From Parcubacteria group bacterium Gr01-1014_30 (GTDB lineage Bacteria > Patescibacteriota > Minisyncoccia > Minisyncoccales > 2-12-FULL-40-12), in the NCBI GenBank assembly GCA_007376185.1, contig VMFS01000007.1:1390-65389 (forward strand): a stretch of 64,000 nucleotides of DNA, given 5' to 3'. Positions within the stretch are counted from its first letter, which is position 1; each line of letters starts with the position of its first letter. The translations under genes and the position numbers were made by a program. Shown here piece after piece: positions 1 to 64,000 of this stretch. The notes beneath the pieces are model-generated. The model had not been told where the DNA came from and did no database searches. It worked only from the letters and a program-made list of their open reading frames with translations.

Positions 1-77
1 TTAACTATAAGAATCAAACGATTTTAATAAAGAAAATTGGCACCCACAAAGAATACGAGAAATGGGAAATAATTTAG
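1..77 (+). CDS. HigB/RelE-like toxin, C-terminal fragment (gene begins upstream of window)
   Basis: Frame 3 reads NYKNQTILIKKIGTHKEYEKWEII*. The IGTHxEY ending is typical of HigB-type toxins. The stop (75-77) lies just before the HigA-like HTH gene. Confidence 0.45.
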   Translation, partial: NYKNQTILIKKIGTHKEYEKWEII

Positions 78-85
78 CAAATAAT

Positions 86-1303
86 ATGGACAAAATTAAA
101 GTTATCAAAACTGAACAAGATTACCTTGCAGCCCTCAAATTAGTTGAGGAGCTAATGGATCGTGATCCAGGTCCAGATTCTCCCGAAGGAGAACAGCTTA
201 GCCTACTCACCACCCTCATCCAAGACTACGAAGCCCGTGTATTTCCGCAGACTCTTCCTGATCCAATCGAAGCAATTAAATTCAGAATGGAGCAAGCCGA
301 CCTCAAGCCCGCTGATCTTATTCCTTATATCGGCAGCAGAAGCAGAGTATCGGAAATTCTTTCTGGTAAACGACAATTAACTTTGGATATGGTAAGAGCA
401 CTATCCGAAGGTCTCGGTATTCCCGCAAAAGTCCTAATACAAAAACCAGAGTTAGAACAAGATGCTGAGTTGAATGCGTGGGATAACAATCTCGTTAAAG
501 AGATGGGCAAACGAGGTTACTTTGGCGCTACTACTTTCAAAGAGGAAAATAAGATATCACTTCTTAAGAGTTTTTTCTCTGCGACTGGACACAATATGCA
601 GATTGTAGGGATGCTTCGAAAATCTCCGCATTACCGTACTTCGCCTCTTACGGATAAACGAGCGCTTATCGTATGGTCTACACAAATCTTTAAGAAAGCA
701 AAAAAAATAAAAGCCCCTATTAAATATAAGCATGGGGCATTAAACTTAGAATTTCTCAGAGATTTAGCAAAGAAAAGTATTGATAAAAACGGGCCCTTAT
801 TGGCACAAAATCATCTTAGAAAGAATGGGATTATTCTTGTTATTGAACCTCATTTTTCAAAAACCTATTTAGATGGCGTAACCCTCTTGCTTAATAAAGA
901 CAACCCGGTTATAGGGTTAACGCTTCGATACGATCGTCTTGATAACTTTTGGTTTACTCTTATGCATGAACTTGCGCACATCTCTTTACACTACGATAAA
1001 GATATTACTCTTTTCTACGATGAAATCGAAGGCGTGAGAGGGGTTGATATCAACGACATAGAAAATGAGGCCGATCAAATGGCGCGAGAGGCACTAGTAC
1101 CCAATAGCAAATGGGAAAATAGTCCTGCCAAATTAATTCCATCTCCAATGGCTGCTCAAAGTTTAGCCAACGAGCTTGGTGTTCACGTGGCAATTGTTGC
1201 TGGTATTATGCGCTATGAACATAAAAATTTCTATTACTTGAACAAAATTGTTAATAGCTACAAAGTCAAGGATTATTTTAGCAGGCAATTATCTAGCAAA
1301 TAA
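86..1303 (+). CDS. XRE/HigA-type HTH fused to ImmA/IrrE-family zinc metallopeptidase
   Basis: ORF 62-1303; likely start is ATG 86 (MDKIKVIK). N-terminal HTH (SRVSEILSGKRQLTLDMVRALSEGLGI). C-terminal HExxH (FTLMHELAHISLH) followed by ENEADQMA, as in the ImmA/IrrE family. Confidence 0.75.
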   Translation: MDKIKVIKTEQDYLAALKLVEELMDRDPGPDSPEGEQLSLLTTLIQDYEARVFPQTLPDPIEAIKFRMEQADLKPADLIPYIGSRSRVSEILSGKRQLTLDMVRALSEGLGIPAKVLIQKPELEQDAELNAWDNNLVKEMGKRGYFGATTFKEENKISLLKSFFSATGHNMQIVGMLRKSPHYRTSPLTDKRALIVWSTQIFKKAKKIKAPIKYKHGALNLEFLRDLAKKSIDKNGPLLAQNHLRKNGIILVIEPHFSKTYLDGVTLLLNKDNPVIGLTLRYDRLDNFWFTLMHELAHISLHYDKDITLFYDEIEGVRGVDINDIENEADQMAREALVPNSKWENSPAKLIPSPMAAQSLANELGVHVAIVAGIMRYEHKNFYYLNKIVNSYKVKDYFSRQLSSK

Positions 1304-1304
1304 C

Positions 1305-2417
1305 ATGTTTAATCATAAGCATTACGTCCCAATATTACGATGGAGGGCTGCTGAAAAAGGAGCACTTCTTAAATTAAAAGACGAACATAAATCATTGGTA
1401 ACACCCCTAATTGAGTTCATCATGCCTCAACCAAATAGTGACGGCGAGAAAACACCGAAGGAATTGTTACAGGAATCCATAGAAAAATTCTCAGAAAATA
1501 TCCCAGGCATCGCTGATCAAGTCGTAAAATATTGGGGGCGCAATACAGTTTTTGTAGATGTTCAGCTGATTGATGGTTCAATAAGAGCAGAAACATTGAA
1601 AAAAATCTTGGAACATGGAAAGCAGCTCGATATCTTTATGATTCCTGTAATCACTATTATACCCGTAGTTGGTTTTGAGTCAGATTCTCAAACGAGACGT
1701 GTTGCATTAGAGTTTATAAAGCAAAGTGGTCACGGGCTTTGTCTGAGAATTACCGATTCAAACTTCAAAGAAAAAACACTTTCTGGAGATATAGAAAACT
1801 TTTTGAGAGAAAATGGCATAGATACTAAGGATATTGACATGCTCATAGATTTCAAAGTGGTTAATGAGCAGACCTTAGTGGATTCTCTAGTAGAAAAAAT
1901 AAACGTCATTCCAAACTTAGAAGGATGGAGGACTTTTATAGTAGCGGGAGGCGCTTTCCCACAAGACCTTTCACACCTAGAGAAGCATAATCAATACGAC
2001 ATTCCGCGTTCTGATTGGGCGATTTGGAAAAATCTGACTGGTAAGCTAAAAAGACAGCCCTCGTTTGCTGACTACACTGTTCAATATCCAATATACTTAC
2101 AACAAACCTCCGCTTCTAATCCAAGCGCTAGCATTCGATATTCTCTTGAAGAAAAGTGGGTAATTGTAAGAGGCGAAGGTCTGCGAAATCCAAAAGGAGC
2201 TGGATTCAAACAATATCCAGCTCAGGCGCAGATACTCGCTAATCAGAAAAACGTTTTTAAAGGGAAAAACTTCAGTGCTGGAGATGCCTATATTGCCGAG
2301 AAAGCAAAAGATATAAACACAAAAAAGACAGGTAATCCAAAAACTTGGTTAGAAGCTGGCATTAACCACCATGTGTCACTGGTTGCGGATCAGATCTCCA
2401 GCCTACGCGAGAAATAA
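1305..2417 (+). CDS. Beta-protein / sce7725-like family protein (function unknown)
   Basis: ORF 1248-2417; likely start is ATG 1305 (MFNHKHYVPILRWRAAEKGAL). The N-terminal YVPIL+x+xxE signature matches my memory of the Beta_protein/sce7725 family. Not verified by search. Confidence 0.5.
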   Translation: MFNHKHYVPILRWRAAEKGALLKLKDEHKSLVTPLIEFIMPQPNSDGEKTPKELLQESIEKFSENIPGIADQVVKYWGRNTVFVDVQLIDGSIRAETLKKILEHGKQLDIFMIPVITIIPVVGFESDSQTRRVALEFIKQSGHGLCLRITDSNFKEKTLSGDIENFLRENGIDTKDIDMLIDFKVVNEQTLVDSLVEKINVIPNLEGWRTFIVAGGAFPQDLSHLEKHNQYDIPRSDWAIWKNLTGKLKRQPSFADYTVQYPIYLQQTSASNPSASIRYSLEEKWVIVRGEGLRNPKGAGFKQYPAQAQILANQKNVFKGKNFSAGDAYIAEKAKDINTKKTGNPKTWLEAGINHHVSLVADQISSLREK

Positions 2418-2997
2418 GAGTCGAGCTTACGTATTTTTTAAGAGTATCGCGATCTAATATTTCTACCAATCGCCGATACACAAATTCTCTTGGCTTAGAT
2501 CGTATGCCATCTGCCCGATTGCGCTGTTCTAATTTCTTCAATGCTTCTTCTCTCCAAAGTAAACGGGCAATGGAAATATCTTGCTGAAGCTGATTTTGGC
2601 CTGCTTTCCTGATTGTTTGAAAAATAATCTCTCCATTCCCGTTTTCTTTTGCAAGCATAATACCCCACCACTCTTGAATTTCATGAATGGCTTGGTATAG
2701 ATAGCGCTTACCTACGACAAGCGTAAGCTTATCAAAAACTTCGTTGAATTCTTGAACTTGCTCTGGTAGCCGCTCCAATGTGTCGCGATCACTTTTTATT
2801 TCGTACCCACACATTTCACCATTTATAATCGCGTAGTCTATTCTTGCTATGCCGTGCTGAACACCAAGTTCTTCAAAAATTTCAGCCTTTGGTTCTTTTT
2901 TTCGGTACTCTTTCAGTTTCTTTTCTAAAACTTCCCGGAGAGCTAAACGTATGGCCTTATCGTTTGTTGAAAACATTTGATTTTGAATAGTTGCCAT
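2362..2997 (-). CDS. sce7726-like protein, probable PD-(D/E)xK nuclease fold
   Basis: 211-aa ORF, convergent with and overlapping the previous gene by 56 nt. The ARIDYAIINGEMCGYEIKSDRDTLERL core (D...EIK) resembles restriction-endonuclease-like folds and the sce7726 family. Confidence 0.5.
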   Translation of the reverse strand: MATIQNQMFSTNDKAIRLALREVLEKKLKEYRKKEPKAEIFEELGVQHGIARIDYAIINGEMCGYEIKSDRDTLERLPEQVQEFNEVFDKLTLVVGKRYLYQAIHEIQEWWGIMLAKENGNGEIIFQTIRKAGQNQLQQDISIARLLWREEALKKLEQRNRADGIRSKPREFVYRRLVEILDRDTLKKYVSSTLISRVGWRSDPQPVTHGG

Positions 2998-3255
2998 AAA
3001 ATTATTGGAAACACTCTCTTAATATATTTTAGCATTTTTACAAAAAACCAGCCATTTTTAGATAAGGGGATAACTTAAGTAATAGTATTAAGTTCTGACA
3101 GCCGCAGCCCCGCCAAAAAATTCGCCTGCCCAAGCGAGGGTGCGGCGGGCGGGCTGGCTTCCTTAGTCAGGATTCGTTTGATAAAAAGTTCGGATTTCAT
3201 CCAGGAGGGACAGCCGTATTTGACGATAGGAAGCAAGTGGTGTTAATATAAATAT

Positions 3256-3411
3256 ATGGCAAAGCAATTTACCGCAATTTATAAAAAAAGCGGAAAGTGG
3301 TATTTGGGTTGGGTTGAGGAAATTCCTGGAGTTAACACCCAAGGCAAGACCCTTCAAGAGGTTAAAGAAAATTTAAAAGAGGCGCTTTTATTGATTTTGG
3401 GTCGGTCGTAG
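3256..3411 (+). CDS. HicB-like antitoxin (UPF0150-type small protein)
   Basis: 51-aa ORF below the track threshold: MAKQFTAIYKKSGKWYLGWVEEIPGVNTQGKTLQEVKENLKEALLLILGRS. The pattern (W..-V-E-IPG-..-QG-T-EE-..NL+EA) is typical of the HicB N-terminal domain. Confidence 0.55.
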   Translation: MAKQFTAIYKKSGKWYLGWVEEIPGVNTQGKTLQEVKENLKEALLLILGRS

Positions 3412-3439
3412 AAAAATAGATTTATAATTAGTTAATTTT

Positions 3440-3787
3440 ATGGCAAAAGTAATCATAACTAAAGAGTTGAAAGATAAAATAGACGGGGGAGAAGATTTTT
3501 ATCTTATAGACGCTCTTTCTCCCGATAGCTTTGAAGCGCGTCATATCCCAGGCGCAAAAAATGTGCAGAACGGTCAGGAATTTTTGAGTCAGTTTGAAGA
3601 ACAAGTTAAAGCGGCAAAAGACGCGGAAATAGTTATTTACTGTTCATCGGCTACATGTATGGCATCGGTGCAGGCAGCCGCGACGCTCGAGAAAGCTGGC
3701 TACACCAATGTTGCTCATTACAAAGATGGCCTTGCGGGATGGCAGGATGCCGGCTATAAATTTGAGGGGGAAGCCGTTAATCAGTAG
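3440..3787 (+). CDS. rhodanese-like sulfurtransferase domain protein
   Basis: 115 aa with ARHIPGAKN, the active-site loop YCSSATCMAS, and the GYTNVAHYKDGLAGW tail. Confidence 0.8.
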   Translation: MAKVIITKELKDKIDGGEDFYLIDALSPDSFEARHIPGAKNVQNGQEFLSQFEEQVKAAKDAEIVIYCSSATCMASVQAAATLEKAGYTNVAHYKDGLAGWQDAGYKFEGEAVNQ

Positions 3788-3800
3788 GCATTCCTTCAGA

Positions 3801-3836
3801 AAAAACACGGCGCCTTGGCGCCGTGTTTTTTCTTGC
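3801..3836 (+). terminator. rho-independent terminator
   Basis: aaaaacacggcgcc-ttgg-cgccgtgttttttc: GC-rich stem followed by a T tract, directly after the rhodanese stop codon. Confidence 0.65.
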
Positions 3837-3891
3837 TTTGGTTGGTTAAATTGGGTAAAATGATAAAGAAAATCTAGCTCAGTAGCAAACT

Positions 3892-4230
3892 ATGCAAATC
3901 TTGGAGAAGCCAATTGAAAAAGAAGAACTTCAGCAGATGGCCGCAAAAATGTTTGGCAATCTTGTGAAAGCTGTTGTTGATGTGGAGCGCGAAATTGTCG
4001 CCATAGACGGGGAACTGCATTCCGACCTCGCAGAGCTCTTAACCGAAAAGGGTTCGGCGGGCAAAAATCTATGGGGTGTTAATATATATCCCGATGCTCT
4101 CGACGATTGGCTGGAATTTGATTCGGTACTCAACTTAAAACCTCATTTTGGCAATCGTTCAAGGAGCGTTGAAGACCCGATGATGCGTGAACAAATTACC
4201 AAAATCCTTAAAAAATTCATTAGTTTATGA
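3892..4230 (+). CDS. hypothetical protein (possibly DUF5674-like)
   Basis: 112-aa ORF whose stop overlaps the next start. No diagnostic motif. Confidence 0.35.
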   Translation: MQILEKPIEKEELQQMAAKMFGNLVKAVVDVEREIVAIDGELHSDLAELLTEKGSAGKNLWGVNIYPDALDDWLEFDSVLNLKPHFGNRSRSVEDPMMREQITKILKKFISL

Positions 4231-4559
4231 CTTTTCAACACAAGGAGTTGGCTTCGGGCAGGTGGAATAAGTTCTCTTTTTTCTTCCAGATGGCGAACAT
4301 AGGCAGTGAAGTTGGGAGAGCTTTGAAATGGCAGCAAAAAGATGCCAAAAACAGCCGCTTGGCCGCCGAACGGGCGCTTGAGCTTCTTGATTTGACCATC
4401 GAAGACCCCAAGAATCACACGCCGTCGCGACTCAAAGAACTTTGGCGGTTGAGAGAGTTTATGGCCGATTCTTTATTTTTTGGCAATGAGTACAAGACCG
4501 CTGAAAAATCCTGGCGCAGCTATTTTGACGCTTTTGCTTGGGCGTCTGCGCTTGAATAA
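4227..4559 (+). CDS. hypothetical protein
   Basis: 110-aa ORF, translationally coupled on both sides (4227 overlap; the next gene starts at 4560). Confidence 0.35.
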   Translation: MTFQHKELASGRWNKFSFFFQMANIGSEVGRALKWQQKDAKNSRLAAERALELLDLTIEDPKNHTPSRLKELWRLREFMADSLFFGNEYKTAEKSWRSYFDAFAWASALE

Positions 4560-5195
4560 ATGGTCAAGAAACTTTTTTTAGTTAGACATGGAGAAAGTGA
4601 AGCCAACGCCGCCAATGTTCAGCTTGGGGGCGAAGGGCATCTTACCGCCAAAGGCAAAATGGAAGCCAAGAAATTGGCCGGCAGATTCCGGAAAATTCCG
4701 GTTGATTTGATTTTGGCGTCGGATTACGAAAGGTCTTTGGAAACAGCAGAGATAATATGCAGGAAAATCCGCAAAAAACTTTTGGTAACGGAGCTTCTCC
4801 GCGAGCAACGTTCATCCAAAGAGTATTTGGGCAGGAGATATGAGCAGCCAAGAGATCCCGTTATAGCCCGTATAGCGGCCTTGCGCAAAAAATATATGAA
4901 CAAGAAGAACTGGCATTACTCTGACGAAGAAAATTTTTTTGATGCTTTGAAGCGGGCAAAAAAGTTTTTGCGCTTTGTTGAAAGAAGGAAAAAGAAAAAC
5001 ATTGTGGCAGTGGGACACGCCAGGTTCAACCGAGTGATTATCGGCGCCATGGTTTTTGGGAAGGCGTTCACGCCAGAGATATTTTACAAGCTGTACGACA
5101 ACTTCAAAACCGTAAACACGGGAATCACTTTTTGTGAACTTCAAGAAGGCAAATGGCGCATTATTACCTGGAACGACCACGCGCATTTGGGTTAA
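4560..5195 (+). CDS. histidine phosphatase (phosphoglycerate-mutase-like) family protein
   Basis: N-terminal LVRHGESEAN (RHG motif) and a later GHARF histidine. Confidence 0.8.
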   Translation: MVKKLFLVRHGESEANAANVQLGGEGHLTAKGKMEAKKLAGRFRKIPVDLILASDYERSLETAEIICRKIRKKLLVTELLREQRSSKEYLGRRYEQPRDPVIARIAALRKKYMNKKNWHYSDEENFFDALKRAKKFLRFVERRKKKNIVAVGHARFNRVIIGAMVFGKAFTPEIFYKLYDNFKTVNTGITFCELQEGKWRIITWNDHAHLG

Positions 5196-5207
5196 GCGGC
5201 AGTTAAT

Positions 5208-6092
5208 ATGAAAAATAAAATTTTAAGCAAAGCAGATTTATTAGTGTTAGGGTTTATTTTTGTTGTCGTTTTCGCGGGTTTTCTGTCGTATCAGTACTAC
5301 CACTTGGAGCAGTATTCCTTAAACCTTGAAAAAGAGCTTTTGCAGATAAAAGGCAACCTTGAAGCAAAAAGCATGGAACTTCAAAATACAATTTTAGACA
5401 GAGACACTTTAGCTCAAAAACTTGAAGAAGAAAAAAGCAGGATGGATGAGCTTGCCGTTCAAGTTGCGGATATAACCAGCGCTGTCGGATTGATCGAAAA
5501 AATACAGGCTACCGATGAGGAGCTTTTGCAAAAATATTCAAGAGTGTATTTTTTAAACGAAAATTATGTGCCAGAGAGTTTAACTCAAATTGACCAAGCT
5601 TACTTATATAACCCAGATAAGGGGCAATATCTTTACACAAAAGTGATGCAGTTTTTGCAAATTTTACTTCAAGCTGCAGCGGCTGATGGAGTAGACCTTA
5701 AAATTATTTCGGCGTACAGGTCTTTTGGTGAACAAGCCAGCTTAAAATACAGCTACAAGGTGACTTATGGCTCTGGCGCCAACAAGTTTTCTGCAGACCA
5801 AGGGTATTCGGAGCATCAGCTCGGCACAACGGTTGATTTCACCAACTCAGAAATTGGCTCAACCATGGCCGGCTTTGATAAAACAAACACCTATGAGTGG
5901 CTCCGGCAAAATGCTTTCAAATACGGGTTTGCGCTGTCTTATCCTAAAGGCAACACTTATTATTATTTTGAGCCGTGGCACTGGCGTTTTGTCGGCACGC
6001 GATTGGCAGAGAGATTGCACTCAGAAGGGAAATATTTTTACGATTTGGACCAACGCGATATAAACACCTACATTGTTTCACTCTTTGATTAG
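5208..6092 (+). CDS. M15B/VanY-type D-alanyl-D-alanine carboxypeptidase, membrane anchored
   Basis: N-terminal TM segment and coiled coil. SAYRSFGEQ, SEHQLGTTVDF and EPWHWRF zinc-ligand motifs. Confidence 0.8.
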   Translation: MKNKILSKADLLVLGFIFVVVFAGFLSYQYYHLEQYSLNLEKELLQIKGNLEAKSMELQNTILDRDTLAQKLEEEKSRMDELAVQVADITSAVGLIEKIQATDEELLQKYSRVYFLNENYVPESLTQIDQAYLYNPDKGQYLYTKVMQFLQILLQAAAADGVDLKIISAYRSFGEQASLKYSYKVTYGSGANKFSADQGYSEHQLGTTVDFTNSEIGSTMAGFDKTNTYEWLRQNAFKYGFALSYPKGNTYYYFEPWHWRFVGTRLAERLHSEGKYFYDLDQRDINTYIVSLFD

Positions 6093-6104
6093 AAAATTTA
6101 TTAT

Positions 6105-7313
6105 ATGATTGAAAATAGCATTGTTTACAGAAAGATCGGCGTAAAATATGAGTATCTGGCTTTGTCAAAAGCAGAGGGCTCTTTTGTTTGGGATAAAAGC
6201 GGGAAGAGATACATTGATTTTACATCTGTCTGGAATGTTACAAACCTTGGTTGGAATAATCCGGAGGTGACAGAAGCTCTTGTTGAACAAACAAAGAAAA
6301 ATACCCAAGGGCTCCTCTGGGGGTCAGACCCTATTCAGGAAGAATATGCGCGTGCTTTAACTGACACTCTGCCTAAAGAACTAGACGCTTGCATAAAAGA
6401 AACAGGCGGGACAGAATCGGTCGAGGTGTCAATAAAAGTTGCTCGCGCCTATACCGGCAGGAAAAAAATAATCGGCTTCAGGAACTCTTATCACGGCCAG
6501 CTTTTTGCTTCCTTAGCTCTGGGGAACCCTGCAGGTTCGCTAAAAAAAATAGAACCGCTTGTTCCCGAAATAATTTCGCTGGAATTTCCTCACGAAAGCG
6601 TCGGTAAAGATGGCTTTGAGCAGTTTGTTAATGACTTTGAGACAGTTCTCTCGCGCAGAGATGTTGCCGCGGTGGTTACGGAACCCGGAATAATCACAGG
6701 ATGGGGTTCAACGCTTGTCGCTTTTCCAGAGTTTCTCTCTGAAGTTCGCCGGCTTACTGAAAAATATGGGACACTTCTTATCGTTGACGAGGTAGGTACT
6801 GGTTTTTCGCGCACAGGAAAGCTTTTTGGAGTGGAGCATGAGAAAGTGGTCCCTGACATGATTGTCTTGGCCAAGGCAATTTCTAATGGAGCTGCGGCCA
6901 TCGGAACGGTAGTGGGCAAATCCGCGTTGTTTGAGCAAGCTTTAAATGACGCCGTTCTTGTTTCAACTTTTGGCTGGACGCCTCTGGCCTGCGCGGCGGC
7001 CCTAAAAACTCTTCAAATTCACAAGCGAGACAAGGTTTGGGAAATGGCTAAGGTTAAGGGCAATTACATTATGGAAGTTTTGAAAAAGAACATTGGCGGG
7101 AAAGTTATCGCTGTTCGGGGGAAAGGAATGGAGATTGGTCTTGAATTTACAGATGCCAAAACATGTGAGGAAGTTAGGCGAAAAGCTTTTGCCAACGGGC
7201 TACACATAGTCACTGGCAGTCAAAACAATATGCAGCTTATGCCACCCCTTACAATTCCGCAAGAAACACTGGAACAAGGTTTGGACATTTTGGTAAGGGG
7301 CATTCAGGAATAG
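6105..7313 (+). CDS. class III (PLP-dependent) aminotransferase
   Basis: GTESVE, SYHG, LLIVDEVGTGFSRTGKLFG and the PDMIVLAKAISNG Lys motif. Confidence 0.8.
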   Translation: MIENSIVYRKIGVKYEYLALSKAEGSFVWDKSGKRYIDFTSVWNVTNLGWNNPEVTEALVEQTKKNTQGLLWGSDPIQEEYARALTDTLPKELDACIKETGGTESVEVSIKVARAYTGRKKIIGFRNSYHGQLFASLALGNPAGSLKKIEPLVPEIISLEFPHESVGKDGFEQFVNDFETVLSRRDVAAVVTEPGIITGWGSTLVAFPEFLSEVRRLTEKYGTLLIVDEVGTGFSRTGKLFGVEHEKVVPDMIVLAKAISNGAAAIGTVVGKSALFEQALNDAVLVSTFGWTPLACAAALKTLQIHKRDKVWEMAKVKGNYIMEVLKKNIGGKVIAVRGKGMEIGLEFTDAKTCEEVRRKAFANGLHIVTGSQNNMQLMPPLTIPQETLEQGLDILVRGIQE

Positions 7314-7352
7314 TTTTGGAAAACAAATTGAAAGGGGTATAATAAAAACAGT

Positions 7353-8006
7353 ATGAAGGTAGCTAAGTATATTGACCATACAAATATAGCCAAAAAGGCA
7401 AAGGCAGCTGATATTAAGAGGACTTGCGCGGAGGCGAAAAAATACAGCTTTCGCTCCGTTGTGGTCAGGCCAAAGTGGGTCAAATTGTCAAAGTCAGAGC
7501 TGAAAAACACTCCAATAATGGTTGGGGTTTTGATTGACGACCCAATGGGCTTGAGCTCGCACCGGGATAGGGTTAAGTGGTGCCAAAAAGCCAAAAGAGA
7601 TGGCGCTGACGAGCTTGACGTTGTGATGAATATTATTGATTTGAAGTATGAGAGATACGCTAAGGTGCTGTCTGATTTGAAAGCCCTTTGCCGCATTTTG
7701 CCCACCAAAGTTATTATCGGCTCCGGATTTTTGACAGACGATGAAATTCTTAAGGCCTCGCAACTCGTGAAAAAAGCGGGAGCAATTTGCGTTAAAACCG
7801 CCACCGAAAAAGACCCTCTGGAGCATAGAGAGTTAAAGGAAAAAATTCACCACTTAGAGTTGATGAGAAAGGGAGCGCCCGGACTTTTGGTTAAGGCGTC
7901 GGGCCGCATCAACACTTTGTCTGACTTGCGCGCCGCTGTCCGAGCCGGCGCAAACATTGTCGGCACGAGCTCAGGAGTGAAAATTATACAGGAGTTGAAA
8001 AAGTAA
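7353..8006 (+). CDS. deoC: deoxyribose-phosphate aldolase-like
   Basis: IDHTNI start, GADELDVVMN, and VKTAT and VKASGRINT lysine motifs, then GANIVGTSSG. Confidence 0.65.
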   Translation: MKVAKYIDHTNIAKKAKAADIKRTCAEAKKYSFRSVVVRPKWVKLSKSELKNTPIMVGVLIDDPMGLSSHRDRVKWCQKAKRDGADELDVVMNIIDLKYERYAKVLSDLKALCRILPTKVIIGSGFLTDDEILKASQLVKKAGAICVKTATEKDPLEHRELKEKIHHLELMRKGAPGLLVKASGRINTLSDLRAAVRAGANIVGTSSGVKIIQELKK

Positions 8007-8009
8007 AAG

Positions 8010-8939
8010 ATGAAAAAACAAATCGCATTTATCGGATTGGGCAAGATGGGGTTTGGTATGGTGGAGCGGCTTTTGCAAAAAGGATGGGAGGTTGCTGCTT
8101 TTGACTTAGCCAAAGAAGCCGTACAAAAAGTGAGGGAAATAGGCGCCGAAGGCGCCGAATCGCTTAAAGAAGTCGCCGGGTTTTTCGAGCCGCCGCGGCT
8201 TTTTTGGATTATGGTTCCCTCCTTCGCCAAGGCTACGGCGGGCAGGCCGTCTGGCAAACCTGTTGACGACATTCTAGAAGGCATCGCTCCATTTTTGGAA
8301 AAGGGCGACATTGTGATTGACGGCGGCAACTCTTACTTTAAGGACTCGCAAAGAAGAGCTAAAGAGTTAGCCCAAAAAGAAGTTTTTTATCTGGACGTGG
8401 GGGTTTCGGGCGGCCCTGTTTCAATAAGAGAAGGCAAGTTTGCAATTATGGTTGGCGGCAAAAAAGAGGCTTACGATAAAACTGGGCCGGTGTTTGAAGC
8501 TCTGTCTGATACGCCTTCAGGATACATTGGCGAGTCGGGCGCAGGCCATTTCGTGAAAATGATTCACAACGGCATTGAATACGGAATGATGCAGGCCTTG
8601 GCTGAAGGATTCACTTTGTTGAAAGAAGCCCCGCTTGAAATTGGCGTTCAAGACGCCGCCAAAGTTTACAATCAGAACAGCATCATTACTTCTCGCTTGA
8701 CAAAATGGCTGCAGGAAGGATTTGAAAAGTATGGCGAGGAGTTGCCAGAAGCGTCTGGCAGCGTGGCGCACACGGGCGAAGGCGAGTGGACAGTGAAAAC
8801 GGCAAAAGAGATGAAAATACCGGTTCCAGTCATTGAAGCCGCTTTCCGTTTCAGAGTGGAGTCGCAAAAAAAGCCGAGCTACACCGGCAAAATTCTTTCT
8901 ATGTTGAGAGCGGTTTTCGGCGGTCATAGTATGAAGTAG
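8010..8939 (+). CDS. gnd: 6-phosphogluconate dehydrogenase, short (YqeC-like) form
   Basis: IGLGKMG Rossmann start, IDGGNSY and GAGHFVKMIHNGIEYGMMQALAEGF signatures. Confidence 0.8.
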   Translation: MKKQIAFIGLGKMGFGMVERLLQKGWEVAAFDLAKEAVQKVREIGAEGAESLKEVAGFFEPPRLFWIMVPSFAKATAGRPSGKPVDDILEGIAPFLEKGDIVIDGGNSYFKDSQRRAKELAQKEVFYLDVGVSGGPVSIREGKFAIMVGGKKEAYDKTGPVFEALSDTPSGYIGESGAGHFVKMIHNGIEYGMMQALAEGFTLLKEAPLEIGVQDAAKVYNQNSIITSRLTKWLQEGFEKYGEELPEASGSVAHTGEGEWTVKTAKEMKIPVPVIEAAFRFRVESQKKPSYTGKILSMLRAVFGGHSMK

Positions 8940-9291
8940 GCAATAGTCGTTCGGCAACGAATTAAGCGCTCGCCGCATCCGCGCAAGCGAGGCGTAGCCG
9001 AGTGTAGCGCGGGAGAAGAGAATGAAGTTCTCTGCGACCCCATCGGGGAGCTCGCTGAACCTTCGGTTCCTCTCGCCCTTTGTTTCCGCTTCGCGGAAAC
9101 TCGGAGCACGCAGTCGCCGTAAAGGTGTAATATAAACTATATTCACTGGCGCTGCTATCTCTCGCCCCGCCTCAAACTGACAGGTGGTTATACAAAACTC
9201 TCAGTTGGCGGGGCTGCGAGGTGCACCCCTCACGGGAATGCGGCTCGCTCCAATTTCGTAATTTCGTATAATTTTCGTATTTCGTAGCATT

Positions 9292-9819
9292 ATGATTTAT
9301 TTAGCCGCAGACCACAGAGGGTTTGAGCTTAAAGAAAAAATAAAGGAGTGGCTTGAGGGTTGGGGTTATGAGGTCGCAGAAAGCAAGCTTTCTTCTCCCC
9401 CCGTCGCTGGCGCTCGGGAATACGAAGACATGGGCGCTTTTGAGTTAAATCCAACCGACGACTATGTTGACTTTGTTTCAAAAGCCGCCAAAAAGGTTTC
9501 TGAAGACCCAGAAAATTCAAAAGCCATAATTCTTGGGGCATCAGGACAGGGTGAAGCAATGCTGGCAAACAAGTTCAGGAGGGTAAGAGCCGTTGTTTAT
9601 TACGGAGGCGACGAAGAAATAATTTCTCTTTCCCGCGAGCATAACGACGCCAATGTTTTATCTCTGGGCGCGGCTTTGGGCCCGAAGTTTGAAGAGGCAA
9701 GAAAAATGCCGGAGGATTTGGCAAAACGCGTTGTGAAAACCTGGCTAGAAACTCCTTTTTCCGGAGCCGAGAGGCACAAAAGGCGTCTCCAAAAAATAAA
9801 AAAAATTGAAACCCCGTAA
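9292..9819 (+). CDS. rpiB: ribose-5-phosphate isomerase B
   Basis: IYLAADHRGFELKEKI, GQGEAMLANKFRRVRA and HNDANVLSLGA. Compared with E. coli RpiB it carries an extra segment of about 14 aa. Confidence 0.8.
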   Translation: MIYLAADHRGFELKEKIKEWLEGWGYEVAESKLSSPPVAGAREYEDMGAFELNPTDDYVDFVSKAAKKVSEDPENSKAIILGASGQGEAMLANKFRRVRAVVYYGGDEEIISLSREHNDANVLSLGAALGPKFEEARKMPEDLAKRVVKTWLETPFSGAERHKRRLQKIKKIETP

Positions 9820-9898
9820 TACAACTTCGACTCGCTTCGCGATTACAGGATTTTCTAAAAGAAAATCCTGTCGAAGATGATATACGGGGTGAAAAACA

Positions 9899-10054
9899 AT
9901 GGAGCAAAAAAGTATAGAAAAAAAAGAATTGTACCGCTGTCCAGAGTGCGGCTTTGAGTACAGAGAAAAAGAATGGGCTGAGAAATGCGAGGCCTGGTGT
10001 AGAGAGCATAAGAGTTGTAACCTGGAAATAATTCAGCACGCCGTCCAAAAGTAA
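9899..10054 (+). CDS. small CPxCG zinc-ribbon protein
   Basis: 51-aa ORF not in the track: MEQKSIEKKELYRCPECGFEYREKEWAEKCEAWCREHKSCNLEIIQHAVQK. Cys-rich; lies upstream of the metal-ATPase locus. Confidence 0.45.
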   Translation: MEQKSIEKKELYRCPECGFEYREKEWAEKCEAWCREHKSCNLEIIQHAVQK

Positions 10055-10064
10055 GTTTAAGAAA

Positions 10065-10541
10065 ATGAGGCGCTTACTTTCCGGAATAATTGCTATGGCG
10101 GCGGCAGTCGTTATTGTGTTTTCGGTTTTGTACTTTCCAAAAACTTTTTTTTACAGGTCTGTCCCAAAAGCGGAAACACCAGAAAAACCTTCTTACTCTT
10201 TTTTGCTTGCCGACACTCCTGAAAAAAGAATACAAGGCCTTTCCGGAATGGTTTCTTTGCCTCCTAACACGGTTTTACTTTTTTCTTACGACAACAATGA
10301 CAGCTGTGGCATTTGGATGAAAGGTATGAAGTTTTCAATTGACGTGGTGTGGCTGGACAGCAATTTCAGGATAATTGATTTCAAAGAAGGCCTTTCTCTT
10401 TTAAGCTATCCTGGTGTGTTTTCTCCGGTTTCGCCTTGCCGCTATTTTGTTGAGGCACAAGAAGGCTTTATAAAAGCCAACAACATCAGAATCGGCGACA
10501 AGGTATCCATAAACTTTGCCGACTTTCTGCTTAACTTTTGA
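10065..10541 (+). CDS. DUF192-like protein with N-terminal membrane anchor
   Basis: TM segment followed by GLSGM...LLF...WMKGMKFSIDVVWLD, the typical DUF192 pattern. Confidence 0.6.
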   Translation: MRRLLSGIIAMAAAVVIVFSVLYFPKTFFYRSVPKAETPEKPSYSFLLADTPEKRIQGLSGMVSLPPNTVLLFSYDNNDSCGIWMKGMKFSIDVVWLDSNFRIIDFKEGLSLLSYPGVFSPVSPCRYFVEAQEGFIKANNIRIGDKVSINFADFLLNF

Positions 10542-10615
10542 AGTATTTATTTACGGATTTTTGAATGGAGCTAGAATAGACGTGCAAAGGTCAGTGAATA
10601 TTTAACCATGGTTGT

Positions 10616-12784
10616 ATGGCTTATCGTTGGGATTCTGGCGGCGGTATGGTTATGGAAACAAATTCAAAAGAAGTAAAAACATTTTATACCTGCCCAATGC
10701 ATCCCGAAGTCAGGCAGGATATGCCCGGGATGTGCCCTGAGTGCGGAATGCAGCTTGTTAAAATTCGAAATTCGACCACAGCCCATTTCCAATGGGCTGG
10801 GTCGCCCAGCCCTTTAGTAAGGGCTGTGGCGAAATTCGAAATTCGAAATTCCGCGCACGGCGCGGATAAACATGAGGGGCATAAAGCAGAAAGTTTTCTC
10901 AAAAAGTTCTGGGTGAGTTTAGTTTTAACAATTCCAATTGTGGCGTACTCTGAACTGCCGAAGTTGTTTTTCGGCTGGCAAGCGCCTGCTTTTTCCGGCT
11001 CTGAATATCTCCAGCTGATATTTGGTTCAATAGTATTTTTTTACGGCGGCTGGGTGTTTTTGGCTGGAGCTTTGAGAGAACTCCTGGCCAAACTCCCCGG
11101 CATGATGACACTCATTGGTTTAGCCACGACAGCGGCTTATCTGTGGAGCGTTTATGCTGTGTTCGTCGAGCAAGAACCGCTTTTTTGGGAGTTGGCAACT
11201 TTGATTACTGTAATGCTTTTGGGCCACTGGTTTGAGATGAGAGCAGTTCAAGGAGCAAGAGGGGCGTTACGAGAATTAGCAAAGTTGCTGCCAGATGAAG
11301 CTGAAGTAATATTTGAGGGTAAAACAAGAGCTGTACCTATTTCAGAGCTGAAAGTAGGCGACATAGTTTTGATAAAGCCCGGCGCAAAGGTTCCTGCTGA
11401 CGGCAAAGTTATTGAAGGGGAGTCAGACCTTAACGAATCAATCGTAACAGGGGAGTCAAAGCTTGTGCCCAAAAAGTTCTCCGAGGAGGTGATTGCAGGC
11501 AGCATTAACGGCGATGGAAGCTTGAAGGTTGAGGTGACCAAAATAGGCGAGGATACCTTTTTGGCGGGCGTGGCAAGATTGGTGGTTCAAGCGCAGGCGT
11601 CAAAGTCGCGACTGCAGTTGTTGTCTGACAAAGCGGCTTTGTATTTAACTATTATTGCGGTGGTTTCAGGCAGTATTACTTTGGTTGCGTGGCTTCTTTC
11701 CGGTTCTGAAATATCTTTTGCCGTTGCGCGTTTGGTTGCTGTTTTGGTGATTGCCTGCCCTCATGCTTTAGGCCTTGCAGTGCCTCTGGTTGCTTCAATT
11801 TCAACAAATATGGCGGCTTCTTCGGGCTTTTTGGTGAAGCAGCGTCTGGCGCTGGAGGCAGCAAGAAATGTGGACATAGTTCTTTTTGACAAAACCGGCA
11901 CTCTTACTAGGGGAGAGTTTAGCGTTGTCGGGGATTTGGATTCTGAAGTTTTACGTTTGGCCGCCGCCGTGGAAACGCAATCAGAACACCCAATTGCCAG
12001 AGCCATTGTGCAAGAAGCGCGCGAAAAAAAAGTTGCGCTCCCAGAGGTTAAAAACTTCAAAAGAATCCCCGGCGTTGGGGCTGAAGGTCTGGTTCAAGGC
12101 AAGCGCGTTTTTGTTGGGCACAAGGGCGGCGAAATTTTGTTGGAAGTGGACGACAAGGAAATAGGCGCAATCTCTGTTGCCGACGCAGTTAGACCCGAGT
12201 CAAAAGAAGCCGTGGCGGCCTTGCACGAGCAGGGATTAAAGGTTGCCATGATTACGGGCGACTCAAAAGAAGTTGCCAGCCAAGTTGCCAAAGAGCTTGG
12301 AATAGATGTTTATTTTGCTCGTGTGTTGCCGCAAGATAAATCATCTATCGTTAAAAAATTGCAAGAAGGGGATATTGAAGGTTTTGAAAATTGGAAATTG
12401 GAAATTGGAAATTCCAGCCGAAGGCTGGTTGTGGCAATGGTTGGCGACGGAGTCAATGATGCTCCGGCTTTAATGCAAGCAGACATTGGTATTGCGGTGG
12501 GAGCTGGCACCAACGTTGCCATTGAGTCTTCGGGCATTATTCTGGTTAGAAACGACCCGCGCGATATCCCCAAGATTATCCGTTTATCCAAGCTGACTTT
12601 TAACAAAATGCTGCAAAATCTTTTTTGGGCCACAATCTACAACATAGCGGCCCTGCCTCTGGCCGCAGGTGTCCTTTATTCCCGCGGCATTTTAATTGAA
12701 CCCGCCTTTGCAGCCGTGTTTATGTCGGCTTCAACCGTTATTGTGGCGATAAACGCCTTGCTGTTGCGAAGAGCGAAGTTGTAG
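10616..12784 (+). CDS. copA: heavy-metal (Cu-type) P1B ATPase with CPH motif
   Basis: N-terminal YTCPMHPE...MCPECGM metal-binding ribbon, TGES, CPH transmembrane motif (IACPHALGLAVP), DKTGTLT and GDGVNDAPAL. The start may be 10646 (MVMETN). Confidence 0.9.
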   Translation: MAYRWDSGGGMVMETNSKEVKTFYTCPMHPEVRQDMPGMCPECGMQLVKIRNSTTAHFQWAGSPSPLVRAVAKFEIRNSAHGADKHEGHKAESFLKKFWVSLVLTIPIVAYSELPKLFFGWQAPAFSGSEYLQLIFGSIVFFYGGWVFLAGALRELLAKLPGMMTLIGLATTAAYLWSVYAVFVEQEPLFWELATLITVMLLGHWFEMRAVQGARGALRELAKLLPDEAEVIFEGKTRAVPISELKVGDIVLIKPGAKVPADGKVIEGESDLNESIVTGESKLVPKKFSEEVIAGSINGDGSLKVEVTKIGEDTFLAGVARLVVQAQASKSRLQLLSDKAALYLTIIAVVSGSITLVAWLLSGSEISFAVARLVAVLVIACPHALGLAVPLVASISTNMAASSGFLVKQRLALEAARNVDIVLFDKTGTLTRGEFSVVGDLDSEVLRLAAAVETQSEHPIARAIVQEAREKKVALPEVKNFKRIPGVGAEGLVQGKRVFVGHKGGEILLEVDDKEIGAISVADAVRPESKEAVAALHEQGLKVAMITGDSKEVASQVAKELGIDVYFARVLPQDKSSIVKKLQEGDIEGFENWKLEIGNSSRRLVVAMVGDGVNDAPALMQADIGIAVGAGTNVAIESSGIILVRNDPRDIPKIIRLSKLTFNKMLQNLFWATIYNIAALPLAAGVLYSRGILIEPAFAAVFMSASTVIVAINALLLRRAKL
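10761..10850. repeat. in-frame palindromic insertion inside copA (90 nt)
   Basis: gaaattc heptamer copies flank ccacagccc...gggctgtgg. Two inner hairpins (cccatt-tcc-aatggg and ctggg-tcg-cccag). Encodes STTAHFQWAGSPSPLVRAVAKFEIRNS. Confidence 0.6.
12370..12428. repeat. in-frame low-complexity/hairpin insertion inside copA
   Basis: ggaaatt x3 followed by the hairpin ccagcc-gaa-ggctgg. Encodes DIEGFENWKLEIGNSSRRL just before the VAMVGDG motif, where E. coli CopA has no such segment. Confidence 0.55.
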
Positions 12785-12844
12785 AAGAGGGCTTGCCCTT
12801 GTTTGAGGGCTTGACTTCATTTTATGCTTAAATTAAGGTAAAAT

Positions 12845-13029
12845 AAGCGTAGACGGAGAAAGGTCGATTAAAGCGACCCCACATCGGAAGGGGGTCGGGG
12901 AAACCATCCGGTTTCCCCGTGTAGGAAAACAGGTCGCAAAGCGACCGTTAGAAACCGAGGGTTTCTAAAGAGCGAGCCCGAGCGTAGCGAAGCGAGCGAG
13001 GGCGAGCGACCTGATTTAGTATTACCACT
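12845..13029 (+). ncRNA. candidate structured 5' leader RNA, copy 1 (unknown class)
   Basis: About 185 nt between a taaaat -10-like box and the downstream ATG. Homologous to 53568-53776, with a conserved core and a differing central hairpin. Confidence 0.45.
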
Positions 13030-13188
13030 ATGCCTCAAGGTTACTGTGTAAGATGCAAAGCAAAAAGAGAAATGAAAAACGCCAAAGAGATTACCATGAA
13101 AGGAAAGGGCGGCACAACGAGAGCCGCTATGACTGGCGTTTGTGAAAAGTGCGGAACAAAAATGTACAGAATTTTGGGCAAAAAGTAG
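13030..13188 (+). CDS. small zinc-ribbon protein (DUF5679-like)
   Basis: 52-aa ORF not in the track: MPQGYCVRCKAKREMKNAKEITMKGKGGTTRAAMTGVCEKCGTKMYRILGKK (CxxC...CxxC). Confidence 0.55.
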   Translation: MPQGYCVRCKAKREMKNAKEITMKGKGGTTRAAMTGVCEKCGTKMYRILGKK

Positions 13189-13206
13189 ATTTTTAAGCCC
13201 ACATTA

Positions 13207-13285
13207 GCCCCGCCCTCTATACTGTCTGACAATATCTGTAGAGTACTACAACGGCTTAGAGGGCGGGGTTTTGCTTTCTTTTCGC
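13207..13285 (+). terminator. probable terminator (long hairpin plus T-rich tail)
   Basis: ccccgccctcta (13208-13219) pairs perfectly with tagagggcgggg (13257-13268). It is followed by ttttgctttcttttc. Confidence 0.45.
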
Positions 13286-13310
13286 CTTCTAATAAGTTAC
13301 AATTCTGAAT

Positions 13311-13910
13311 ATGGATTACGAAAAAGAAATTGCTCGAGCCCTGTTGCGTATTGGCGCAGTGAAGTTTTGCGTTGAAGAACCAGTTACTTTTGTGTCGGGA
13401 ATAAGGTCGCCGGTTTATTGCGACAACCGCAAATTTCCTTTTCACCCGAAAGAGTGGCATATTCTTATTGACGCCTTCGCGCAAAAGATAAAACAGGAGA
13501 AAGTTTTGTTTGACGTTGTTGCCGGCGTTGAGACATCGGGTATCCCACATTCCTCGGCCCTTGCTTACCTGTTGCAAAAGCCGTCCGTCTTTATAAGAAA
13601 GAAAGCTAAAGAGCACGGCACAAAGAGCAGGATTGAAGGAGGCGATGTGAAAGACAAAACAGTTTTGCTCTTGGAGGACTTGGTAACCACGGGAGCGAGC
13701 AGTTTGGCCGTGGTGCAAGCTCTGCGCGAGGCAGGCGCCAGGGTAAATGACTGCGCAGTAATTGTTACTTATGGATTTGAAGAGGCAAAAAAGGCCTTTG
13801 AATCATCAAAAGTCAACCTTCACGTTTTAACGTCGTTCCCTACAATTTTGCGAGAGGCAAAAATGGTCAGGCAGATGAGCCAAAAGGAAAAAAATTCCGT
13901 GGAAAGCTAG
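13311..13910 (+). CDS. pyrE: orotate phosphoribosyltransferase
   Basis: PRPP-binding loop VLLLEDLVTTGASS, and SGIRSPVYCDNR. Confidence 0.85.
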   Translation: MDYEKEIARALLRIGAVKFCVEEPVTFVSGIRSPVYCDNRKFPFHPKEWHILIDAFAQKIKQEKVLFDVVAGVETSGIPHSSALAYLLQKPSVFIRKKAKEHGTKSRIEGGDVKDKTVLLLEDLVTTGASSLAVVQALREAGARVNDCAVIVTYGFEEAKKAFESSKVNLHVLTSFPTILREAKMVRQMSQKEKNSVES

Positions 13911-13927
13911 CTTAAAAATCCTCGTGA

Positions 13928-14770
13928 GTGGCACGTATGAGTGGCGCCGTTGAGAAATACGACAAAAGGGCTGAAAAAGTTGACTCGCTTGTGTGCGTGG
14001 GGCTTGATTCTGATTTTGACAAGCTTCCGCAACGTTTCAAAAAAGAAGCGGCTCCCCAGTTTGAGTTCAACAAATGGATTATTGACCAAACCCACGAGTT
14101 TGTTTCGGCTTACAAGCCGAACATAGCTTTTTACGAGGCAAGAGGCGATAGGGGTTTGCGAGAGCTGAAAATTACCATGGAGTATCTTAAAGAGCGCTAC
14201 GCCGACATTTTTACCGTCTGCGACGCCAAGAGAGCTGAAGTAAGAAACACGAGCTTGCAGTACGTTAAAGAAATATTTGACTGGTTTGGTTTTGACGCCG
14301 TCACTTTGAATCCGTATCTTGGCAGAGACGCTTTGCAGCCATTCCTTGATTATAAAGACAAGGCCTGCATTATTTTGTGCAAAACGTCAAACCCGGGCGG
14401 TGGAGAGTTTCAAGATTTACTCATTGATGGAAAACCACTTTGGCAGGTGGTGGCGGAAAAAGTAGTTGCGGAGTGGAACGAGAACAAAAACTGCATGCTG
14501 GTTGCAGGAGCCACATATTCGGAAGAGCTAAAAAAAATTCGCCAGATTGCTGGCGATATGACGTTGCTTGTGCCGGGCATTGGAGCTCAAAGCGGAGATT
14601 TGAAATCGGTTGTGCAGGCAGGACTTAATTCGCAAGGCCAAGGCCTGATTCTAAACTCTTCGCGCGGTATTATATTTTCTGAAAACCCCAAAGAGGCCGC
14701 GCGTTCCCTTCGTGACGCAGTCAACTCATTTCGCAAGGGAGGTAGTAGAAGTTCGGCATTTTTCAAATAG
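13928..14770 (+). CDS. pyrF: orotidine-5'-phosphate decarboxylase (type 2)
   Basis: LVCVGLDSD, DAKRAEV, and VPGIGAQSGD near the C-terminus. Confidence 0.85.
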   Translation: MARMSGAVEKYDKRAEKVDSLVCVGLDSDFDKLPQRFKKEAAPQFEFNKWIIDQTHEFVSAYKPNIAFYEARGDRGLRELKITMEYLKERYADIFTVCDAKRAEVRNTSLQYVKEIFDWFGFDAVTLNPYLGRDALQPFLDYKDKACIILCKTSNPGGGEFQDLLIDGKPLWQVVAEKVVAEWNENKNCMLVAGATYSEELKKIRQIAGDMTLLVPGIGAQSGDLKSVVQAGLNSQGQGLILNSSRGIIFSENPKEAARSLRDAVNSFRKGGSRSSAFFK

Positions 14771-14795
14771 TTGCGCGAAGCGAGCCGAACTTTCA

Positions 14796-15677
14796 CTACC
14801 TTCCAAGTAGCGCTTTGGCTAAAAGAGGTGCAACGTCAACGTTCGCCGCTTTTTGATTTAGTGTGTTGACAAGATACAGTTTGGCGTAGAATTTTTCGAC
14901 GCGCTGAATTCCTTTTTGCAAGACGCCGTGAGTAATGAGCGCCAGGCATTTTTTGGCCCCTGCTTTTTGGCATGCCTCGTGAAATTTAACCAACGTGCCT
15001 CCGGTTTCCAGGATATCGTCGGCTACGGCCACTACTTTGCCGCGCAAGAATTTTTTTGCCTTCAACGAGCTTTTGAGGCGCACGTCGTAAGAACTGCGTC
15101 TTTGTTTTTTCAATCCTTTGACTATTTTAACTCCGCTTCTCCTTTTTGCGCCTTTGTCGGGCGAAACAAGAAGAATATCTTTTCCAAAGTCCTTTTTTGC
15201 CGCCTCCAAAAGCAGAGGCAAGGCCGAAACCCTTTTGATAGGATATTTTTTCACCCAGGCCCTTCCCCAAAAATGAGGGTCAACAACGGTGATGCGTTTA
15301 ACTCCGTAGTAAGAAACCAGTTTGTCGGTCAGGTTCTCTGCCACATTCGTTTCGCCTTTGTCAAAGACCTTGTCCTGCATTCCATAGGGGAAATAGGTAA
15401 AAAAAACTTCAACGGGGCGGGCGTCTGCGTCTTTGAGAATTTGCAAAATAAGCTCAAGCTCCACTAAGCCGTCTTGGGGTTCGGGCGCGCCCGAGTGCAA
15501 AACAACAACTCTTTTCCCCTTTAGCTTGCGGTACTCTTCTATTTTTACGTAAAGCTCCTTGTCCGGAAAATAGCGTTTTTGGTCGCGGTTTAGCCCCGGC
15601 AAAACCAACTTAAAACCCGAAAACTTTGCCAATTTCTTGGCAAGATGCATAGCTTGAGTAGTAGGGATGAGAAACAT
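14796..15677 (-). CDS. prs: ribose-phosphate pyrophosphokinase
   Basis: The track ORF is 14796-15890; the likely start is ATG at 15677 (MFLIPTTQAM). VVLHSGAPEP and the PRPP loop VVAVADDILETGGTL. Confidence 0.8.
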   Translation of the reverse strand: MFLIPTTQAMHLAKKLAKFSGFKLVLPGLNRDQKRYFPDKELYVKIEEYRKLKGKRVVVLHSGAPEPQDGLVELELILQILKDADARPVEVFFTYFPYGMQDKVFDKGETNVAENLTDKLVSYYGVKRITVVDPHFWGRAWVKKYPIKRVSALPLLLEAAKKDFGKDILLVSPDKGAKRRSGVKIVKGLKKQRRSSYDVRLKSSLKAKKFLRGKVVAVADDILETGGTLVKFHEACQKAGAKKCLALITHGVLQKGIQRVEKFYAKLYLVNTLNQKAANVDVAPLLAKALLGR

Positions 15678-15721
15678 TGAGTGTTGCCTTATTTTATGAT
15701 AAAAAATGAGAATATACAACC

Positions 15722-16792
15722 ATGTTGCTGGAGCCATTTTTTGACCCGCTAAAGTCATACGAGGAAAACTGGGAAAAAGGTCCTTTTGGCGCTTTTGCCG
15801 ACGGAGAGGTTTTTGCGCCAGAAGGCGCGCCACATTTTGAAATTTTCGGCCGCAAAATACATACGCCCATCGGCATTCCGGCAGGGCCATTGCTCAACGC
15901 TAGGTTTATCAAGGCCGCCTTAGACAAAGGTTTTGATATGCCTATGCAAAAAACCCTCAGAACCAGAGCCAAAAAAGCGCATCCCTGGCCTAATGTTCTG
16001 CCGGTTTGCGTTGACGGGGATTTGACTTTGGAAAAAGCGGCGGGCCAATTGACGTTTAACAAGAGCTTTGCCGAACCCCTTTCAGTCACCAATTCTTTCG
16101 GCAACCCGTCTTACTCTCCCGACTTATGGCAGCCAGATTTGAAAGACGCGGTTGCTTGGGCCAAAGAAGGGCAGATGGTTGTGGCAAGCTGGGAAGGAAC
16201 TGACTGGGACAACAAAGGCGAGGCCGCTCTTATTGAGGACTGGAAGCTTGGCGCGCGGCTCTTGAAAGAAACAGGCGTGGGTATGATGGAAATGAATTTT
16301 AGCTGTCCCAACAAAGGCACCAGTAATTTGCTTTGCTATGACGTTGAAATGAGCCGCAAGATAGCCGAAGCCGTCAAACCGGAAACAAGCGGAATTCCTT
16401 TGGCCATAAAAATATCTTTTATGTCCGAGGATTACCTGCCGGAGTTTATTAAGGCGTTATCAGGCGTGGTTGACGCTTTTTCGGCAATCAACACTATTGC
16501 TGCAGAGGTTGTTGACGAGAATGGAAATCAGGCCCTGCCGGGGCAAGGCCGTTTGAGAAGCGGCATTTGCGGCTCATGCATAAAATGGGCTGGCCTTGAT
16601 ATGACAAAGCGTTTAAAAGAGTTAAGAGACGAGCTCGGAGCCAAATACACGATAATAAGTATGGGCGGAGTTATGACACCGGAGGACTACCAAGAGTACA
16701 GATCAGCCGGCGCCGACGTCGTGATGTCAGCCACCGGAGCAATGTGGAATCCTTACCTTGCTCAAGAGATTAAGCAGGCCGAGGTTGTGTAG
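15722..16792 (+). CDS. pyrD: dihydroorotate dehydrogenase-like flavoenzyme
   Basis: GIPAGPL, MEMNFSCPN and GGVMTPEDY. Clustered with pyrE/pyrF/prs. Confidence 0.7.
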   Translation: MLLEPFFDPLKSYEENWEKGPFGAFADGEVFAPEGAPHFEIFGRKIHTPIGIPAGPLLNARFIKAALDKGFDMPMQKTLRTRAKKAHPWPNVLPVCVDGDLTLEKAAGQLTFNKSFAEPLSVTNSFGNPSYSPDLWQPDLKDAVAWAKEGQMVVASWEGTDWDNKGEAALIEDWKLGARLLKETGVGMMEMNFSCPNKGTSNLLCYDVEMSRKIAEAVKPETSGIPLAIKISFMSEDYLPEFIKALSGVVDAFSAINTIAAEVVDENGNQALPGQGRLRSGICGSCIKWAGLDMTKRLKELRDELGAKYTIISMGGVMTPEDYQEYRSAGADVVMSATGAMWNPYLAQEIKQAEVV

Positions 16793-16819
16793 TTTCCCTC
16801 ATTTTGCTATAATTGAAAT

Positions 16820-17056
16820 ATGACTACTCAGACGGCAGAGAAAATTCAGAAAGCTCGCAGAGATATTGCCCGAGTTCTTGAGCGTTACCGCGTAACTCTT
16901 CCTGAAGTTATTGGTTCTGCTCGTTACTACGACGAAAAAGAAGACGAACGCTTTTGGCGTGAAATAGCGCCAACATATCGTAAGGTAAGAAAAGAAGTAT
17001 TCGCGGAGTTTTACCCTGACTTGGCAAAGAAAAATCGGAAAGGAAAAAACAAGTAG
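16820..17056 (+). CDS. putative antitoxin (MTTQ-type N-terminus)
   Basis: 78-aa ORF 3 nt upstream of the PIN gene. The N-terminus and promoter (ttttgctataat) are homologous to those of ORFs 30868 and 58335. Confidence 0.4.
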   Translation: MTTQTAEKIQKARRDIARVLERYRVTLPEVIGSARYYDEKEDERFWREIAPTYRKVRKEVFAEFYPDLAKKNRKGKNK

Positions 17057-17059
17057 GTC

Positions 17060-17479
17060 ATGCGGGTATTTCTTGATACCAGCTGTATCATTGCCGCCGT
17101 ACTCTCGCAAACTGGCGGTTCATTTCGTATCGTAAGCGAAGCCGAAGTTCGAGGCATTACCATTATCGTTTCAAGATACGTTATTCGTGAGGCAGAAAAG
17201 AACATTCTCTTAAAATATCCGGAGTGCGCAGAATCGTTATTGAATATTGCGTCGTCATTTACATTTGTAAGAGATCCCTCATTGCGTGATGTAAAACGTC
17301 TCAGTGAAGTTGTAGATAAAGACGATGCGCCTGTGCTCGGCGCCGCTCTTTTGTCGCGCGCGGACGCGCTTTTGACGCTTGATCACAGGGATTTCATTCA
17401 GAATATAAAAGTCCAAAAGTCATTCCCGTTACTTAAAATAATGACGCCGGGAGAATTTATCAAAGAATATTTTGTATGA
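17060..17479 (+). CDS. PIN-domain toxin
   Basis: MRVFLDTSCIIAAV N-terminal acidic motif, DAPVLGAAL and LLTLDHRDF. The stop overlaps the start of the Cys-rich paralog (ATGA). Confidence 0.7.
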   Translation: MRVFLDTSCIIAAVLSQTGGSFRIVSEAEVRGITIIVSRYVIREAEKNILLKYPECAESLLNIASSFTFVRDPSLRDVKRLSEVVDKDDAPVLGAALLSRADALLTLDHRDFIQNIKVQKSFPLLKIMTPGEFIKEYFV

Positions 17480-19260
17480 ACTCAGAGGCCAAAACCTGCC
17501 AAAACTGCAAAAACGAGTTCGTCATTGAACCCGAGGACTTTAATTTTTATGAGAAAATCAAAGTCCCGCCGCCCACGTGGTGCTGGAAATGCCGTGCTAT
17601 GCGGCGTATGGCATTTCGTAATATGCGCCACATGTACGTTAGGAACTGCGATGCCACCGGAAAGAAAATATACACTCTAATGCCTCCTGGCAGCCCAATG
17701 CCGGTTTACAGCGACGATTACTGGAGAAGCGACAAGTGGGACCCAATGGACTACGGCCGCGAGTACGATTTCTCACGCCCTTTTTTTGAGCAAATTCGTG
17801 AGCTTTACAATACAGTTCCGTGGGGAACTATGTGGTCGATGGAAAAGGTTAACAGTGATTTTAGCTTTACAGCTTATTCCAAAAACTGCTATTTATGTTT
17901 TGATTCAGGCTATATAGAAGACAGCGCCTACAGCGTGACTTTGCTCTACAGCAAAAATTGTTTTGACATCATAAACGTGAAGGATTGCGAGTTTTGTTAC
18001 TACTGCATAAATACCAGCCAATCTTACAAAACGTTTTTTTCCAGAAACTGCGCTTCATGCGTTGAGGTGTGGTTTAGCCAGGACTGCGTGGGGTGCAACA
18101 ACTGTTTCGGGTGCAGTGGCCTTAGAAACAAAAGCTACTGTATTTTTAACAAACAGTACGATAGAGAAACTTACAAGGCCAAGCTTACGGAAATGAAGCT
18201 TAATACTTGGTCTGGCATTCAGTCTGCCAGAAAGCTGGCTCAGGATTTTTGGAAAAAATCTCCCGTAAAGTACTTCCACGGTGTAAAAGCGCTGAGAAGC
18301 TCCGGTGACTACCTTTATAATTGCACAGAACTTATCAATTGTTTTTTCGCCGGTAATGCGCAAAACATGCGCCATTGCCAGAGTGTTATTTTTCCTCCCA
18401 ACAAAGACAGCATGGATATTACTTCTTGCGAGGGAACCGATCTTGCCTACGAAATTTTGGCTGGCGGCCATGGGGTGCACAAAACGCTTGGCTGTGCGGA
18501 ATGCGCCAATGTAAGCGATAGTGCTTATGCCATAAACTGCAGATTTGTCAGCACCGTATTCGGATGCGTGGCCGTAAAGAGCAAAAGCTACTGCATATTA
18601 AATAAGCAGTATAGCAAGGAAGAATACTTTGAGTTGCTGCCGAAAATTAGAAACCACATGGATGAAATGCCCTATGTTGACGTTAAAGGTCGTGAGTACA
18701 GATATGGAGATTTCTTCCCGTTTGATATGAGTCCTTTCGGGTACAGCCAAACGCAAGCTTTTGAGTATTTTCAGCTCAATGAGGAAGAGGCTAAAAAACA
18801 GGGACTGCGCTGGAGAGAGAAAGAAAAAAGAGATTATACAATAACGAAAAGAGCAAATGAGTTGCCAGATGACATTAACAGCGTTGATGATAAGGTTATG
18901 GAAGGGGTTATTGAATGCGCGCACTCGGCGGACAGTGCTCATATTGCCGGTTGCGACATAGATTGCGCAACAGCTTTTCGTATAACTAAGCAGGAACTGG
19001 ACTTTTATCGTAAGTTTGAGCTTCCTTTGCCAAGATTGTGTTTTAACTGCAGGCATGTTGATAGGGTACAGTGGCGCAACATCCCAGCACTATATCACCG
19101 TCGTTGTATGTGTTTGTCTGGACAAGGGAGCGGCTATAAAAACGTTGCAACCCATTTCCATGGACAAGACCCTTGCCCTAACGAGTTTCAAACGAGTTAT
19201 GCACCCGGCCGCCCCGAAATTGTGTACTGCGAAAAGTGTTACCAAGCCGAAGTAGTTTAA
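17476..19260 (+). CDS. cysteine-rich multi-zinc-ribbon protein, paralog 1 (function unknown)
   Basis: 594 aa with 37 Cys by my count. N-terminus CQNCKNEFVIEPEDFNFYEKIKVPPPTWCWKCR; C-terminus HFHGQDPCPNEFQTSYAPGRPEIVYCEKCYQAEVV. Confidence 0.8.
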   Translation: MNSEAKTCQNCKNEFVIEPEDFNFYEKIKVPPPTWCWKCRAMRRMAFRNMRHMYVRNCDATGKKIYTLMPPGSPMPVYSDDYWRSDKWDPMDYGREYDFSRPFFEQIRELYNTVPWGTMWSMEKVNSDFSFTAYSKNCYLCFDSGYIEDSAYSVTLLYSKNCFDIINVKDCEFCYYCINTSQSYKTFFSRNCASCVEVWFSQDCVGCNNCFGCSGLRNKSYCIFNKQYDRETYKAKLTEMKLNTWSGIQSARKLAQDFWKKSPVKYFHGVKALRSSGDYLYNCTELINCFFAGNAQNMRHCQSVIFPPNKDSMDITSCEGTDLAYEILAGGHGVHKTLGCAECANVSDSAYAINCRFVSTVFGCVAVKSKSYCILNKQYSKEEYFELLPKIRNHMDEMPYVDVKGREYRYGDFFPFDMSPFGYSQTQAFEYFQLNEEEAKKQGLRWREKEKRDYTITKRANELPDDINSVDDKVMEGVIECAHSADSAHIAGCDIDCATAFRITKQELDFYRKFELPLPRLCFNCRHVDRVQWRNIPALYHRRCMCLSGQGSGYKNVATHFHGQDPCPNEFQTSYAPGRPEIVYCEKCYQAEVV

Positions 19261-19285
19261 GATACACGGGTTTCACCCGTGTATC
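19261..19285 (+). terminator. stem-loop after paralog 1
   Basis: gatacacggg-tttca-cccgtgtatc: 10-bp perfect stem directly after the stop codon. The downstream T tract is weak. Confidence 0.45.
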
Positions 19286-19332
19286 TTATGTATCACTATT
19301 TCGCCATGGTATTTTAGCGATATAATTTTAAC

Positions 19333-19373
19333 GGGGGCAGTTGTGCTAAGCCCGGCTTAGCACAACTGCCCCC
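19333..19373 (+). promoter_or_regulatory. 41-nt perfect palindrome in the predicted 5' leader of the MBL/ComEC-like gene
   Basis: gggggcagttgtgctaagcc-c-ggcttagcacaactgccccc, about 7 nt downstream of tataat (19321-19326) and 8 nt before ATG 19381. Confidence 0.45.
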
Positions 19374-19380
19374 GACGAGA

Positions 19381-20247
19381 ATGAGCAAAAGAAAGAATCC
19401 CGTTTTTTTGTTTTTGGCGGTTTTGGTTGGGCTTAACGCGCTGGCGTGGGCGGCGGTTTACGAGTTACGGAGCGGGGGACTGGAAGTTGTTTTTTTTGAC
19501 GTCGGCCAGGGCGACGCCACGCTTATTGAAACTCCCCAGGGCCACCACATTTTGATTGACGGAGGCAGAGATTCAACCATTCTGGAAAAACTGGGAAAAG
19601 AAATGCCTTATTGGAAAAGAAGCGTTGACTTGATTATTCTGACGCACCCCCATTACGACCACATGGCAGGATTTATAGAAGTTTTGAAGCGGTACAAAGT
19701 TAAAAATATTTTGTGGACGGGCGTTCTTTCAAGGGACGTAACTTTCAAAGAATGGCAAAAGTTAATTGCCAAAGAAGAGGGCAAAGTTTACATAGCTAAA
19801 ACCGGTCTGCAAGTTAAATCAGGAAAAGCTGTTTTAAAAGTGTTTTATCCTTTTGAGAGTTTTGAAAACCAAGAAGTTGAAGAAATAAACGACACTTCGG
19901 TTGTCGCCAAACTCATTTTTGGGCATAACACTTTTTTATGGACAGGCGACGCTTTCAAAGATCTTGAACTTGATTTAGTGCGAAAGGGGATTGACGTTGA
20001 TTCTGATGTTTTGCAGGCGGGGCATCACGGTTCCAGAACTTCTTCGGCTCCAGAATTCATAGAAGCGGTTTCCCCGGAAATTTTTGTGGTTTCCTCGGGT
20101 CGTAACAACGTTCACGGCCACCCGCACTCTGAAACATTGGAAACATTGGCAAAATATGATATAAAAGTTTTAAGAACGGATGAACTTGGCGACGTAAAAA
20201 TAATTTCAGATGGCCTCGGGCTGGTTGTAAAGTTTTCTAAAATATAG
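19381..20247 (+). CDS. MBL-fold hydrolase, ComEC/Rec2 C-terminal-domain-like, membrane anchored
   Basis: N-terminal TM segment. VVFFDVGQGDATLIETPQGHHILIDGG, HPHYDH and AGHHGS. Confidence 0.75.
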   Translation: MSKRKNPVFLFLAVLVGLNALAWAAVYELRSGGLEVVFFDVGQGDATLIETPQGHHILIDGGRDSTILEKLGKEMPYWKRSVDLIILTHPHYDHMAGFIEVLKRYKVKNILWTGVLSRDVTFKEWQKLIAKEEGKVYIAKTGLQVKSGKAVLKVFYPFESFENQEVEEINDTSVVAKLIFGHNTFLWTGDAFKDLELDLVRKGIDVDSDVLQAGHHGSRTSSAPEFIEAVSPEIFVVSSGRNNVHGHPHSETLETLAKYDIKVLRTDELGDVKIISDGLGLVVKFSKI

Positions 20248-20268
20248 TATTATCATTTATTATTACCT

Positions 20269-20862
20269 ATGCCAACGAATCTAAAAGCAGAAAAAACGGT
20301 TGTGATAATCAAGCCCGACGGCGTAAAGCGTGGTTTGGTTGGGGAGATATTTTCCCGTATTGAAAGAAGGGGGCTGAAAGTTATCGCCCTGCAAATGATT
20401 TGGGCCACCAAAAACCAGATTGACGGCCACTACCCAAAAGACGACTCTTGGATAAAGCGTCTCGGCGAAAAAACCTTGAATAACTACAAAAACTATGGTT
20501 TGGACGCCAAAAAAGAGCTGGGAACAGGGGATCCTCTAAAGATTGGCCAAATGGTGAGGGGTTGGCTGATTGACTATTTGACTTCGGGGCCGCTTGTGAA
20601 AGCTGTAATAAGCGGAATCCACGCGGTTGACATGGTGCGCAAGATTGCAGGCGCCACTATGCCCGCTCAAGCTGAAATGGGAACTTTAAGAGGCGACTTT
20701 TCAGTTGACGACGCCACTGTGGCCAACAAAGACAAACGCGCCATACACAATATACTTCACGCGTCTGAAACCCCCGAAGAAGCCGAACACGAACTGCAAT
20801 ACTGGTTCGCTCCCGAAGAAATCCACGACTATCGAAGAGCAGAGGAAGATATAATGTTTTAG
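20269..20862 (+). CDS. ndk: nucleoside-diphosphate kinase (long form with insertion)
   Basis: EKTVVIIKPDGVKRGLVGEIFSRIERRGLKV, GTLRGDF and the NILHASE active-site region. Confidence 0.8.
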   Translation: MPTNLKAEKTVVIIKPDGVKRGLVGEIFSRIERRGLKVIALQMIWATKNQIDGHYPKDDSWIKRLGEKTLNNYKNYGLDAKKELGTGDPLKIGQMVRGWLIDYLTSGPLVKAVISGIHAVDMVRKIAGATMPAQAEMGTLRGDFSVDDATVANKDKRAIHNILHASETPEEAEHELQYWFAPEEIHDYRRAEEDIMF

Positions 20863-21090
20863 ATGTTAATAAACTGTGGATTATTCGGTGAATTGTTCTG
20901 GATAGTCACCTTGACCGATACCGCTCGCCTGCGATAAAATAAAATTAGCCCTGGAACTTCCAGTTTAATTCTGGGACAAACACTTATTTAGGGAGTCGGA
21001 TATGCGCCCGGTCCCTGGACCGGGGCTTAGACACCCACCTTAGTTATTCTCCAGAAGAATTTTCTGGAAGACGGGGCTCAACTTGATAAC

Positions 21091-21116
21091 AAAAGCCGCG
21101 AATATACGCGGCTTTT
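21091..21116. terminator. bidirectional terminator hairpin
   Basis: aaaagccgcg-aatata-cgcggctttt, between convergent ndk and the CofE-like gene. A tract on one side, T tract on the other. Confidence 0.6.
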
Positions 21117-21121
21117 TGATT

Positions 21122-21871
21122 TTAAGCCCCTCCTTTTTGCCAGTCAACCGCTGAAAGCAAGGGAGACCATAAGTCGTCTTTTTTTTTGTTTACGCTAAAG
21201 CGGTTCAGCTCCTTTTTTGAGGGATTGGCTTGGCAAAAACGCAGCCGCGGCGTTTCTTGAATTACGGCAAAGGGAGTTTGTTCTGAACCCTCACCCATTT
21301 CCAGGACCGCCGCTGTTGCCAAAGCGTCGGCAACGTTTGCCATGGTCATTTTAAGTTTTCTGCCGAAAATATCTTTTTTCCCGATGTAGTTTTCAAGCGG
21401 CTTGAAGCCGCTGTAGGCGATTGCCACGCCGGTTGTTCCCCAGTGCAAAGGCAGGGTCCTGCTGTCCGTTATAATTACGCCGAGTTTTTTTATTTTGTGT
21501 TTTTTGCGCAAGTGCGCCCTTGCTTTGTTTGCCGTTTCCTGCGGATTTTCAGGCCAGAGAATGTAGTGGCCTTTTGCGTTTGATTCGTCAACACCCGAGG
21601 AAGGCGCCAAAACTCCGTTTTTGATTGTGAGCATAACTCCATATTTGTTGAGCTTTTGGGGCAGGTAGTATTCGGCTTCTTTTTTGATAATTTCTTCCTT
21701 TTTAGCTTTGTCTACTTTTACAAGACGCCCCTCGCAAATTGCGGCCACTTTGGATGTGATAGCAACTATTGAATCTTCTTTTAACTTCGGCAGATATTCG
21801 TCAAGCAGAGCCGTCAGATTTTTATCTCTGCTCGGAACAACCCTCCGCGTTTTAATTGGAATAACTTTCAT
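21122..21871 (-). CDS. CofE-like gamma-glutamyl ligase family protein
   Basis: 249 aa. KVIPIKTRRV...DSIVAITSKVAAICEGR and ITDS..LPLHWGTTGVAIAYSG resemble F420-0:gamma-glutamyl ligase-like proteins. Confidence 0.55.
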   Translation of the reverse strand: MKVIPIKTRRVVPSRDKNLTALLDEYLPKLKEDSIVAITSKVAAICEGRLVKVDKAKKEEIIKKEAEYYLPQKLNKYGVMLTIKNGVLAPSSGVDESNAKGHYILWPENPQETANKARAHLRKKHKIKKLGVIITDSRTLPLHWGTTGVAIAYSGFKPLENYIGKKDIFGRKLKMTMANVADALATAAVLEMGEGSEQTPFAVIQETPRLRFCQANPSKKELNRFSVNKKKDDLWSPLLSAVDWQKGGA

Positions 21872-22065
21872 TGTTTCAACTTTTTCTTTTTCGTCACCGT
21901 AATCGTAGATTACCGTTATTGTAGATTATTTTAGGAGTTTTTCAATAGGAAAAAGCAAGTTAGTTTAGCGCAGTAGCTTACCGTAGTTACCAGTTGTTTA
22001 CTACAGTAATTTACCATGGTATAATTCTGTAGTAAAGTTTGTAGACTAGCAATATGTAAATAACC

Positions 22066-22653
22066 ATGAGGGGTAAAGTAAAGTACTATTTTAGGAAGCC
22101 ACAGGGGGAAATTGCCAAAGACATTTTGCGTTGGCTTGCGGTGGCTGGAATGATGTATATAGCTATGGGCCACCCCCGTTTTATCCGCGCGATTTTAGGC
22201 GAGTGGGATAAGCGCAAGAGATACAAAATGCGAAGCAAGGAAGCGGCGTTTTACCGCATGCGCAAGCGAGGATTGATTACGGTGGAAAAGAAAGGGCATC
22301 AATATAGAGTTTCTCTTACGGAAAAAGGCCGCAAAATGGCAGGTTGGCTTCAGCTTGATTCTTTGCAGGTGAAGAGGCCCAAGAAGTGGAAAGGGGAATG
22401 GTATTTCTTGATGTTTGACGTGGCTCAGATTGTGCGTTGGAAACGCGACATTCTGCGCAGTTTTTTGAAGCGTATGAATTTTATGATGTTTCAGAAAAGC
22501 GTTTGGGCGCACGCGCACGATTGCCGCCCGGAATTGGAAGTTCTTAAAGAATTTTTAGGTTTAAGTGAGAAAGAAATAAAACTCGTCGTTATTTCTGATA
22601 ATGGATTTTCTCGAGAAGACTCAGCCGTGTTGCGGAAATTTTTTAAGGTGTAA
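22066..22653 (+). CDS. PaaX-like winged-helix regulator with Cas2-like C-terminal fold (putative)
   Basis: FYRMRKRGLITVEKKGHQYRVSLTEKGRK (wHTH), then KKWKGEWYFLMFDV...RDILRSFLKRMNFMMFQKSVWAH, the typical PaaX C-terminal pattern. Confidence 0.45.
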   Translation: MRGKVKYYFRKPQGEIAKDILRWLAVAGMMYIAMGHPRFIRAILGEWDKRKRYKMRSKEAAFYRMRKRGLITVEKKGHQYRVSLTEKGRKMAGWLQLDSLQVKRPKKWKGEWYFLMFDVAQIVRWKRDILRSFLKRMNFMMFQKSVWAHAHDCRPELEVLKEFLGLSEKEIKLVVISDNGFSREDSAVLRKFFKV

Positions 22654-23172
22654 CGGTGCTTAGTGAAATAATGATTTACTACATTAAAAAACCATGGGAA
22701 AATACTGTAGTAAAGGTAGTGGTTTAGATTACTTTTTAGCGGGATACAAGAATCGTAAACGTAAAAAATTTTATTTTCATCGTCATATCCCCAAAGTATA
22801 ATCCAGTGGCCTATGAAGTATGCGGTCAAAGAGCTGTATTTCCCGTTTTTAAGAAATCCATTTCCAATCCTAATCATAATCACGTTGTCTTTATTAATGG
22901 TTTTTTTTAGAAACTCCAACCTCTGCTTGTCTGATAAATTTTTGGCATTTCCTCTTTCAGCATTCAACCCATAAGACCTTAAAACTCTTGGCCAAGTGTG
23001 AATTCCTACCAACGATGCATACTTGCCTAAAATTGTTGGATTTATAGTCGCGCGGATGTTTTTTGTCGTCTTTGCCGTAAGCCGAAAGAATTGCTTTAAC
23101 AGAAAAAGCTCCGCATTGAGTAAAACCTTGTTCTAAATATTCTTTTGGAATGCGGGTCAGTATTTTTATCAC
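22491..23172 (-). pseudogene. C39-like cysteine peptidase, frameshifted
   Basis: ORF 22957-23172 carries the QCGAFSVKAILSAYG catalytic Cys region. ORF 22491-23012 carries GHWIILWGYDDENKIFYVYDS (His/Asp). The two frames overlap by 56 nt. The tail runs 163 nt antisense into the neighbouring gene. Confidence 0.45.
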
Positions 23173-23266
23173 ATCCGCATTTTACCTTTTATCGTTGGCA
23201 CGCACAAGTTGAAACAAGAACGAGTAGAGTTGACTGCACCGCAAATTTGAGATACAGTTAAGTGTA

Positions 23267-23743
23267 ATGCCGAATTTTTTGGAAGGTTATTTTTACAATC
23301 CGACAAAGGGCAACATAAATGTTTCTCAAGTGGTTGAGGAGATTTTGGGTTATATTGAGCAAAAGCCAGAAAAACTTTACGACATTGTCGTGGGTTGCGA
23401 TTCTTCATCTGGCGAGGAACCGTACTTCCCGGTGGCGGTGGTTGTTTTAAGGAAAGGGGAAGGTGGCAGGTTTTTTCTTAAAAAAATCGCCTATAAAAAC
23501 AGAAAGTTTTACACCTGGAAAACCAGAATTTTGGAAGAGGTTATGCTTTCTTGCGAGCTGGCCCTTATTTTGCGGGAAAGTTTCGGCGACAGAGTGCGTT
23601 ACATTCACGCCGACATCGGAGAATCGGGTGCCACCAAAGATATGATAAAAGAAGTTACCGGCCTTATTCGCGGCAACGGCTTTGAGCCGAAAATAAAGCC
23701 TGAGAGTTTCGCGGCATCCTCCGTGGCGGACAGGTACAGTTAA
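23267..23743 (+). CDS. RNase H-like YkuK (DUF458)-type protein (putative)
   Basis: 158 aa. YDIVVGCDSSS...FPVAVVVLRKGEGGRFF...HADIGESG pattern. Confidence 0.45.
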   Translation: MPNFLEGYFYNPTKGNINVSQVVEEILGYIEQKPEKLYDIVVGCDSSSGEEPYFPVAVVVLRKGEGGRFFLKKIAYKNRKFYTWKTRILEEVMLSCELALILRESFGDRVRYIHADIGESGATKDMIKEVTGLIRGNGFEPKIKPESFAASSVADRYS

Positions 23744-23744
23744 T

Positions 23745-25517
23745 ATGACCTCACAAGAACTGCGGCAGGAATTTCTAGATTTCTTTGCCAAGAAGGGGCA
23801 CAAGATTGTGCCTTCAAGTTCGCTGATACCCGATGACTCGTCGGTTCTTTTCACGACGGCCGGAATGCAGCAGTTCAAGCCGTATTATTTGGGAACAAAG
23901 TCCCCTTGGGGGCCAAACGTCGCCTCAATTCAGAAGTGTTTTCGCACTTCCGACATTGACGAGGTTGGCGATAGCACGCACAATACTTTTTTGGAAATGT
24001 TGGGTAACTTTTCGTTCGGCGGATATTTCAAAAAAGAGGCGGTTGAGTATGCTTATGAGTTTATCGCTAAAAAATTGGACCTGGAGATTGAGTACGTAAC
24101 TATTTTTGAGGGCGACTCTCAAGTTCCGCGCGACATAGAGTCGCGCGAAATTTGGAAAAAGATTGTCCCCAATATTCAAGTGCGCGAACAGGGCAGAGAA
24201 GATAACTTTTGGGGACCCACGGGTTTGACAGGCCCTTGCGGCCCGACAACGGAAATTTACGTAGCCAACTCAAAAGGCGAGCCCGTTGAGATTTGGAACA
24301 TTGTTTTTAACGAGTTTTACTGCAACGCCGACAAGTCGCTCGCCAAACTCGAAACTCCCGGCGTAGATACCGGCATGGGGCTTGAACGTTTGGCAATGGT
24401 CGCACAAAAAAAGCCGACTATTTTTGAGACGGATTTGTTCCAACCGCTAATAACCAGATTGCCAGCCAGCTTGCCCGAGAGGGATAAAAGAATATTTGCC
24501 GACCACGGCCGAGCGGTTTCTTTTCTTGTGGCCGACGGAGTCAAGCCTTCCAACAAAGAGCAGGGTTATGTTTTGCGTCGACTTTTGAGACGCATAATCG
24601 CTTACGGAACTTACTCGAAGAGAGCTTCGTTCTCTTCTCGACCTTCGCTTTTGCTACACAAAAGCTCGGTAGTAGAGGAAGATATTTTTGTTGAGGTTAT
24701 TAAAAACTATAATCTGTTTTATCCAGAGCTGAATCTTTCCACTATTATGGAGGTTTTTGCGCAAGAAAAAGAAAAGTTCGGCCGCACAATGAAATCCGGC
24801 CTCAAAGAGCTCAACAAAATGGAGTTCGTTGACGCCAAGACGGCTTTCAAGCTTTACGAAAGTTTCGGGCTGCCATACGAAACCATCAAAGATGTCGGTG
24901 GCAAGAAGGCCGAAGGCCTCAGCCGAGAAGGTTTTGATGAGGAGTTCAAAAAGCACCAGGAACTTTCCCGTTCATCTTCTTCGGGAATGTTCAAAGGCGG
25001 CTTAGTGGACCATGAGCCCCAAACAATCAAGCACCACACCGCGCATCATTTGCTCTTGGCGGCGCTGCGTCAGGTTTTGGGTTCTTACGTGGTTCAGCGG
25101 GGCTCAAACGTGAGCTCTGAAAGATTGCGCCTTGACTTTTCGCATCCGGAAAAATTAACCAAAGCGCGACTCGCTGAAATTGAGGAAATAGTCAATCAGA
25201 AAATTTCCGAGAGTTTAGAGGTAAGGAGGGAAGAAATGCCTAAAGCAAAAGCGGAAAAGTTGGGCGCTCTGGCTGAATTTGGGGCAAAGTACGGCGAAAT
25301 AGTGAACGTATATACTATATACAACAAAGACGGAACGGCCTTCTCGCGTGAGTTTTGCGGGGGCCCTCATGTTAAGAACACTTCTGAGCTTGGACGTTTC
25401 AAGATAATCAAAGAAGAAGCGGCGGGCTCTGGCGTCAGACGCATCAAAGCATCGATAGAGCAGTCTAAAGGGCACAGGATTCCGAACTATAATCAGCTTG
25501 AGAAGCGAAAAAAATGA
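23745..25517 (+). CDS. alaS: alanine--tRNA ligase, short form
   Basis: FLDFFAKKGHKIVPSSSLIP...LFTTAGMQQFKPYYLG, WGPTGLTGPCGPTTEIY, HHTAHHLL and CGGPHV. At 590 aa it lacks the usual C-terminal extension. Confidence 0.9.
   Translation: MTSQELRQEFLDFFAKKGHKIVPSSSLIPDDSSVLFTTAGMQQFKPYYLGTKSPWGPNVASIQKCFRTSDIDEVGDSTHNTFLEMLGNFSFGGYFKKEAVEYAYEFIAKKLDLEIEYVTIFEGDSQVPRDIESREIWKKIVPNIQVREQGREDNFWGPTGLTGPCGPTTEIYVANSKGEPVEIWNIVFNEFYCNADKSLAKLETPGVDTGMGLERLAMVAQKKPTIFETDLFQPLITRLPASLPERDKRIFADHGRAVSFLVADGVKPSNKEQGYVLRRLLRRIIAYGTYSKRASFSSRPSLLLHKSSVVEEDIFVEVIKNYNLFYPELNLSTIMEVFAQEKEKFGRTMKSGLKELNKMEFVDAKTAFKLYESFGLPYETIKDVGGKKAEGLSREGFDEEFKKHQELSRSSSSGMFKGGLVDHEPQTIKHHTAHHLLLAALRQVLGSYVVQRGSNVSSERLRLDFSHPEKLTKARLAEIEEIVNQKISESLEVRREEMPKAKAEKLGALAEFGAKYGEIVNVYTIYNKDGTAFSREFCGGPHVKNTSELGRFKIIKEEAAGSGVRRIKASIEQSKGHRIPNYNQLEKRKK
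24616..24665. repeat. in-frame twin-hairpin insertion inside alaS
   Basis: gaagagagc-ttc-gttctcttc and gcttttg-ctaca-caaaagc. Encodes SKRASFSSRPSLLLHKS in a region where E. coli AlaS has no such segment. Confidence 0.5.
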
Positions 25518-25615
25518 GATGATTTCAAGGCGCGACGACGAGACGTATCAGGCGGTCAGCGATACGTCAAGGAGGAGCAACGCAGAAATCAACCATCGAG
25601 CGTTAGCGAAGATAA

Positions 25616-25646
25616 GGAAGAGATTTATCTCTTCCGACATTTTTTC
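25616..25646 (+). terminator. hairpin plus T6 tract
   Basis: ggaagagat-tt-atctcttcc, then gacatttttt. Lies inside the complex inverted-repeat region downstream of alaS. Confidence 0.45.
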
Positions 25647-25806
25647 GCTTCCCCAAGGGCGGGCGAATTAGGGCAATATTCTTCGTTGCTCGTCGCTAGC
25701 GTATCTTGTTCAGATACGCGTCGCTCCTCGCGCCTATAATCTTGCCCTAATTCGCTCCGCTCAAGTGATTCTAGTTCGAATCCTGTACCCTAAAAATAAT
25801 GCTATA

Positions 25807-26958
25807 ATGAAGATGATGTTTAAGTTTGGGCGCAGACGGGAAAAGGAGTTTTATTTTGTTGCGGACATTGGCTCTGAAGCCTTAAAAACAGTTGTTCTAA
25901 GAAAAGAGGGTGCAAAAACGAGCGTTGTTAGCTCGTCTTTGGACTACTTTCATGAACAAGACGCATTTGAAGCCGGCTTGAGCAAGCTTGAAGAATACGT
26001 TAAAATGTTTGACAGAAAGCCGCACCGCTGTATTTTTACTCTGCGGCCGGCTCAACTTCTGGCTAGAGTTGTGAACCGGCAAGTTGAAAGGCCGACCCCG
26101 GGAAAGACAATTGACCAGAAGGAGGCAAGCGCAATTTTTGAGAAGGTTCAAGGCGGTGCGAAAAAGATGGCGGCCGAGAATTTTTTTCAAAACTCCGGGG
26201 TTTTGCCAAGCGATATTCAGTTTACGAACTCGAGGATTTTACAGCAAAAACTAGACGGTTACCCGGTGCCAAAGTTTGAGGGCTACAGCGGGAAAAATTT
26301 AAGTTTCAAGGTTTTAACCGTGTTCGGCCTTAAAAGCTTTTTGCAAAGGACTGAAAATACTTGCAGAAATGCCGGCTTAAGTTCAGTCAAGGTCGTTCAC
26401 GAAGCCGAGGGCTTTTTACCTTTTGTCTCTGGTAAGCCCGACGCGGTTTTCATTGATATTGGCGGAGAGGAAACAGGTGTTTTCTTGGCGAGACGCGGTA
26501 GGATTGAAGCGACTGACCGGTTTGCTTTGGGATCTCAGAGTTTTTCCCAAGCGATTTCAGAAACATTGGGAGTCGGCTTTCAGGACGCCCGAGCGCTGAA
26601 AGAGAGATACGCTGATAGAGCTTTGAGTGAGGGTGTTTCTCAGCGAATGGCAGAGCTTCTTCACCGGCCCTTGAGAGGTTGGTTTGAGAGCTTGCAGCTG
26701 AAATTAAAAGAGATGGCCACTTCAAATCTCCTTCCTTCAAAGATATATATTTTTGGCGGAGGCGCTTTTTTGCCAGACTTCAAAAAAATTTTGCAGGAAG
26801 GAAAATGGCAAAACATTGTTTTTGTGGGAAAGCCGGATGTAAAAACCCTGTTCCCCAAAGACACACTCGGCGCCAGCTTGCAAGATGGGGCAGATATTTT
26901 AAACAACCCTCAATACACTCCAGCTTTACTAACTTATTATGCCGAAAAAAGTAATTGA
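25807..26958 (+). CDS. FtsA/PilM-like actin-fold ATPase
   Basis: Track ORF 25765-26958; likely start is MKMMFKF (25807) or a later ATG, just after gctataat. FVADIGSE, FIDIGGEETGV and IFGGGAF phosphate-binding motifs. Confidence 0.5.
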   Translation: MKMMFKFGRRREKEFYFVADIGSEALKTVVLRKEGAKTSVVSSSLDYFHEQDAFEAGLSKLEEYVKMFDRKPHRCIFTLRPAQLLARVVNRQVERPTPGKTIDQKEASAIFEKVQGGAKKMAAENFFQNSGVLPSDIQFTNSRILQQKLDGYPVPKFEGYSGKNLSFKVLTVFGLKSFLQRTENTCRNAGLSSVKVVHEAEGFLPFVSGKPDAVFIDIGGEETGVFLARRGRIEATDRFALGSQSFSQAISETLGVGFQDARALKERYADRALSEGVSQRMAELLHRPLRGWFESLQLKLKEMATSNLLPSKIYIFGGGAFLPDFKKILQEGKWQNIVFVGKPDVKTLFPKDTLGASLQDGADILNNPQYTPALLTYYAEKSN

Positions 26959-28228
26959 CATTTTCCCGCCAGGAACATTTCCTTCGGGAGACAAAGACCA
27001 AAGGCAAAGAAATGATTCTCCAAAGAGGACTTTTGTTCAGCGAGAGGAGCAAAGCGTCCTAGAGGGTAAAAAAGAGCGCGAAAAACGTTCTTTCTCTTCG
27101 CGGAAAACGCTTATTTTAATAACCGTTCTGCTGTTTCTTACAGGATTTGCTTACTTGCATTTTTTTGCGGCAAAAGCCAAGGTTGAAATATGGTTGGCAA
27201 CGGAAGTTGCCAGCGCCCGCTCTTCAGTTACCGTTGACGCAAACGTTACTGCCCCCAGTTTTGACCAAAGAATTATTCCAGGAAGAATACTTTTGGCGGA
27301 GAGTTCGGTTTCCGGTGATTTTGAGGCAACAGGCAGTGTGTTAAAGAAAGCAGAAGGAGTCGTGCGCCTTTACAACTCTTACACCACCAGGGCCGAAACC
27401 TGGCTGCAAGGTACTAGATTTGTTTCTTCCGAAGGCAAGCTTTTTTTGTCAAAAGACAGAATACAGGTCCCCGGGGCCGCAATCAAGAACGGAAAGCTTA
27501 CGAGTTCTTTTGTTGATGTTCCAGTTGTCGCCGCCGAAGGCGGCGAGGAGTATAACATCGGGCCGTCAAACTTTTCAATAGCGGCTTTTCGGGGCACGGC
27601 AAAGTTCACCAGCTACCACGGAGAGTCGTCGTCTCCGATGACAGGAGGAGGCACTTTTGCGCAGGTAACCAAAGACAACCTTGAGCAAGCAATGAACGCT
27701 CTTCTTGAGAAAGCCAAGGCGGCTTCGGAGTCAGACCTTGCCAAAGGTTTGGCCGAGGGCTCTGATTTTATCAGAGGGTCGCAGCAAGTGGAAATTTTGG
27801 AAACCAATTCTTCTGCTAAAGAAGGGGACACTGTTGAGAACTTTGAGTTTGTAATTAAAACCAAGGCGTCTGTTATGGCTTTTGAGAAGAGAGACGTTGA
27901 AGCGTTAGCGGAGGAGCTTCTTGCCGCCGGCCTTGCGCCGGAAAAGGTGTTGCATCAAGAGAGCATAACTTTTAAGTTAAGCCCTGAAGCCGTCAACTTG
28001 CCAGACGGCAGAATTGTGGCTCAACTGGATGCTTCAGCCAAAGTTTATAGAGAGGTTGACTTGAATGCTTTAAAGACCGCACTGGCTGGCAAGTTCTTGG
28101 AAGAGTCCAGAGTTCTTTTGTCAAGCAAGCCCGGGATTTCTCGCTCTGAAGTTAAGTTGTTCCCGTTTTGGCTCAAGAAAGTTCCAAAACAGGTTGACCG
28201 TCTTGAGGTTGACCTGCGTTTTGAGTAA
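26939..28228 (+). CDS. hypothetical single-pass membrane protein
   Basis: 429 aa. Charged N-terminus, then TM segment LILITVLLFLTGFAYLHFF. Overlaps the FtsA-like gene by 20 nt. Confidence 0.4.
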   Translation: MPKKVIDIFPPGTFPSGDKDQRQRNDSPKRTFVQREEQSVLEGKKEREKRSFSSRKTLILITVLLFLTGFAYLHFFAAKAKVEIWLATEVASARSSVTVDANVTAPSFDQRIIPGRILLAESSVSGDFEATGSVLKKAEGVVRLYNSYTTRAETWLQGTRFVSSEGKLFLSKDRIQVPGAAIKNGKLTSSFVDVPVVAAEGGEEYNIGPSNFSIAAFRGTAKFTSYHGESSSPMTGGGTFAQVTKDNLEQAMNALLEKAKAASESDLAKGLAEGSDFIRGSQQVEILETNSSAKEGDTVENFEFVIKTKASVMAFEKRDVEALAEELLAAGLAPEKVLHQESITFKLSPEAVNLPDGRIVAQLDASAKVYREVDLNALKTALAGKFLEESRVLLSSKPGISRSEVKLFPFWLKKVPKQVDRLEVDLRFE

Positions 28229-28240
28229 GGGTGTTATTCT

Positions 28241-28279
28241 TGGGCCTTTGGGCTAAGCCGGGCTTAGCCCAAAGGCCCA
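28241..28279 (+). promoter_or_regulatory. 39-nt palindrome upstream of paralog 2
   Basis: tgggcctttgggctaagcc-g-ggcttagcccaaaggccca. Shares the apical gctaagcc/ggcttagc core with 19333-19373 but has different outer stems. Confidence 0.45.
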
Positions 28280-28291
28280 CGTACATATTAT

Positions 28292-30121
28292 ATGATGGAA
28301 GAAACAAGGCAATGTCAAAATTGTCATCAGGAGTTCCGGATTGAACCCGACGATTTTGCTTTTTACGAGAAAATAAAGGTTCCGCCGCCGACTTTTTGCC
28401 CGGAATGCAGGATGCAGAGGCGCATGGCTTTTAGAAATGAGCGAACTCTCCACAAACGCAGCTGCGACCTTTGCCAAAAATCAGTTATAAGCGCTTACTC
28501 GGCAGAAGCGACATTTCCGGTGTATTGTTCTGAGTGTTGGTGGTCGGACAAATGGGACCCCTTTGAATATGGGCGTGAGTACGATTTTAACAAATCTTTT
28601 TTTCAGCAGTTCAAAGAACTTCAAGATAAAGTTCCGCGCCAGCACACCAACAACACTTCGCCGGCTACACTCATTAACAGCGAATATACGAACTGCGCGG
28701 GAGATTCAAAGAACTGTTACTTGATGTTCGGCGCCGGTTGGAACGAAGACATTCTTTACGCGCATTACACCAATCACTCCAAAAACTGCGTTGACACTCT
28801 ATATTGCCTAAACAGCGAGCTTTGCTACGAATGTTTTGACGTTGATCAGTGCTATAACGTGCGTTTTTCGCAAACCTGCCTGTGGTGTCGCGATTCAATG
28901 TTTCTATTTGACTGCCGCAACTGTTCAGATTGCATAGGGTGTGTGGGTTTGCGCAACAAAAAATATCATATTTTCAACAAGCCGTACACAAAATCAGAGT
29001 ACTTAAAAGAAAAAGAAAAGTTACAGTTGCACACAAGGCCTGGCCTTGAGCGTTTTCGTAAGGAATTCGAAGATAATCTTTATCTTAAATTGCCCCGGAA
29101 ATACTATCACGGTCAGATGAACCGGAACGTTTCGGGCGATTATATCTCAAATTCCGACAACACTCAAGGCTTTTACACAAAAAACGCCAAGGACTCCAAG
29201 TACTTGTTTTGGTGCATCAACGCCAAGGATGTTTATGACTACTTTGCCTGGGGAGATCTGGAACTATGCTACGAATGCGTTTCCGGCGGTTACAATATGT
29301 ACTTTTGTAAGTTTGTGCATACCGCCTGGGGCGATCTGAGAAACGTTGAATATTGCAGTTTGTGTTTTACATCTTCTGATATTTTGGGATGCATCGGCTT
29401 GCGAAGCAAGCAGTATTGTATTCTTAATAAAAAGTATTCCAAGGCAGAGTACGAAAAGTTGTTGTCGCAAATTAAAAAGCACATGGCAGAAATGCCTTAC
29501 CGAGACAGAAGGGGAATGCTTTACGCTTACGGCGAAAACTTCCCGATCGAACTGTCGCCTTTTCCTTATACTGACACCGTGGCTCAAGAGCACTTTCCAT
29601 TGACCAAATCTGAAATACAGAAAGCAGGATACATTTGGCATGAGCCGGTTCAAAGAAACTATGTTATTACAAAAAAACACGCAGAGTTACCAGATTCTAT
29701 AACTGAAGTTTCAGAGAGCATACTTGACGATGTTACTAGTTGCGAGCACGAAGGCACGTGTAATGAGCAATGTACCTTTGGTTTTAAAATCGTTCCGCAA
29801 GAACTGCAGTTTTATCAAAAAATAAACGTGCCTTTACCAAAACTGTGCCATAACTGTAGGCATTCTGGTCGGGTTAAACAAAGAAACCCTCTTAAGCTAT
29901 GGCACAGAAAGTGCACTTGTGCAGGTCAGACCTCTGCCAATGGCATTTACCAAAACACGGTCCAGCACTTCCACGGACAAGAACCCTGCCCCAACGAGTT
30001 TCAAACGAGTTATGCTCCACAGCGTCCGGAAATAGTATATTGTGAACGATGCTACCAGGCCGACCCCGACCGCCCCGAGATAGTTTACTGTGAAAAGTGC
30101 TACCAGGCAGAGGTGGTATAA
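28292..30121 (+). CDS. cysteine-rich multi-zinc-ribbon protein, paralog 2 (duplicated C-terminal motif)
   Basis: 609 aa. N-terminus CQNCHQEFRIEPDDFAFYEKIKVPPPTFCPECR. C-terminus reads ...RPEIVYCERCYQADPDRPEIVYCEKCYQAEVV, so the terminal motif occurs twice. Confidence 0.8.
   Translation: MMEETRQCQNCHQEFRIEPDDFAFYEKIKVPPPTFCPECRMQRRMAFRNERTLHKRSCDLCQKSVISAYSAEATFPVYCSECWWSDKWDPFEYGREYDFNKSFFQQFKELQDKVPRQHTNNTSPATLINSEYTNCAGDSKNCYLMFGAGWNEDILYAHYTNHSKNCVDTLYCLNSELCYECFDVDQCYNVRFSQTCLWCRDSMFLFDCRNCSDCIGCVGLRNKKYHIFNKPYTKSEYLKEKEKLQLHTRPGLERFRKEFEDNLYLKLPRKYYHGQMNRNVSGDYISNSDNTQGFYTKNAKDSKYLFWCINAKDVYDYFAWGDLELCYECVSGGYNMYFCKFVHTAWGDLRNVEYCSLCFTSSDILGCIGLRSKQYCILNKKYSKAEYEKLLSQIKKHMAEMPYRDRRGMLYAYGENFPIELSPFPYTDTVAQEHFPLTKSEIQKAGYIWHEPVQRNYVITKKHAELPDSITEVSESILDDVTSCEHEGTCNEQCTFGFKIVPQELQFYQKINVPLPKLCHNCRHSGRVKQRNPLKLWHRKCTCAGQTSANGIYQNTVQHFHGQEPCPNEFQTSYAPQRPEIVYCERCYQADPDRPEIVYCEKCYQAEVV
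29965..30063 (+). repeat. 99-nt block identical to 56694-56792
   Basis: gcacttccacggacaagaaccctgccccaacgagtttcaaacgagttatgctccacagcgtccggaaatagtatattgtgaacgatgctaccaggccga reads identically at both loci, while the flanking gene sequence differs. Confidence 0.85.
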
Positions 30122-30126
30122 ACTAC

Positions 30127-30441
30127 ATGAACGTTAAGTTCTTTGACAGTAAAACCGAACGATTTATTAAAATGCTGGACGCGCAAACCGTTGCGCGGAC
30201 ATTGCGTACAATCGATCTTCTGGAAATGTTTGGCCATAAACTCGGATTTCCCCACAGCAAAAAAGTTGAGCCGCGGATTTTTGAACTTCGGGTGCGCGGA
30301 AAACAAGAAGTGCGGATTTTCTACACTTTTCACGACGGCGAGGCGATTCTTTTACACGGTTTTATAAAGAAATCACAACGGCTTCCGAGGAAAGAAATTG
30401 AAGCCGCGCGGCGTACACTGAAAGTACTTGACAGCTCATAA
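30127..30441 (+). CDS. HigB/Gp49-like (RelE-fold) toxin
   Basis: Track ORF 30097-30441; likely start is ATG 30127 (MNVKFFDSKTERF). IFELRVRGKQEVRIFYTFHDGEAILLHGFIKKSQRLPRKEI. Confidence 0.65.
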   Translation: MNVKFFDSKTERFIKMLDAQTVARTLRTIDLLEMFGHKLGFPHSKKVEPRIFELRVRGKQEVRIFYTFHDGEAILLHGFIKKSQRLPRKEIEAARRTLKVLDSS

Positions 30442-30465
30442 CGTATACGTTATACTAACCGTGCT

Positions 30466-30744
30466 ATGAAAAGTTATACACAAGCGAAAAACCGCCTTCT
30501 CAAGAATCGCCGCGTCAAAAAGGCATATGAGGAACTGGGGCCCGAATTTGAAGTTATCGCGCTTCTTATCAAGATGCGGCTTCGCAAAAATATCAGCCAG
30601 AGAGCGCTTGCCGAACGCATGGGCACCAAGCAGTCGGCAATTTCTCGGCTTGAATCTGGGCAGTATAACCCGAGTCTGTCTTTTCTCTATAAAATTGCCC
30701 GCGCATTAAATGCGCAAGTGAAAATTTCCTTAGGCTCGAAGTAA
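30466..30744 (+). CDS. XRE-family HTH antitoxin (HigA-like)
   Basis: ISQRALAERMGTKQSAISRLESGQYNPSLSFLYKIARALN helix-turn-helix. Confidence 0.75.
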   Translation: MKSYTQAKNRLLKNRRVKKAYEELGPEFEVIALLIKMRLRKNISQRALAERMGTKQSAISRLESGQYNPSLSFLYKIARALNAQVKISLGSK

Positions 30745-30750
30745 AAAGTG

Positions 30751-30840
30751 AAATGCCCCAACGAGTTTGAGACCTCCTACGCGCCAGAGCGCCCTGAAAT
30801 CGTCTACTGCGAAAAGTGCTACCAAGCAGAAGTTGTATAG
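30751..30840 (+). pseudogene. 3'-terminal fragment of a Cys-rich family gene
   Basis: Translates to KCPNEFETSYAPERPEIVYCEKCYQAEVV*, with no upstream gene body. Lies directly after the higA-like stop. Confidence 0.75.
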
Positions 30841-30867
30841 TTTTGTTTATTTTGATATACTTTAAGT

Positions 30868-31056
30868 ATGACCACCCAGACCCTTATTAGAAAAATAAAT
30901 CAGCGTCAGAACTTGATTCTGGAAGAAATGCGTCAGCTTCAAACCAAAATAAAAATTCTTGGTTCTTTGAGACGTTTTGAGGACTTGGCTAAAAAAGGAA
31001 GGAAATTTGCCAAAGCAAAAGGCATAAAGCCGAGCGACGTACTCAAGAATGACTAG
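30868..31056 (+). CDS. putative antitoxin (MTTQ-type)
   Basis: MTTQTLIRKINQRQNL is homologous to MTTQMLIRKINREVST (58335). Preceded by tttgatatact. Confidence 0.4.
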   Translation: MTTQTLIRKINQRQNLILEEMRQLQTKIKILGSLRRFEDLAKKGRKFAKAKGIKPSDVLKND

Positions 31057-31273
31057 GGCTGTTTTGGACACTAACATTTTTATTTCGTCTCTCGTTGAAC
31101 TGCAAGAAAGCGTTCGCGCGGTTGCCAAAGACCCATCTGATAGTAAAATTATTGAGTGCGCCCTTGCCGGAAAGGCGTATTTTATTGTTTCCGGCGATAA
31201 ACATCTTCTTGACTTGCGGCAGTATCAAAAGATAAAGATCGTTACCCCAAACCAATTTCTTAAATACTTATGA
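31049..31273 (+). CDS. PIN-domain toxin, apparently internally truncated
   Basis: Only 74 aa. It has a PIN N-terminus (AVLDTNIFISSL) and C-terminus (YFIVSGDKHLL...IVTPNQFL) but lacks the middle part seen in the 139-144 aa PIN genes in this window. Confidence 0.45.
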   Translation: MTRAVLDTNIFISSLVELQESVRAVAKDPSDSKIIECALAGKAYFIVSGDKHLLDLRQYQKIKIVTPNQFLKYL

Positions 31274-31299
31274 ATCGTGAGACACAAAATTGCCAAAAA
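31270..31299 (+). pseudogene. 5'-terminal fragment of a Cys-rich family gene
   Basis: ATGA overlap with the PIN stop, as at 17476. Encodes MNRETQNCQK (compare MNPETRTCQNCK and MRETRNCQNCK); homology is then lost. Confidence 0.5.
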
Positions 31300-31346
31300 G
31301 AGGCAAGGGGATTGACCTTTATGAAACATTTTGCTAAAGTAAAAAA

Positions 31347-31571
31347 TTGCGGATTGTGAAAAAAGATTTTGTCAGAAAGTGGGGTATTGTTACTGAAACT
31401 TTGCCTAACGCCAACTTTAGGGTGCGGCTTGACGAGGGCAAAGAAGTGCTGTGCCATTTGGCGGGCAAGCTGAGGATTTACCGGATTAAGATTTTGCCCG
31501 GGGACAGGGTTCAGGTTGAGATGACCCCTTACGACGAAACAAGAGGAAGAATTGTGTATAGAGGAAAGTAG
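31347..31571 (+). CDS. infA: translation initiation factor IF-1
   Basis: [60 protein letters not shown]. Non-ATG start (ttg 31347 or gtg 31356). Confidence 0.9.
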
Positions 31572-31581
31572 CAAAATATGA

Positions 31582-31699
31582 ACCCCGTTAGTAGTTCTTG
31601 GAAAAAAATTTTTTCCTCTGAACAGACGGGGTCAAACAGAAAAACATATGTTTGTCCGAAATCGGTATCTATCGTATAAGGGCAAACTACTAACGGGGT
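31582..31699 (+). promoter_or_regulatory. 15-bp perfect inverted repeat bracketing the infA-rpmJ spacer
   Basis: accccgttagtagtt (31582-31596) pairs with aactactaacggggt (31685-31699). The right arm overlaps the rpmJ GTG start. Confidence 0.5.
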
Positions 31700-31814
31700 G
31701 AAAGTACGGCCATCCGTAAAAAAAATTTGCAAGAATTGCAAAATCGTGCGCCGCAAAGGGTACGTTTACGTTATTTGCAAAAATCCAAAGCACAAGCAGA
31801 GACAAGGAGCGTAG
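31698..31814 (+). CDS. rpmJ: 50S ribosomal protein L36
   Basis: 38-aa ORF not in the track: [38 protein letters not shown] (GTG start). Confidence 0.85.
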
Positions 31815-31968
31815 TCTTTTGCTGCGCAAAAGAAAATCCGAAGCACGAAATCCCAAGCACGAAACAAATTCAAATACCAAATGACCGAAATTCAAAAAAA
31901 CCGTTTAAAATTTTAGAAATTGTAATTTAGATATTGTTTCGAATTTCGATGTTCGAATTTAAACTATT

Positions 31969-32358
31969 ATGCCTCGTATTGCGGGAGTAAATATTCCCGA
32001 CCAAAAGCCCATACTGATAGCTTTGACATACATATATGGTATAGGACTGCCCTTGAGCAGGCGGCTTTTGCTTGAAAGCAAAATAGAGTTAAAAAAGCGC
32101 GCCAAAGACTTGAGTCAAGAGGAGGTTAATCGTTTGAAAGAAATCGTGGAGAAAAAACACAAGGTTGAAGGCGAGCTCCGCCGGGAAATAATAGTGAATA
32201 TAAGGCGGTTGAAAGAAATCGGCTCCTGGAGAGGACTTCGCCACATTAAAGGACTTCCTGTAAGAGGTCAGCGGACAAAAACCAACACAAGGACGGTTCG
32301 CGGCAACGTTAGGAAAACAGTTGGATCGGGGCGCAAACCGCCTTCAGAACCGACATAA
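31969..32358 (+). CDS. rpsM: 30S ribosomal protein S13
   Basis: [10 protein letters not shown]...ALTYIYGIG...[21 protein letters not shown]. Confidence 0.9.
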
Positions 32359-32363
32359 CGCCG

Positions 32364-32810
32364 ATGGGGAAAAAGAGAGTTATTGCAAAAACTGAAGAAG
32401 TGGAGTTGAAAAAGAGAGAATTAAAAGTTGGCCCTCAAAAGATGGTCGCTGATGCTTCGCATCCTCCCACAGAGGGCAGAGTTTATATTTTTTCTTCTTA
32501 CAACAACACCATCATAACTTTAACGGATGTTCAAGGGAACGTTTTAACTTGGGTGTCCTCGGGCAGTATAGGTTTTAAAGGAACAAAAAAAGCCACTCCT
32601 TTTGCCGCTTCCAAGGCGGCCGAAGCGATTTCCGACCTCTGCCGAAAACTTGGAGTTGAGAAGATTCAAGTTATGGTAAAAGGTGTGGGTTCGGGCCGCG
32701 AGTCCGCTGTTAGATCTTTGGCCGCGAGGGGCTTGGATATTGTTTCAATTAAAGACATAACTCCGGTGCCCCACAACGGCTGCCGGCCGCCAAAAGCAAG
32801 AAGAGTGTAA
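32364..32810 (+). CDS. rpsK: 30S ribosomal protein S11
   Basis: [17 protein letters not shown]...[18 protein letters not shown]...[11 protein letters not shown]...[15 protein letters not shown]. Confidence 0.9.
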
Positions 32811-32818
32811 AATGTAAT

Positions 32819-33433
32819 ATGAAAGCAGTTTCGTGTAAAGTTTGCCGGCGCTTGGGCGTGTCTGTCTGTGGAAAAGAAAAGTGCGCCTTGAAAAGAAGGC
32901 CGACGAGCCCCGGCCAAATTAAGAAAAAAAGGAGAAGAGGTTTTTCCGAGTACGGCCTTCAACTGCGCGAGAAGCAAAAATTGAGGAACTTATACAACTT
33001 AAGAGAAGCGCAGTTTAGGAGTCTCGTTAAAAAGGTTTTGGAAAGTCAGCAGAAAGGCGGCAAGGACGTTTCGCATTCTTTGGTGCAGATGTTGGAGAGT
33101 CGTTTGGACAACGCGATTTTCCGCTTGGGGCTGGCTTCTTCAAGAGCTCAGGCAAGGCAATTGGTTTCGCACGGTCACTTTCAGGTGAACGGGAAGTCAA
33201 TTAACGTGCCGAGCTACCGCCTGAAAAAAGGCGACGTCATCAAACTGAAAGCGGGTTCCGCGGGAAAAAGTTTTTTCAAAAACGTTTTGCCTTCAATCAA
33301 AAAGAAAAAGATTCCGTCTTGGCTGAAGTTGAATCCTGAAACCGTTGAAGCCCAAGTTGTGGCGGAATTGGATGCCCAAGAGGTTGACTTGCCCGTGGAA
33401 ATTCCTGTAATATTTGAATATTACTCAAGATGA
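32819..33433 (+). CDS. rpsD: 30S ribosomal protein S4
   Basis: CKVCRRLG, SEYGLQLREKQKLR, LESRLDNAIFRLGLASSRAQARQLVSHGHFQVNG. Confidence 0.9.
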   Translation: MKAVSCKVCRRLGVSVCGKEKCALKRRPTSPGQIKKKRRRGFSEYGLQLREKQKLRNLYNLREAQFRSLVKKVLESQQKGGKDVSHSLVQMLESRLDNAIFRLGLASSRAQARQLVSHGHFQVNGKSINVPSYRLKKGDVIKLKAGSAGKSFFKNVLPSIKKKKIPSWLKLNPETVEAQVVAELDAQEVDLPVEIPVIFEYYSR

Positions 33434-34236
33434 TCAATATGATCCCATTGCCGCATGCTCCAAAAATAGTAAGCAAAGAAAACCAAAAAGCCGTCTTTGA
33501 AATAGAAGCTCTTTACCCGGGCTACGGCGTTACCTTGGGAAATTCTCTTCGCAGGGTTCTGCTGTCGTCTTTGGAGGGCAACGCCGCGACTCAGGTTAAA
33601 ATTAAAGGGGTTCAGCACGAGTTTTCAACGATACCCGGAGTTTTGGAAGACCTTACCTTAATCACTTTGAACTTGAAACAACTGAGATTTAAGGTTTTTG
33701 GAGATGAGCCGCAAAAAGCAACCTTAAAAGTTAAGGGAGAAAAAGATGTTAAAGGAAAAGACCTTGTACTGCCCCCTCAGGTTGAGCTCATGAACAAAGA
33801 CGTGAAAATCGCCACCTTAACTAGTAAGTCCGCGGAACTTGATTTGGAAATATCTATTGAGAAAGGTTTGGGTTATCGCTCAAGAGAGGCAAGAAAGAAA
33901 CAGGAGAAACTTGAGGTTGGAGCCATACCTTTGGACGCGATTTTCACCCCCGTAAGAAGAGTTGGTTTTCGCGTTGAGAACATGCGCGTGGGCGAAAGAA
34001 CCGACTACGACCGGCTGTTTTTGGAAGTTGAGACCGACGGCACCATCAGTCCTGAACAGGCCTTAGAGAGAGCTTCTGATATTCTTTTGCGCCACTTTTC
34101 ATTGATTGCCGAAACCTACAAGCAGAAGGTTGAAGAGCCAAAGGAACCAAAAGCCGTCAAATCTCCAAAAGGAGCAAAAAAAGCAAAAACCTTAAGGAAA
34201 CATGCGGAAAAGAAAAAAGGGAAGAAGGCTAAGTAG
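33430..34236 (+). CDS. rpoA: RNA polymerase alpha subunit, N-terminal domain only, with Lys-rich tail
   Basis: EALYPGYGVTLGNSLRRVLLSSLEG, IPGVLEDL and RVGERTDYDRLFLEVETDG. At 268 aa it ends in KEPKAVKSPKGAKKAKTLRKHAEKKKGKKAK instead of an alpha-CTD. Confidence 0.85.
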   Translation: MINMIPLPHAPKIVSKENQKAVFEIEALYPGYGVTLGNSLRRVLLSSLEGNAATQVKIKGVQHEFSTIPGVLEDLTLITLNLKQLRFKVFGDEPQKATLKVKGEKDVKGKDLVLPPQVELMNKDVKIATLTSKSAELDLEISIEKGLGYRSREARKKQEKLEVGAIPLDAIFTPVRRVGFRVENMRVGERTDYDRLFLEVETDGTISPEQALERASDILLRHFSLIAETYKQKVEEPKEPKAVKSPKGAKKAKTLRKHAEKKKGKKAK

Positions 34237-34552
34237 AAAAAAGGACCAAAGAAGGGCGCTCTTGAAAAGCTTGGCCCAGGCCTTAACTTTGAGAGAGAAA
34301 ATTAAAACCACCGAGGCAAAAGCCAAAGAGTTGGCTCCTTTTTTTGCCAAACAAGTAACGAGAGCAAAAGCGGGGAGCTTGGCCGCCAAGCGCTCCTTGT
34401 CCGCAATATTTTCTCAGGCAGTCGTCAAAAAACTGGTAGACGAAGTTGCGCCCAGGCACAAAGACAGAAAAGGCGGCTACACGCGCATTATAAAACTGGG
34501 GCAGAGAAAATCGGACGGAGCCCGTTTGGTGATTATAGAGTTAGTTAAGTAA
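34202..34552 (+). CDS. rplQ: 50S ribosomal protein L17
   Basis: MRKRKKGRRLSRKKDQRRALLKSLAQAL and GGYTRIIKLGQRKSDGA. Overlaps rpoA by 35 nt. Confidence 0.85.
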   Translation: MRKRKKGRRLSRKKDQRRALLKSLAQALTLREKIKTTEAKAKELAPFFAKQVTRAKAGSLAAKRSLSAIFSQAVVKKLVDEVAPRHKDRKGGYTRIIKLGQRKSDGARLVIIELVK

Positions 34553-34654
34553 GCGTAAAGCGTAAAGCTAAAAATGCAAAACAAAAACTTAAAAGTCAAA
34601 ATAATTTAAACTTTACGCTGTTGTTTTGCGCTTTGCGCTTTTAGTTTTTAGTTT

Positions 34655-35002
34655 ATGCAAAGAACAATTCATACCATTGACGCCACCGGTAAAGTGCTGG
34701 GCAGATTAGCCAGCCAAATTGCTATATTACTTCGTGGCAAACACAAGCCGAGCTTTGTTCCCCACAAAGACGACGGCGATTTTGTTTTGGTTAAGAACGT
34801 TGATAAAGTGCGCATCAGCGGAAAAAAGTTGGAAAAGAAAAAATACTTCCGCCATTCGGGTTATCTGGGCGGATTGAAAACGACTCCTCTGAAAAAAGTT
34901 TTTCAAGAGAAACCGGCCGAGGTTTTGAGAAAAGCCGTTTTAGGAATGTTGCCCAAAAACCGCTTGCGAAAAGAACAGATAAAGCGGCTAAAGTTTAACT
35001 GA
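34655..35002 (+). CDS. rplM: 50S ribosomal protein L13
   Basis: IDATGKVLGRLASQIAILLRGKHKPSF...YFRHSGYLGGLK...AVLGMLPKN. Confidence 0.85.
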   Translation: MQRTIHTIDATGKVLGRLASQIAILLRGKHKPSFVPHKDDGDFVLVKNVDKVRISGKKLEKKKYFRHSGYLGGLKTTPLKKVFQEKPAEVLRKAVLGMLPKNRLRKEQIKRLKFN

Positions 35003-35084
35003 TGAATAGTAATAAAGCGACAGAAAAAATTATTTCCGCCAGATTCCGGCGGATTTTTTTAGCAAAAAAAGTTATTAACACTTG

Positions 35085-35165
35085 ACCCCGTTAGAAGTTT
35101 CTATAAAATAAAGTAATAAATAATTTTTTTATGATGATTTTGGATAACTTAACTTCTAACGGGGT
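35085..35165 (+). promoter_or_regulatory. second copy of the ACCCCGTTAGNAGTT inverted repeat
   Basis: accccgttagaagtt (35085-35099) pairs with aacttctaacggggt (35151-35165), around an AT-rich loop upstream of pdaD. Confidence 0.5.
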
Positions 35166-35200
35166 TGACAAACTTTCTTGCGGTGAAAAAATAAAATAAA

Positions 35201-35854
35201 ATGCTTGGAACAAAAATTTTTTTCACCAAAGGAGTGGGTAAACACAAAGACTACTTGGCTTCTTTTGAGGTTGCCTTGAGAGACGCTGGCATTGAGCCGC
35301 TAAACATTGTAACCATTTCCAGTATTCTGCCGCCAGGATGTAAAAGAATCTCTCGCGATGAGGGTTTAAAGCTAATGAGGCCCGGACAAATTGCTTTCAC
35401 TGTTATGGCGAGAAACGCTACCAACGAACCCAATCGTCTTATTGCCGCCTCCATTGGTTTGGCTCAGCCGGCCGACACAAATATGTACGGTTACTTGTCC
35501 GAACATCATCCTTTTGGAGAAACCGACGAGGTTGCGGGCGCTTACGCCGAGGATTTGGCCGCCACTATGCTGGCTTCCACTTTGGGAATTGATTTTGACC
35601 CAGACACCGCTTGGGACGAAAGAGAGCAGATATACAAGGCGTCGGGCAAAATAATCAGAACTTCCAACATTACACAATCGGCGCAAGGCGACAAGAATGG
35701 GTTGTGGACAACCGTAGTGGCCTCGGCCGTTTTCTGCGAGTTTGCTTCTGTTGAACAGTTTCAAAGTATGCCGAGTCTATTAGACATGAGGGCGCAAATC
35801 AGCACTTACAAAAATAAACCTGAAAACGGGCAGGACCAGAAGATAGAACAATAG
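35201..35854 (+). CDS. pdaD: pyruvoyl-dependent arginine decarboxylase
   Basis: FFTKGVGKH...[27 protein letters not shown] (self-cleavage Ser-Ser region). Confidence 0.7.
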
Positions 35855-35877
35855 ATAAGCGTTATGATAAATTTGTC

Positions 35878-37185
35878 ATGAATAACAAAAACGGAAATCA
35901 TAAAATAAATTTTTTATTCGTTTCGTGGGAAAGTTTAAGTGGCGACATCGCATGGAAAATTCTTAAGGAAGGCAATTTGGTTAAGGCGTATATTGAGCGC
36001 GCGGAAGATTACGACGTTTATGACGGCATTTTGGACAAGGTAAAAAAATGGGAAGACCATGTGGACTGGGCGGACGTGGTGGTGTTTGACGACGTGGGGT
36101 TTGGGAAATGGGCGGATAATTTGCGCAAAAAAGGTAAGCTGGTGGTGGGGGGCAGCAAATATACCGACATGCTGGAAGACAACCGCGAGGTTGGACAAAC
36201 AGAAATGAAGCGGGTTGGTATGAATGTTCTGCCGCATTGGTATTTTGCGGATTATGATTCTGCTCTTGATTTTTTACAAAAAAGTCCGAGCAGGTACGTC
36301 TTTAAGCCGAGCGGCGAGGCGCAAGATTTTAAAGATTTGCTGTTTATCGGCGAGGAAGAGGATGGGCGAGACATTTTGGAACTTCTGCAATCCAACAAAA
36401 AAGCCTGGAAGAGCAAAATTAAAACGTTTCAGCTGCAAAAATACGCGGCTGGGGTGGAAATTGGGGTTGGCGGATTTTTTAACGGCAAAGAGTTTTTGTA
36501 TCCCATAAACGTAAATTTTGAGCACAAGCGGTTGTTTCCCGGTGATCTGGGTCCCTTAACGGGGGATATGGGGGAATTAATGTTTTGGAGTCAACCCAAT
36601 GGTTTATTTAAAGCCACATTGAATCGCATGGTGCCGGATTTGGCCAAATCCGGTTTTATCGGATATTTAGACATTAATTGCATCGTTAATGCTAGAGGTA
36701 TTTATCCGTTGGAGTTTACTTCACGATTTGGCTATCCAACCATCAGCATTCAATCCGTTGGCATAGAAATGCCGTTTGGAGAATTTTTGCATAAACTGGC
36801 AATGGGCGAAAAATTTGAAATTCCCACCAAGAAAGGATTCCAGTTGGGAGTTTGCTGCGCTGTAGTCTCGTATTTGTCCGATCATCCGGAGGATATCGCC
36901 ACGTATCGGGATCTTTCTATTTTGTTTAAGCGAGAAAATCCAAATTTGGAAGGAATACATATTGGCGATGTAAAAATGGTGGACGGCACTTTGCAGCTTG
37001 CTGGCACTTCCGGCTATGCTTTGGTGGTTTCCGGCTGCGGCAACACGGTGGAAGACGCGCGCAAGCAAGCTTTTAACCGGATTAAAAATATCAGATTGCA
37101 AAACATGTTTTACCGAGTGGATATTGGAGAACGCTGGCTGAATGACAGCGACCTTTTGCAATCATGGGGTTATTTGAATACTTAA
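35878..37185 (+). CDS. ATP-grasp enzyme (PurD-like fold), substrate unknown
   Basis: 435 aa. YVFKPSGEAQDFKDLLF, QKYAAGVEIGVGGFFNG and LEFTSRFGYP resemble ATP-grasp ligases. Confidence 0.45.
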   Translation: MNNKNGNHKINFLFVSWESLSGDIAWKILKEGNLVKAYIERAEDYDVYDGILDKVKKWEDHVDWADVVVFDDVGFGKWADNLRKKGKLVVGGSKYTDMLEDNREVGQTEMKRVGMNVLPHWYFADYDSALDFLQKSPSRYVFKPSGEAQDFKDLLFIGEEEDGRDILELLQSNKKAWKSKIKTFQLQKYAAGVEIGVGGFFNGKEFLYPINVNFEHKRLFPGDLGPLTGDMGELMFWSQPNGLFKATLNRMVPDLAKSGFIGYLDINCIVNARGIYPLEFTSRFGYPTISIQSVGIEMPFGEFLHKLAMGEKFEIPTKKGFQLGVCCAVVSYLSDHPEDIATYRDLSILFKRENPNLEGIHIGDVKMVDGTLQLAGTSGYALVVSGCGNTVEDARKQAFNRIKNIRLQNMFYRVDIGERWLNDSDLLQSWGYLNT

Positions 37186-37200
37186 TAAATATTTTTAAGA

Positions 37201-38295
37201 ATGAATAAAAAAAAGCTCAAAAAACTTTCGCCGGGTCTCCGTAAACTGATTGTTCCTGAAACGGGAGTAGCGAAGGGAGCTTTAGCTTCAAGCATTAAAA
37301 GAAGTTCTCCGGTTAGTCAATACGCTAAAAGAACGTTAAAGCACACCAATGCCGGCTCTACTATGGAGGCGGCTTTGTGGTTGCGAAGGCACTTGAAAAA
37401 AGGCGGCAAACTTGTGGTGACGCTGGCCGGGGCTTTGAGTTCTTTCCAGATAGGCGTGACGCTGGCGGAGTTGATTAGAAAAGATAAAGTGCATTTGGTT
37501 TCCGCCACCGCGGCCAACCACGAAGAGTCATATTATCGTTATGTAGCCCACTCTCATTACGCCTACATTCCCCGTTATACCGAGCTGACTCCTGTGCAGG
37601 AAGCTGAACTGCGCGACGCTGGGCTGCGAAGAATTACCGACACTTTTCTGCCTGAAGACGAGAGCGTACGCATAATGGAGCCCCATCTTTTGAAAATGTG
37701 GCAGCAGGCCCAGAAGCGCCTCGAAAGCTACTTCCCGCACGAATATTTCAGGAGGTTGTTCAAGGAAAAATTAATCAGACCCGACTCTAAAGCGAACCCT
37801 GACGACTGCTGGGTTTTCGCGTCGTATAAAAAAAACATTCCGATTTTGGTACCAGGTTTTGAGGATTCCACCATGGGCAACATTTTCGCCAGCTATGCCT
37901 ACAAGGGTCCTCACAAGAAAAAAGGTGATATTATTATTGACGGCAGGGTTATGAAGAGTGGAGTGGAATACTTTCATTTTTTGTATGACTGGTACATGAA
38001 AGAAACGAGGAACGTATCTATAGCTTTCCTGCAGCTGGGAGGGGGAATAGCCGCCGACTTTCCCATTTGCGTGATCCCGTCGCTTAAGCACGATTTGAAA
38101 TTGCCAAAAGTCAAGCCTTGGGCGGGCTTCATAGAAATCGGTTCTTCTCCAATGTCTTACGGCTCATACTCGGGAGCTGGCGGCAAAGAAAAAATAACCT
38201 GGGACAAACTTGATCCCAAAAGTTACTATCAAATCATCCAAAGCGACGTCAACTTGGCTTTTCCTTGGATAGCGGCCGTACTTCTGGAGCTTTAA
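37201..38295 (+). CDS. deoxyhypusine synthase-like (homospermidine-synthase-type) protein
   Basis: LTLAGALSSFQIG, VSATAANHEES, VPGFEDSTMGNIF and LQLGGGIAADFPI. Confidence 0.65.
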   Translation: MNKKKLKKLSPGLRKLIVPETGVAKGALASSIKRSSPVSQYAKRTLKHTNAGSTMEAALWLRRHLKKGGKLVVTLAGALSSFQIGVTLAELIRKDKVHLVSATAANHEESYYRYVAHSHYAYIPRYTELTPVQEAELRDAGLRRITDTFLPEDESVRIMEPHLLKMWQQAQKRLESYFPHEYFRRLFKEKLIRPDSKANPDDCWVFASYKKNIPILVPGFEDSTMGNIFASYAYKGPHKKKGDIIIDGRVMKSGVEYFHFLYDWYMKETRNVSIAFLQLGGGIAADFPICVIPSLKHDLKLPKVKPWAGFIEIGSSPMSYGSYSGAGGKEKITWDKLDPKSYYQIIQSDVNLAFPWIAAVLLEL

Positions 38296-38301
38296 CTATT
38301 G

Positions 38302-39195
38302 ATGAAGACCTTTTTAGATTTAGCGTCTTTGGGCTTGGTAGACAATGTTAATTTTGAAAACGCCGACGCGGTAGTCGTGCCTTTCGGCTACGAAGGTACC
38401 GTAACTTTCGGCCGCGGCGCGTCCAAGGGCCCGGCCAGCTTAATTGAGGCCTCCTCGCAAGTTGAGACATTTGACGACGAGCTTTTGGACGACATTCAAA
38501 ATCAGATTAAAATTTGGACTTTGAAACAGCCGTCTCTGCCAAAAAAACCCGAAGCCGCCAGCTCACTTTTGCAAAAAATCGTTTCAGAGTTAATTCAAAA
38601 AAACAAGTTGCCGGTTGTTGTGGGCGGCGAACACTCAATCAGCTACGGAGTTGCGCAGGGCCTGAGTGAACATTATCGGGATATTTCCGCGCTGGTTTTT
38701 GACGCTCATTTGGATTTGGGCGACCAGTGGTCTAAAAAACCTTTTACGCACGCGGCTTGGCTGAAATATTCGTTTGGGCTTCCGAGCGTGAAAAACGCGG
38801 CGCTGGTCGGGATTCGCAATTTCAACAAACTGGAGTACGCGTTTTGGCAAAATAATCACGACCGCGTGAAAGTTTTCTTGGCAAAAGACCGCCGCGGCTG
38901 GAGCGCTGACGAGATAGTTTCTTCTTTGGACAGCAACGTTTACGTAAGTTTTGACATTGACGCTTTTGATTCATCGGTAATGCCTTCAACGGGCACGCCG
39001 GAACCCGGAGGCCTGTTTTGGGACGATGTTTTGCCCATTCTGCGCCAGGTTTGCGCGCGAAAAAATGTTGTTGGTATGGATTTGGTGGAGCTGGCTCCAA
39101 TCAGGGGCCTGCGCGCCCCCGATTTCCTGGCCGCCAAGCTTTTGATGAAAATGATTCTGTACAAGTTCTGCGTCACGAAGTTGAAAGTTTACTAA
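38302..39195 (+). CDS. speB: agmatinase/ureohydrolase family protein
   Basis: GGEHSISYG, FDAHLDLGD, SFDIDAFDSSVMPSTGTPEPGGL and MDLVELAP Mn-binding motifs. Confidence 0.8.
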   Translation: MKTFLDLASLGLVDNVNFENADAVVVPFGYEGTVTFGRGASKGPASLIEASSQVETFDDELLDDIQNQIKIWTLKQPSLPKKPEAASSLLQKIVSELIQKNKLPVVVGGEHSISYGVAQGLSEHYRDISALVFDAHLDLGDQWSKKPFTHAAWLKYSFGLPSVKNAALVGIRNFNKLEYAFWQNNHDRVKVFLAKDRRGWSADEIVSSLDSNVYVSFDIDAFDSSVMPSTGTPEPGGLFWDDVLPILRQVCARKNVVGMDLVELAPIRGLRAPDFLAAKLLMKMILYKFCVTKLKVY

Positions 39196-39366
39196 GCGCG
39201 CCAGTCGCTTTCGTTAACCGTATCTCGCCCGCTCCAGCGGCGGGCGGATACTGCGCTCTCGGCAAAATACCCCTTCTGTAAAACAGGCGGGGACCAAGCT
39301 ATTTTGCCTCCGAGAGCTTCCCGAAATGCGACTGGCGCGCTTTATTGATATGATGTATAATTTACT

Positions 39367-39448
39367 CCATGCCAGGTAGTGAAAACTCCGCCACTGCCGA
39401 AGGCAGTGAAATAATTACGATTGGCGGAGTTTTCACTACCTGGCATGG
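39367..39448 (+). promoter_or_regulatory. 26-bp perfect hairpin covering the secA start codon
   Basis: ccatgccaggtagtgaaaactccgcc (39367-39392) pairs perfectly with ggcggagttttcactacctggcatgg (39423-39448). The secA ATG is at 39445-39447. Confidence 0.6.
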
Positions 39449-42081
39449 GGATTTTAACTAAAATTTTCGGCGACGCCAACGAAGCGTATCTCAAAAAACT
39501 TCAGCCCTTTGTTGAAAAGATCAACTCGCTTGAAAAAGAGTACGAGGCTTTTTCCGATGAAAAACTCAAAGAAAAAACCCAAGAACTGAAAAACAAGGTC
39601 AATGGAACGCGGGTCGCTGAGACTTCGTCTAATCTCCCGCCTCGCTCACCGAGCCCGAATAGGGCGAAGGTAAAGACGAAGTTTCAACTTCGTCTGACGG
39701 CTTCGCCGAGTTCGGCGAAAGACGCCGTTTCATTGGAGGGGGTGTTGCCAGAGGCGTTTGCTTTGGTTCGGGAAGCCGCCAAAAGAACTTTGAGGCAGAG
39801 GCATTTTGACGTTCAGCTGATCGGAGGCATTGTTTTGCATCAGGGCAAAATCGCTGAAATGAGAACCGGCGAAGGAAAAACTTTGACCGCCACCCTGCCT
39901 TTGTATTTGAACGCATTGGAAGGCAAGGGCTGTCATTTGGTTACGGTAAACGACTACTTGGCAAAAAGGGACGCAGTGTGGATGGGGCAAATATATCATG
40001 CACTGGGGCTGTCCGTCGGGTGTATTACGCATGAAACGGCCTATTTGTACGACCCAACAGCCAAGCAGGACGCAGAAAGAGACACGCTCGGAGGATTCAA
40101 AGTTATTGAAGATTTTTTGAGACCGGTTTCAAGAAGAGAGGCGTATGAGGCCGACCTTACTTACGGAACTAACAATGAGTTCGGGTTTGACTACTTAAGA
40201 GACAATATGGTTTATGATTTGCCGCAACAGGTTCAGTCCCGATTGCAAAGCGATCGAGGATCCTCGACTTCCTTGGAGTCGGGACGCGGATTTAATTTTG
40301 CTATTGTTGACGAAGTCGACTCAATTTTAATTGACGAGGCGAGAACCCCTTTGATTATTTCCTCTCCGGACGTGGAGAGCTCAAAATGGTATCTTGATTT
40401 TGCTAGAATTATTCCACGATTAGACCCCAAAACCGACTACGAGATTGACGAAAAACTGCGGGCCGTAACCTTGACCGAACAAGGCATCAACAGAGTTGAA
40501 AAAATTTTGGGCTTGGGCAACATTTACGAAGAAAAAGGTATAAAATACTTGCATCATTTGGAACAGGCCTTGAGAGCTGAAGTTCTTTTCAAAAAAGACA
40601 GGCACTATGTGGTTAAACAGGGGCAAGTGATAATTGTTGACGAGTTCACGGGTCGTTTGATGCCCGGGCGCAGGTGGTCAGGCGGTCTGCACCAGGCAGT
40701 GGAAGCGAAAGAAGGTGTTAGAGTACAGCCCGAATCTTTGACCTTGGCCTCAATAACTTTTCAGAATTACTTCAGGATGTACAAAAAACTGTCAGGCATG
40801 ACGGGAACGGCCGTAACTTCTGCCGAAGAGTTTGACAAGGTTTATAACTTGGACGTTACTGTCGTGTCTACCAACAAGCCAATGGTTCGTCAGGACCTGC
40901 AAGACCGCGTTTATAAAAATTCTGAAGGCAAGTTTAGCGCTTTGGTCGGAGAAATCAAAGAAAGACACAAAACGGGCCAGCCGGTTTTGGTAGGGACTAC
41001 TTCAATTGAGAAAAACGAGTACTTGAGCAAGTTATTGACAGCTGAGGGCGTGCCTCACCAAATTTTGAACGCCAAGAACCACGAAGCAGAAGGCGCCATA
41101 ATTGCTCAGGCGGGCAAGCCGGGCGCTGTAACCATTGCCACGAATATGGCGGGCAGGGGAGTGGATATAATCCTGGGGGGCAATCCCCAGGACCCTGAGC
41201 AAAGTCGAAGGGTTTTGGAAGCAGGCGGACTCCATGTTATCGGCACCGAACGCCACGAAGCCAGAAGAATTGACAACCAGTTGCGGGGAAGATCGGGCAG
41301 GCAGGGGGATCCTGGTTCTTCCCAGTTTTTCATTTCGCTTGAAGACGACGTAATGAGAATTTTCGGCGGAGACAGGTTGAAATCCTTAATGACGGCTTTG
41401 AAGATTCCCGAGGACCAGCCCATTGAAGCCGGATTGGTTTCAAAAGCCATTGAAGAAGCTCAGTCAAAAATTGAGGGGTTTAACTTTGACTTGCGCAAGC
41501 ACTTGCTGGATTACGACGACGTTATGAATAAGCATAGAGAAGTTATTTATAAAAGGAGAAGGCAGTTTTTGTCAACTGAGGATTGGAAGACGGAAGTTGG
41601 AAATTGGACGAAAAACGAAGAAGAGAAAAAAATTCTTGAGCAAAAAGAAAAGGAATTGGCAGAAAACTTTAATCAAGTTGCCAAATTCATCGCTCTAAGG
41701 ACTTTAGACATGCTTTGGATGAACCACTTGGAGGAAATGGAGGCACTGCGGGATTCTGTACGTTTGCGGGCTTACGGGCAGAGAGATCCGCTTGTGGAGT
41801 ACAAAAATGAAGGCCACAAAATGTTTCAGAATCTTTTGCGCTTGATTGAAACAAATATAGTTCAGATGCTTTTCAGAGCTCAATTGACAAAAGAACCTAA
41901 GGGACATGTTCACCACCCCGCCGCGGCGCCAGCCGCGGCCAAGGTTGGCAACAAAGTCGGCCGCAACGACCCCTGCCCGTGTGGAGCGATTAACCCTAGT
42001 ACGGGGGAAGTCTATAAATATAAAAAATGCGGGCTTATTAACGCACCTTATCATAAAGAAGGGCAATCCAAGATTTTGTAA
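39445..42081 (+). CDS. secA: preprotein translocase ATPase SecA
   Basis: The track ORF starts at ttg 39421; the canonical start is [10 protein letters not shown] at 39445. [44 protein letters not shown], and the C-terminal CPCG...KKCG zinc motif. Confidence 0.9.
39600..39735. repeat. in-frame palindromic insertion 1 inside secA (about 135 nt)
   Basis: Outer arms caatggaacg / cgtttcattg. Inner gagacttcgtct / agacgaagtttc, and ttcgccga-gt-tcggcgaa. Encodes roughly 40 extra residues between ELKNKV and [11 protein letters not shown] relative to E. coli SecA. Confidence 0.6.
40236..40285. repeat. in-frame palindromic insertion 2 inside secA
   Basis: gtcccga...tcgggac arms around the 14-bp perfect palindrome tcgaggatcctcga. 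Encodes [16 protein letters not shown] directly before FAIVDEVDS. Confidence 0.6.
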
Positions 42082-42634
42082 GTTTTAATAGTTCTTTCCG
42101 TGCTTTTGGTATTTTCGATCGAGCATTCAATTTCAAAAACTCCCTTGTTATAAGTGCATGACAATTAGGACAGACAACCATTAAGTTATCTATTTCATGT
42201 TGACCTCCTTGATGTTTTGGTGTTATGTGGTGGGTGTCAATTGTTAGGTTGTAATTACACAGTTCACACACCTTCCCATATTTTTTAATTGCTTGAGCCC
42301 TAATCCATGCTTTATGTTTTTTGATTTCGCCATATAGATATTTTTTGATACCTAAGTTCCTTCTTCGATACTTCACCGTCCATAACGTAGATCCTTTGTA
42401 ATCTTTTTCTCTTAACGCTTTTGCAATTTCTTTATCGAGCATAGTACCACAATTCTTGCGGATGAAATCATCCACAAATTCATGCGGTAGTCTTTCCAAT
42501 GCTTGATACGCACCCTTTTTTAATTCAGGATATCCATGACGTCTGACTCGTGCCAAATGCATGATACAGTAGATTTGCCTGGTATTCTTATATCGTGTAA
42601 AGTTTTTACACTCTTTTACTCTACATTCCGGCAT
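42038..42634 (-). CDS. HNH endonuclease
   Basis: [40 protein letters not shown], with an N-terminal Cys/His cluster. Its 3' end overlaps the secA 3' end by 44 nt. Lies in AT-rich sequence. Confidence 0.8.
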
Positions 42635-42704
42635 ATTAGTATATTATAACTTTGATAGCGCTAAAACGCAACAAGTTTTATTTTTTATAAGTATAAAAAA
42701 TGTT

Positions 42705-42968
42705 ATGGAAATTGATTTAAAAAAGTACTGGGATTTATTGAAGGGCGGATGGGACGATATGGATAACCATCGGCTCGAGCTGGAAGCGAAAAGGATTCGA
42801 TTGAAAAATTACGCATATAGATATGGACGGAGCGCTGGAGAATTAAATCGCGAGTACGTCATTGAACGTTTACAGAAGCGACGAAAATGGCTTATAGCTA
42901 CAATTGTTCCAATCGTTTTTGGGTTTTTAGCATTATCAGTAAAGATACTCGTTACCCTATATTCATAA
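42705..42968 (+). CDS. hypothetical small membrane protein
   Basis: 87 aa with C-terminal TM segment WLIATIVPIVFGFLALSVKILV. Confidence 0.3.
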   Translation: MEIDLKKYWDLLKGGWDDMDNHRLELEAKRIRLKNYAYRYGRSAGELNREYVIERLQKRRKWLIATIVPIVFGFLALSVKILVTLYS

Positions 42969-43006
42969 GTAGTTTCTGTAATAAGATAACAAATACAAGC
43001 TTTGTC

Positions 43007-43297
43007 ATGGAGGTTGAGGTTACTGAAGTTATAACAACAGTAGTGGGAATTGTAGGTGTGTCGACAATACTCTGGTACATTGTAGGACTGGCAAGAGTAA
43101 TTTTCTATGAACGTAATATCAATAAGACACACGATTTTCTTGAAAGGAGTAGGAAAGAAATTAAAAAAGAAGGACTATCAGTAGATGGTATAAATGCAAG
43201 AATGTCTGAGCTAGAAAGAGAATGGCTTCCGAAGCTAGAAAAAATGAAGAGGAAAAGGAGATTTATACTAGATAAACTCCCCTTTATTAGAAGGTAG
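43007..43297 (+). CDS. hypothetical small membrane protein
   Basis: Track ORF 42887-43297; likely start is ATG 43007 (MEVEVTEVITTVVGIVGVSTILWYIVGLA). One TM segment, then a charged coiled tail. Confidence 0.3.
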   Translation: MEVEVTEVITTVVGIVGVSTILWYIVGLARVIFYERNINKTHDFLERSRKEIKKEGLSVDGINARMSELEREWLPKLEKMKRKRRFILDKLPFIRR

Positions 43298-43329
43298 TCG
43301 TATGGCTGGGTTAAGAAGTATTAAATTAC

Positions 43330-43551
43330 ATGCGAAGTATAAAGAATCAAAAACAAAAGGCAATACTGGACAAAATGTTGCGTATAATCAAAAAGCAGCC
43401 CGGTATCAGGCCGAGCGAGTTGAACCGACTCCTGCATCTTGAACATTCAGCCCATCTTCGCAACGCGCTTATCAAGCGAGGATTGTTGAGAAAAAAGAGA
43501 AAAGGAGCGACAGTGTATTATTATCCTGTACATAGCGCGTCGTTGACTTAA
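43330..43551 (+). CDS. small winged-helix DNA-binding protein (putative)
   Basis: 73 aa. ILDKMLRIIKKQPGIRPSELNRLLHLEHSAHLRNALIKRGLLRKK. Confidence 0.4.
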   Translation: MRSIKNQKQKAILDKMLRIIKKQPGIRPSELNRLLHLEHSAHLRNALIKRGLLRKKRKGATVYYYPVHSASLT

Positions 43552-43577
43552 GAGATATATTAGTTTATTATAAAATT

Positions 43578-43814
43578 ATGAACACCATTACTATCCCTAA
43601 AAAAATGAGCCGGAAAGGCGATTTGGTGGTTGTGCCTAGGATAGATTACGAACATATGCTTAAGATCAGCCAGCGGCTTTTGCGGGAGGAAAAAGACACG
43701 GACGAGGCGATTAGAGTTTTTGAAAGGGAAAGAAAGATCGGGAAGCTGAAGAGGTCTTCAAGCTTTTACGACATTCTCGTCGGAAGAGATAAATCTCTTC
43801 CTTATCTTCGCTAA
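43578..43814 (+). CDS. putative antitoxin
   Basis: 78-aa ORF 10 nt upstream of a RelE/YafQ-like gene remnant. Confidence 0.35.
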   Translation: MNTITIPKKMSRKGDLVVVPRIDYEHMLKISQRLLREEKDTDEAIRVFERERKIGKLKRSSSFYDILVGRDKSLPYLR

Positions 43815-43824
43815 CGCTAGATAG

Positions 43825-44086
43825 ATGAGGCGAATTTTATATTCTTCTAAGTTTAAGAAAAACTTGAAGAAGATGCCTGATTTTGTTAAGGAAGCTTTCC
43901 TTGAAAAGGAAAGTTTGTTTTTAAGCAACCCCTTTCACCCTTCCTTGGAGACGCATAAACTTCACGGGAAGTACAAAGAGTACTGGGCTTTTACGCTCCA
44001 TAGGTCAGTACAGAATTATGTTTAAGTTCATTGGTAAAGGAGATTTTGGTTTTATCAACGTAGGTACTCACGAAATCTATAAGTAA
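43825..44086 (+). pseudogene. RelE/YafQ-like toxin with a frameshift
   Basis: ORF 43825-44025 ends ...HGKYKEYWAFTLHRSVQNYV*. Shifting the frame by one nt near 43997 gives SIGQYRIMFKFIGKGDFGFINVGTHEIYK* (stop 44084-44086), the expected RelE-type C-terminus. Confidence 0.55.
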
Positions 44087-44104
44087 GTGAGAGGCCTCTT
44101 AAAT

Positions 44105-44500
44105 ATGAAACAGTTGACGTTTAGGCTAAAACCAGGGCAGTTTTTGAGGGAGGAGATTGAGAAAAGAGCCAAAAACATTCCGGCAGGAGTTTTGTTGGCG
44201 GTGGTAGGTAATCTTGATTTTGCCGTTTTGCGAATGCCGGGAGCTACACCTAAAAAGCAAGTCGTTAAAAAATTGAAAGGCCCCTTTGAAATAGTGTCGG
44301 GAAATGGCACAATTTCAAAAGGCGGATGCCACATTCACGTATCTTTGTCTGACAAGGCGGGGAAAGTTATCGGCGGACATTTGAAGCACGGGTGCAGGGT
44401 TCGCGCCACGGTTGAGGTCGTTATAGCGGTTTTTGATGAAGTTGTTTATAAAAGAGAACGGGACGAGGATACTGGTTTTGAAGAATTAGTTGTGGAATAA
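44105..44500 (+). CDS. PPC/DUF296 domain protein
   Basis: Likely start is MKQLTFRLKPGQ. GPFEIVSGNGTIS...HIHVSLSDKAGKVIGGHL pattern. Confidence 0.6.
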   Translation: MKQLTFRLKPGQFLREEIEKRAKNIPAGVLLAVVGNLDFAVLRMPGATPKKQVVKKLKGPFEIVSGNGTISKGGCHIHVSLSDKAGKVIGGHLKHGCRVRATVEVVIAVFDEVVYKRERDEDTGFEELVVE

Positions 44501-44506
44501 AATTTT

Positions 44507-44932
44507 ATGGAATATCCGCAAAACGTGCCAAAAGTTGGGGTGGGGGTGTTAATCTTCAAAGAAGGGAAAATTCTGCTCGGCAAGCGCAGAGGGTCTCACG
44601 GCGAGGGAGAATACGCGCCTCCGGGCGGCCACCTTGAGTATATGGAGTCATTTGAGGATTGCGCGAGAAGGGAAACAAAAGAAGAATGTGGGCTTGAGAT
44701 AAAAAACATCAGGTTTCAGTTTGCAGCAAATGTTTTTGAGTATACTCCCAGGCATTACGTTCACATCGGATTGGTCGCCGACTGGAAAGCAGACGAGCCA
44801 GAATTGCTGGCGCCTGAAGAGGTTGAGGGGTGGGATTGGTACGATTTAGACAAACTTCCAGAGCCCTTGTTTGAGATACAAAAATTGGCAATGGAGGCGT
44901 TAAGAACAGGAAAGAATTACTTTGATGCGTAA
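44507..44932 (+). CDS. NUDIX hydrolase
   Basis: Nudix box GGHLEYMESFEDCARRETKEECGL. Confidence 0.85.
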   Translation: MEYPQNVPKVGVGVLIFKEGKILLGKRRGSHGEGEYAPPGGHLEYMESFEDCARRETKEECGLEIKNIRFQFAANVFEYTPRHYVHIGLVADWKADEPELLAPEEVEGWDWYDLDKLPEPLFEIQKLAMEALRTGKNYFDA

Positions 44933-45260
44933 GAGTCAAAATTCAAAAGTCAAGATAGTCGTGTTTGCGCCGGCCTCAAAAACGGCCAAAATTAGAGAAG
45001 TGATGGGCGAAGCCGGCGCGGGGAGAATTGGAAAATATACTTTTTGCAGTTTTTCGGCAAAAGGCATTGGCAGATTTAAGGCAGTAAACGGCGCGCGGCC
45101 CGCGATTGGCAAAATTGGAAAGTTAGAAGAAGTTTTGGAAGAGAGAATTGAAATGGTGTGCGAAGGGGAAAAGTTAAAAAAGGTGCTGGCCGCAATAAAA
45201 AAAGCCCACCCTTACGAGGAACCTGCCATTGACGTTTACCCGCTGGAGGAAATAAGATAG
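44922..45260 (+). CDS. small protein resembling the NIF3/YqfO PII-like insert domain (putative)
   Basis: KIVVFAP...IREVMGEAGAGRIGKYTFCSF...GRFKAVNGARPAIG...AHPYEEPAIDVYPL. Confidence 0.4.
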   Translation: MMRKSQNSKVKIVVFAPASKTAKIREVMGEAGAGRIGKYTFCSFSAKGIGRFKAVNGARPAIGKIGKLEEVLEERIEMVCEGEKLKKVLAAIKKAHPYEEPAIDVYPLEEIR

Positions 45261-45264
45261 CTTT

Positions 45265-46533
45265 ATGGAAAAAACTGGCGTTTACGTTATTGTAATTGGC
45301 ATCATTGTTTTGGCTTTTTTTGCCGGGAATTTTGCTTGGCCTCAATTGTTAAACTTGGGATTCGTGCCAAACGTTCCTTACAAGCTCGGTCTGGACTTGC
45401 AGGGTGGAGTTCATTTGGTTTACGAGGCCGGTTTGTCGCAGATAGCGCAAGCAGACAGAGCCGACGCTATGGAAGGACTAAGAGACGTAATTGAAAGAAG
45501 AGTCAACCTTTTTGGCGTCAGGGAGCCGGTTGTTCACGTGCAGAGAAACCGGCTCGTGGTTGAGTTAGCCGGTGTGCTTGAGCCAGCAAAAGCCATTAGG
45601 TTGATAGGGGAGACGCCTTTTTTGGAGTTCCGCGAGCTTTCGCAGGAAGCAGAAAGACAAGAAGAAGAACTTATTGAGTTCACACCCACTCCTTTGACCG
45701 GAAGATATCTTCAGAAGGCCGAAGTCGTGTTTGAGCAGTTGGCTTACCGCCCCACAATTTCTCTTCAGTTTAACCAAGAGGGCGCCAAAATCTTTGAAGA
45801 AATAACCGCTCAGAATGTGGGTAAGCCCGTGGCGATTTACATTGACGGAGTTTTAATTTCAGCTCCGGTTGTGCAAGAACCCATTTCAGGAGGCAAGGCC
45901 CAAATCACGGGGCAGTTTACCATTGCCCAAGCGCAGGAGCTGGCAAGGAACCTTAATGCTGGAGCTTTGCCTTTGCCCATTACTTTGATATCGGAGCAGT
46001 CCGTGGGGCCAACGCTGGGGGCAGTTTCTTTGGCGCAGTCCTTGAGAGCTGGAATTTTGGGTTTTTTGGCCATACTACTATTTATGATTGGTTTTTATAG
46101 AATTCCTGGCCTTCTTTCTTCAATTTCCCTGCTCATTTACGTGGTTTTACTTTTAGCTCTTTTTAAGTTAATTTCAGTGACCTTAACTTTGGCTGGCATT
46201 GCCGGTCTCCTTCTTTCTATGGGCATGGCGGTTGATGCCAACGTTTTAATATTCTCCAGAGTGCGGGAAGAATTAAAACAGGGGAAAAACTATCTGCACG
46301 CTCTGGAAGAAGGGATAAAAAGAGCTTGGCCAGCCATTCGCGACGGAAACCTGACCACTATTTTGGTCGGCTTGATTCTATTTGGTTTTGGGACAAGTTT
46401 TGTCAAAGGTTTTGCTTTTACCTTAGTGATTGGTAACTTGGTTGGTATGTTCACGGCGATTGTTGTCACCAATAATCTTTTAAGACTCTTCCCGAAGGAT
46501 AAAAACCTTAAATGGTTTTGGCTGTGGTTCTAA
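45265..46533 (+). CDS. secD: protein translocase subunit SecD
   Basis: LGLDLQGGVHLVYEA, GETPFLEFRE, GPTLG, LTLAGIAGLLLSMGMAVDANVLIFSR. Confidence 0.85.
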   Translation: MEKTGVYVIVIGIIVLAFFAGNFAWPQLLNLGFVPNVPYKLGLDLQGGVHLVYEAGLSQIAQADRADAMEGLRDVIERRVNLFGVREPVVHVQRNRLVVELAGVLEPAKAIRLIGETPFLEFRELSQEAERQEEELIEFTPTPLTGRYLQKAEVVFEQLAYRPTISLQFNQEGAKIFEEITAQNVGKPVAIYIDGVLISAPVVQEPISGGKAQITGQFTIAQAQELARNLNAGALPLPITLISEQSVGPTLGAVSLAQSLRAGILGFLAILLFMIGFYRIPGLLSSISLLIYVVLLLALFKLISVTLTLAGIAGLLLSMGMAVDANVLIFSRVREELKQGKNYLHALEEGIKRAWPAIRDGNLTTILVGLILFGFGTSFVKGFAFTLVIGNLVGMFTAIVVTNNLLRLFPKDKNLKWFWLWF

Positions 46534-46542
46534 GAAATTTTT

Positions 46543-47430
46543 ATGAACATTCCTTTTCTAAAATACTCCAAAGTTTATTATATCTTTTCCGGCCTTTTAG
46601 CCGGGTCATCAATTATTGTCCTGTTTATTTTTGGTTTGAGGTTGGGGATAGATTTTACAGGCGGCAGTATTTTGGAAGCCGAGTTTGAACTGCGGCCGGA
46701 AAATATGGTAATTAGCGAAAAATTAAAAAACCTAAATTTGGGAGAAATTACTATTCAGCCAACAGGGGAACAAGGAGTGATTTTGAGGATCAAAGATATT
46801 GACGAACCTCTTCACCAAGAAATTCTGAAAAATCTCAGAGAAATATCAGGTCTTAAAGAGGTTCGCTTTGAAAACACTGGTCCTACCGTAGGCAAAGAAC
46901 TCCGTCAGAAAACCATAGTTTTAATAATCATTTCTTTATTTTCCCTGTTGATTTATATGGCTTTTTCTTTCAGGAAAGTAAAATATCCTCTTTCAGGTTG
47001 GCAATTTGGCATTGTGGCAATTGTCGTGCTTTTCTTCGATGTTTTAGTGCCAATTGGTATTTTTGCTTTTTTGGGGAAATTTTACAACACACAATTTAAC
47101 ATTCCGATCACCACCGCTTTGTTGACTATTTTGGGTTACACAATTAATGATAAGGTAATTGTTTTTGATAGGGTGAGGGAAAATATTTTAAGAATGCGAG
47201 GAGCAGATTTTAATGCGGTGGTTAACCAGAGCTTGAACGAAGTACTTCTGAGATCTTTGAGTACTGGAACTTGCACCCTGTTAGTTTTATTTTTTATATT
47301 TTTACTGGGCGGAGAGACCTTGAGATATTTTGCCTTAACTCTAATCTTGGGAATTGTAGCTGGAACATACTCTTCAATTTTTCTGGGGGGTCCATTGTTG
47401 GTTACCTGGGAAAAGTGGAGGAGGAAGTGA
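46543..47430 (+). CDS. secF: protein translocase subunit SecF
   Basis: LGIDFTGGS, GPTVGKELR, LLTILGYTINDKVIVFDRVREN. Confidence 0.85.
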   Translation: MNIPFLKYSKVYYIFSGLLAGSSIIVLFIFGLRLGIDFTGGSILEAEFELRPENMVISEKLKNLNLGEITIQPTGEQGVILRIKDIDEPLHQEILKNLREISGLKEVRFENTGPTVGKELRQKTIVLIIISLFSLLIYMAFSFRKVKYPLSGWQFGIVAIVVLFFDVLVPIGIFAFLGKFYNTQFNIPITTALLTILGYTINDKVIVFDRVRENILRMRGADFNAVVNQSLNEVLLRSLSTGTCTLLVLFFIFLLGGETLRYFALTLILGIVAGTYSSIFLGGPLLVTWEKWRRK

Positions 47431-47470
47431 AGGTTGACAAGAGCGCTTGTATATGATATAAAAATATAAT

Positions 47471-48481
47471 ATGCTATTTGATTATCAAAAAATTTGCGCA
47501 GGGCTCTTGAGCGAATTGCCTTCAAGGCAGAAAGAAACTCTCATCAGGCGTTTTGGGCTTGCCCCCACACTAAAATTTGGTGTGGGGGTTGGACAAGGCG
47601 CAGAACCTGAAACCTTGGAATCCATAGGCCGCTCTTTTGGAATTACCAGAGAGCGCGTCAGACAAATTGAAAAAGACGGCATCGGCAAAATAAGGTTAAA
47701 GCTCGGAAAACACGAAAAGGTCTTTCAATATTTTAAAGAGCTGTTAGACACCACAGGCGGGCTAAGAAAAGAAGACGTTTTGCTGTCAGAGCTCGGCGGC
47801 CAAAAGTGCTCCAGACACACCTTCTTTTTACTGACGCTTGAAGAACCCTTTCATAGATTTCCCGAAACAGAAGAGTTTCATTCTTTGTGGACATTAAGTC
47901 CGAAAGTTTTTGAAACGGCTAAAAACGTTGTCAATTCTTTTCGCCAAAAGCTCGCAAGAGCCAAGAAACTTTTGAATTTATCCGACTTTGGGGCTTCTTC
48001 GGGCGCTTCTTCCCGATTTTTGGAGTACTATCTGGAGATTTCAAAGACAGTGCAAAGAAACCAGGAAGGCCTTTTTGGTTTGAGCGACTGGCCCGAGATA
48101 AACCCGCGCAGCATTAAAGATAAGTCGTTTTTGGCGCTAAGGAAAGCTGGGAAACCTCTTCACTTCCGAGACGTGGCTCAAAACATCGGGCCTGACGCTT
48201 TGCCTCAAACCGTTCACAACGAGCTGATTCGCGACCCCAGGTTTGTTTTGGTTGGCAGGGGGCTTTACGCGCTGCGCGAGTGGGGGTTTAAAGACGGACA
48301 GGTTAAAGACATAATTCACGACCTTTTGGCGCAGTCAAGCGTCCCAATGTCCAGGCAGGAGATTTTGGAGAAAGTCCTGCAGCAAAGACTGGTTAAAGAA
48401 AGCACGGTTTTGCTTAACCTGAACAACAAAAAGTACTTTGTCAAGGATTCCCAAGAAAAGTACCAGATTAAAGAGGCGTAA
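47471..48481 (+). CDS. sigma-70 region-4-like HTH plus HARE-HTH domain protein
   Basis: TLESIGRSFGITRERVRQIEKDGIGKIR (sigma region 4-like). C-terminal ALRKAGKPLHFRDVAQNI...VLVGRGLYALREWG (HARE-HTH-like). 3 nt upstream of the ATPase operon. Confidence 0.5.
   Translation: MLFDYQKICAGLLSELPSRQKETLIRRFGLAPTLKFGVGVGQGAEPETLESIGRSFGITRERVRQIEKDGIGKIRLKLGKHEKVFQYFKELLDTTGGLRKEDVLLSELGGQKCSRHTFFLLTLEEPFHRFPETEEFHSLWTLSPKVFETAKNVVNSFRQKLARAKKLLNLSDFGASSGASSRFLEYYLEISKTVQRNQEGLFGLSDWPEINPRSIKDKSFLALRKAGKPLHFRDVAQNIGPDALPQTVHNELIRDPRFVLVGRGLYALREWGFKDGQVKDIIHDLLAQSSVPMSRQEILEKVLQQRLVKESTVLLNLNNKKYFVKDSQEKYQIKEA
47562..47588. repeat. in-frame hairpin insertion in the sigma-like gene
   Basis: cccccacac-taaaatttg-gtgtggggg, a 9-bp perfect stem. 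Encodes PTLKFGVGV between RFGL and the TLESIG HTH. Confidence 0.5.
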
Positions 48482-48484
48482 TTT

Positions 48485-48733
48485 ATGTCTTTTTTAGACA
48501 TAGGTGCAATTGTTGTGTTTTCGCTCGCCGCGGTATTTTTTGTGGTTTTCTTTTGGCTTTGTCGCGGCTGGGCAAAGCCAATGCATCCTGAAAGGCGCAC
48601 CGTGATAGGGCTGATGGTTAGCTCTCTTTATACTTTTTGGTTCATTGTTATCGGTATGTTAATTTTAATAGTGATTTGGCTGATTTGGCAATTTTTGCCG
48701 AATTTGTCTAACTTACGAACTTTTTCTTTCTAA
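48485..48733 (+). CDS. small two-TM membrane protein
   Basis: 82 aa with two hydrophobic segments (IVVFSLAAVFFVVFFWL and FWFIVIGMLILIVIWLIW). Confidence 0.4.
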   Translation: MSFLDIGAIVVFSLAAVFFVVFFWLCRGWAKPMHPERRTVIGLMVSSLYTFWFIVIGMLILIVIWLIWQFLPNLSNLRTFSF

Positions 48734-48736
48734 CAT

Positions 48737-50086
48737 ATGTTTCACCAAGAAATCGTTGACATACTCTTGCAGGTTGCGACCAATTGGTGGTGGCTCATTT
48801 TGCCGCTTATTCTTTGGTTTCCCGCCGCCTTTTTTTACCTTTGGTGGCTGAGCTGGGAAGTTTGGTACCCCAAGTATAAATGGGTTGTTTTGGAAATAAA
48901 GCCGCCCAAAGAGATTCTAAAACCCTTCAGGGCTATGGAGGACATTTACTCGGGGCTTTGGGGCGTAATAGACACTCCAAACTGGCGGGAAAAGTGGTGC
49001 GAAGGGGAGGTTGAATTGGGCGGAGGCCTTTGGTTTTCTTTTGAGGTTGTTTCCCTTGGCGGAAACATCCACTTTTATCTAAGAATAAAAGAGGAGTTTC
49101 GCGATACAGCCGAGTCCGTGATTTACGCTCAGTATCCGGACGCGGAAATCACCGAAGTTGAGGACTACGCCAAAAACGTTCCCCAGGACCTGCCTAATAA
49201 AGACTGGAATTTGTACGCAGAAGATTATCAGTTCAGCAAGGAAGATCCTTACCCCATCAAGACCTACAGCAAGTTTTTTGAAGAAAGGCCTGAAGTCGCC
49301 AAAGAAGAAAAAAGGATTGATCCAATGGACGCCCTCTTGGAAGGCTTGAGCAAGGTAACTCCAGACGAACAGCTTTGGCTTCAAATCGGATGCATTCCGC
49401 TGCTTGACAGACTTATGCCGAAGCGTTGGATAACAAGGGGCAAAGAAATAAGGGATGAACTTGCCAAAAGACCAAAGGCCAAGAAGCCAAAACCAATGAT
49501 TGAAGAGGCCGTTGACGTTTTGCTTGTCGGTCCCTCAACAGAAAAGGAAGTTAAGGATCCCTTTGCGTCCGCGGTAGAGTTTCGTTTGACTCCCGGGGAA
49601 AAAGATACTTTGGCGGCAATTGAAAATAAAATATCAAAGCATGGTTACAGCTGCTGGATAAGAATGGTGCACATTTTTAAAGCCGACAAACCGCACTTGA
49701 GAGGCAGACAATACACAATGAGAAGCTACTTCCAGCAATTTATGACCGAGAGTTTGAATTCAATTAACTATCTTGGCGTTACAAGAACCAGAATACATTA
49801 CGTATTTCCTAAAAGGCGCCTTTTTATGAGAAAGCGAAGGCAGTTTAGAAATTACATTAAAAGGGTGCCCCCTTACTACCCTAAAATGACAGGAGAACCT
49901 TCTTCTTTTCTCAAGCTGGAACTGCTCGGCGAGTCAAAAGGCCCCGGTCTAGGAAAGGGCACAATGGTGCTGAACATTGAGGAACTTGCCACCATTTTTC
50001 ATTTTCCGACGAAAATCATTGTTCCCGGCGTTCCTTACGTTGAAGCTAAAAAAGCGGGTCCTCCTCAAGACTTGCCAACAGAATGA
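48737..50086 (+). CDS. membrane protein partner of the P-loop ATPase (unknown family)
   Basis: 449 aa. W-rich N-terminal TM hairpin (NWWWLILPLILWFPAAFFYLWWLSW), then a soluble domain. Its stop overlaps the ATPase start (ATGA). Confidence 0.5.
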   Translation: MFHQEIVDILLQVATNWWWLILPLILWFPAAFFYLWWLSWEVWYPKYKWVVLEIKPPKEILKPFRAMEDIYSGLWGVIDTPNWREKWCEGEVELGGGLWFSFEVVSLGGNIHFYLRIKEEFRDTAESVIYAQYPDAEITEVEDYAKNVPQDLPNKDWNLYAEDYQFSKEDPYPIKTYSKFFEERPEVAKEEKRIDPMDALLEGLSKVTPDEQLWLQIGCIPLLDRLMPKRWITRGKEIRDELAKRPKAKKPKPMIEEAVDVLLVGPSTEKEVKDPFASAVEFRLTPGEKDTLAAIENKISKHGYSCWIRMVHIFKADKPHLRGRQYTMRSYFQQFMTESLNSINYLGVTRTRIHYVFPKRRLFMRKRRQFRNYIKRVPPYYPKMTGEPSSFLKLELLGESKGPGLGKGTMVLNIEELATIFHFPTKIIVPGVPYVEAKKAGPPQDLPTE

Positions 50087-51846
50087 GCGAAATAACTTTT
50101 CTCGCCAAAACTAGTTTTAGGAAAAAGAACCAAAAGTTCGGCATCAAAAAATCCGACAGGCGCCAGCATGCTTACATTATCGGTAAAACCGGTGTGGGCA
50201 AAACCGCTCTTTTGAAAAACATGGCTTTGCAAGACATTCAAAGGGGCGAGGGAATTGCCATTATTGATCCTCACGGCGAGTTTGTTGAAGAAGTTCTGGA
50301 TTCAATACCTTCCAACAGGATAAACGACGTGGTCTACTTCAATCCGGCCGACCAGGAATACCCTGTCAGTTTTAACATTCTTGAGGTTCAAGAACCCGAG
50401 TATAAGCATTTGGTGGCTTCTGGTTTAATCGGCATTTTCACCAAGATTTGGGCAAATGTTTGGTCTGCTCGTATGGAGTATATTCTGTCAAACTGCATTT
50501 TGGCGCTCTTGGACACGCCGGGCACGACTCTGTTGGGAATACCGCGCATTCTGGTGGACCGCGACTACCGCCAGAGAATAATCAATAACTTGAAAGACCC
50601 GGTTGTAAAATCGTTTTGGGTTAACGAATACGAAGAATGGACCCCATCTTACCGCAACGAGGCTATAGCTCCGCTGCAAAATAAAGTCGGCCAATTTCTC
50701 AACGTTTCCTTAATAAGGAACATTGTGGGCCAGGCAAAAAGCACTATTGACATCCCAAAAATAATGAACGAGGGGAAAATCCTGCTGGTCAATGTTTCCA
50801 AAGGAAGGGTGGGGGAGGATAACTCTGCCATCTTGGGAGCTATGATCATCACCAAAGTACAGCTGGCCACCATGGAAAGAGTCAGGATTCCCGAAGAAAA
50901 GCGAAGAGATTTTTATCTTTACGTTGACGAGTTCCAGAATTTTGCCACCGACGCTTTTGTTAATATTCTGTCTGAAGCCAGAAAATATCGCTTAAACTTA
51001 ATCGTCGCCCACCAGTACATCGGCCAGTTAATCACCAGCAGTACCACGCACACCACGACAACGGTTAGGGATGCTGTTTTCGGCAACGTGGGAACGATGA
51101 TATGTTTTCGCGTGGGAGCGGCTGATGCCGAGTTTTTGGAACAGGAGTTTTTTCCCGAGTTCACGCAAAAAGACTTGGTCAATCTGCCAAACTACAATGT
51201 TTATCTAAAACTTATGATAGAGGGCGTTACTTCGAGGCCTTTTTCCGCTCAAACTCTTCCTCCTCCCAGCGTTGATAGCACAAAAAGCAGCCGCGAAAAA
51301 ATTATCAGGGTTTCCAGAGAACAGTATTCCAAAAAAAGAGCAGAGGTTGAGTCAAAAATCGCCACGTGGTCTGGAATCTTGGAGAAAACGCCCGAAGAAT
51401 CGCTTTTTTCAACGGCCGCCCAACCCGGAGTTTTATACGACGCCAAATGTTCTTCTTGCGGCAAATGGACGAAAACTGTTTTTAAACCGCAGGAAGGAAA
51501 ACCTGTTTATTGCAAGTCCTGCCTTAGGAAAATGGCGGCCGCAAAAGCCGGCGCTAAGGCTTCTGGTGCCACTCTGCCCGAAACAACTTTGGCGCAACCT
51601 TCGGCTTTGGGCGCTTTAGGAATTGAGTTTGGCACTTCACAGGCAGCTCCAAGGCCCACTTTTCAGCGTCAAGAAAAGAAAGTTGAGGAAAAAGAAATTT
51701 CCTATATTCCGCCCATGCCTACACCAAAGAAAAAAGAGAGAAAAGTTGTTAACCTGGAAGCGCTTCAAAAAACCTTGACCGAGGCCTTGGGAAAGTTCAA
51801 GAAGGAGCCGGAGCAAGAAGCTGACGCGGAAGAAAAAAGTAAATGA
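50083..51846 (+). CDS. TraD/VirD4- or HerA/FtsK-like P-loop ATPase with C-terminal zinc ribbon
   Basis: Walker A GKTGVGKT, Walker B LYVDEFQNF, RKYRLNLIVAHQYIGQL. C-terminal CSSCGKWTKTVFKPQEGKPVYCKSC and a low-complexity A/K/E tail. Confidence 0.7.
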   Translation: MSEITFLAKTSFRKKNQKFGIKKSDRRQHAYIIGKTGVGKTALLKNMALQDIQRGEGIAIIDPHGEFVEEVLDSIPSNRINDVVYFNPADQEYPVSFNILEVQEPEYKHLVASGLIGIFTKIWANVWSARMEYILSNCILALLDTPGTTLLGIPRILVDRDYRQRIINNLKDPVVKSFWVNEYEEWTPSYRNEAIAPLQNKVGQFLNVSLIRNIVGQAKSTIDIPKIMNEGKILLVNVSKGRVGEDNSAILGAMIITKVQLATMERVRIPEEKRRDFYLYVDEFQNFATDAFVNILSEARKYRLNLIVAHQYIGQLITSSTTHTTTTVRDAVFGNVGTMICFRVGAADAEFLEQEFFPEFTQKDLVNLPNYNVYLKLMIEGVTSRPFSAQTLPPPSVDSTKSSREKIIRVSREQYSKKRAEVESKIATWSGILEKTPEESLFSTAAQPGVLYDAKCSSCGKWTKTVFKPQEGKPVYCKSCLRKMAAAKAGAKASGATLPETTLAQPSALGALGIEFGTSQAAPRPTFQRQEKKVEEKEISYIPPMPTPKKKERKVVNLEALQKTLTEALGKFKKEPEQEADAEEKSK

Positions 51847-53546
51847 GCTCTGAAATCAAACTCTGCCAGAATTGTAAGAACGAGTTCACGATTGCACTGG
51901 AGGACTTTAACTTTTACGAGAAAATCAAGGTCCCGCCGCCTACCTTTTGTCCGAAATGCCGTTTTCAAAGACGGCTAGCGTTTTTCAACATTTTTAACCT
52001 TTATCAGCGAAAATGCGATTTTTGTAAAAACGAGATGATTTCAATATTTCCTGCCAACTCTCCTTATAAAATTTTTTGTCAAAAATGTTGGTGGTCTGAT
52101 AAATGGAGTTCTTTAGATTACGGTCGCGAGTACGATTTCTCGCAGCCGTTTTTTAAACAATTTAATGAGCTCTTACACGAGGTACCACTTATTGGTTTGG
52201 CGAATGACGCCACGAACGTAAATTCGCCATACAATAATATGTCCGGCCATCTCAAAAATTGTTATCTACTTTTCCATGCCGATTTTTCAGAGAATTCGGC
52301 TTACGGATTTCATATTAATCGCATGAATGATTGCCTGGACTCGTCAATTATGACTTCCTGTGAGTTATGTTACGACTCAATGCACGCTTATAAGTGTAGC
52401 CGTTGCGTAGGTTCAAGAAGTCAAGTTGTTAACTCTGTAGATTGTGCGTTTTTAAGAGACTCTTTTAATTGCCAGAGTTGTTTTGCTTCTGCAAATCTCC
52501 GGAATAAAAAATATTATATTTTCAACAAACCTCACAAAAAAGAAGATTATCTTGAAGAGATTAAAAAGTGGAACTTGGGTTCTTATAAAACTTATAAGGA
52601 AATTCAAAGATTGGCGGAAGAACATTGGAAAAAGTTTCCACCTAAACCTAATCAAGATGATTTTTCCGTAAACTCGATTGGAAGTTATGTGAACCAGGCT
52701 AAAAACTGTAAGCAGTGTTTTGAAGTTGTTGGGGCAGAAGATTCAAAATACCTCTTGATGTTATACGTCCCTCCGATTAAAGACTGTTATGATGTTTCGA
52801 GTTGGGGTAATAATATTTCTTTGTTTTATGAATGTTGCAATTGCGGAGAAAATTCATCCAGTCTGCGCTTTAGTTACGGTTCTGGGATAGATCTTTACGA
52901 CGCTGATTACTGTTACCAATCGCTCGGAGGCTCCAATCAATTTGGTTGCGTTTCAACGAGGAAGGGTGAGTATATGATTTTCAACAAACGCTATTCTAAA
53001 GAGGATTATGAGAAGTTAAGAGAAAAAATTATCGCTCATATGCAAGAAATGCCTTATACAGACAAGAAAGGCAGGGTGTATAAATACGGCGAGTTTTTTC
53101 CGCCGGAATTATCTCCTTTTGCTTACAACGAAACGCTGGCGCAAAACTTTTTTACCCTGAGCGAAGCCGAAGCTGAGTCGAAGGGTTTCCGCTGGCGAGA
53201 GCTGGAGAAAAAAGAATATCAGATTACTATGAAGGCCGCGGACTTGCCAGACCATATAAAGGATATCGGAGACGATATTTTGAAAGAGGTTATTTCCTGC
53301 CAAAAATGCGGCAGGGGTTACAAAATTATTCAAATGGAGCTTGATTTCTTGCGCAAAATGAATCTGCCTTTGTCGCGGGAGTGTCCTTTTTGCCGCATCA
53401 ACGATAAACTGGAGCTGTGGGTCAAAAACCTGCGGGTTTTTGACCGAGTTTGTTCAAAATGCGGCGCCCGTTTCCAAACGCACTATCCAAAAGAAGAGGT
53501 CTCGTATATTCTCTGCAAAAAGTGCTGGCTGGCAGAGTTTGTTTAG
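51843..53546 (+). CDS. cysteine-rich multi-zinc-ribbon protein, paralog 3 (divergent C-terminus)
   Basis: 567 aa. CQNCKNEFTIALEDFNFYEKIKVPPPTFCPKCR. Ends ...YILCKKCWLAEFV. The start overlaps the ATPase stop (ATGA). Confidence 0.8.
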   Translation: MSSEIKLCQNCKNEFTIALEDFNFYEKIKVPPPTFCPKCRFQRRLAFFNIFNLYQRKCDFCKNEMISIFPANSPYKIFCQKCWWSDKWSSLDYGREYDFSQPFFKQFNELLHEVPLIGLANDATNVNSPYNNMSGHLKNCYLLFHADFSENSAYGFHINRMNDCLDSSIMTSCELCYDSMHAYKCSRCVGSRSQVVNSVDCAFLRDSFNCQSCFASANLRNKKYYIFNKPHKKEDYLEEIKKWNLGSYKTYKEIQRLAEEHWKKFPPKPNQDDFSVNSIGSYVNQAKNCKQCFEVVGAEDSKYLLMLYVPPIKDCYDVSSWGNNISLFYECCNCGENSSSLRFSYGSGIDLYDADYCYQSLGGSNQFGCVSTRKGEYMIFNKRYSKEDYEKLREKIIAHMQEMPYTDKKGRVYKYGEFFPPELSPFAYNETLAQNFFTLSEAEAESKGFRWRELEKKEYQITMKAADLPDHIKDIGDDILKEVISCQKCGRGYKIIQMELDFLRKMNLPLSRECPFCRINDKLELWVKNLRVFDRVCSKCGARFQTHYPKEEVSYILCKKCWLAEFV

Positions 53547-53567
53547 TCGCTGTGGTATAATGAAGTA

Positions 53568-53776
53568 GCAGGAATGAAGAGAAAGGTCGAGTTAGTCAAT
53601 ATAACACCAAAATACCCCACTTCGGAAGGGGGTCGGGGAAACCCACAGGTTTCCCCGTATAGGAAAACAGGCTTTCGCCGGAGGCGAAAACGCCAGAAAC
53701 CGAGGGTTTCTGGAGAGCGAGCCCGAGCGTAGCGAAGTGAGCGAGGGCGAGCGACCTAATTTGGTGTTACCACAAG
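53568..53776 (+). ncRNA. candidate structured 5' leader RNA, copy 2
   Basis: Preceded by the extended -10 tggtataat (53553-53561). Shares ccccacNtcggaagggggtcggggaaacc-NNNN-ggtttccccgtNtaggaaaacagg and agaaaccgagggtttct...gagcgagcccgagcgtagcgaagNgagcgagggcgagcgacct with 12845-13029. Confidence 0.5.
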
Positions 53777-54082
53777 ATGATTTTTCTTTACGTATTTTGT
53801 AAAGACGTCAACGAGGCCAAAACAATCGGAACTTTGTTGGTAACACAGAGGATTGCCGGCAAAGTGGATATAATACCAGTTCAATCAATTTTTCGAGAAA
53901 GAGAAGGGATTCAAGAGCGAGAAGGAGCGGCAATGATTGTAAAGACCATTGATAAGAAAATTCAAGACGTAGAAGATGTTGTTCGGCAGCATCAGCTTAA
54001 CAGGACTTCCTGCATTGCGTCTTTTGCGCTTTATCGCTTGAACCGCGAATTCAAAGAGTGGCTGGTGGCTTCCACCGCCTAA
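53777..54082 (+). CDS. cutA: CutA1-like divalent-cation-tolerance protein (putative)
   Basis: 101 aa. AKTIGTLLVTQRIAGKVDIIPVQSIF...MIVKT...REFKEWL matches the CutA pattern loosely. Confidence 0.5.
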   Translation: MIFLYVFCKDVNEAKTIGTLLVTQRIAGKVDIIPVQSIFREREGIQEREGAAMIVKTIDKKIQDVEDVVRQHQLNRTSCIASFALYRLNREFKEWLVASTA

Positions 54083-54175
54083 CGTTTCTATGTCGTTAGA
54101 AATTGTTTATTGCGAGGCCTGTTATAACGCGGAGGTTGTTTGACTTCGGCATTATATTTTGGTAATATTTAGTAT

Positions 54176-54379
54176 ATGGCAAACAACAAGAAACAATTTG
54201 TCCATTACGACCCTGAAGCCGATGCGGTATCTATTTATATCGGCAAGGGGCGTGAAGAAGAGTTTATTGAGGTTGTTCCCAATGTTTCGCTTGAAATGGA
54301 CAAAAAAGGTGCAGTAATAGGGGTTGAGATATTAAATGCCTCAAAGGTGTTGCGGCCTTTTTTGCGCTCTTTCGGTTAA
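54176..54379 (+). CDS. DUF2283-like small protein
   Basis: YDPEADAVSIYIGKG...DKKGAVIGVEILNASK. Confidence 0.55.
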   Translation: MANNKKQFVHYDPEADAVSIYIGKGREEEFIEVVPNVSLEMDKKGAVIGVEILNASKVLRPFLRSFG

Positions 54380-54390
54380 AAATAAGATAT

Positions 54391-54591
54391 ATGGCGACAA
54401 TCACTTTACCTAAAACTGAATATGAAATCCTTGAGAGAAAAGCCGAACTTTATTCTCAACTTTTAGAAAAAGAAGAGAAAAGTTTTCCTGTTGAGATTTA
54501 CTCCCTACAAAGGATAAGGGAGTTTTTAAAGGGAGACAATTTGAGCATTAAGGATAAGAATAAAGTTAAAAGGATTCTCAAAAACAGGTGA
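54391..54591 (+). CDS. putative antitoxin
   Basis: 66-aa ORF whose stop overlaps the PIN start (4-nt overlap). Confidence 0.4.
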   Translation: MATITLPKTEYEILERKAELYSQLLEKEEKSFPVEIYSLQRIREFLKGDNLSIKDKNKVKRILKNR

Positions 54592-55022
54592 GATTACATC
54601 GCCTCTTTTTAGACGCTAATGTTTTCTTCGCCGCGGTAAAGTCGCAAAAAGGAGGCTCGCGGCTGATTTTAGATTTGGCCCAGCATGGAAAAATGAAAAT
54701 TGTAACAGTCAGGCACGCCCTGCGCGAGGCGGAAAGGAACATTGAGGATAAACTTGGCGAAAAGTATCTTTTGGAATATTATCGGATTATTAAAGAAAGC
54801 CGCGTTTCCGTTCAAGCCGTTGACAAGCTGAGTGAGGGAGCAATTTTAGAGTTAAAGAAAGTTATCGTGGAAAAAGATATTCCTATTATTGTCGGTGCGT
54901 TCCAGTCAGGATGTGAGTTTTTGATAACTCTGGACAGAAAACATCTGTTGGACAACGAAAGTTTAAGAAATTTTCCGTTCAAAGTGTTGACGCCAGGAGA
55001 ATTTATCCAAACTTATCTTTGA
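54588..55022 (+). CDS. PIN-domain toxin
   Basis: LFLDANVFFAAV, DIPIIVGAF, LITLDRKHL. Shares GGS+ and LTPGEFI motifs with the PIN at 17060. Its stop lies 1 nt before the paralog 4 ATG. Confidence 0.7.
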   Translation: MRLHRLFLDANVFFAAVKSQKGGSRLILDLAQHGKMKIVTVRHALREAERNIEDKLGEKYLLEYYRIIKESRVSVQAVDKLSEGAILELKKVIVEKDIPIIVGAFQSGCEFLITLDRKHLLDNESLRNFPFKVLTPGEFIQTYL

Positions 55023-55023
55023 T

Positions 55024-56856
55024 ATGAGAGAAACAAGAAACTGCCAAAATTGCAAACAAAACTTCGTTATAGAAGCCGAGGACTTTACTTTCTACGAAAA
55101 AATCAAGGTGCCGCCGCCGACGTGGTGCCCGGAGTGCCGGTTTAAGCGCAGAATGAGCTGGCGGAATGCTTGGCATTTGTTCAAGAAAACCGACGCTCTG
55201 ACAGGAGAAAAGATATTTTCTTTGTTTCCCGAAGAAAGTCCTATAAAAATTTACGAGCGCGATTATTGGTGGTCTGATAAATGGAACGCTGAGCAATACG
55301 GTCGTGATTTTGATTTTAGGAGAACTTTTTTTGAACAGTTTAGGGATTTGATGCATGAAGTTCCTTTTCCTGCGCACTCCGTGATAGATCTTTCAAATTG
55401 CCAGTATTGCACAAACGCGAATAACATGAAAAACTGTTATCTTGTCCGCGCCGCCGCTAACACGGAGGATTCAGCTTATCTCATATGGGATAACGGTTCA
55501 AAACGATGCATGGACAGTCATATGACCGAGCAATGCGAGATGAGTTACGGTAATGTAAATGCGACGCGGTGCTTCAAGACGCTTTTTTGCTCTGACTGCG
55601 AGGACTGCGTAGAGACAATACTTTGTAAAGATTGCGTAGGTTGCTCAAATTGTTTTGGCTGCGTTGGTTTGCGAAACAAATCCTATCATTTTTTCAACGA
55701 GCGGTTGTCAAAAGAGGATTACGTCAGAAAACTTACAGAGCTAAATCTTGGCTCTGCGCAATCATTCAGCAAAGCAGAAATAAGGGCACGCGATTTTTGG
55801 CTTAAGTTCCCTAGAAAGTACCTTCACGGCAGGCAAAATGTTGATGTTAGCGGTGACTACATATACGAATCAAAAAACGCCAAGCAGTGTTATCGCGTTT
55901 TTCGGTGCGAGGACGTCAAGTTCTGCCAGAACATTCTGGATGGGCCAGTCAAGGACTGTTATGACTACTCCAACTGGGGCGACAACAACGAGCTGCTGTA
56001 CGAATGCCTTATATGCGGAAAAGGAAGTTCAAGAGTTAAATTTTGCGCTCAATGCTATTTGAACGATCGAGATTTGGAATACTGCATTTTCTGCCATGAT
56101 TCGTCAGATCTTTTCGGCTGCGTTGGTTTGCGAAACAAGCAGTATTGTATTTTAAACAAACAATATAGCAAAAATGATTATAGAGAGTTGGTATCAAAAA
56201 TCAAAAAACACATGACCGATTTGCCTTACCGCGACCGCGCTGGAAATGTGTTCGCTTATGGGGAATTTTTCCCACCCGAATTATCGCCGTTTCCTTATCA
56301 AGTGACCGAGGCCTACGAGCCTTTTCCGATGACTAATGAAGATGCAGCACAAAGAGGATTCAGTGCTTACGATGTCAAAAGAGAGGAGCATAATTTCACA
56401 CTGCCGGCCGCAGACATACCAGACCACATTCGCGAAGCTCAAGATACAATCACCGATGGAGTTATCGGCTGCCAGCATGATGGGAAATGCGCTCAAGAGT
56501 GTACAAAAGCATTTCGCATCATCAAAGAAGAGTTGGAGTTCTGCAGACGGCTTAGCATACCTCTGCCCCGCCTCTGCCCCAATTGTCGGCATTATGAGCG
56601 TTTGGCTTTCAGGAATTCTCCGAGGTTCTTCAACCGCGTGTGCGGCTGCGCCGGTAAAGAATCCCAAAACGGCGTATATCAGAACACCGCTTCGCACTTC
56701 CACGGACAAGAACCCTGCCCCAACGAGTTTCAAACGAGTTATGCTCCACAGCGTCCGGAAATAGTATATTGTGAACGATGCTACCAGGCCGAGCCGAGGT
56801 TGCGTAAAAAATGTAGGATGAAATATGGCTCCGCAAGTAAGAATTCGCAGATTTAA
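55024..56856 (+). CDS. cysteine-rich multi-zinc-ribbon protein, paralog 4 (C-terminal end replaced)
   Basis: 610 aa. CQNCKQNFVIEAEDFTFYEKIKVPPPTWCPECR. The C-terminus ...RPEIVYCERCYQAE then runs on as PRLRKKCRMKYGSASKNSQI instead of ending with VV-stop. Confidence 0.8.
   Translation: MRETRNCQNCKQNFVIEAEDFTFYEKIKVPPPTWCPECRFKRRMSWRNAWHLFKKTDALTGEKIFSLFPEESPIKIYERDYWWSDKWNAEQYGRDFDFRRTFFEQFRDLMHEVPFPAHSVIDLSNCQYCTNANNMKNCYLVRAAANTEDSAYLIWDNGSKRCMDSHMTEQCEMSYGNVNATRCFKTLFCSDCEDCVETILCKDCVGCSNCFGCVGLRNKSYHFFNERLSKEDYVRKLTELNLGSAQSFSKAEIRARDFWLKFPRKYLHGRQNVDVSGDYIYESKNAKQCYRVFRCEDVKFCQNILDGPVKDCYDYSNWGDNNELLYECLICGKGSSRVKFCAQCYLNDRDLEYCIFCHDSSDLFGCVGLRNKQYCILNKQYSKNDYRELVSKIKKHMTDLPYRDRAGNVFAYGEFFPPELSPFPYQVTEAYEPFPMTNEDAAQRGFSAYDVKREEHNFTLPAADIPDHIREAQDTITDGVIGCQHDGKCAQECTKAFRIIKEELEFCRRLSIPLPRLCPNCRHYERLAFRNSPRFFNRVCGCAGKESQNGVYQNTASHFHGQEPCPNEFQTSYAPQRPEIVYCERCYQAEPRLRKKCRMKYGSASKNSQI
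56694..56792 (+). repeat. 99-nt block identical to 29965-30063
   Basis: Same sequence as at 29965-30063. Identity ends at the CYQA codons, exactly where both loci show rearrangement junctions. Confidence 0.85.
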
Positions 56857-58300
56857 GCTGGCGGCTCCGCCGCCAGAACTGCCGATTTGGGGTAAGCTTC
56901 ATCCCGAAGAGTGCTCTTTTATCGGTCGCACCAACTACGAGGCGGCCCTTGAAGAGAAAAAGTTTATTTTCGGCATAAAAAGAGTGGACAGGCGCCGCCA
57001 CGTTTACATCGTAGGCAAGAGCGGAGTTGGCAAGTCAAAACTGCTTGAACTTTTTTTGCGGCAAGACATCGCTTACGGCCACGGCATTTGTTTTATAGAC
57101 CCTCACGGCGACGTCATTGAGGAGATTTTGCATTTTATTCCCGAAGAACGCATCAACGACGTGGTTTTGATTGACCCTTCAGACGCCAGCTACCCCATTT
57201 CCTTCAACCCTCTGGCAAACATTGATCCTGGTTTCAAGCACCAATTAACGCAAGGCTTGATTGAGGTTATGGAAAAGCAGTTTGGCGCAAACTGGACACC
57301 CCGTTTGGAGCACGTTTTCCGTTTCACTTGTTTGGCTCTTTTGGATTACCCGCACGGCACAATGCGGGGAATGATTTCAATGCTTACAGACCGCAACTAC
57401 CGCCAGCTGGTGGTTGACTACATTGAAGACGACATGGTCAAGCGTTTCTGGGCTATTGAGTTTGCCGACTGGTCGGAAAAATACGACACAGAAGCCATAA
57501 TACCCTTGGTCAACAAACTGGCGCAGTTTTTATCCGACCCGATGCTCCGCAGTATTTTCGGCCAAAAAGAAAACAAGGTTGACTTGGAGGAGTTGATGAA
57601 CGGCGGAAAAATTATTTTAATCAACCTTTCCAAGGGCAAACTGGGCGAGGAAAACTCAAGTTTTTTCGGCTCAATGTTTATAACCAAAATAAAGCAGGCG
57701 GGTATGGCAAGGGCGGCTCTGCCGGAAGCGGAAAGAACTGATTTTTACCTGTATGTTGACGAGTTTCACAACTTGGTTACTGAAACCTTTGAAAACCTTT
57801 TGTCAGAGGCCAGAAAATACGGGCTTTGCTTAACCATTGCCCACCAGTATATGGGCCAGCTTATTCCAAGGGTTCAGCAGGCGGTTCTTGGAAACACGGG
57901 CACGACCGTTGTTTTCAGAGTCGGCGGAGAAGACGCGGTCAAGCTGGAGCCGGAGTTAGCTCCCGTGTTCGGCATCAAAGATATGGTTAACCTCGGGGTG
58001 CAGAATTTTTACATAAAAGAAACTATTGACGGCGAGGCATACGACCCTTTTTCCGCAGAAACCCTAAAAGTTCTGCCTCCGGCCCACACCTCTTTTAAGG
58101 AACGAATAGTCAAGCAGTCGCGCGAAAAGTACACCATTTCCGTGGAGGCGGCCAAAAAACTGATGGAAGAAGAAGAGTCAAAAATTATGAGAAGCGCGCA
58201 AGAAAAAGCAATAATTGAAGGCGGAAAGAAGGGCAAGGCAGCGGCAGGGGGCTCGGAGGCCGAAGCCAAGGAAGAAAAGGGAGCTGAACCGCTGATATAG
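56825..58300 (+). CDS. TraD/HerA-like P-loop ATPase, second copy (no zinc ribbon, no membrane partner)
   Basis: Walker A GKSGVGKS, Walker B LYVDEFHNL, RKYGLCLTIAHQYMGQL. The first ~20 codons (FKLAAPPPELPIW) resemble the C-terminus of the 449-aa membrane protein (AKKAGPPQDLPTE). Overlaps paralog 4 by 32 nt. Confidence 0.7.
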   Translation: MAPQVRIRRFKLAAPPPELPIWGKLHPEECSFIGRTNYEAALEEKKFIFGIKRVDRRRHVYIVGKSGVGKSKLLELFLRQDIAYGHGICFIDPHGDVIEEILHFIPEERINDVVLIDPSDASYPISFNPLANIDPGFKHQLTQGLIEVMEKQFGANWTPRLEHVFRFTCLALLDYPHGTMRGMISMLTDRNYRQLVVDYIEDDMVKRFWAIEFADWSEKYDTEAIIPLVNKLAQFLSDPMLRSIFGQKENKVDLEELMNGGKIILINLSKGKLGEENSSFFGSMFITKIKQAGMARAALPEAERTDFYLYVDEFHNLVTETFENLLSEARKYGLCLTIAHQYMGQLIPRVQQAVLGNTGTTVVFRVGGEDAVKLEPELAPVFGIKDMVNLGVQNFYIKETIDGEAYDPFSAETLKVLPPAHTSFKERIVKQSREKYTISVEAAKKLMEEEESKIMRSAQEKAIIEGGKKGKAAAGGSEAEAKEEKGAEPLI

Positions 58301-58334
58301 TTGCATAGCAGTTATTATTTTGCTATACTAAAAT

Positions 58335-58559
58335 ATGACTACTCAAATGCTTATCAGAAAAATAAATAGGGAAGTATCAACGCTGCGACGGGATATGGCG
58401 ATGATAAAAATGATGCTCACCTCCACCCCACGCGATCCGGAAGGAGAATACCGGCCAGCTTTCGTAAATAAAATGCTAAAACGCATGGCGTTCAAAAGGC
58501 CTGTTTATCGTTTTACGAGCAAAAAGGAATTCCTTCGTCATGTCAGGTCAGCCAAATGA
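58335..58559 (+). CDS. putative antitoxin (MTTQ-type)
   Basis: MTTQMLIRKINREVSTLRRDM. Preceded by ttttgctatact. Overlaps the RelE-like gene by 20 nt. Confidence 0.4.
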   Translation: MTTQMLIRKINREVSTLRRDMAMIKMMLTSTPRDPEGEYRPAFVNKMLKRMAFKRPVYRFTSKKEFLRHVRSAK

Positions 58560-58833
58560 GATAACTTACGACGACGATTTCTGGAAAGACGCCAAATACT
58601 TGCCTAAAAAGGCGCAAGATAAACTCGGTTTTCTTATAGAGCTTATGAGAAAGGACGCTTTTGACCCTCGTCTTCACACCAAGCGTTTAGGGGTTCCGCT
58701 CCAGGACGCTTTTTCGTTTAGAATAACTCGCGATTACCGGGTTGGTTTTATATTCCTCGCGCCGCGCGTTATTAAACTGCTCGCAGTTGACAGCAGAGAT
58801 AAAATCTACAAGCGTTTGTCAAGAAAAATATGA
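58540..58833 (+). CDS. RelE/ParE-family toxin
   Basis: FDPRLHTKRLGVPLQDAFSFRITRDYRVGFIF...IKLLAVDSRDKIYK. The stop overlaps the paralog 5 start (ATGA). Confidence 0.6.
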   Translation: MSGQPNEITYDDDFWKDAKYLPKKAQDKLGFLIELMRKDAFDPRLHTKRLGVPLQDAFSFRITRDYRVGFIFLAPRVIKLLAVDSRDKIYKRLSRKI

Positions 58834-60587
58834 ATCCTGAAACAAGAACTTGTCAGAACTGTAAAAACGAGTTCACGATTGAGCCGGAGGATTTTAATTT
58901 TTACGAAAAAATCAAGGTGCCTGCTCCGACTTTTTGTCCCACTTGCCGTATGCAGAGAAGATTCGCTTGGCGGAACGAAAGAAATCTCTATCGTGGAAAA
59001 GATAGAGCAACGGGAAAAGAAGTTTTTACCGGGATTCCGCCTCATTCGCCACTCATGATTTATGAAATTGAGTACTGGCGTTCCGATGCCTGGGATTCAT
59101 TACAATACGGCAGGTCCTACGATTTCTCTCGTCATTTTTTTGAACAATTAAAGGAACTCATCTATGCGGTGCCTTGGCCGTCCCGGAGCGTGTATAATAT
59201 AAAGAACTCCGACTACTCCGACCAAGCCGGGCACCTGAAAAATTGCTATCTTTGTTTCAACCTTGATTACACCGAGGATTCGGTTTACAGCGTGAAAGCC
59301 CCGAACTGCAAGCACGTTATTGACGTTTTTGAAGTGCATCACAGCGAGCTATGTTATGACAGCGTAAACATAACGGAGTGTTCCCGCACTTTTTACTCGG
59401 CTGATTGCGATTCATGCCTTGATGTTTGGTTTTCAAAAAACCTTGTGGGTTGCAACAATTGCGTGGGCTGCGTGAATCTTCGGAACAAGTCCTATCACAT
59501 CTTTAATGCGCCTTACTCAAAGGAAGACTATAAGAAAAAACTTGAAGCGATGAACTTTCGTTCAAGGCAAGGAGTGGAAGAAATTAAAAAACAGGTGTAC
59601 GACTTTTGGTTGCAGTACCCGGTAAAGTTTATGCGCGGCTTGCGGAATTTGAATTCAACAGGCGAGGCATTGCGTAACACAAAAAACGCCAGGGATTGCT
59701 ACATGGTTCAGGATGCCGAAAACGTCAAATACGTACAAATGACATATATTGGCACTACCGATTCGTGGGATTACTCGGTGTGGGGCAATAAATCGGCTAG
59801 GATGTATGAGACGCTTGTATGCGGTGATGAGTGCGACAGTTTGCGTTTTTCTTTCGACTGCTGGCCGGCCTGCCGTAATCTTGAATATTGCGTGGCGTGC
59901 CGTTCTTCAGCTGATTGTTTTGGTTGCGTTGGGCTAAAGAAAAAGCAGTATTGCATTTTCAATAAGCAATACTCAAAGGAGGAATACGAAGCCCTCCGTG
60001 AAAAAATCATCTCCCACATGAACGAAATGCCCTATGTGGATAGTAAAGGCATAGTTTATAAATACGGCGAGTTTTTGCCTACGGAATTTTCACCATTTGC
60101 ATTCAACGAAACAATGCTTGCTGACTATTTCCCGCTATCCAAAGACGAGGCGATTGCCAAAGGATATAAATGGAAGGATCCCGAGCTGCGTGAGTATCAA
60201 ATTACAATGAGCGCAGAAAAAATACCCGACTCGATTGACGAAACAACAGATGAAATTCTAAAAGAGATTTTGCAGTGCGCCTCCTGCAAACGTGCGTTCC
60301 GCATCGTGCGCCAGGAACTTGACTTTTACCGTCGGATCGGCATACCGCTCCCGAACCTTTGTCATAACTGCCGTTATCTAGCGCGATTTGGACTTATAAA
60401 CAGACCGAAGTTTTATACTCGTTCTTGCCACTGCGGAGGCCAAAAGTCGCAAAGCGGCATATATCAAAATACCGCTAAGCACTTCCACGGCCAAGACCCC
60501 TGTCCCAACGAGTTTGAAACGAGCTATGCCCCTGAGCGTCCGGAAATAGTTTACTGTGAGAAATGTTATCAGTCAGAAGTGGTATGA
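58830..60587 (+). CDS. cysteine-rich multi-zinc-ribbon protein, paralog 5
   Basis: 585 aa. CQNCKNEFTIEPEDFNFYEKIKVPAPTFCPTCR. C-terminus HFHGQDPCPNEFETSYAPERPEIVYCEKCYQSEVV. Confidence 0.8.
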   Translation: MNPETRTCQNCKNEFTIEPEDFNFYEKIKVPAPTFCPTCRMQRRFAWRNERNLYRGKDRATGKEVFTGIPPHSPLMIYEIEYWRSDAWDSLQYGRSYDFSRHFFEQLKELIYAVPWPSRSVYNIKNSDYSDQAGHLKNCYLCFNLDYTEDSVYSVKAPNCKHVIDVFEVHHSELCYDSVNITECSRTFYSADCDSCLDVWFSKNLVGCNNCVGCVNLRNKSYHIFNAPYSKEDYKKKLEAMNFRSRQGVEEIKKQVYDFWLQYPVKFMRGLRNLNSTGEALRNTKNARDCYMVQDAENVKYVQMTYIGTTDSWDYSVWGNKSARMYETLVCGDECDSLRFSFDCWPACRNLEYCVACRSSADCFGCVGLKKKQYCIFNKQYSKEEYEALREKIISHMNEMPYVDSKGIVYKYGEFLPTEFSPFAFNETMLADYFPLSKDEAIAKGYKWKDPELREYQITMSAEKIPDSIDETTDEILKEILQCASCKRAFRIVRQELDFYRRIGIPLPNLCHNCRYLARFGLINRPKFYTRSCHCGGQKSQSGIYQNTAKHFHGQDPCPNEFETSYAPERPEIVYCEKCYQSEVV

Positions 60588-60739
60588 AGACGAGGCAAAG
60601 AATCTAGAATTCAGAGTATAGAATCTAGAAGGGGAATACGGGGTATAGAATAAAGGAAACGCTCCTGAATTCTCTATTCTAAATTCCCATTCTATATTCA
60701 AGATTCCAAATTCTAAAAATTGATGTATAATACGGTATT
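60588..60739. repeat. AT-rich imperfect palindromic element upstream of pgk
   Basis: Arms built from tagaat/attcta-type units. The right half (tattctaaattcccattctatattc) is homologous to the right half of 61907-62037. Confidence 0.5.
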
Positions 60740-61906
60740 ATGTTCAAGACGCTAAAGGATTTTGACTTTAAAGGCAAAGCAGCTTTGGTTAGGTGCGATT
60801 TTAACGTGCCTTTGGACGAAAAAGGCGGCATTTTGAACGATTTTCGGATAAAGCAGAGCTTGCCGACAATTGACTACTTGCTCAAACAAAAGGCGAAAAT
60901 AGTTTTAATGAGCCACTTGAGAAGGCCCAAAGGCAAGGTCGTGGAGGGTTTGCGGTTGGATAAAGTTCGTGATAGATTGGCGAAATATCTTGGCGTCTCT
61001 GTAGATAAGGCAGACGACTGCGTGAGTGAGGAAGTTAAAGACCGCGCCGCTAAAATGCGACAAGGCGACGTTTTGCTTTTGGAGAACTTGCGCTTTCACA
61101 GGGAAGAAGAGTTAAACGACGATAGATTTGCCAAGCAACTCGCCGAGCTTGGCGACGTTTACGTTAACGACGCTTTTGGAATGTGCCACAGGGCTCACGC
61201 TTCAATAGTGGGGCCTCCAAAATACTTGCCTTCTTGCGCAGGCCTTTTGCTCGAAAGAGAAGTTAAGGTGCTTTCCCGTGTATTGGACAAACCTTGGCGC
61301 CCGTTGGTGGTTGTTGTGGGCGGGGCCAAAATTGACAGCAAAACCGACGTTCTTGAAAGGTTCTTGAAAAGCGCAGACCACGTGCTCGTTGGCGGCCAGG
61401 TGGCCAACGTGATGATGCAAGCAAAGGGAATAATTGTGGGTAGGCCTTCTCTTGAACCTGAACTTGCAAAAAAAATTGAAAAAATTGATTTAACCTCACC
61501 CAAACTGCATTTGCCCGTTGACGGCGTAATAACGCTGGAAAGCAGGCAGGAAAATTACTCCAGAATCGGAGGCATAGGAGATGTTCGCAAAGAAGAGTCG
61601 GTGTTTGACATAGGACCTGAAACGATTAAAGTTTTTGCAGAAATCATCAAGGAGGCCAAAATGATTCTTTGGGCTGGTCCTCTGGGAATGTTTGAGGAAA
61701 AGCAGTTTGAAAAAGGAACCAAGGAAGTTGGCCAGAGCATTGCCAGAAATCACTCGGCTTTCAAAGTGGCTGGCGGAGGCGACACGCATGAGGCCTTGAT
61801 CAAGTTTAATTTGGCCGACAAGTTTGACCACGTTTCAACAGGAGGGGGCGCGATGCTGGAGTTTGTGTCGGGGAAAAAACTGCCCGGGCTGGAAGCGTTA
61901 AAGTAA
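60740..61906 (+). CDS. pgk: phosphoglycerate kinase
   Basis: VRCDFNVPL, MSHLRRPKG, NLRFH.EE, VNDAFGMCHRAHAS and STGGGAMLEF. Confidence 0.9.
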   Translation: MFKTLKDFDFKGKAALVRCDFNVPLDEKGGILNDFRIKQSLPTIDYLLKQKAKIVLMSHLRRPKGKVVEGLRLDKVRDRLAKYLGVSVDKADDCVSEEVKDRAAKMRQGDVLLLENLRFHREEELNDDRFAKQLAELGDVYVNDAFGMCHRAHASIVGPPKYLPSCAGLLLEREVKVLSRVLDKPWRPLVVVVGGAKIDSKTDVLERFLKSADHVLVGGQVANVMMQAKGIIVGRPSLEPELAKKIEKIDLTSPKLHLPVDGVITLESRQENYSRIGGIGDVRKEESVFDIGPETIKVFAEIIKEAKMILWAGPLGMFEEKQFEKGTKEVGQSIARNHSAFKVAGGGDTHEALIKFNLADKFDHVSTGGGAMLEFVSGKKLPGLEALK

Positions 61907-62037
61907 TTCGAGAATAAAGAATACTGAATAAAGAATTAAGGGTAAGAATGCAGGGTTCAGAATAAAGGGTTCCCTGTATTCTATATTCTAAATCCCCATT
62001 CTGTATTCTGAATTCTTTATTCTTAATTCTAAATAAA
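61907..62037. repeat. AT-rich imperfect palindromic element downstream of pgk
   Basis: gaataaagaat...agggttccct...attctttattc. Shares tattctaaatccccattctgtattc with the element at 60588-60739, in the same orientation. Confidence 0.5.
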
Positions 62038-63210
62038 ATGGAGATTAAGAACTTAAAACGAGCGGCTCAACGGATTTCCAAGGCAATTAAAAACAAGGAG
62101 CGTATTATTTTATACGGCGATGCCGATTTGGACGGCACCGCCTCGGTTATTATTTTGAAAGAAACCATAGCCAATCTCGGCGGCGAGGTTGCGGCTGTTT
62201 ACTTTCCTGACAGGGAAAAAGAGGGCTATGGTTTGAATTCTTCGGCACTCGAGCACTTACGCAAGTTTTCTCCGGCGCTTTTAATACTTCTTGATTGCGG
62301 CATAAGCAATTTTGAAGAAACCGAGGCGGCAAAGAAGTTGGGTTTTGAAGTGGCGATTATTGACCACCACGTGCCTCTGGAAAAACTGCCCAAAGCAAAA
62401 ATTGTGGTTGACCCGAAACAGAAAGGGGACAAGGGTTTTAAGGATTACGCCGCGGCGGGATTAGCTTTCAAACTCTCTGAAGCATTGCTTAAGGAAAAAC
62501 TGGGTGACTCGTTAAAAGGAAACTTTTTGGAACTTGCGGCTTTAGCTACCATTGCTGATATGATGCCAGAAACTGACGAAAATAAGCTGATAGTGGATGA
62601 AGGGATTTTTCACTTGGAGCAAACTTTCAGACCCGGTTTAAGAGTTTTTTTAGATGCAGATGAAATTAAAAATATGGGTGATGTCCGCCAAAGGACTCAG
62701 GAGATTATTTCATTTTTAAACATAGTTGATCCGACACAAGATCACTTAAACGGGACTTATCTTATTTTGTCGGCCTCATCGGTTGACGAGGCAAGAAGTT
62801 TGCTTTCGGGCCTTGCGGCAAAACGCGAAGAAAAGCGCGCCCAAGTCAGAGAAGTAACTTCTCAAGTCCAGGAAAAAGTTGTTCAAAAGCCGGAACAGAA
62901 AATCGTTTTTGAAGGAGGTTCTTTTTGGCCCGTGGCGCTTTTGGGCTCTGTTGCTTCAAGGATTTGCAGTTCTCAGGGCAAGCCGACTTTCATATTCAGC
63001 CAAAAATCACAAGAGAGCAGGGGAGCGGTTAGGACAGGTTCGGATGTTGACGCGGTTGAGCTTATGAAAAAATGCGCAAAGCATCTTTTGGGCTTTGGCG
63101 GTCATCCCCGCGCCGCCGGTTTCCTTGTGAAAAACGAAAACTTGGAAGAATTCAAGCAATGCCTCCTACGAAACTACGAAATTTTTACGAAAGTACGAAA
63201 AAATAAATAG
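62038..63210 (+). CDS. recJ: DHH/DHHA1 phosphoesterase, RecJ-like (short form)
   Basis: ILYGDADLDGTASVIIL, LLILLDCG, IIDHHVP, TIADMMP and GGHPRAAG. Confidence 0.75.
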   Translation: MEIKNLKRAAQRISKAIKNKERIILYGDADLDGTASVIILKETIANLGGEVAAVYFPDREKEGYGLNSSALEHLRKFSPALLILLDCGISNFEETEAAKKLGFEVAIIDHHVPLEKLPKAKIVVDPKQKGDKGFKDYAAAGLAFKLSEALLKEKLGDSLKGNFLELAALATIADMMPETDENKLIVDEGIFHLEQTFRPGLRVFLDADEIKNMGDVRQRTQEIISFLNIVDPTQDHLNGTYLILSASSVDEARSLLSGLAAKREEKRAQVREVTSQVQEKVVQKPEQKIVFEGGSFWPVALLGSVASRICSSQGKPTFIFSQKSQESRGAVRTGSDVDAVELMKKCAKHLLGFGGHPRAAGFLVKNENLEEFKQCLLRNYEIFTKVRKNK

Positions 63211-63262
63211 TTGAATAATCACACTTTCGTATTTTCGTATTTTTTTCGTAATTTCGTAGACC

Positions 63263-63706
63263 ATGAAAAAGATAATTATCTACACGGATGGAGGGTCTCG
63301 CGGCAACCCCGGGCCTTCAGCCATAGGAGTTGTTTTTTGCAACGAAAGGGGACAGGTTATTAAAAAATACGGAGAGTATTTGGGCGAGGCCACCAACAAC
63401 GAAGCCGAATACCAAGCCGTGATTTTTGCTTTGAAAAAGTTTAAAGCGCTTTTTGGCGGAAAGCTTGCCAAAAGCAGCGAAATTGAATTGCGAGTCGACT
63501 CGGAGCTGTTGATTAAGCAGTTAAATGGAGAGTATAAAATTTTGGAGCCGAAAATCCAGCAACTTTTTATTGCGGTCTGGAACTTAAAACTGGATTTCAA
63601 GAGAGTTAAGTTCAAATACGTGTCGCGCGAGAACAACAAAGAAGCCGATAAACTGGTTAACGAAGCGCTTGACAGCCAAGGTAAAAATCTGCTACTATTA
63701 CCTTAG
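63263..63706 (+). CDS. rnhA: ribonuclease HI
   Basis: IYTDGGSRGNPGPSAIG, TNNEAEYQAVIFAL, DSELLIKQLNGEYK and RENNKEADKLVNEA. Confidence 0.8.
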   Translation: MKKIIIYTDGGSRGNPGPSAIGVVFCNERGQVIKKYGEYLGEATNNEAEYQAVIFALKKFKALFGGKLAKSSEIELRVDSELLIKQLNGEYKILEPKIQQLFIAVWNLKLDFKRVKFKYVSRENNKEADKLVNEALDSQGKNLLLLP

Positions 63707-63708
63707 CT

Positions 63709-64000
63709 CAAGTAGGCAAGGCAATCGCCCCCATACCAGAATTTGGTGTAGGGGAGGAAAGTCCGAACTTCTATTTTCGTTCTCTGAACGAATCTAAAAG
63801 GGTAGCGGGTAACGCCCGTCCGTAGCGATGCGCGAGATGCGAACAGAGACGCTGGAGCCCGAAAAGGCCAGGATCCGAGTTTATCTCGGATAGTCCTCGA
63901 ATAAACTTGGGGCTTGCCCCGAGCGAAGCGAGGAGTGAAACGGCTAAACTCTTACCCGGAAGCAAGAACAAGTCAGAAGTTCTGGTTTCATCTGGAGCTT
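63709..64000 (+). ncRNA. rnpB: RNase P RNA (bacterial type), 3' end beyond window
   Basis: ggcaaggcaatcgccccc...gggGAGGAAAGTCCGaac (the P4 strand) and agggtagcgggtaacgcccgtc (the P10-P12 region). Truncated by the window edge. Confidence 0.8.

Follow-up and report, generated by a model that had tools for sequence, protein, structure and literature searches.

Ectopic gene conversion in multigene families is known, for example, from tufA/tufB and from pilE/pilS of Neisseria. Genomic islands integrate at the 3' end of tRNA and tmRNA genes and restore the end of the gene. In the Vibrio superintegron, toxin-antitoxin (TA) loci stabilise the cassette arrays (Szekeres et al. 2007, as cited in PMC5543033). 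Metagenome-assembled genomes (MAGs) are described as carrying local assembly errors at repeats, one of them in a CPR gene that contains repeats (Chen et al. 2020, PMC7111523). The locus analysed here lies in a 64,000-nt stretch of contig VMFS01000007.1 of Parcubacteria group bacterium Gr01-1014_30, referred to as the window, and resembles each of these systems in part. It is likely that three layers are superimposed in it: an assembly artefact, gene conversion between two paralogs, and erosion of a paralog array. Taken together, an uncharacterised gene family is here subject to processes of known kinds.

The genes concerned belong to a Cys-rich family of Patescibacteria with more than 7,000 homologues scored, every named one of which is called "hypothetical". 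Genes of this family are often found in tandem and often beside VirD4-like ATPases. The terminal motif gives sub-threshold hints in Pfam (zf_Tbcl, zf_Tbcl_2). Among the 240 closest homologues, 233 terminate exactly 5 residues past the last CxxC[YWF], and neither a doubled motif nor a long tail occurs in any of the 240. The paralogs of the window share 40-49% protein identity outside the block described below (47% for p2 and p4), in agreement with an earlier note on this DNA in which p2 and p4 were called otherwise diverged. Paralog p2 occupies positions 28292-30063 (all genes and stubs given here are on the + strand) and its ORF extends to 30121 in the window, coding for 609 amino acids; p4 starts at 55024 and has 610. 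In independent contigs the two proteins have 593 and 592 amino acids, respectively, and both end in CYQAEVV, the p2 stop being reached 12 nt past 30063. An exact look-up of the window version of the p2 protein returned no record.

The comparison contigs, ENA ERZ27284378 (MEGAHIT, k139) and Logan SRR8863434, represent two independent assemblies of one genotype and were found via look-ups of neighbouring proteins. They are mutually consistent and identical to the window at all compared bases except at two junctions; the ENA contigs alone show 0 differences over the ~28.2 kb compared outside these junctions. In the window, 29965-30063 (p2) is identical to 56694-56792 (p4) over exactly 99 nt, with a mismatch at either flank, as the earlier note had read. 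These are the first 99 nt of a repeat, R, that in the independent contigs is common to both loci over 163 nt (163/163 identical). Identity does not stop at the CYQA codons as had been proposed but runs on to the end of R. The contigs carry 64 nt more after 30063 and 107 nt more after 56792. Four ENA contig ends overlap by exactly 139 nt, matching the expectation for a repeat node with two entries and two exits at k139, and the Logan contigs, too, are broken at the boundaries of the repeat. The second copy of the terminal motif that had been seen within p2 arises at junction 30063/30064 and is contradicted by the independent contigs, and with it falls the idea of a motif tripled within and behind p2 by one rearrangement, the in-gene doubling being a product of this junction only. 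Mis-joining at a shared repeat, which the note had named as the threat to a biological interpretation, is found at contig level at 30063 and 56792 and is absent near 30121, 30745 and 30840. All features that it had listed are present in the window, and its TA cassettes and orphan gene fragments, both 3' and 5', are identical in the independent assemblies.

Both suspect junctions (30063/30064 in p2 and 56792/56793 in p4) sit inside R, each at repeat position 99. At p2 the absent 64 nt are R positions 100-163: GAAGTAGTATAG, in which the stop codon lies, then 15 nt of spacer, the hairpin CCCGCCCTTTCGCAAAAGGGCGGG and the first part of stub A; the join picks up at the first base past the repeat. 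At p4 the 107 absent nt bring the join to 43 nt beyond the repeat, where the window reads a frameshifted, non-family tail (EPRLRKKCRMKYGSASKNSQI and a stop codon) and a doubled GCCGA. Both joins are blunt, one of them yielding GCCGAGCCGA. They read GGCCGA/CCCCGACC (p2) and GGCCGA/GCCGAGG (p4), while the contig version is GGCCGA/AGTAGTATAG; were the window joins artefacts, the genuine ones would be CAGGCCGA/AGTAGTATAG and CTCTTACGC/CCCCGACC (or /GCCCGACC). A k-mer size of 99 is in common use among assemblers. During assembly both copies of the exact 163-nt repeat would have collapsed to the first 99 nt, fusing p2 in frame to the downstream stub and frameshifting the p4 tail. Judged from the contigs, an assembly error at the 163-base repeat is the most likely cause of the doubled p2 end. 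A simple k-overlap error does not explain the p4 join, which lies 43 nt past the repeat, and a third copy able to explain it was looked for in the window and not found.

Alternatively the window would be correct and represent a strain with a genuine deletion at each locus, 64 and 107 nt long, of which one fuses p2 in frame to the stub. This fusion does keep the frame and a complete terminal motif; De Bruijn assemblers also seldom invent sequence, and the 43 additional nucleotides absent at p4 are not part of the repeat. The deletions would, however, have to be two independent events with one left breakpoint, repeat position 99, in a genome with 0 SNPs relative to the other assemblies across ~28 kb. 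The p4 version moreover lacks the conserved end and runs into the next gene, and no homologue has such a tail, which makes genuine deletions quite improbable. A scan of JGI metagenomes with a 25-mer from the repeat found no contig and thus gave no independent support for the fused version. As in the MAG repeat errors of Chen et al. (PMC7111523), other assemblies disagree with the window consensus at a perfect repeat within CPR protein-coding genes; the difference is that the error is here deduced from independent contigs and not from read support. The p2 and p4 protein models of this genome would then be wrong, and a repeat-born error that mimics biology calls for caution with raw MAG sequence.

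In the independent contigs p2 and p4 both end canonically (CERCYQAEVV and stop), and each end is followed by a GC-rich hairpin and then by a separate orphan 3' stub. The stability of the hairpin is not unusual relative to shuffled sequence (z = -0.8) and no T-run follows it, so it is not called a proven terminator. Neither the rest of the window nor the fetched loci contain its sequence. The regular expression GTCCCG...CGGGAC was dropped as a census tool, being at once too loose and too strict.

The segment identical at both loci comprises the gene 3' end, the stop codon, the hairpin and the first 14 nt of the stub. Its left limit is at the HFHG codons and its right limit at the ETSYA codons within the stub, with homologous flanks. 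Sequence comparison argues that p2 and p4 have exchanged their 3' ends by recent gene conversion: one locus would have been copied onto the other ectopically, the conserved terminal codons of the family providing homology on either side. The earlier proposal of recombination or gene conversion at the conserved 3' end thus keeps its tract between p2 and p4 and the family-conserved sequence at both bounds, with a length of 163 nt and not 99. Like the tufA/tufB and pilE/pilS cases, this is a short tract of perfect identity in diverged paralogs with conserved bounds. Unlike them, it carries non-coding cargo (stop codon, spacer and hairpin), its right-hand homology arm is a displaced copy of a gene end, and there is no evidence of programmed variation.

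The orphan stub behind each gene starts at ETSYAP in these contigs. Behind p2 this is stub A (full form ETSYAPDRPEIVYCEKCYQAEVV and stop), whose remaining part is at 30064-30121 in the window. Behind p4 it is stub A' (full form ETSYAPDRPEIVYCEQCYLAEVA and stop), with its last 15 nt at 56793-56807 and a T4CP-like gene next to it (56825-58300). Compared over 23 residues with the ends of the nearest p4 homologues, stub A' agrees at 21-22 and the present end of p4 at 18-19, in a small sample. Because it resembles the native end found in the closest p4 homologues, stub A' is probably p4's own displaced end, moved downstream and still lying against the T4CP-like gene.

Pure erosion would give another origin to these stubs: A and A' would be remnants of deleted downstream paralogs, and the unit of gene end, hairpin and stub would have been homogenised between the loci later. 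Relatives do carry tandem arrays and stubs of many sizes, and stub A fits the ends of p2's homologues only marginally better than the present end of p2 does, that is, about equally. At p4, by contrast, the native ends of the orthologues fit stub A' better than the present end, and A' adjoins the T4CP-like gene, where the gene's own end would sit. The order in contig P0123 is PIN, p4-like gene, TA pair and T4CP. In locus L064 a p4-like gene is followed by a similar spacer and a stub whose first codon is the one at which A and A' begin; closer p4 homologues lack this. An origin by erosion without displacement is therefore regarded as unlikely.

Conversion with displacement may extend beyond this pair of genes. 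Tentatively, and with less than even confidence, the gene 3' end with its stop codon and hairpin can be seen as a small non-autonomous module that spreads from one family member to another, using the conserved last codons for homologous recombination, within a genome and perhaps also from genome to genome. The native end of a recipient would be displaced whenever a module arrives, and would be retained as a stub because it holds the Shine-Dalgarno (SD) sequence and -10 box of the gene that follows. The 163-nt tract of p2 and p4 is consistent with such spreading, as is the start of the L064 stub (xTSYAP) with its spacer, both lacking in closer p4 homologues. So are the two conserved spacer types that precede short stubs in ~10 genomes with differing downstream genes, and the occurrence of stubs in series at some loci. 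Reduced genomes of this kind are thought to depend on DNA uptake. If stubs carry expression signals or the hairpin module spreads, the locus would illustrate a simple homology-driven rewiring of gene 3' flanks.

The region downstream of p2 would be the remnant of an array of paralogs interleaved with TA cassettes, of the form X-HigBA-Y-MTTQ/PIN-Z-infA. The paralog bodies would have been deleted, leaving 3' stubs of 69-90 nt, a 5' stub of 30 nt and an internally deleted PIN; the survivors would be the TA cassettes and, immediately in front of each downstream gene, a few codons. Behind stub A lie a HigB/Gp49-like toxin (30127-30441; PF05973, E = 3e-22) and an HTH_3 (XRE-type) antitoxin (30466-30744; PF01381, E = 2.5e-16), both as recognised earlier. 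The orphan 3' copy already noted at 30751-30840, stub B, reads KCPNEFETSYAPERPEIVYCEKCYQAEVV followed by a stop codon; it forms the upstream flank of the MTTQ-PIN module and is the remnant of a lost paralog. This module consists of an MTTQ putative antitoxin of 62 amino acids (30868-31056), homologous to ORF 16820-17056, and of a PIN_3 toxin of 74 amino acids (31049-31273). The latter had rightly been called truncated: it retains the N-terminal tip and the C-terminal third only, and matches positions 84-115 of the 115 in the PIN_3 profile. A complete PIN domain is found instead at 17060-17479 and 54588-55022. The sequence MNRETQNCQK (31270-31299) is read as the 5' stub of a lost paralog. This assignment is weak on alignment alone (tblastn E = 1.4) and gains from position: as at p1, its ATG and the PIN stop codon overlap, and it is placed exactly as the p1 and p4 starts are relative to the PIN upstream. 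A promoter-like site (31312-31340) and infA itself (31347-31571), together 31312-31571, are the right-hand boundary of the eroded segment.

Intact antitoxin-PIN-paralog modules are present upstream of both p1 and p4. The counterpart of the decayed MTTQ-PIN module (16775-17479) retains the full PIN. It begins with a mini-stub (16775-16792) absent from the earlier note: a DHO_dh-like gene ends in the family-like tail KQAEVV, and a 27-nt spacer separates it from the MTTQ antitoxin (16820-17056), which is followed by the PIN whose end overlaps the p1 start. Likewise absent from the note is orphan 3' stub C (54099-54143; EIVYCEACYNAEVV and stop), after which come a DUF2283 gene (54176-54379), a putative antitoxin (54391-54591) and the PIN at 54588-55022, lying against the p4 start.

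Tandem arrays, TA cassettes between paralogs and stubs recur across Patescibacteria. Tandem copies were found in 47 of 77 related loci, and TA genes occupy gaps between paralogs in L026, L039, L053, L057, L066, L027 and L072. Locus L026 has the intact order paralog-HigB-HigA-paralog, its HigB and HigA being 61% and 60% identical to the window proteins. Orphan family ends in related loci number 30 on the gene strand and 0 on the opposite strand (806 kb), and control loci have none in 322 kb. The nearest p2 homologues are in other genomic contexts; synteny from p2 to infA was not found in a sister genome, the best match of a genome-contig search being 62% identical. As in the Vibrio superintegron, so far as it is portrayed in PMC5543033, TA pairs are scattered in a directly repeated gene array and survive the deletion of their neighbours. 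Unlike that system as portrayed there, this locus has no integron integrase or attC, its array is made of the paralogs of one chromosomal family, and a stabilising role of the TA pairs is here a proposed one. The locus documents turnover in a very large unnamed family of Patescibacteria, in which genes are deleted to short stubs, TA cassettes are kept and 3' ends are converted.

Compared with any intact copy, the stubs show mainly synonymous differences, and most lie 0-60 nt upstream of the next ORF. The search demanded the terminal motif, and their apparent conservation is thus partly detection bias. Stubs may persist since the last codons of the family (TGY TAY AAY GCN GAG GTG GTN stop) would carry the Shine-Dalgarno sequence of the next gene and sometimes its -10 box; TA addiction would penalise deletions that reach these signals. 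In stub A the last codons (GAGGTGG) precede the start codon of higB by 10 nt. A promoter scan listed no sites inside stubs A or B.

Insertion of a cassette with duplication of its target, also suggested earlier, does not agree with the copies that flank HigBA, which are 82% identical with 11 synonymous codon differences and 1 non-synonymous. Identity of other stub pairs is 65-82%, and none of these pairs forms an identical direct repeat. The stubs are distinct copies that differ mainly at synonymous sites and hence are not target-site duplications. In a broader form of this reading, a site-specific recombinase would put TA cassettes into the conserved 3' end, duplicating the target, in the manner of integrons or tRNA-gene islands. 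The serial orphan 3' ends behind a gene are indeed reminiscent of islands stacked at an att site, and hairpins adjoin the stubs. The low identity of the flanking copies and the variable stub length, from 5 to 29 codons, speak against it. Pfam scans of window ORFs, several of at least 150 amino acids being left out, gave housekeeping, TA and T4CP-like domains or no match, and no integrase or transposase; no tRNA gene or Rfam match appeared in the scans. None of the 80 closest HigB loci adjoins the Cys-rich family, and lacking this link, targeted cassette insertion was rejected. A recombinase-driven origin is accordingly held to be highly improbable. The likeness to tRNA/tmRNA islands lies in the order of functional end, inserted DNA and displaced old end, with copies that can stack serially; the differences are the missing integrase, the non-identical repeats, inserts down to 40-130 nt and a protein-coding target family. 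An integron was rejected, as no recombinase was found in the window scans and there are no identical flanking repeats.

The stubs could also be silent cassettes or recoding targets that provide alternative C-termini through pilS-like conversion, frameshifting or ribosome hopping over the hairpin. They keep the reading frame and the family motif, and the stub is in the +1 frame relative to the gene both in the window and in L064. The terminal peptide is nevertheless nearly invariant, and switching would bring no new diversity; the bias in stub detection and the decayed stub of L048 add to making this scarcely credible. A diversity-generating retroelement was likewise discarded, with no reverse transcriptase found in the window and copies differing mainly at third codon positions, with all four bases involved.

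The HigBA genes have the features of a type II system, the toxin gene coming first and the antitoxin gene 24 nt behind it, and the pair is kept in most of 80 related loci. A promoter-like site (TTGACA, 17 nt, TATACT) is located at 30428-30456, just upstream of the HTH_3 antitoxin.

Five paralogs of a Cys-rich Patescibacteria protein family are coded on the forward strand of the window: p1 (17476-19260), p2 (window ORF 28292-30121), p3 (51843-53546), p4 (window ORF 55024-56856) and p5 (58830-60587). They have ~590 amino acids each, are 40-49% identical to one another and match no recognised family in Pfam or NCBIfam, the terminal motifs giving only sub-threshold Pfam hints to 'treble clef' zinc-finger families. 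Among 8,000 candidates examined, at least 7,978 belong to the family at E ≤ 1e-10; every named homologue is annotated 'hypothetical' and the matches seen come from Patescibacteria alone. Two or more tandem copies are found in 47 of 77 related loci, most of them less than 130 nt apart. VirD4/TraD-like coupling-protein ATPases adjoin family genes in ~20 of these 77 loci (L010-L078, L087, L089) and in the window (50083-51846 and 56825-58300). ComEC is a further neighbour, in L089, and a zf_Tbcl_2 finger in one of the ATPases resembles the family terminal motif. This context suggests a functional tie of the family to DNA uptake or transfer. A ~120-aa mini-gene in L029 (10481-10747), seemingly chimeric or the product of an internal deletion, joins the family amino-terminal domain straight to a terminal CYNAEVV* motif.

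The p2 end, HigBA, orphan gene fragments, putative MTTQ antitoxin and PIN gene listed in the earlier note are all present in the window where it had placed them. The 99-nt identity between 29965-30063 and 56694-56792 is also exact, with a mismatch at either side. Exact-protein look-up with HigB, the upstream 429-aa protein, the T4CP-like protein (the ATPase coded at 56825-58300) and the PIN protein retrieved independent contigs from ENA ERZ27284378 (MEGAHIT-style names, k139) and Logan SRR8863434. Over the ~28.2 kb compared, the ENA contigs show no true difference from the window save after 30063 and after 56792. In the independent contigs p2 ends with ...CERCYQAEVV* (TAG), followed by 15 nt, the hairpin CCCGCCCTTTCGCAAAAGGGCGGG and a separate orphan copy of the family gene end, stub A (ETSYAPDRPEIVYCEKCYQAEVV*), which is out of frame with p2 and stops 5 nt before higB. 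Their p4 codes for 592 amino acids ending in CYQAEVV*, with end and hairpin as at p2 and then, immediately before the T4CP-like gene, stub A' (ETSYAPDRPEIVYCEQCYLAEVA*). The true repeat common to the two loci is 163 nt long. All four ENA contig ends share an overlap of exactly 139 nt, characteristic of a two-in, two-out repeat node assembled at k = 139, and the breaks in the Logan contigs fall on the same boundaries of the repeat. Since a single 26.9-kb contig spans from the p2 to the p4 repeat copy, the gene order of the window is the sole linear path through the independent contigs.

At both loci the window keeps repeat positions 1-99 and then jumps ahead. Sequence resumes at the first base past the 163-nt repeat at p2 (64 nt lost) and 43 nt further on at p4 (107 nt lost). 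Both joins are blunt; the one at p4 yields GCCGAGCCGA and a frameshifted tail (56792-56856, last 21 residues EPRLRKKCRMKYGSASKNSQI*) that runs into the T4CP-like gene. The C-terminus lies exactly five residues past the last CxxC[YWF] in 233 of the 240 closest p2 and p4 homologues, none of which has a doubled motif or long tail. The retention of positions 1-99 at both loci, a length that is a k-mer size in common use by assemblers, the blunt joins, the homologue ends without tails and published errors in CPR MAGs make it very probable, at the level of contigs, that both junctions are assembly artefacts, with the 43 further nt lost at p4 unaccounted for. Published work on CPR MAGs describes local misassemblies of this sort in genes that contain repeats (PMC7111523). 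Two natural deletions are unlikely, as they would share one left breakpoint in a genotype otherwise without any difference over 28 kb. The in-gene doubling, with identity stopping at CYQA in both loci, is a correct description of the window but most likely reflects collapse of the repeat during assembly. The real features are conversion between the 3' flanks of two paralogs, displacement of a native end and what deletions have left of an array with interspersed toxin-antitoxin (TA) genes, all produced by known kinds of process in an uncharacterised family.

The 163-nt tract is perfectly identical between genes that are only 47% identical, which supports the recombination or gene conversion at the conserved 3' end proposed in the earlier note. 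From the HFHG codons on, it takes in the final 111 nt of the gene, stop included, then spacer and hairpin, and runs 14 nt into the stub. Past the tract, A and A' are 82% identical, with 8 synonymous and 3 non-synonymous codon differences. Both tract ends are therefore in family-conserved coding sequence, the right-hand one within the stub. Such a tract is the product of gene conversion or of an ectopic exchange equivalent to it. The closest p4 homologues (61-67% identical) end in ...ETSYAPDRPEIVYCEQCYQAEVA, which stub A' matches at 21-22 of 23 residues versus 18-19 of 23 for the present p4 end. The contig of one close homologue has the order PIN, p4-like gene, MNT/HepT pair, T4CP. On both grounds A' is probably the original end of p4, which would have been pushed downstream when a segment composed of 3' end, stop and hairpin was copied in. 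At p2, homologue ends fit stub A only marginally better than the present gene end.

Stubs are 65-82% identical to the intact genes of the window, with mostly synonymous differences, and none is a recent copy of such a gene. Each stub thus diverged while part of a functional gene, which excludes a fresh target-site duplication, so that the cassette insertion with target duplication suggested previously is not retained. A tightly packed paralog-HigB-HigA-paralog arrangement is found in a Sungiibacteriota MAG (L026), whose HigB and HigA are 61% and 60% identical to those of the window. An intact module 'family end, ~27 nt, MTTQ antitoxin, PIN, paralog start' lies upstream of p1 (16775-17479) and a variant of it upstream of p4 (54099-55022). 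The p2-side module is decayed to a 90-nt upstream stub (B, 30751-30840), a PIN with an internal deletion and, downstream, a 30-nt stub abutting the infA promoter-like site. The simplest history of the segment downstream of p2 would be an ancestral array ...X-HigBA-Y-MTTQ/PIN-Z-infA, where X, Y and Z are paralogs whose bodies were later deleted.

Within 15722-17479, a DHO_dh-like gene ends in KQAEVV* (CAGGCCGAGGTTGTGTAG), a tail resembling an 18-nt family stub joined in frame to the gene. Directly behind it come the MTTQ antitoxin, an intact PIN and then p1, and the 27 nt between the DHO_dh-like gene and the antitoxin resemble the spacer at 30841-30867. At 54099-55022, stub C (EIVYCEACYNAEVV*) lies behind the CutA1 gene and precedes DUF2283, a 66-aa ORF and an intact PIN whose stop codon abuts the p4 start. 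A strong promoter-like site (30428-30456; TTGACA, 17 nt, TATACT; 11/12 matches) is found within the higB 3' end, upstream of the antitoxin gene.

Wider inter-paralog gaps of related loci hold HicAB (L039, L057, L053), AbiEii (L066), DUF2283 (L027, L072), HigBA (L026) or a nucleotidyltransferase (L036). A scan of these loci for the last six residues plus stop gave 140 full-length and 30 orphan ends on the gene strand, and no orphan end in 806 kb of opposite strand or 322 kb of control loci. Orphan ends sit in ORFs below 60 aa in 13 of 30 cases, and the next ORF starts 0-60 nt after most stubs. No family gene or stub lies within 3 kb of any of the 80 closest metagenomic HigB loci. The Pfam-scanned window ORFs include no integrase or transposase, and the window has no tRNA gene or Rfam match. 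A targeted, enzyme-driven cassette insertion into the family 3' end is therefore not supported.

The succession of stop, hairpin and stub recurs in relatives with shared junctions. In a Wolfebacteria MAG (L064), a p4-like gene (51% identical), likewise downstream of CutA, has behind it a spacer similar to that of the window (ACAGAGTCGCAGTCCCG versus ACAAAGTGCAGTCCCG in the window), a hairpin whose stem differs, a stub beginning at the same codon as in the window (KTSYAP...EVA*) and a second mini-stub. One or two orphan copies of the last 7-23 codons follow the full-length stop in L064 (2628-2810), L051 (6785-6934), L170 (1708-1794 and 4345-4410), L010, L011, L027, L040, L045, L067 and L072, the intervening spacers containing hairpins and being of two conserved kinds. 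In ~10 other genomes every short stub starts at (E-x-)C-Y and is preceded by a conserved spacer of either kind, namely hairpins with an AGTCCCG foot or TTTCAYCCTGAGCYTGTCGAAGGGCGA, the latter ahead of differing downstream genes. The last family codons (TGY TAY AAY GCN GAG GTG GTN stop) may double as extended -10 box and Shine-Dalgarno sequence of the next gene, and selection on these signals would retain stubs; in stub A, GAGGTGG lies 10 nt ahead of the higB ATG. A spread of the gene-end/hairpin module itself by homologous recombination, which also fits the shared junctions, is a rather doubtful possibility. Stub retention and a possibly mobile hairpin module provide a lead open to testing.

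Other repeats are present in the window. A ~155-nt GC-rich intergenic element with internal hairpins and no Rfam match has two copies (12876-13028 and 53614-53773, the latter between p3 and CutA) that are 91-92% identical. Long near-perfect palindromes (GGGCCTTTGGGCTAAGCC GGGC TTAGCCCAAAGGCCC and a relative), 81% mutually complementary, are found just downstream of p1 (19320-19371) and just upstream of the p2 start (28242-28293). An intergenic pair of 50-nt inverted repeats (25589-25638 and 43779-43828), 18 kb apart, is 94% complementary.

Follow-up and report, generated by a model that had tools for sequence, protein, structure and literature searches.

The E. coli SecM protein is a secreted protein of 170 aa that carries a signal peptide and, at its C-terminus, an arrest motif, and the ribosome stalled on it exposes the Shine-Dalgarno sequence of secA. 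In Rickettsia, palindromic elements (RPE) of about 100–150 bp form multi-copy families and are inserted in frame. The Correia elements (CREE/NEMIS) of Neisseria and other MITEs are small and non-coding, the shortest CREE class measuring 69–73 bp, and are bounded by terminal inverted repeats of about 22–26 bp and a short target duplication (PMC2649163; PMC2229807; PMC10969869). They often lie just 5' of genes (one gonococcal element ends on the A of an ATG), are transcribed into hairpins that are possible RNase III substrates, and are present or absent among relatives. In the leaderless attenuators of mycobacteria, a 5'-terminal AUG following a -10 box opens a short first cistron whose translation sets the expression of the downstream gene, and these ORFs are conserved and carry diagnostic codon runs, such as polycysteine, that sense a metabolite (bioRxiv 10.1101/834739; PMC4633059).

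At the secA locus of a groundwater Parcubacteria genome, the start codon is buried in a perfect hairpin that is crossed by a 30-codon upstream ORF (uORF), and the locus shares features with each of these systems. As in secM-secA, translation of an ORF upstream of secA would disrupt an RNA stem that occludes secA initiation, but the uORF peptide has only 30 residues, is acidic and lacks a signal peptide and an arrest motif; moreover, the locus has no Shine-Dalgarno sequence, the two ORFs overlap, and the arrangement is not conserved. The uORF resembles the mycobacterial short ORFs in its 5'-terminal AUG after a -10 box, whereas it has no diagnostic codons, occurs in one genome only, and appears to be born from the gene's own start codon. 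The element that we find at the start codon, 72 nt long, is close to the Correia elements in size and anatomy. It differs from them in having no sequence similarity, a CATG instead of a TA duplication, one known copy against the approximately 120–250 copies in Neisseria, no IHF site and no demonstrated promoter, and in having interrupted the start codon of an essential, leaderless gene, which gave rise to a uORF. In common with RPE, it is palindromic DNA in or beside an essential gene that was not destroyed, and the same secA also has a 37-aa in-frame insertion; unlike RPE, the start-codon element is out of frame, shorter, and single-copy in the sequences searched.

Results

We analysed a stretch of 64,000 nucleotides (the 64-kb window), whose features around the secA start are listed in Table 1. 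The first-pass annotation of this DNA had described an inverted repeat of 26 bp across the start. The pairing is perfect as claimed (100% complementary arms), but the repeat is 27 bp long, with 28 nt between the arms; the inner hairpin that it had placed there was recovered in both the sequence and the fold. At up to 3 mismatches, nothing in the window matched the arms besides the arms themselves, and shuffles expect 0. RNA from 39361 to 39470 folds with a minimum free energy of -63.4 kcal/mol, compared with -23.7 +/- 3.3 for 200 dinucleotide shuffles (z = -12.0), none of which (0/200) matched it. The 5' region of secA is the most structured of the 56 gene starts in the window (-63.4 vs a mean of -17.1, sd 7.5), with z = -6.2 when secA is set against the other 55. 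In the folded RNA the 5' AUG at 39369 is itself base-paired. Constrained folding indicated that once the left arm is occupied, a segment of the loop (39401-39411) can pair with the right arm at 39431-39441, and that with the footprint of a terminating ribosome in place AUG 39445 is unpaired.

Table 1. Features around the secA start, in coordinates of the 64-kb window
Feature	Position	Strand	Evidence
Perfect -10 hexamer TATAAT, 7 nt (ttactcc) before ATG 39369	39356..39361	+	sequence
Left arm of perfect 27-bp inverted repeat	39367..39393	.	repeat search, copy search, fold
CATG direct repeat, left copy, candidate target-site duplication	39368..39371	.	sequence
uORF, 30 codons and stop; TAA at 39459-39461 inside conserved secA codons ACT AAA	39369..39461	+	
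Inferred inserted element, 72 nt; 22-bp perfect terminal inverted repeats CCAGGTAGTGAAAACTCCGCCA / TGGCGGAGTTTTCACTACCTGG, 28-nt centre	39372..39443	.	alignment gap
Inner hairpin cactgcc-gaa-ggcagtg, within loop of the large stem	39392..39408	+	RNA fold
AGGCAGTGAAA, direct near-copy of left-arm AGGTAGTGAAA (39374-39384)	39401..39411	+	repeat search, constrained fold
TACGAT, sole TAnnnT hexamer within the element, weak candidate internal -10	39416..39421	+	sequence
Right arm of perfect 27-bp inverted repeat, holding secA ATG 39445-39447	39422..39448	.	
CATG direct repeat, right copy, supplying the present secA ATG	39444..39447	.	sequence, alignment
secA, 878 aa, full length, every SecA Pfam domain	39445..42081	+	ORF list, alignment with relatives

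Several known classes of RNA structure were compared with this hairpin. Downstream of the stem, whose last position is 39450, comes AUUUUAACUAAAAUUUU; for an intrinsic terminator, a loop of 28 nt and a U-tract with interruptions are unusual, and the scan called none there. Rfam 15 gave 0 matches in the window at gathering scores, and the matches seen at relaxed E-values, on both strands and far below threshold, were to microRNA-precursor models only, as is generic for long hairpins. An RNA thermometer was ruled out, because a perfect stem of -63 kcal/mol cannot melt at physiological temperatures. The identical hairpin sequence is present in the Logan assembly of SRR8863434, which was possibly built from the same reads.

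We then consider the promoter and the starts. A -10 box before the uORF had been proposed in the first-pass annotation one position too far upstream and with a spacer of 8 nt; a perfect TATAAT is present, at 39356-39361, and the spacer is 7 nt. This hexamer stands before ATG 39369, not before secA ATG 39445, and has no good -35 element (best 3/6) and no TGn extension. A -10 element about 6–9 nt upstream of an AUG is the mark of a leaderless start, and ATG 39369 has this geometry, as had been claimed for it. It is shared by pgk and some 10 further genes of the window, and also by the secA genes of relatives, which carry a -10-like hexamer about 7 nt before the ATG. Among 18 secA loci, the spacer between TAnnnT and the secA ATG has its mode at 7 nt (7/18) and falls at 6–9 nt in 12/18, compared with at most 4/18 in control bins; three close relatives (L083, L084, L085) have the 7-nt spacing exactly. 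The likeness to pgk (60740) noted earlier holds for the shared tgatgTATAAT context and not for the spacer, which is 8 nt there. A sigma-70 consensus scan did not call TATAAT 39356-39361 because a -35 is lacking, and the miss is not decisive since pgk and other window genes have no -35 either. A neighbouring 149-nt structure stands where relatives have the -35 region, so that read-through from upstream may supply transcripts; AUG 39369 would then lie inside the mRNA, not at its 5' end.

The uORF has 30 codons and a stop, and the secA ATG, out of frame with it, is within the right arm, both as first described; six relatives have N-termini (M[GS]I[LI]TKIFGD) that line up exactly with ATG 39445, and the SecA protein is 78% identical to relatives, with no frameshift. 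TTG 39421, suggested as an alternative secA start, is inside the inserted sequence and has no counterpart in relatives. The reported want of a Shine-Dalgarno sequence was also confirmed, as GGAG ends 15 nt upstream of ATG 39445 and none occurs at a usable distance. This is not distinctive of secA, because nearly all genes in the window lack one, the genome being essentially devoid of Shine-Dalgarno sequences at the gene starts in the window. The UAA of the uORF (39459-61) lies 14 nt past the secA AUG.

In the first-pass annotation the uORF had been likened to secM, and this analogy does not hold. The N-terminus of the 30-residue peptide is acidic and lacks a positively charged n-region, and the peptide nowhere has about 10 or more hydrophobic residues in a row; neither a signal peptide or transmembrane segment nor an arrest motif resembling the SecM FxxxxWIxxxxGIRAGP was found in it, and the uORF contains no regulatory codon run. 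A profile search of 1.84 billion representative proteins gave no homologue. Its sole match (P0121) was rejected: this 1609-aa adhesin has 14 tandem repeats, and its score is spurious, added up over the GSLAITSGGVWTY repeat. Joining the peptides of the plus and the minus strand into one 54-aa query likewise gave no match. A word-index search with the SecA insertion peptide returned nothing, and negatives of that search for short queries are uninformative, because even the source protein (P0001) was missed.

Whether the structure is conserved was determined by comparison of 18 Patescibacteria secA loci, made up of 13 loci and the five closest relatives (L082-L085, L090), which have 73–78% SecA identity; one of these, L082, is syntenic, with the same agmatinase gene before secA. 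The GTDB representative genomes searched with SecA yielded relatives of 68% identity or less, too distant to date the insertion, and the 73–78% relatives came from a protein database and contig look-ups. The first-pass annotation had named want of conservation of the stem or uORF in relatives as a ground for refuting its coupling model; both are absent upstream of secA in 18/18 loci. In a MAFFT alignment, a single insertion of 76 columns, without interruption, sets the locus apart from each of the five closest relatives. Without these 76 nt, the sequence aligns colinearly and gap-free with that of the relatives, at 67–76% identity, over the stretch running from the -10 box into secA. The insertion cannot be dated, because SecA identity reaches no more than 78% even in the nearest relatives, and no true empty-site allele occurred among the loci compared.

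Judged from this alignment, the 76 nt is a lineage-specific insertion into the start codon of an ancestrally leaderless secA. It is made of a 72-nt palindrome with 22-bp terminal repeats and one copy of a duplicated CATG, a direct repeat of exactly 4 bp, because the bases flanking it differ. The order before insertion, as reconstructed by comparison, was TATAAT-7 nt-ATG GGG ATT, and the inferred empty site is TATAATTTACTCCATGGGGATTTTAAC. By the same comparison, the uORF ATG occupies the ancestral position of the secA start, which is now out of frame because the insertion is 76 nt and 76 mod 3 = 1. The uORF ATG mirrors the secA ATG, and the minus strand bears a twin ORF that also starts MPGSENSA, since CATG is self-complementary. 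The uORF is thus, on this reconstruction, a by-product of the start-codon insertion, not an evolved leader peptide.

The element has several hallmarks of MITEs and Correia-like elements: 22-bp terminal inverted repeats on a short (72 nt) non-coding unit; presence or absence at orthologous sites (the 76-column insertion vs the 5 relatives, and absence from 13 more); and the CATG duplication, which is itself palindromic, so that a fold-back origin would look alike. Multiple copies were not found: a search of the 64-kb window by 27-mer with 3 mismatches and by blastn-short gave one copy, and no second copy was seen in JGI metagenome contigs (19-mer) or IMG/VR (17-mer), where the four matches were all to one arm, inside unrelated sequence. 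A 20-nt match in L086, within a coding region, was judged to be chance, and protein searches found no translated-peptide copies. With no second copy in the sequences searched, membership among MITEs is unproven, and mobility of the element is suggested by anatomy and presence/absence only.

Discussion

On the basis of these comparisons, we propose that a MITE-like insertion of 76 nt entered the start codon of leaderless secA and that SecA is now produced through coupled re-initiation by ribosomes entering at the old AUG, an account to which we assign a probability of about 0.6 as a whole. Comparison with relatives covers the insertion, the CATG duplication and the frame shift; the steps of expression are those that we infer. 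Through the duplication, ATG 39369 would have stayed at the old place while a further ATG, 39445, came to precede the coding sequence. Transcription would still start about 7 nt past TATAAT, giving an mRNA whose 5' end is at or beside AUG 39369. During transcription of the right arm, 70S ribosomes would load on this 5'-terminal AUG and either prevent the stem from forming or unwind it. That a ribosome starting at 39369 must melt the stem, as the first reading of the locus had it, is supported. These ribosomes would end at UAA 39459, 14 nt past the secA AUG, with a footprint that keeps AUG 39445 single-stranded, and SecA would be re-initiated at that AUG by short-range back-scanning (termination-reinitiation coupling). 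We know of no demonstration of back-scanning re-initiation without a Shine-Dalgarno sequence in this phylum. Transcripts that folded before ribosome loading would have both AUGs locked in the -63 kcal/mol stem and would be silent, with possible termination at the AUUUU tract after the stem or cleavage by RNase III. Because the 5' AUG is base-paired in the folded RNA, leaderless initiation should be inhibited unless loading is co-transcriptional. Initiation by 70S ribosomes on 5'-terminal AUGs and 70S scanning and coupling are established (PMC9031893), and leaderless short ORFs control downstream genes in mycobacteria (bioRxiv 10.1101/834739; PMC4633059). The arrangement would then be a tolerated accident that ties SecA synthesis to translation from the old start, not an evolved sensor. 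In a stricter version, co-option would have turned the insertion into a kinetic gate: SecA would be made only from transcripts that a 70S ribosome enters co-transcriptionally at the 5'-terminal AUG, opening the stem and going back to re-initiate at the duplicated AUG, while all others are locked, terminated or cleaved. We hold this version to be decidedly unlikely.

The uORF could instead be idle, with SecA translated from mRNA that lacks the left arm. Such mRNA might come from an RNase III cut in the duplex, freeing a 3' fragment with its 5' end in the right arm, shortly before AUG 39445, or from an outward-facing promoter within the element, with TACGAT 39416-39421 as candidate -10 and a transcription start near 39429. 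That TACGAT as a -10 would yield secA mRNA without the left arm is speculative. A perfect duplex of at least 27 bp is a classical RNase III substrate, and a short unstructured leader would match the other starts of this Shine-Dalgarno-less genome. In Neisseria, the terminal repeats of Correia elements form hairpins in mRNA that are cut by RNase III, and the elements can create promoters at their ends (PMC2649163), and rnc is among the ribonuclease genes kept in at least 90% of CPR genomes (PMC12641178). A six-frame translation of the 64-kb window, however, contained no RNase III signature motif, so that the enzyme is assumed for this genome from the phylum-level survey (PMC12641178). TACGAT also occurs 8 nt upstream of the secA ATG in L024, whereas the copy in the element has no -35 and no TGn support. 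Neither route accounts for the exact TATAAT-7 nt-ATG arrangement, though a recent insertion would preserve it anyway. We consider production of SecA in this manner possible, if unlikely.

The remaining readings concern the nature of the structure itself. An evolved device by which secA translation follows a physiological signal, in the manner of secM-secA, is suggested by the geometry of a leaderless AUG, a stem over the secA AUG and, 14 nt beyond that AUG, the stop of the uORF, and the alternative pairing of loop segment 39401-39411 with the right arm resembles the topology of an attenuator. We regard it as very unlikely, in view of its conservation in 0/18 relatives, a uORF start that is a by-product of mirroring and duplication and has a twin on the minus strand, and a stop codon derived from conserved secA codons. 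The acidic peptide lacks signal, transmembrane segment, arrest motif, regulatory codon run and homologues, and the perfect -63 kcal/mol stem far exceeds known tunable sensors. It is most unlikely that the palindrome acts as DNA, as a protein-binding operator or cruciform, or that it arose de novo by template-switch (fold-back) replication. A role in DNA could draw on three copies of the 11-mer AGG[T/C]AGTGAAA within 68 nt, two direct and one inverted; this 11-mer is only marginally enriched in the window (6 vs 2.5 expected, with 2/100 shuffles reaching 6), nearly all of it from the secA-start locus, and no regulator gene is adjacent. The perfect arms, the apparent single copy and a repeat reaching into native sequence (CCATG/CATGG) would suit a template switch, but no donor sequence was found in the window, and one base pair matched by chance (p = 0.25), added to the palindromic duplication of 4 bp, explains the extension of the repeat. 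Assembly or amplification errors can make palindromes, and only two assemblies, maybe from the same reads, carry this one. Yet it lies in the interior of a contig of about 70 kb, between genes that are intact, and its 28-nt centre is asymmetric and unique; secA, full length with all domains, 78% identical to relatives and free of frameshifts, does not look like a gene undergoing inactivation. An artefact or a dying gene is therefore scarcely credible. Taken together, the arrangement has the look of an accident of evolution and not of a conserved regulator.

If the insertion and re-initiation account is true, the locus is a natural experiment in which an essential leaderless gene outlived a strongly structured insertion exactly in its start codon. 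It would have survived because the duplication regenerated an ATG and the old start recruits ribosomes that open the stem. A single event involving selfish or accidental DNA could then create a coupling of uORF and hairpin, with no need for stepwise selection. If the kinetic gate were true, the CPR would have its first essential secretion gene whose expression depends on a leaderless uORF via termination-reinitiation, and the locus would again be a natural example of a leaderless gene outliving a hairpin insertion in its start codon. The comparisons add evidence that secA and many other Patescibacteria genes are leaderless and that these genomes largely lack Shine-Dalgarno sequences; they reveal no conserved new regulator of protein secretion. 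For annotation, they warn that a hairpin-plus-uORF seen in a single genome needs to be checked against relatives before it is given a regulatory reading.

Other lineage-specific insertions were seen at the secA locus, namely the 149-nt structure, the in-frame 37-aa insert, whose DNA is an imperfect palindrome, and an HNH island. The three structured insertions around secA were ruled out as one family, as they have no sequence similarity. A different element with terminal inverted repeats at its ends occurs twice elsewhere in the window.

The secA start in a palindromic hairpin

The secA start codon is located in the right arm of a perfect inverted repeat, and the resulting hairpin is statistically extreme. 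The RNA fold of 39361-39470 was -63.4 kcal/mol, compared with -23.7 +/- 3.3 kcal/mol for dinucleotide shuffles (z = -12). When the region from -80 to +20 was folded at 56 gene starts, secA gave -63.4 kcal/mol, whereas the other 55 averaged -17.1 kcal/mol (sd 7.5). A scan of the 64-kb window for the 27-bp arm sequence, allowing up to 3 mismatches, returned the two arms alone, where 0 matches were expected. The first-pass annotation had described a hairpin, an apparently leaderless short upstream ORF (uORF), and a buried secA start at this locus. All of them are present, with coordinates off by one base, and the -10 box likewise exists one base to the right of the proposed position. The encoded SecA is identical to the protein recorded for Parcubacteria group bacterium Gr01-1014_30. 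The same DNA was found in the Logan assembly of SRR8863434, which may derive from the same reads as the GenBank assembly.

Positions of features at the secA locus and elsewhere in the window
Feature	Position	Strand	Details
-10 hexamer TATAAT, perfect	39356-39361		followed by 7 nt, then ATG 39369
Inverted repeat, perfect, 27 bp	39367-39393 / 39422-39448		28 nt between arms
Direct repeat CATG, 4 bp	39368-71 and 39444-47
Short ORF, 30 codons	ATG 39369 to TAA 39459-61
Palindromic element, 72 nt	39372-39443		22-bp perfect terminal repeats 39372-39393 / 39422-39443
Inner hairpin cactgcc-gaa-ggcagtg, 6 bp	39392-39408		in loop of large stem
secA ATG	39445		frame differs from short ORF
Structured element, 149 nt	39194-39342		three-way junction; fills agmatinase-secA spacer
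In-frame 37-aa insertion in secA	~39603-39730		codons ~53-95; imperfect nested palindrome 39655-39669 / 39701-39715 around perfect 10-bp repeat 39674-39695
HNH endonuclease gene	42038-42634	minus	overlaps secA 3' end by 44 nt
secD, secF	45265, 46543		beyond the HNH-to-P-II-like gene stretch (42038-45260)
Two elements with the same 15-bp inverted repeats	31582-31699 and 35085-35165		interiors unrelated, 88 and 51 nt
Example starts with TAnnnT geometry	7353, 13311, 16820, 25816, 30466, 30868, 35878, 42634(-), 43578, 60740

The product read from ATG 39445 aligns residue for residue at its N terminus with SecA of six relatives. The ATG at 39369 is its mirror image because CATG is self-complementary, and a twin ORF on the minus strand also begins MPGSENSA and includes GGVFTTWHG. 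Shine-Dalgarno sequences are almost absent from the genes of the window, so that their absence at secA is not special. No Rfam family matched the hairpin, and an RNA thermometer was ruled out by the stability of the stem. The conserved secA codons ATT TTA ACT AAA ATT TT(T/C) (I-L-T-K-I-F) hold a small A/U-rich inverted repeat, AUUUUAACUAAAAU, which folds as a 9-bp hairpin just past the start; it lies at 39448-39470 in the window and in the corresponding codons 2-9 of secA in relatives.

Leaderless geometry of secA in relatives

GTDB representative genomes contained distant relatives only, with SecA identity of at most 68%, whereas the protein database provided closer ones (73-78% identity) on contigs L082, L083, L084, L085, and L090. 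L082 is syntenic, agmatinase being followed directly by secA, with a spacer of 67 nt versus 249 nt in the window. Conservation of the hairpin upstream of secA was not borne out, since no stem crosses the start in any of the 13 Patescibacteria loci of the genome collection or in any of the five closest relatives.

In three of these relatives, the secA ATG lies 7 nt after the hexamer TATAAT (L085), TAGAAT (L084), or TAAAAT (L083), with a -35 sequence TTGAAA or TTGAGA at a spacer of 16 nt in L085 and 17 nt in the other two. The distance is 9 nt in L090 (TATACT) and 11 nt in L082 (TATAAT). Across 18 loci, the spacer from TAnnnT to the secA ATG peaked sharply at 7 nt (7 loci) and measured 6-9 nt in 12, compared with 0-4 in control bins farther upstream in the same loci. 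Leaderless mRNAs, on which 70S ribosomes initiate directly (PMC9031893), have this geometry, which suggests that the ancestral secA was leaderless. The case adds comparative evidence for leaderless secA in Patescibacteria.

The same arrangement is found in the window at purD, a DeoC-family gene, an FtsA-like gene, and others, as well as at pgk (60740; Pfam PGK), whose likeness to the secA region had been correctly pointed out. Its presence at many gene starts implies that leaderless mRNAs are probably widespread in this Parcubacteria lineage. Many operon-head genes have TAnnnT 6-9 nt ahead of the ATG, and a gTTG at -35 or a TGn extension is often present too.

A probable 76-nt insertion at the secA start

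In the window, TATAAT and its 7-nt spacer point to ATG 39369 and not to the secA ATG, which lies 76 nt away. MAFFT alignment of the intact window with the five closest relatives placed one unbroken 76-column insertion in the window. Once 39372-39447 was deleted, the window became colinear with all five relatives, starting at the -10 box and continuing into coding sequence, with 67-76% identity over 89 gap-free nucleotides (for example, TATAATTTACTCCATGGGGATTTTAACTAAA in the window versus TATAATTTCTTTTATGGGAATAATAACTAAA in L085). The 7-nt spacer is kept in the excised form whichever CATG copy is taken as the original. Of the 5 bp by which the inverted repeat extends beyond the terminal repeats of the element, 4 are the palindromic CATG, and the last, an additional C:G pair that brings the repeat to 27 bp, would be expected by accident one time in four.

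Since 76 mod 3 = 1, the old start no longer shares the secA frame. The TAA stop of the uORF is made from the conserved secA codons ACT AAA (T-K of M-G-I-L-T-K-I-F), so its position is also a by-product. On this comparison of sequences, the hairpin and uORF appear to be a lineage-specific insertion, not a conserved regulator.

Nature of the palindromic element

With its terminal repeats, target-like duplication, small size, and presence/absence pattern, the element would fit a MITE. A second copy was not found in the 64-kb window, and JGI metagenome contigs and IMG/VR gave chance one-arm matches only, so that the multiple copies that define a MITE were not seen in these three sources; nor was any protein with the element-encoded peptide found. 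The element may instead have been produced by a fold-back (template-switch) event, although the window contains no donor sequence for one. It compares best with the Correia element of Neisseria, whose shortest class measures 69-73 bp. Correia elements lie 5' of many genes, one of them adjoining an ATG, and in mRNA they form hairpins cleavable by RNase III and can create promoters (PMC2649163). The element is probably best classed with Correia/MITE-like palindromic insertions into 5' regions. It is distinguished by its target, the start codon of an apparently leaderless essential gene, and by the putatively leaderless uORF that this yielded; the result is a neat evolutionary case, seen in a single genome.

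Putative routes of secA expression

SecA is full length and conserved, and therefore must be made. The proposal that ribosomes on the uORF have to melt the stem is reasonable as a route of expression, and is the one we prefer, although the architecture itself appears to be a lineage-specific insertion and not a conserved regulator. Transcription would start about 7 nt after TATAAT, and the mRNA would begin at or next to AUG 39369, where a 70S ribosome would load while the right arm, 53-79 nt downstream, has yet to be transcribed. This ribosome would translate across the palindrome, terminate at UAA 39459-61, and re-initiate 14 nt upstream by 70S scanning or coupling (PMC9031893). AUG 39445 was single-stranded in a fold with the footprint of the terminating ribosome imposed. 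Short-range bidirectional scanning of ribosomes after termination is known from phage RNA, and mycobacteria provide documented cases of a leaderless short ORF gating the gene that follows. The analogy to secM-secA of E. coli, drawn in the first-pass annotation, fails as to membership, there being no signal peptide, arrest motif, conservation, or Shine-Dalgarno sequence to expose; the likeness is functional only, in that translation of an upstream ORF would open a stem occluding the secA start.

Coupling through the old start is the likeliest route, because the ancestral promoter-AUG geometry is exactly intact and because, in a genome that appears almost devoid of Shine-Dalgarno sequences, no other way to reach an AUG paired within a stem of -63 kcal/mol is evident. 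As caveats, its promoter, like that of pgk, has neither a -35 sequence nor TGn; folding of the RNA pairs the 5' AUG as well; and transcripts reading through from the agmatinase operon would carry AUG 39369 internally. We rank below it a route in which RNase III would cut the perfect duplex and so release a secA mRNA whose leader is short and unstructured; Correia hairpins offer a precedent, and at least 90% of CPR genomes keep rnc (PMC12641178). An internal promoter in the element ranks below coupling as well, the only TAnnnT inside being the weak TACGAT at 39416-21. As AUUUUAAC follows the stem, some untranslated transcripts may also end there by intrinsic termination.

Other inserted and palindromic DNA

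The genome appears to accumulate inserted or palindromic DNA, as further cases in the secA locus and window suggest. The 149-nt element has an 18-bp terminal inverted repeat, which overlaps the stop codon of agmatinase and encloses two GC-rich hairpins. Together with the secA hairpin (39185-39470) it folds at -152 kcal/mol (z = -13). It stands where relatives have a plain terminator, as in the short spacer of L082, and a -35 region; Rfam gave no match to it, and the window contains no second copy. The 37-aa insertion, absent from six relatives, is reminiscent of the in-frame palindromic elements of Rickettsia. Downstream of secA, the HNH gene is followed by three small ORFs with no Pfam match above threshold and then by PCC-domain, NUDIX, and weak P-II-like genes. 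Relatives L082-L085 have one to three short genes between secA and secD, with secF after secD in L082 and L083, where the contig is long enough. The stretch between secA and secDF may be an inserted island.

The window also has two copies of another element, bounded by terminal inverted repeats ACCCCGTTAGWAGTT...AACTWCTAACGGGGT. Their 15-bp repeats (ACCCCGTTAG[T/A]AGTT ... AACT[A/T]CTAACGGGGT) have an arm sequence that occurs 4 times versus 0.34 expected. The same arms, CCCCGTTAG/CTAACGGGG, make simple hairpins at two further loci of Patescibacteria (L021:2677-2741 and L022:2907-2935), so that the motif recurs in this phylum.

Three long, perfect palindromes were observed at 19332-19374, 28241-28279, and 3798-3833; their arms measure 21, 19, and 17 nt, respectively, and are separated by 1-2 nt. 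The former two have a common core, GCTAAGCC-N-GGCTTAGC, and each closely precedes a gene, with starts at 19381 and 28292. The third resembles a bidirectional terminator (AGAAAAAACACGGCGCC/GGCGCCGTGTTTTTTCT).
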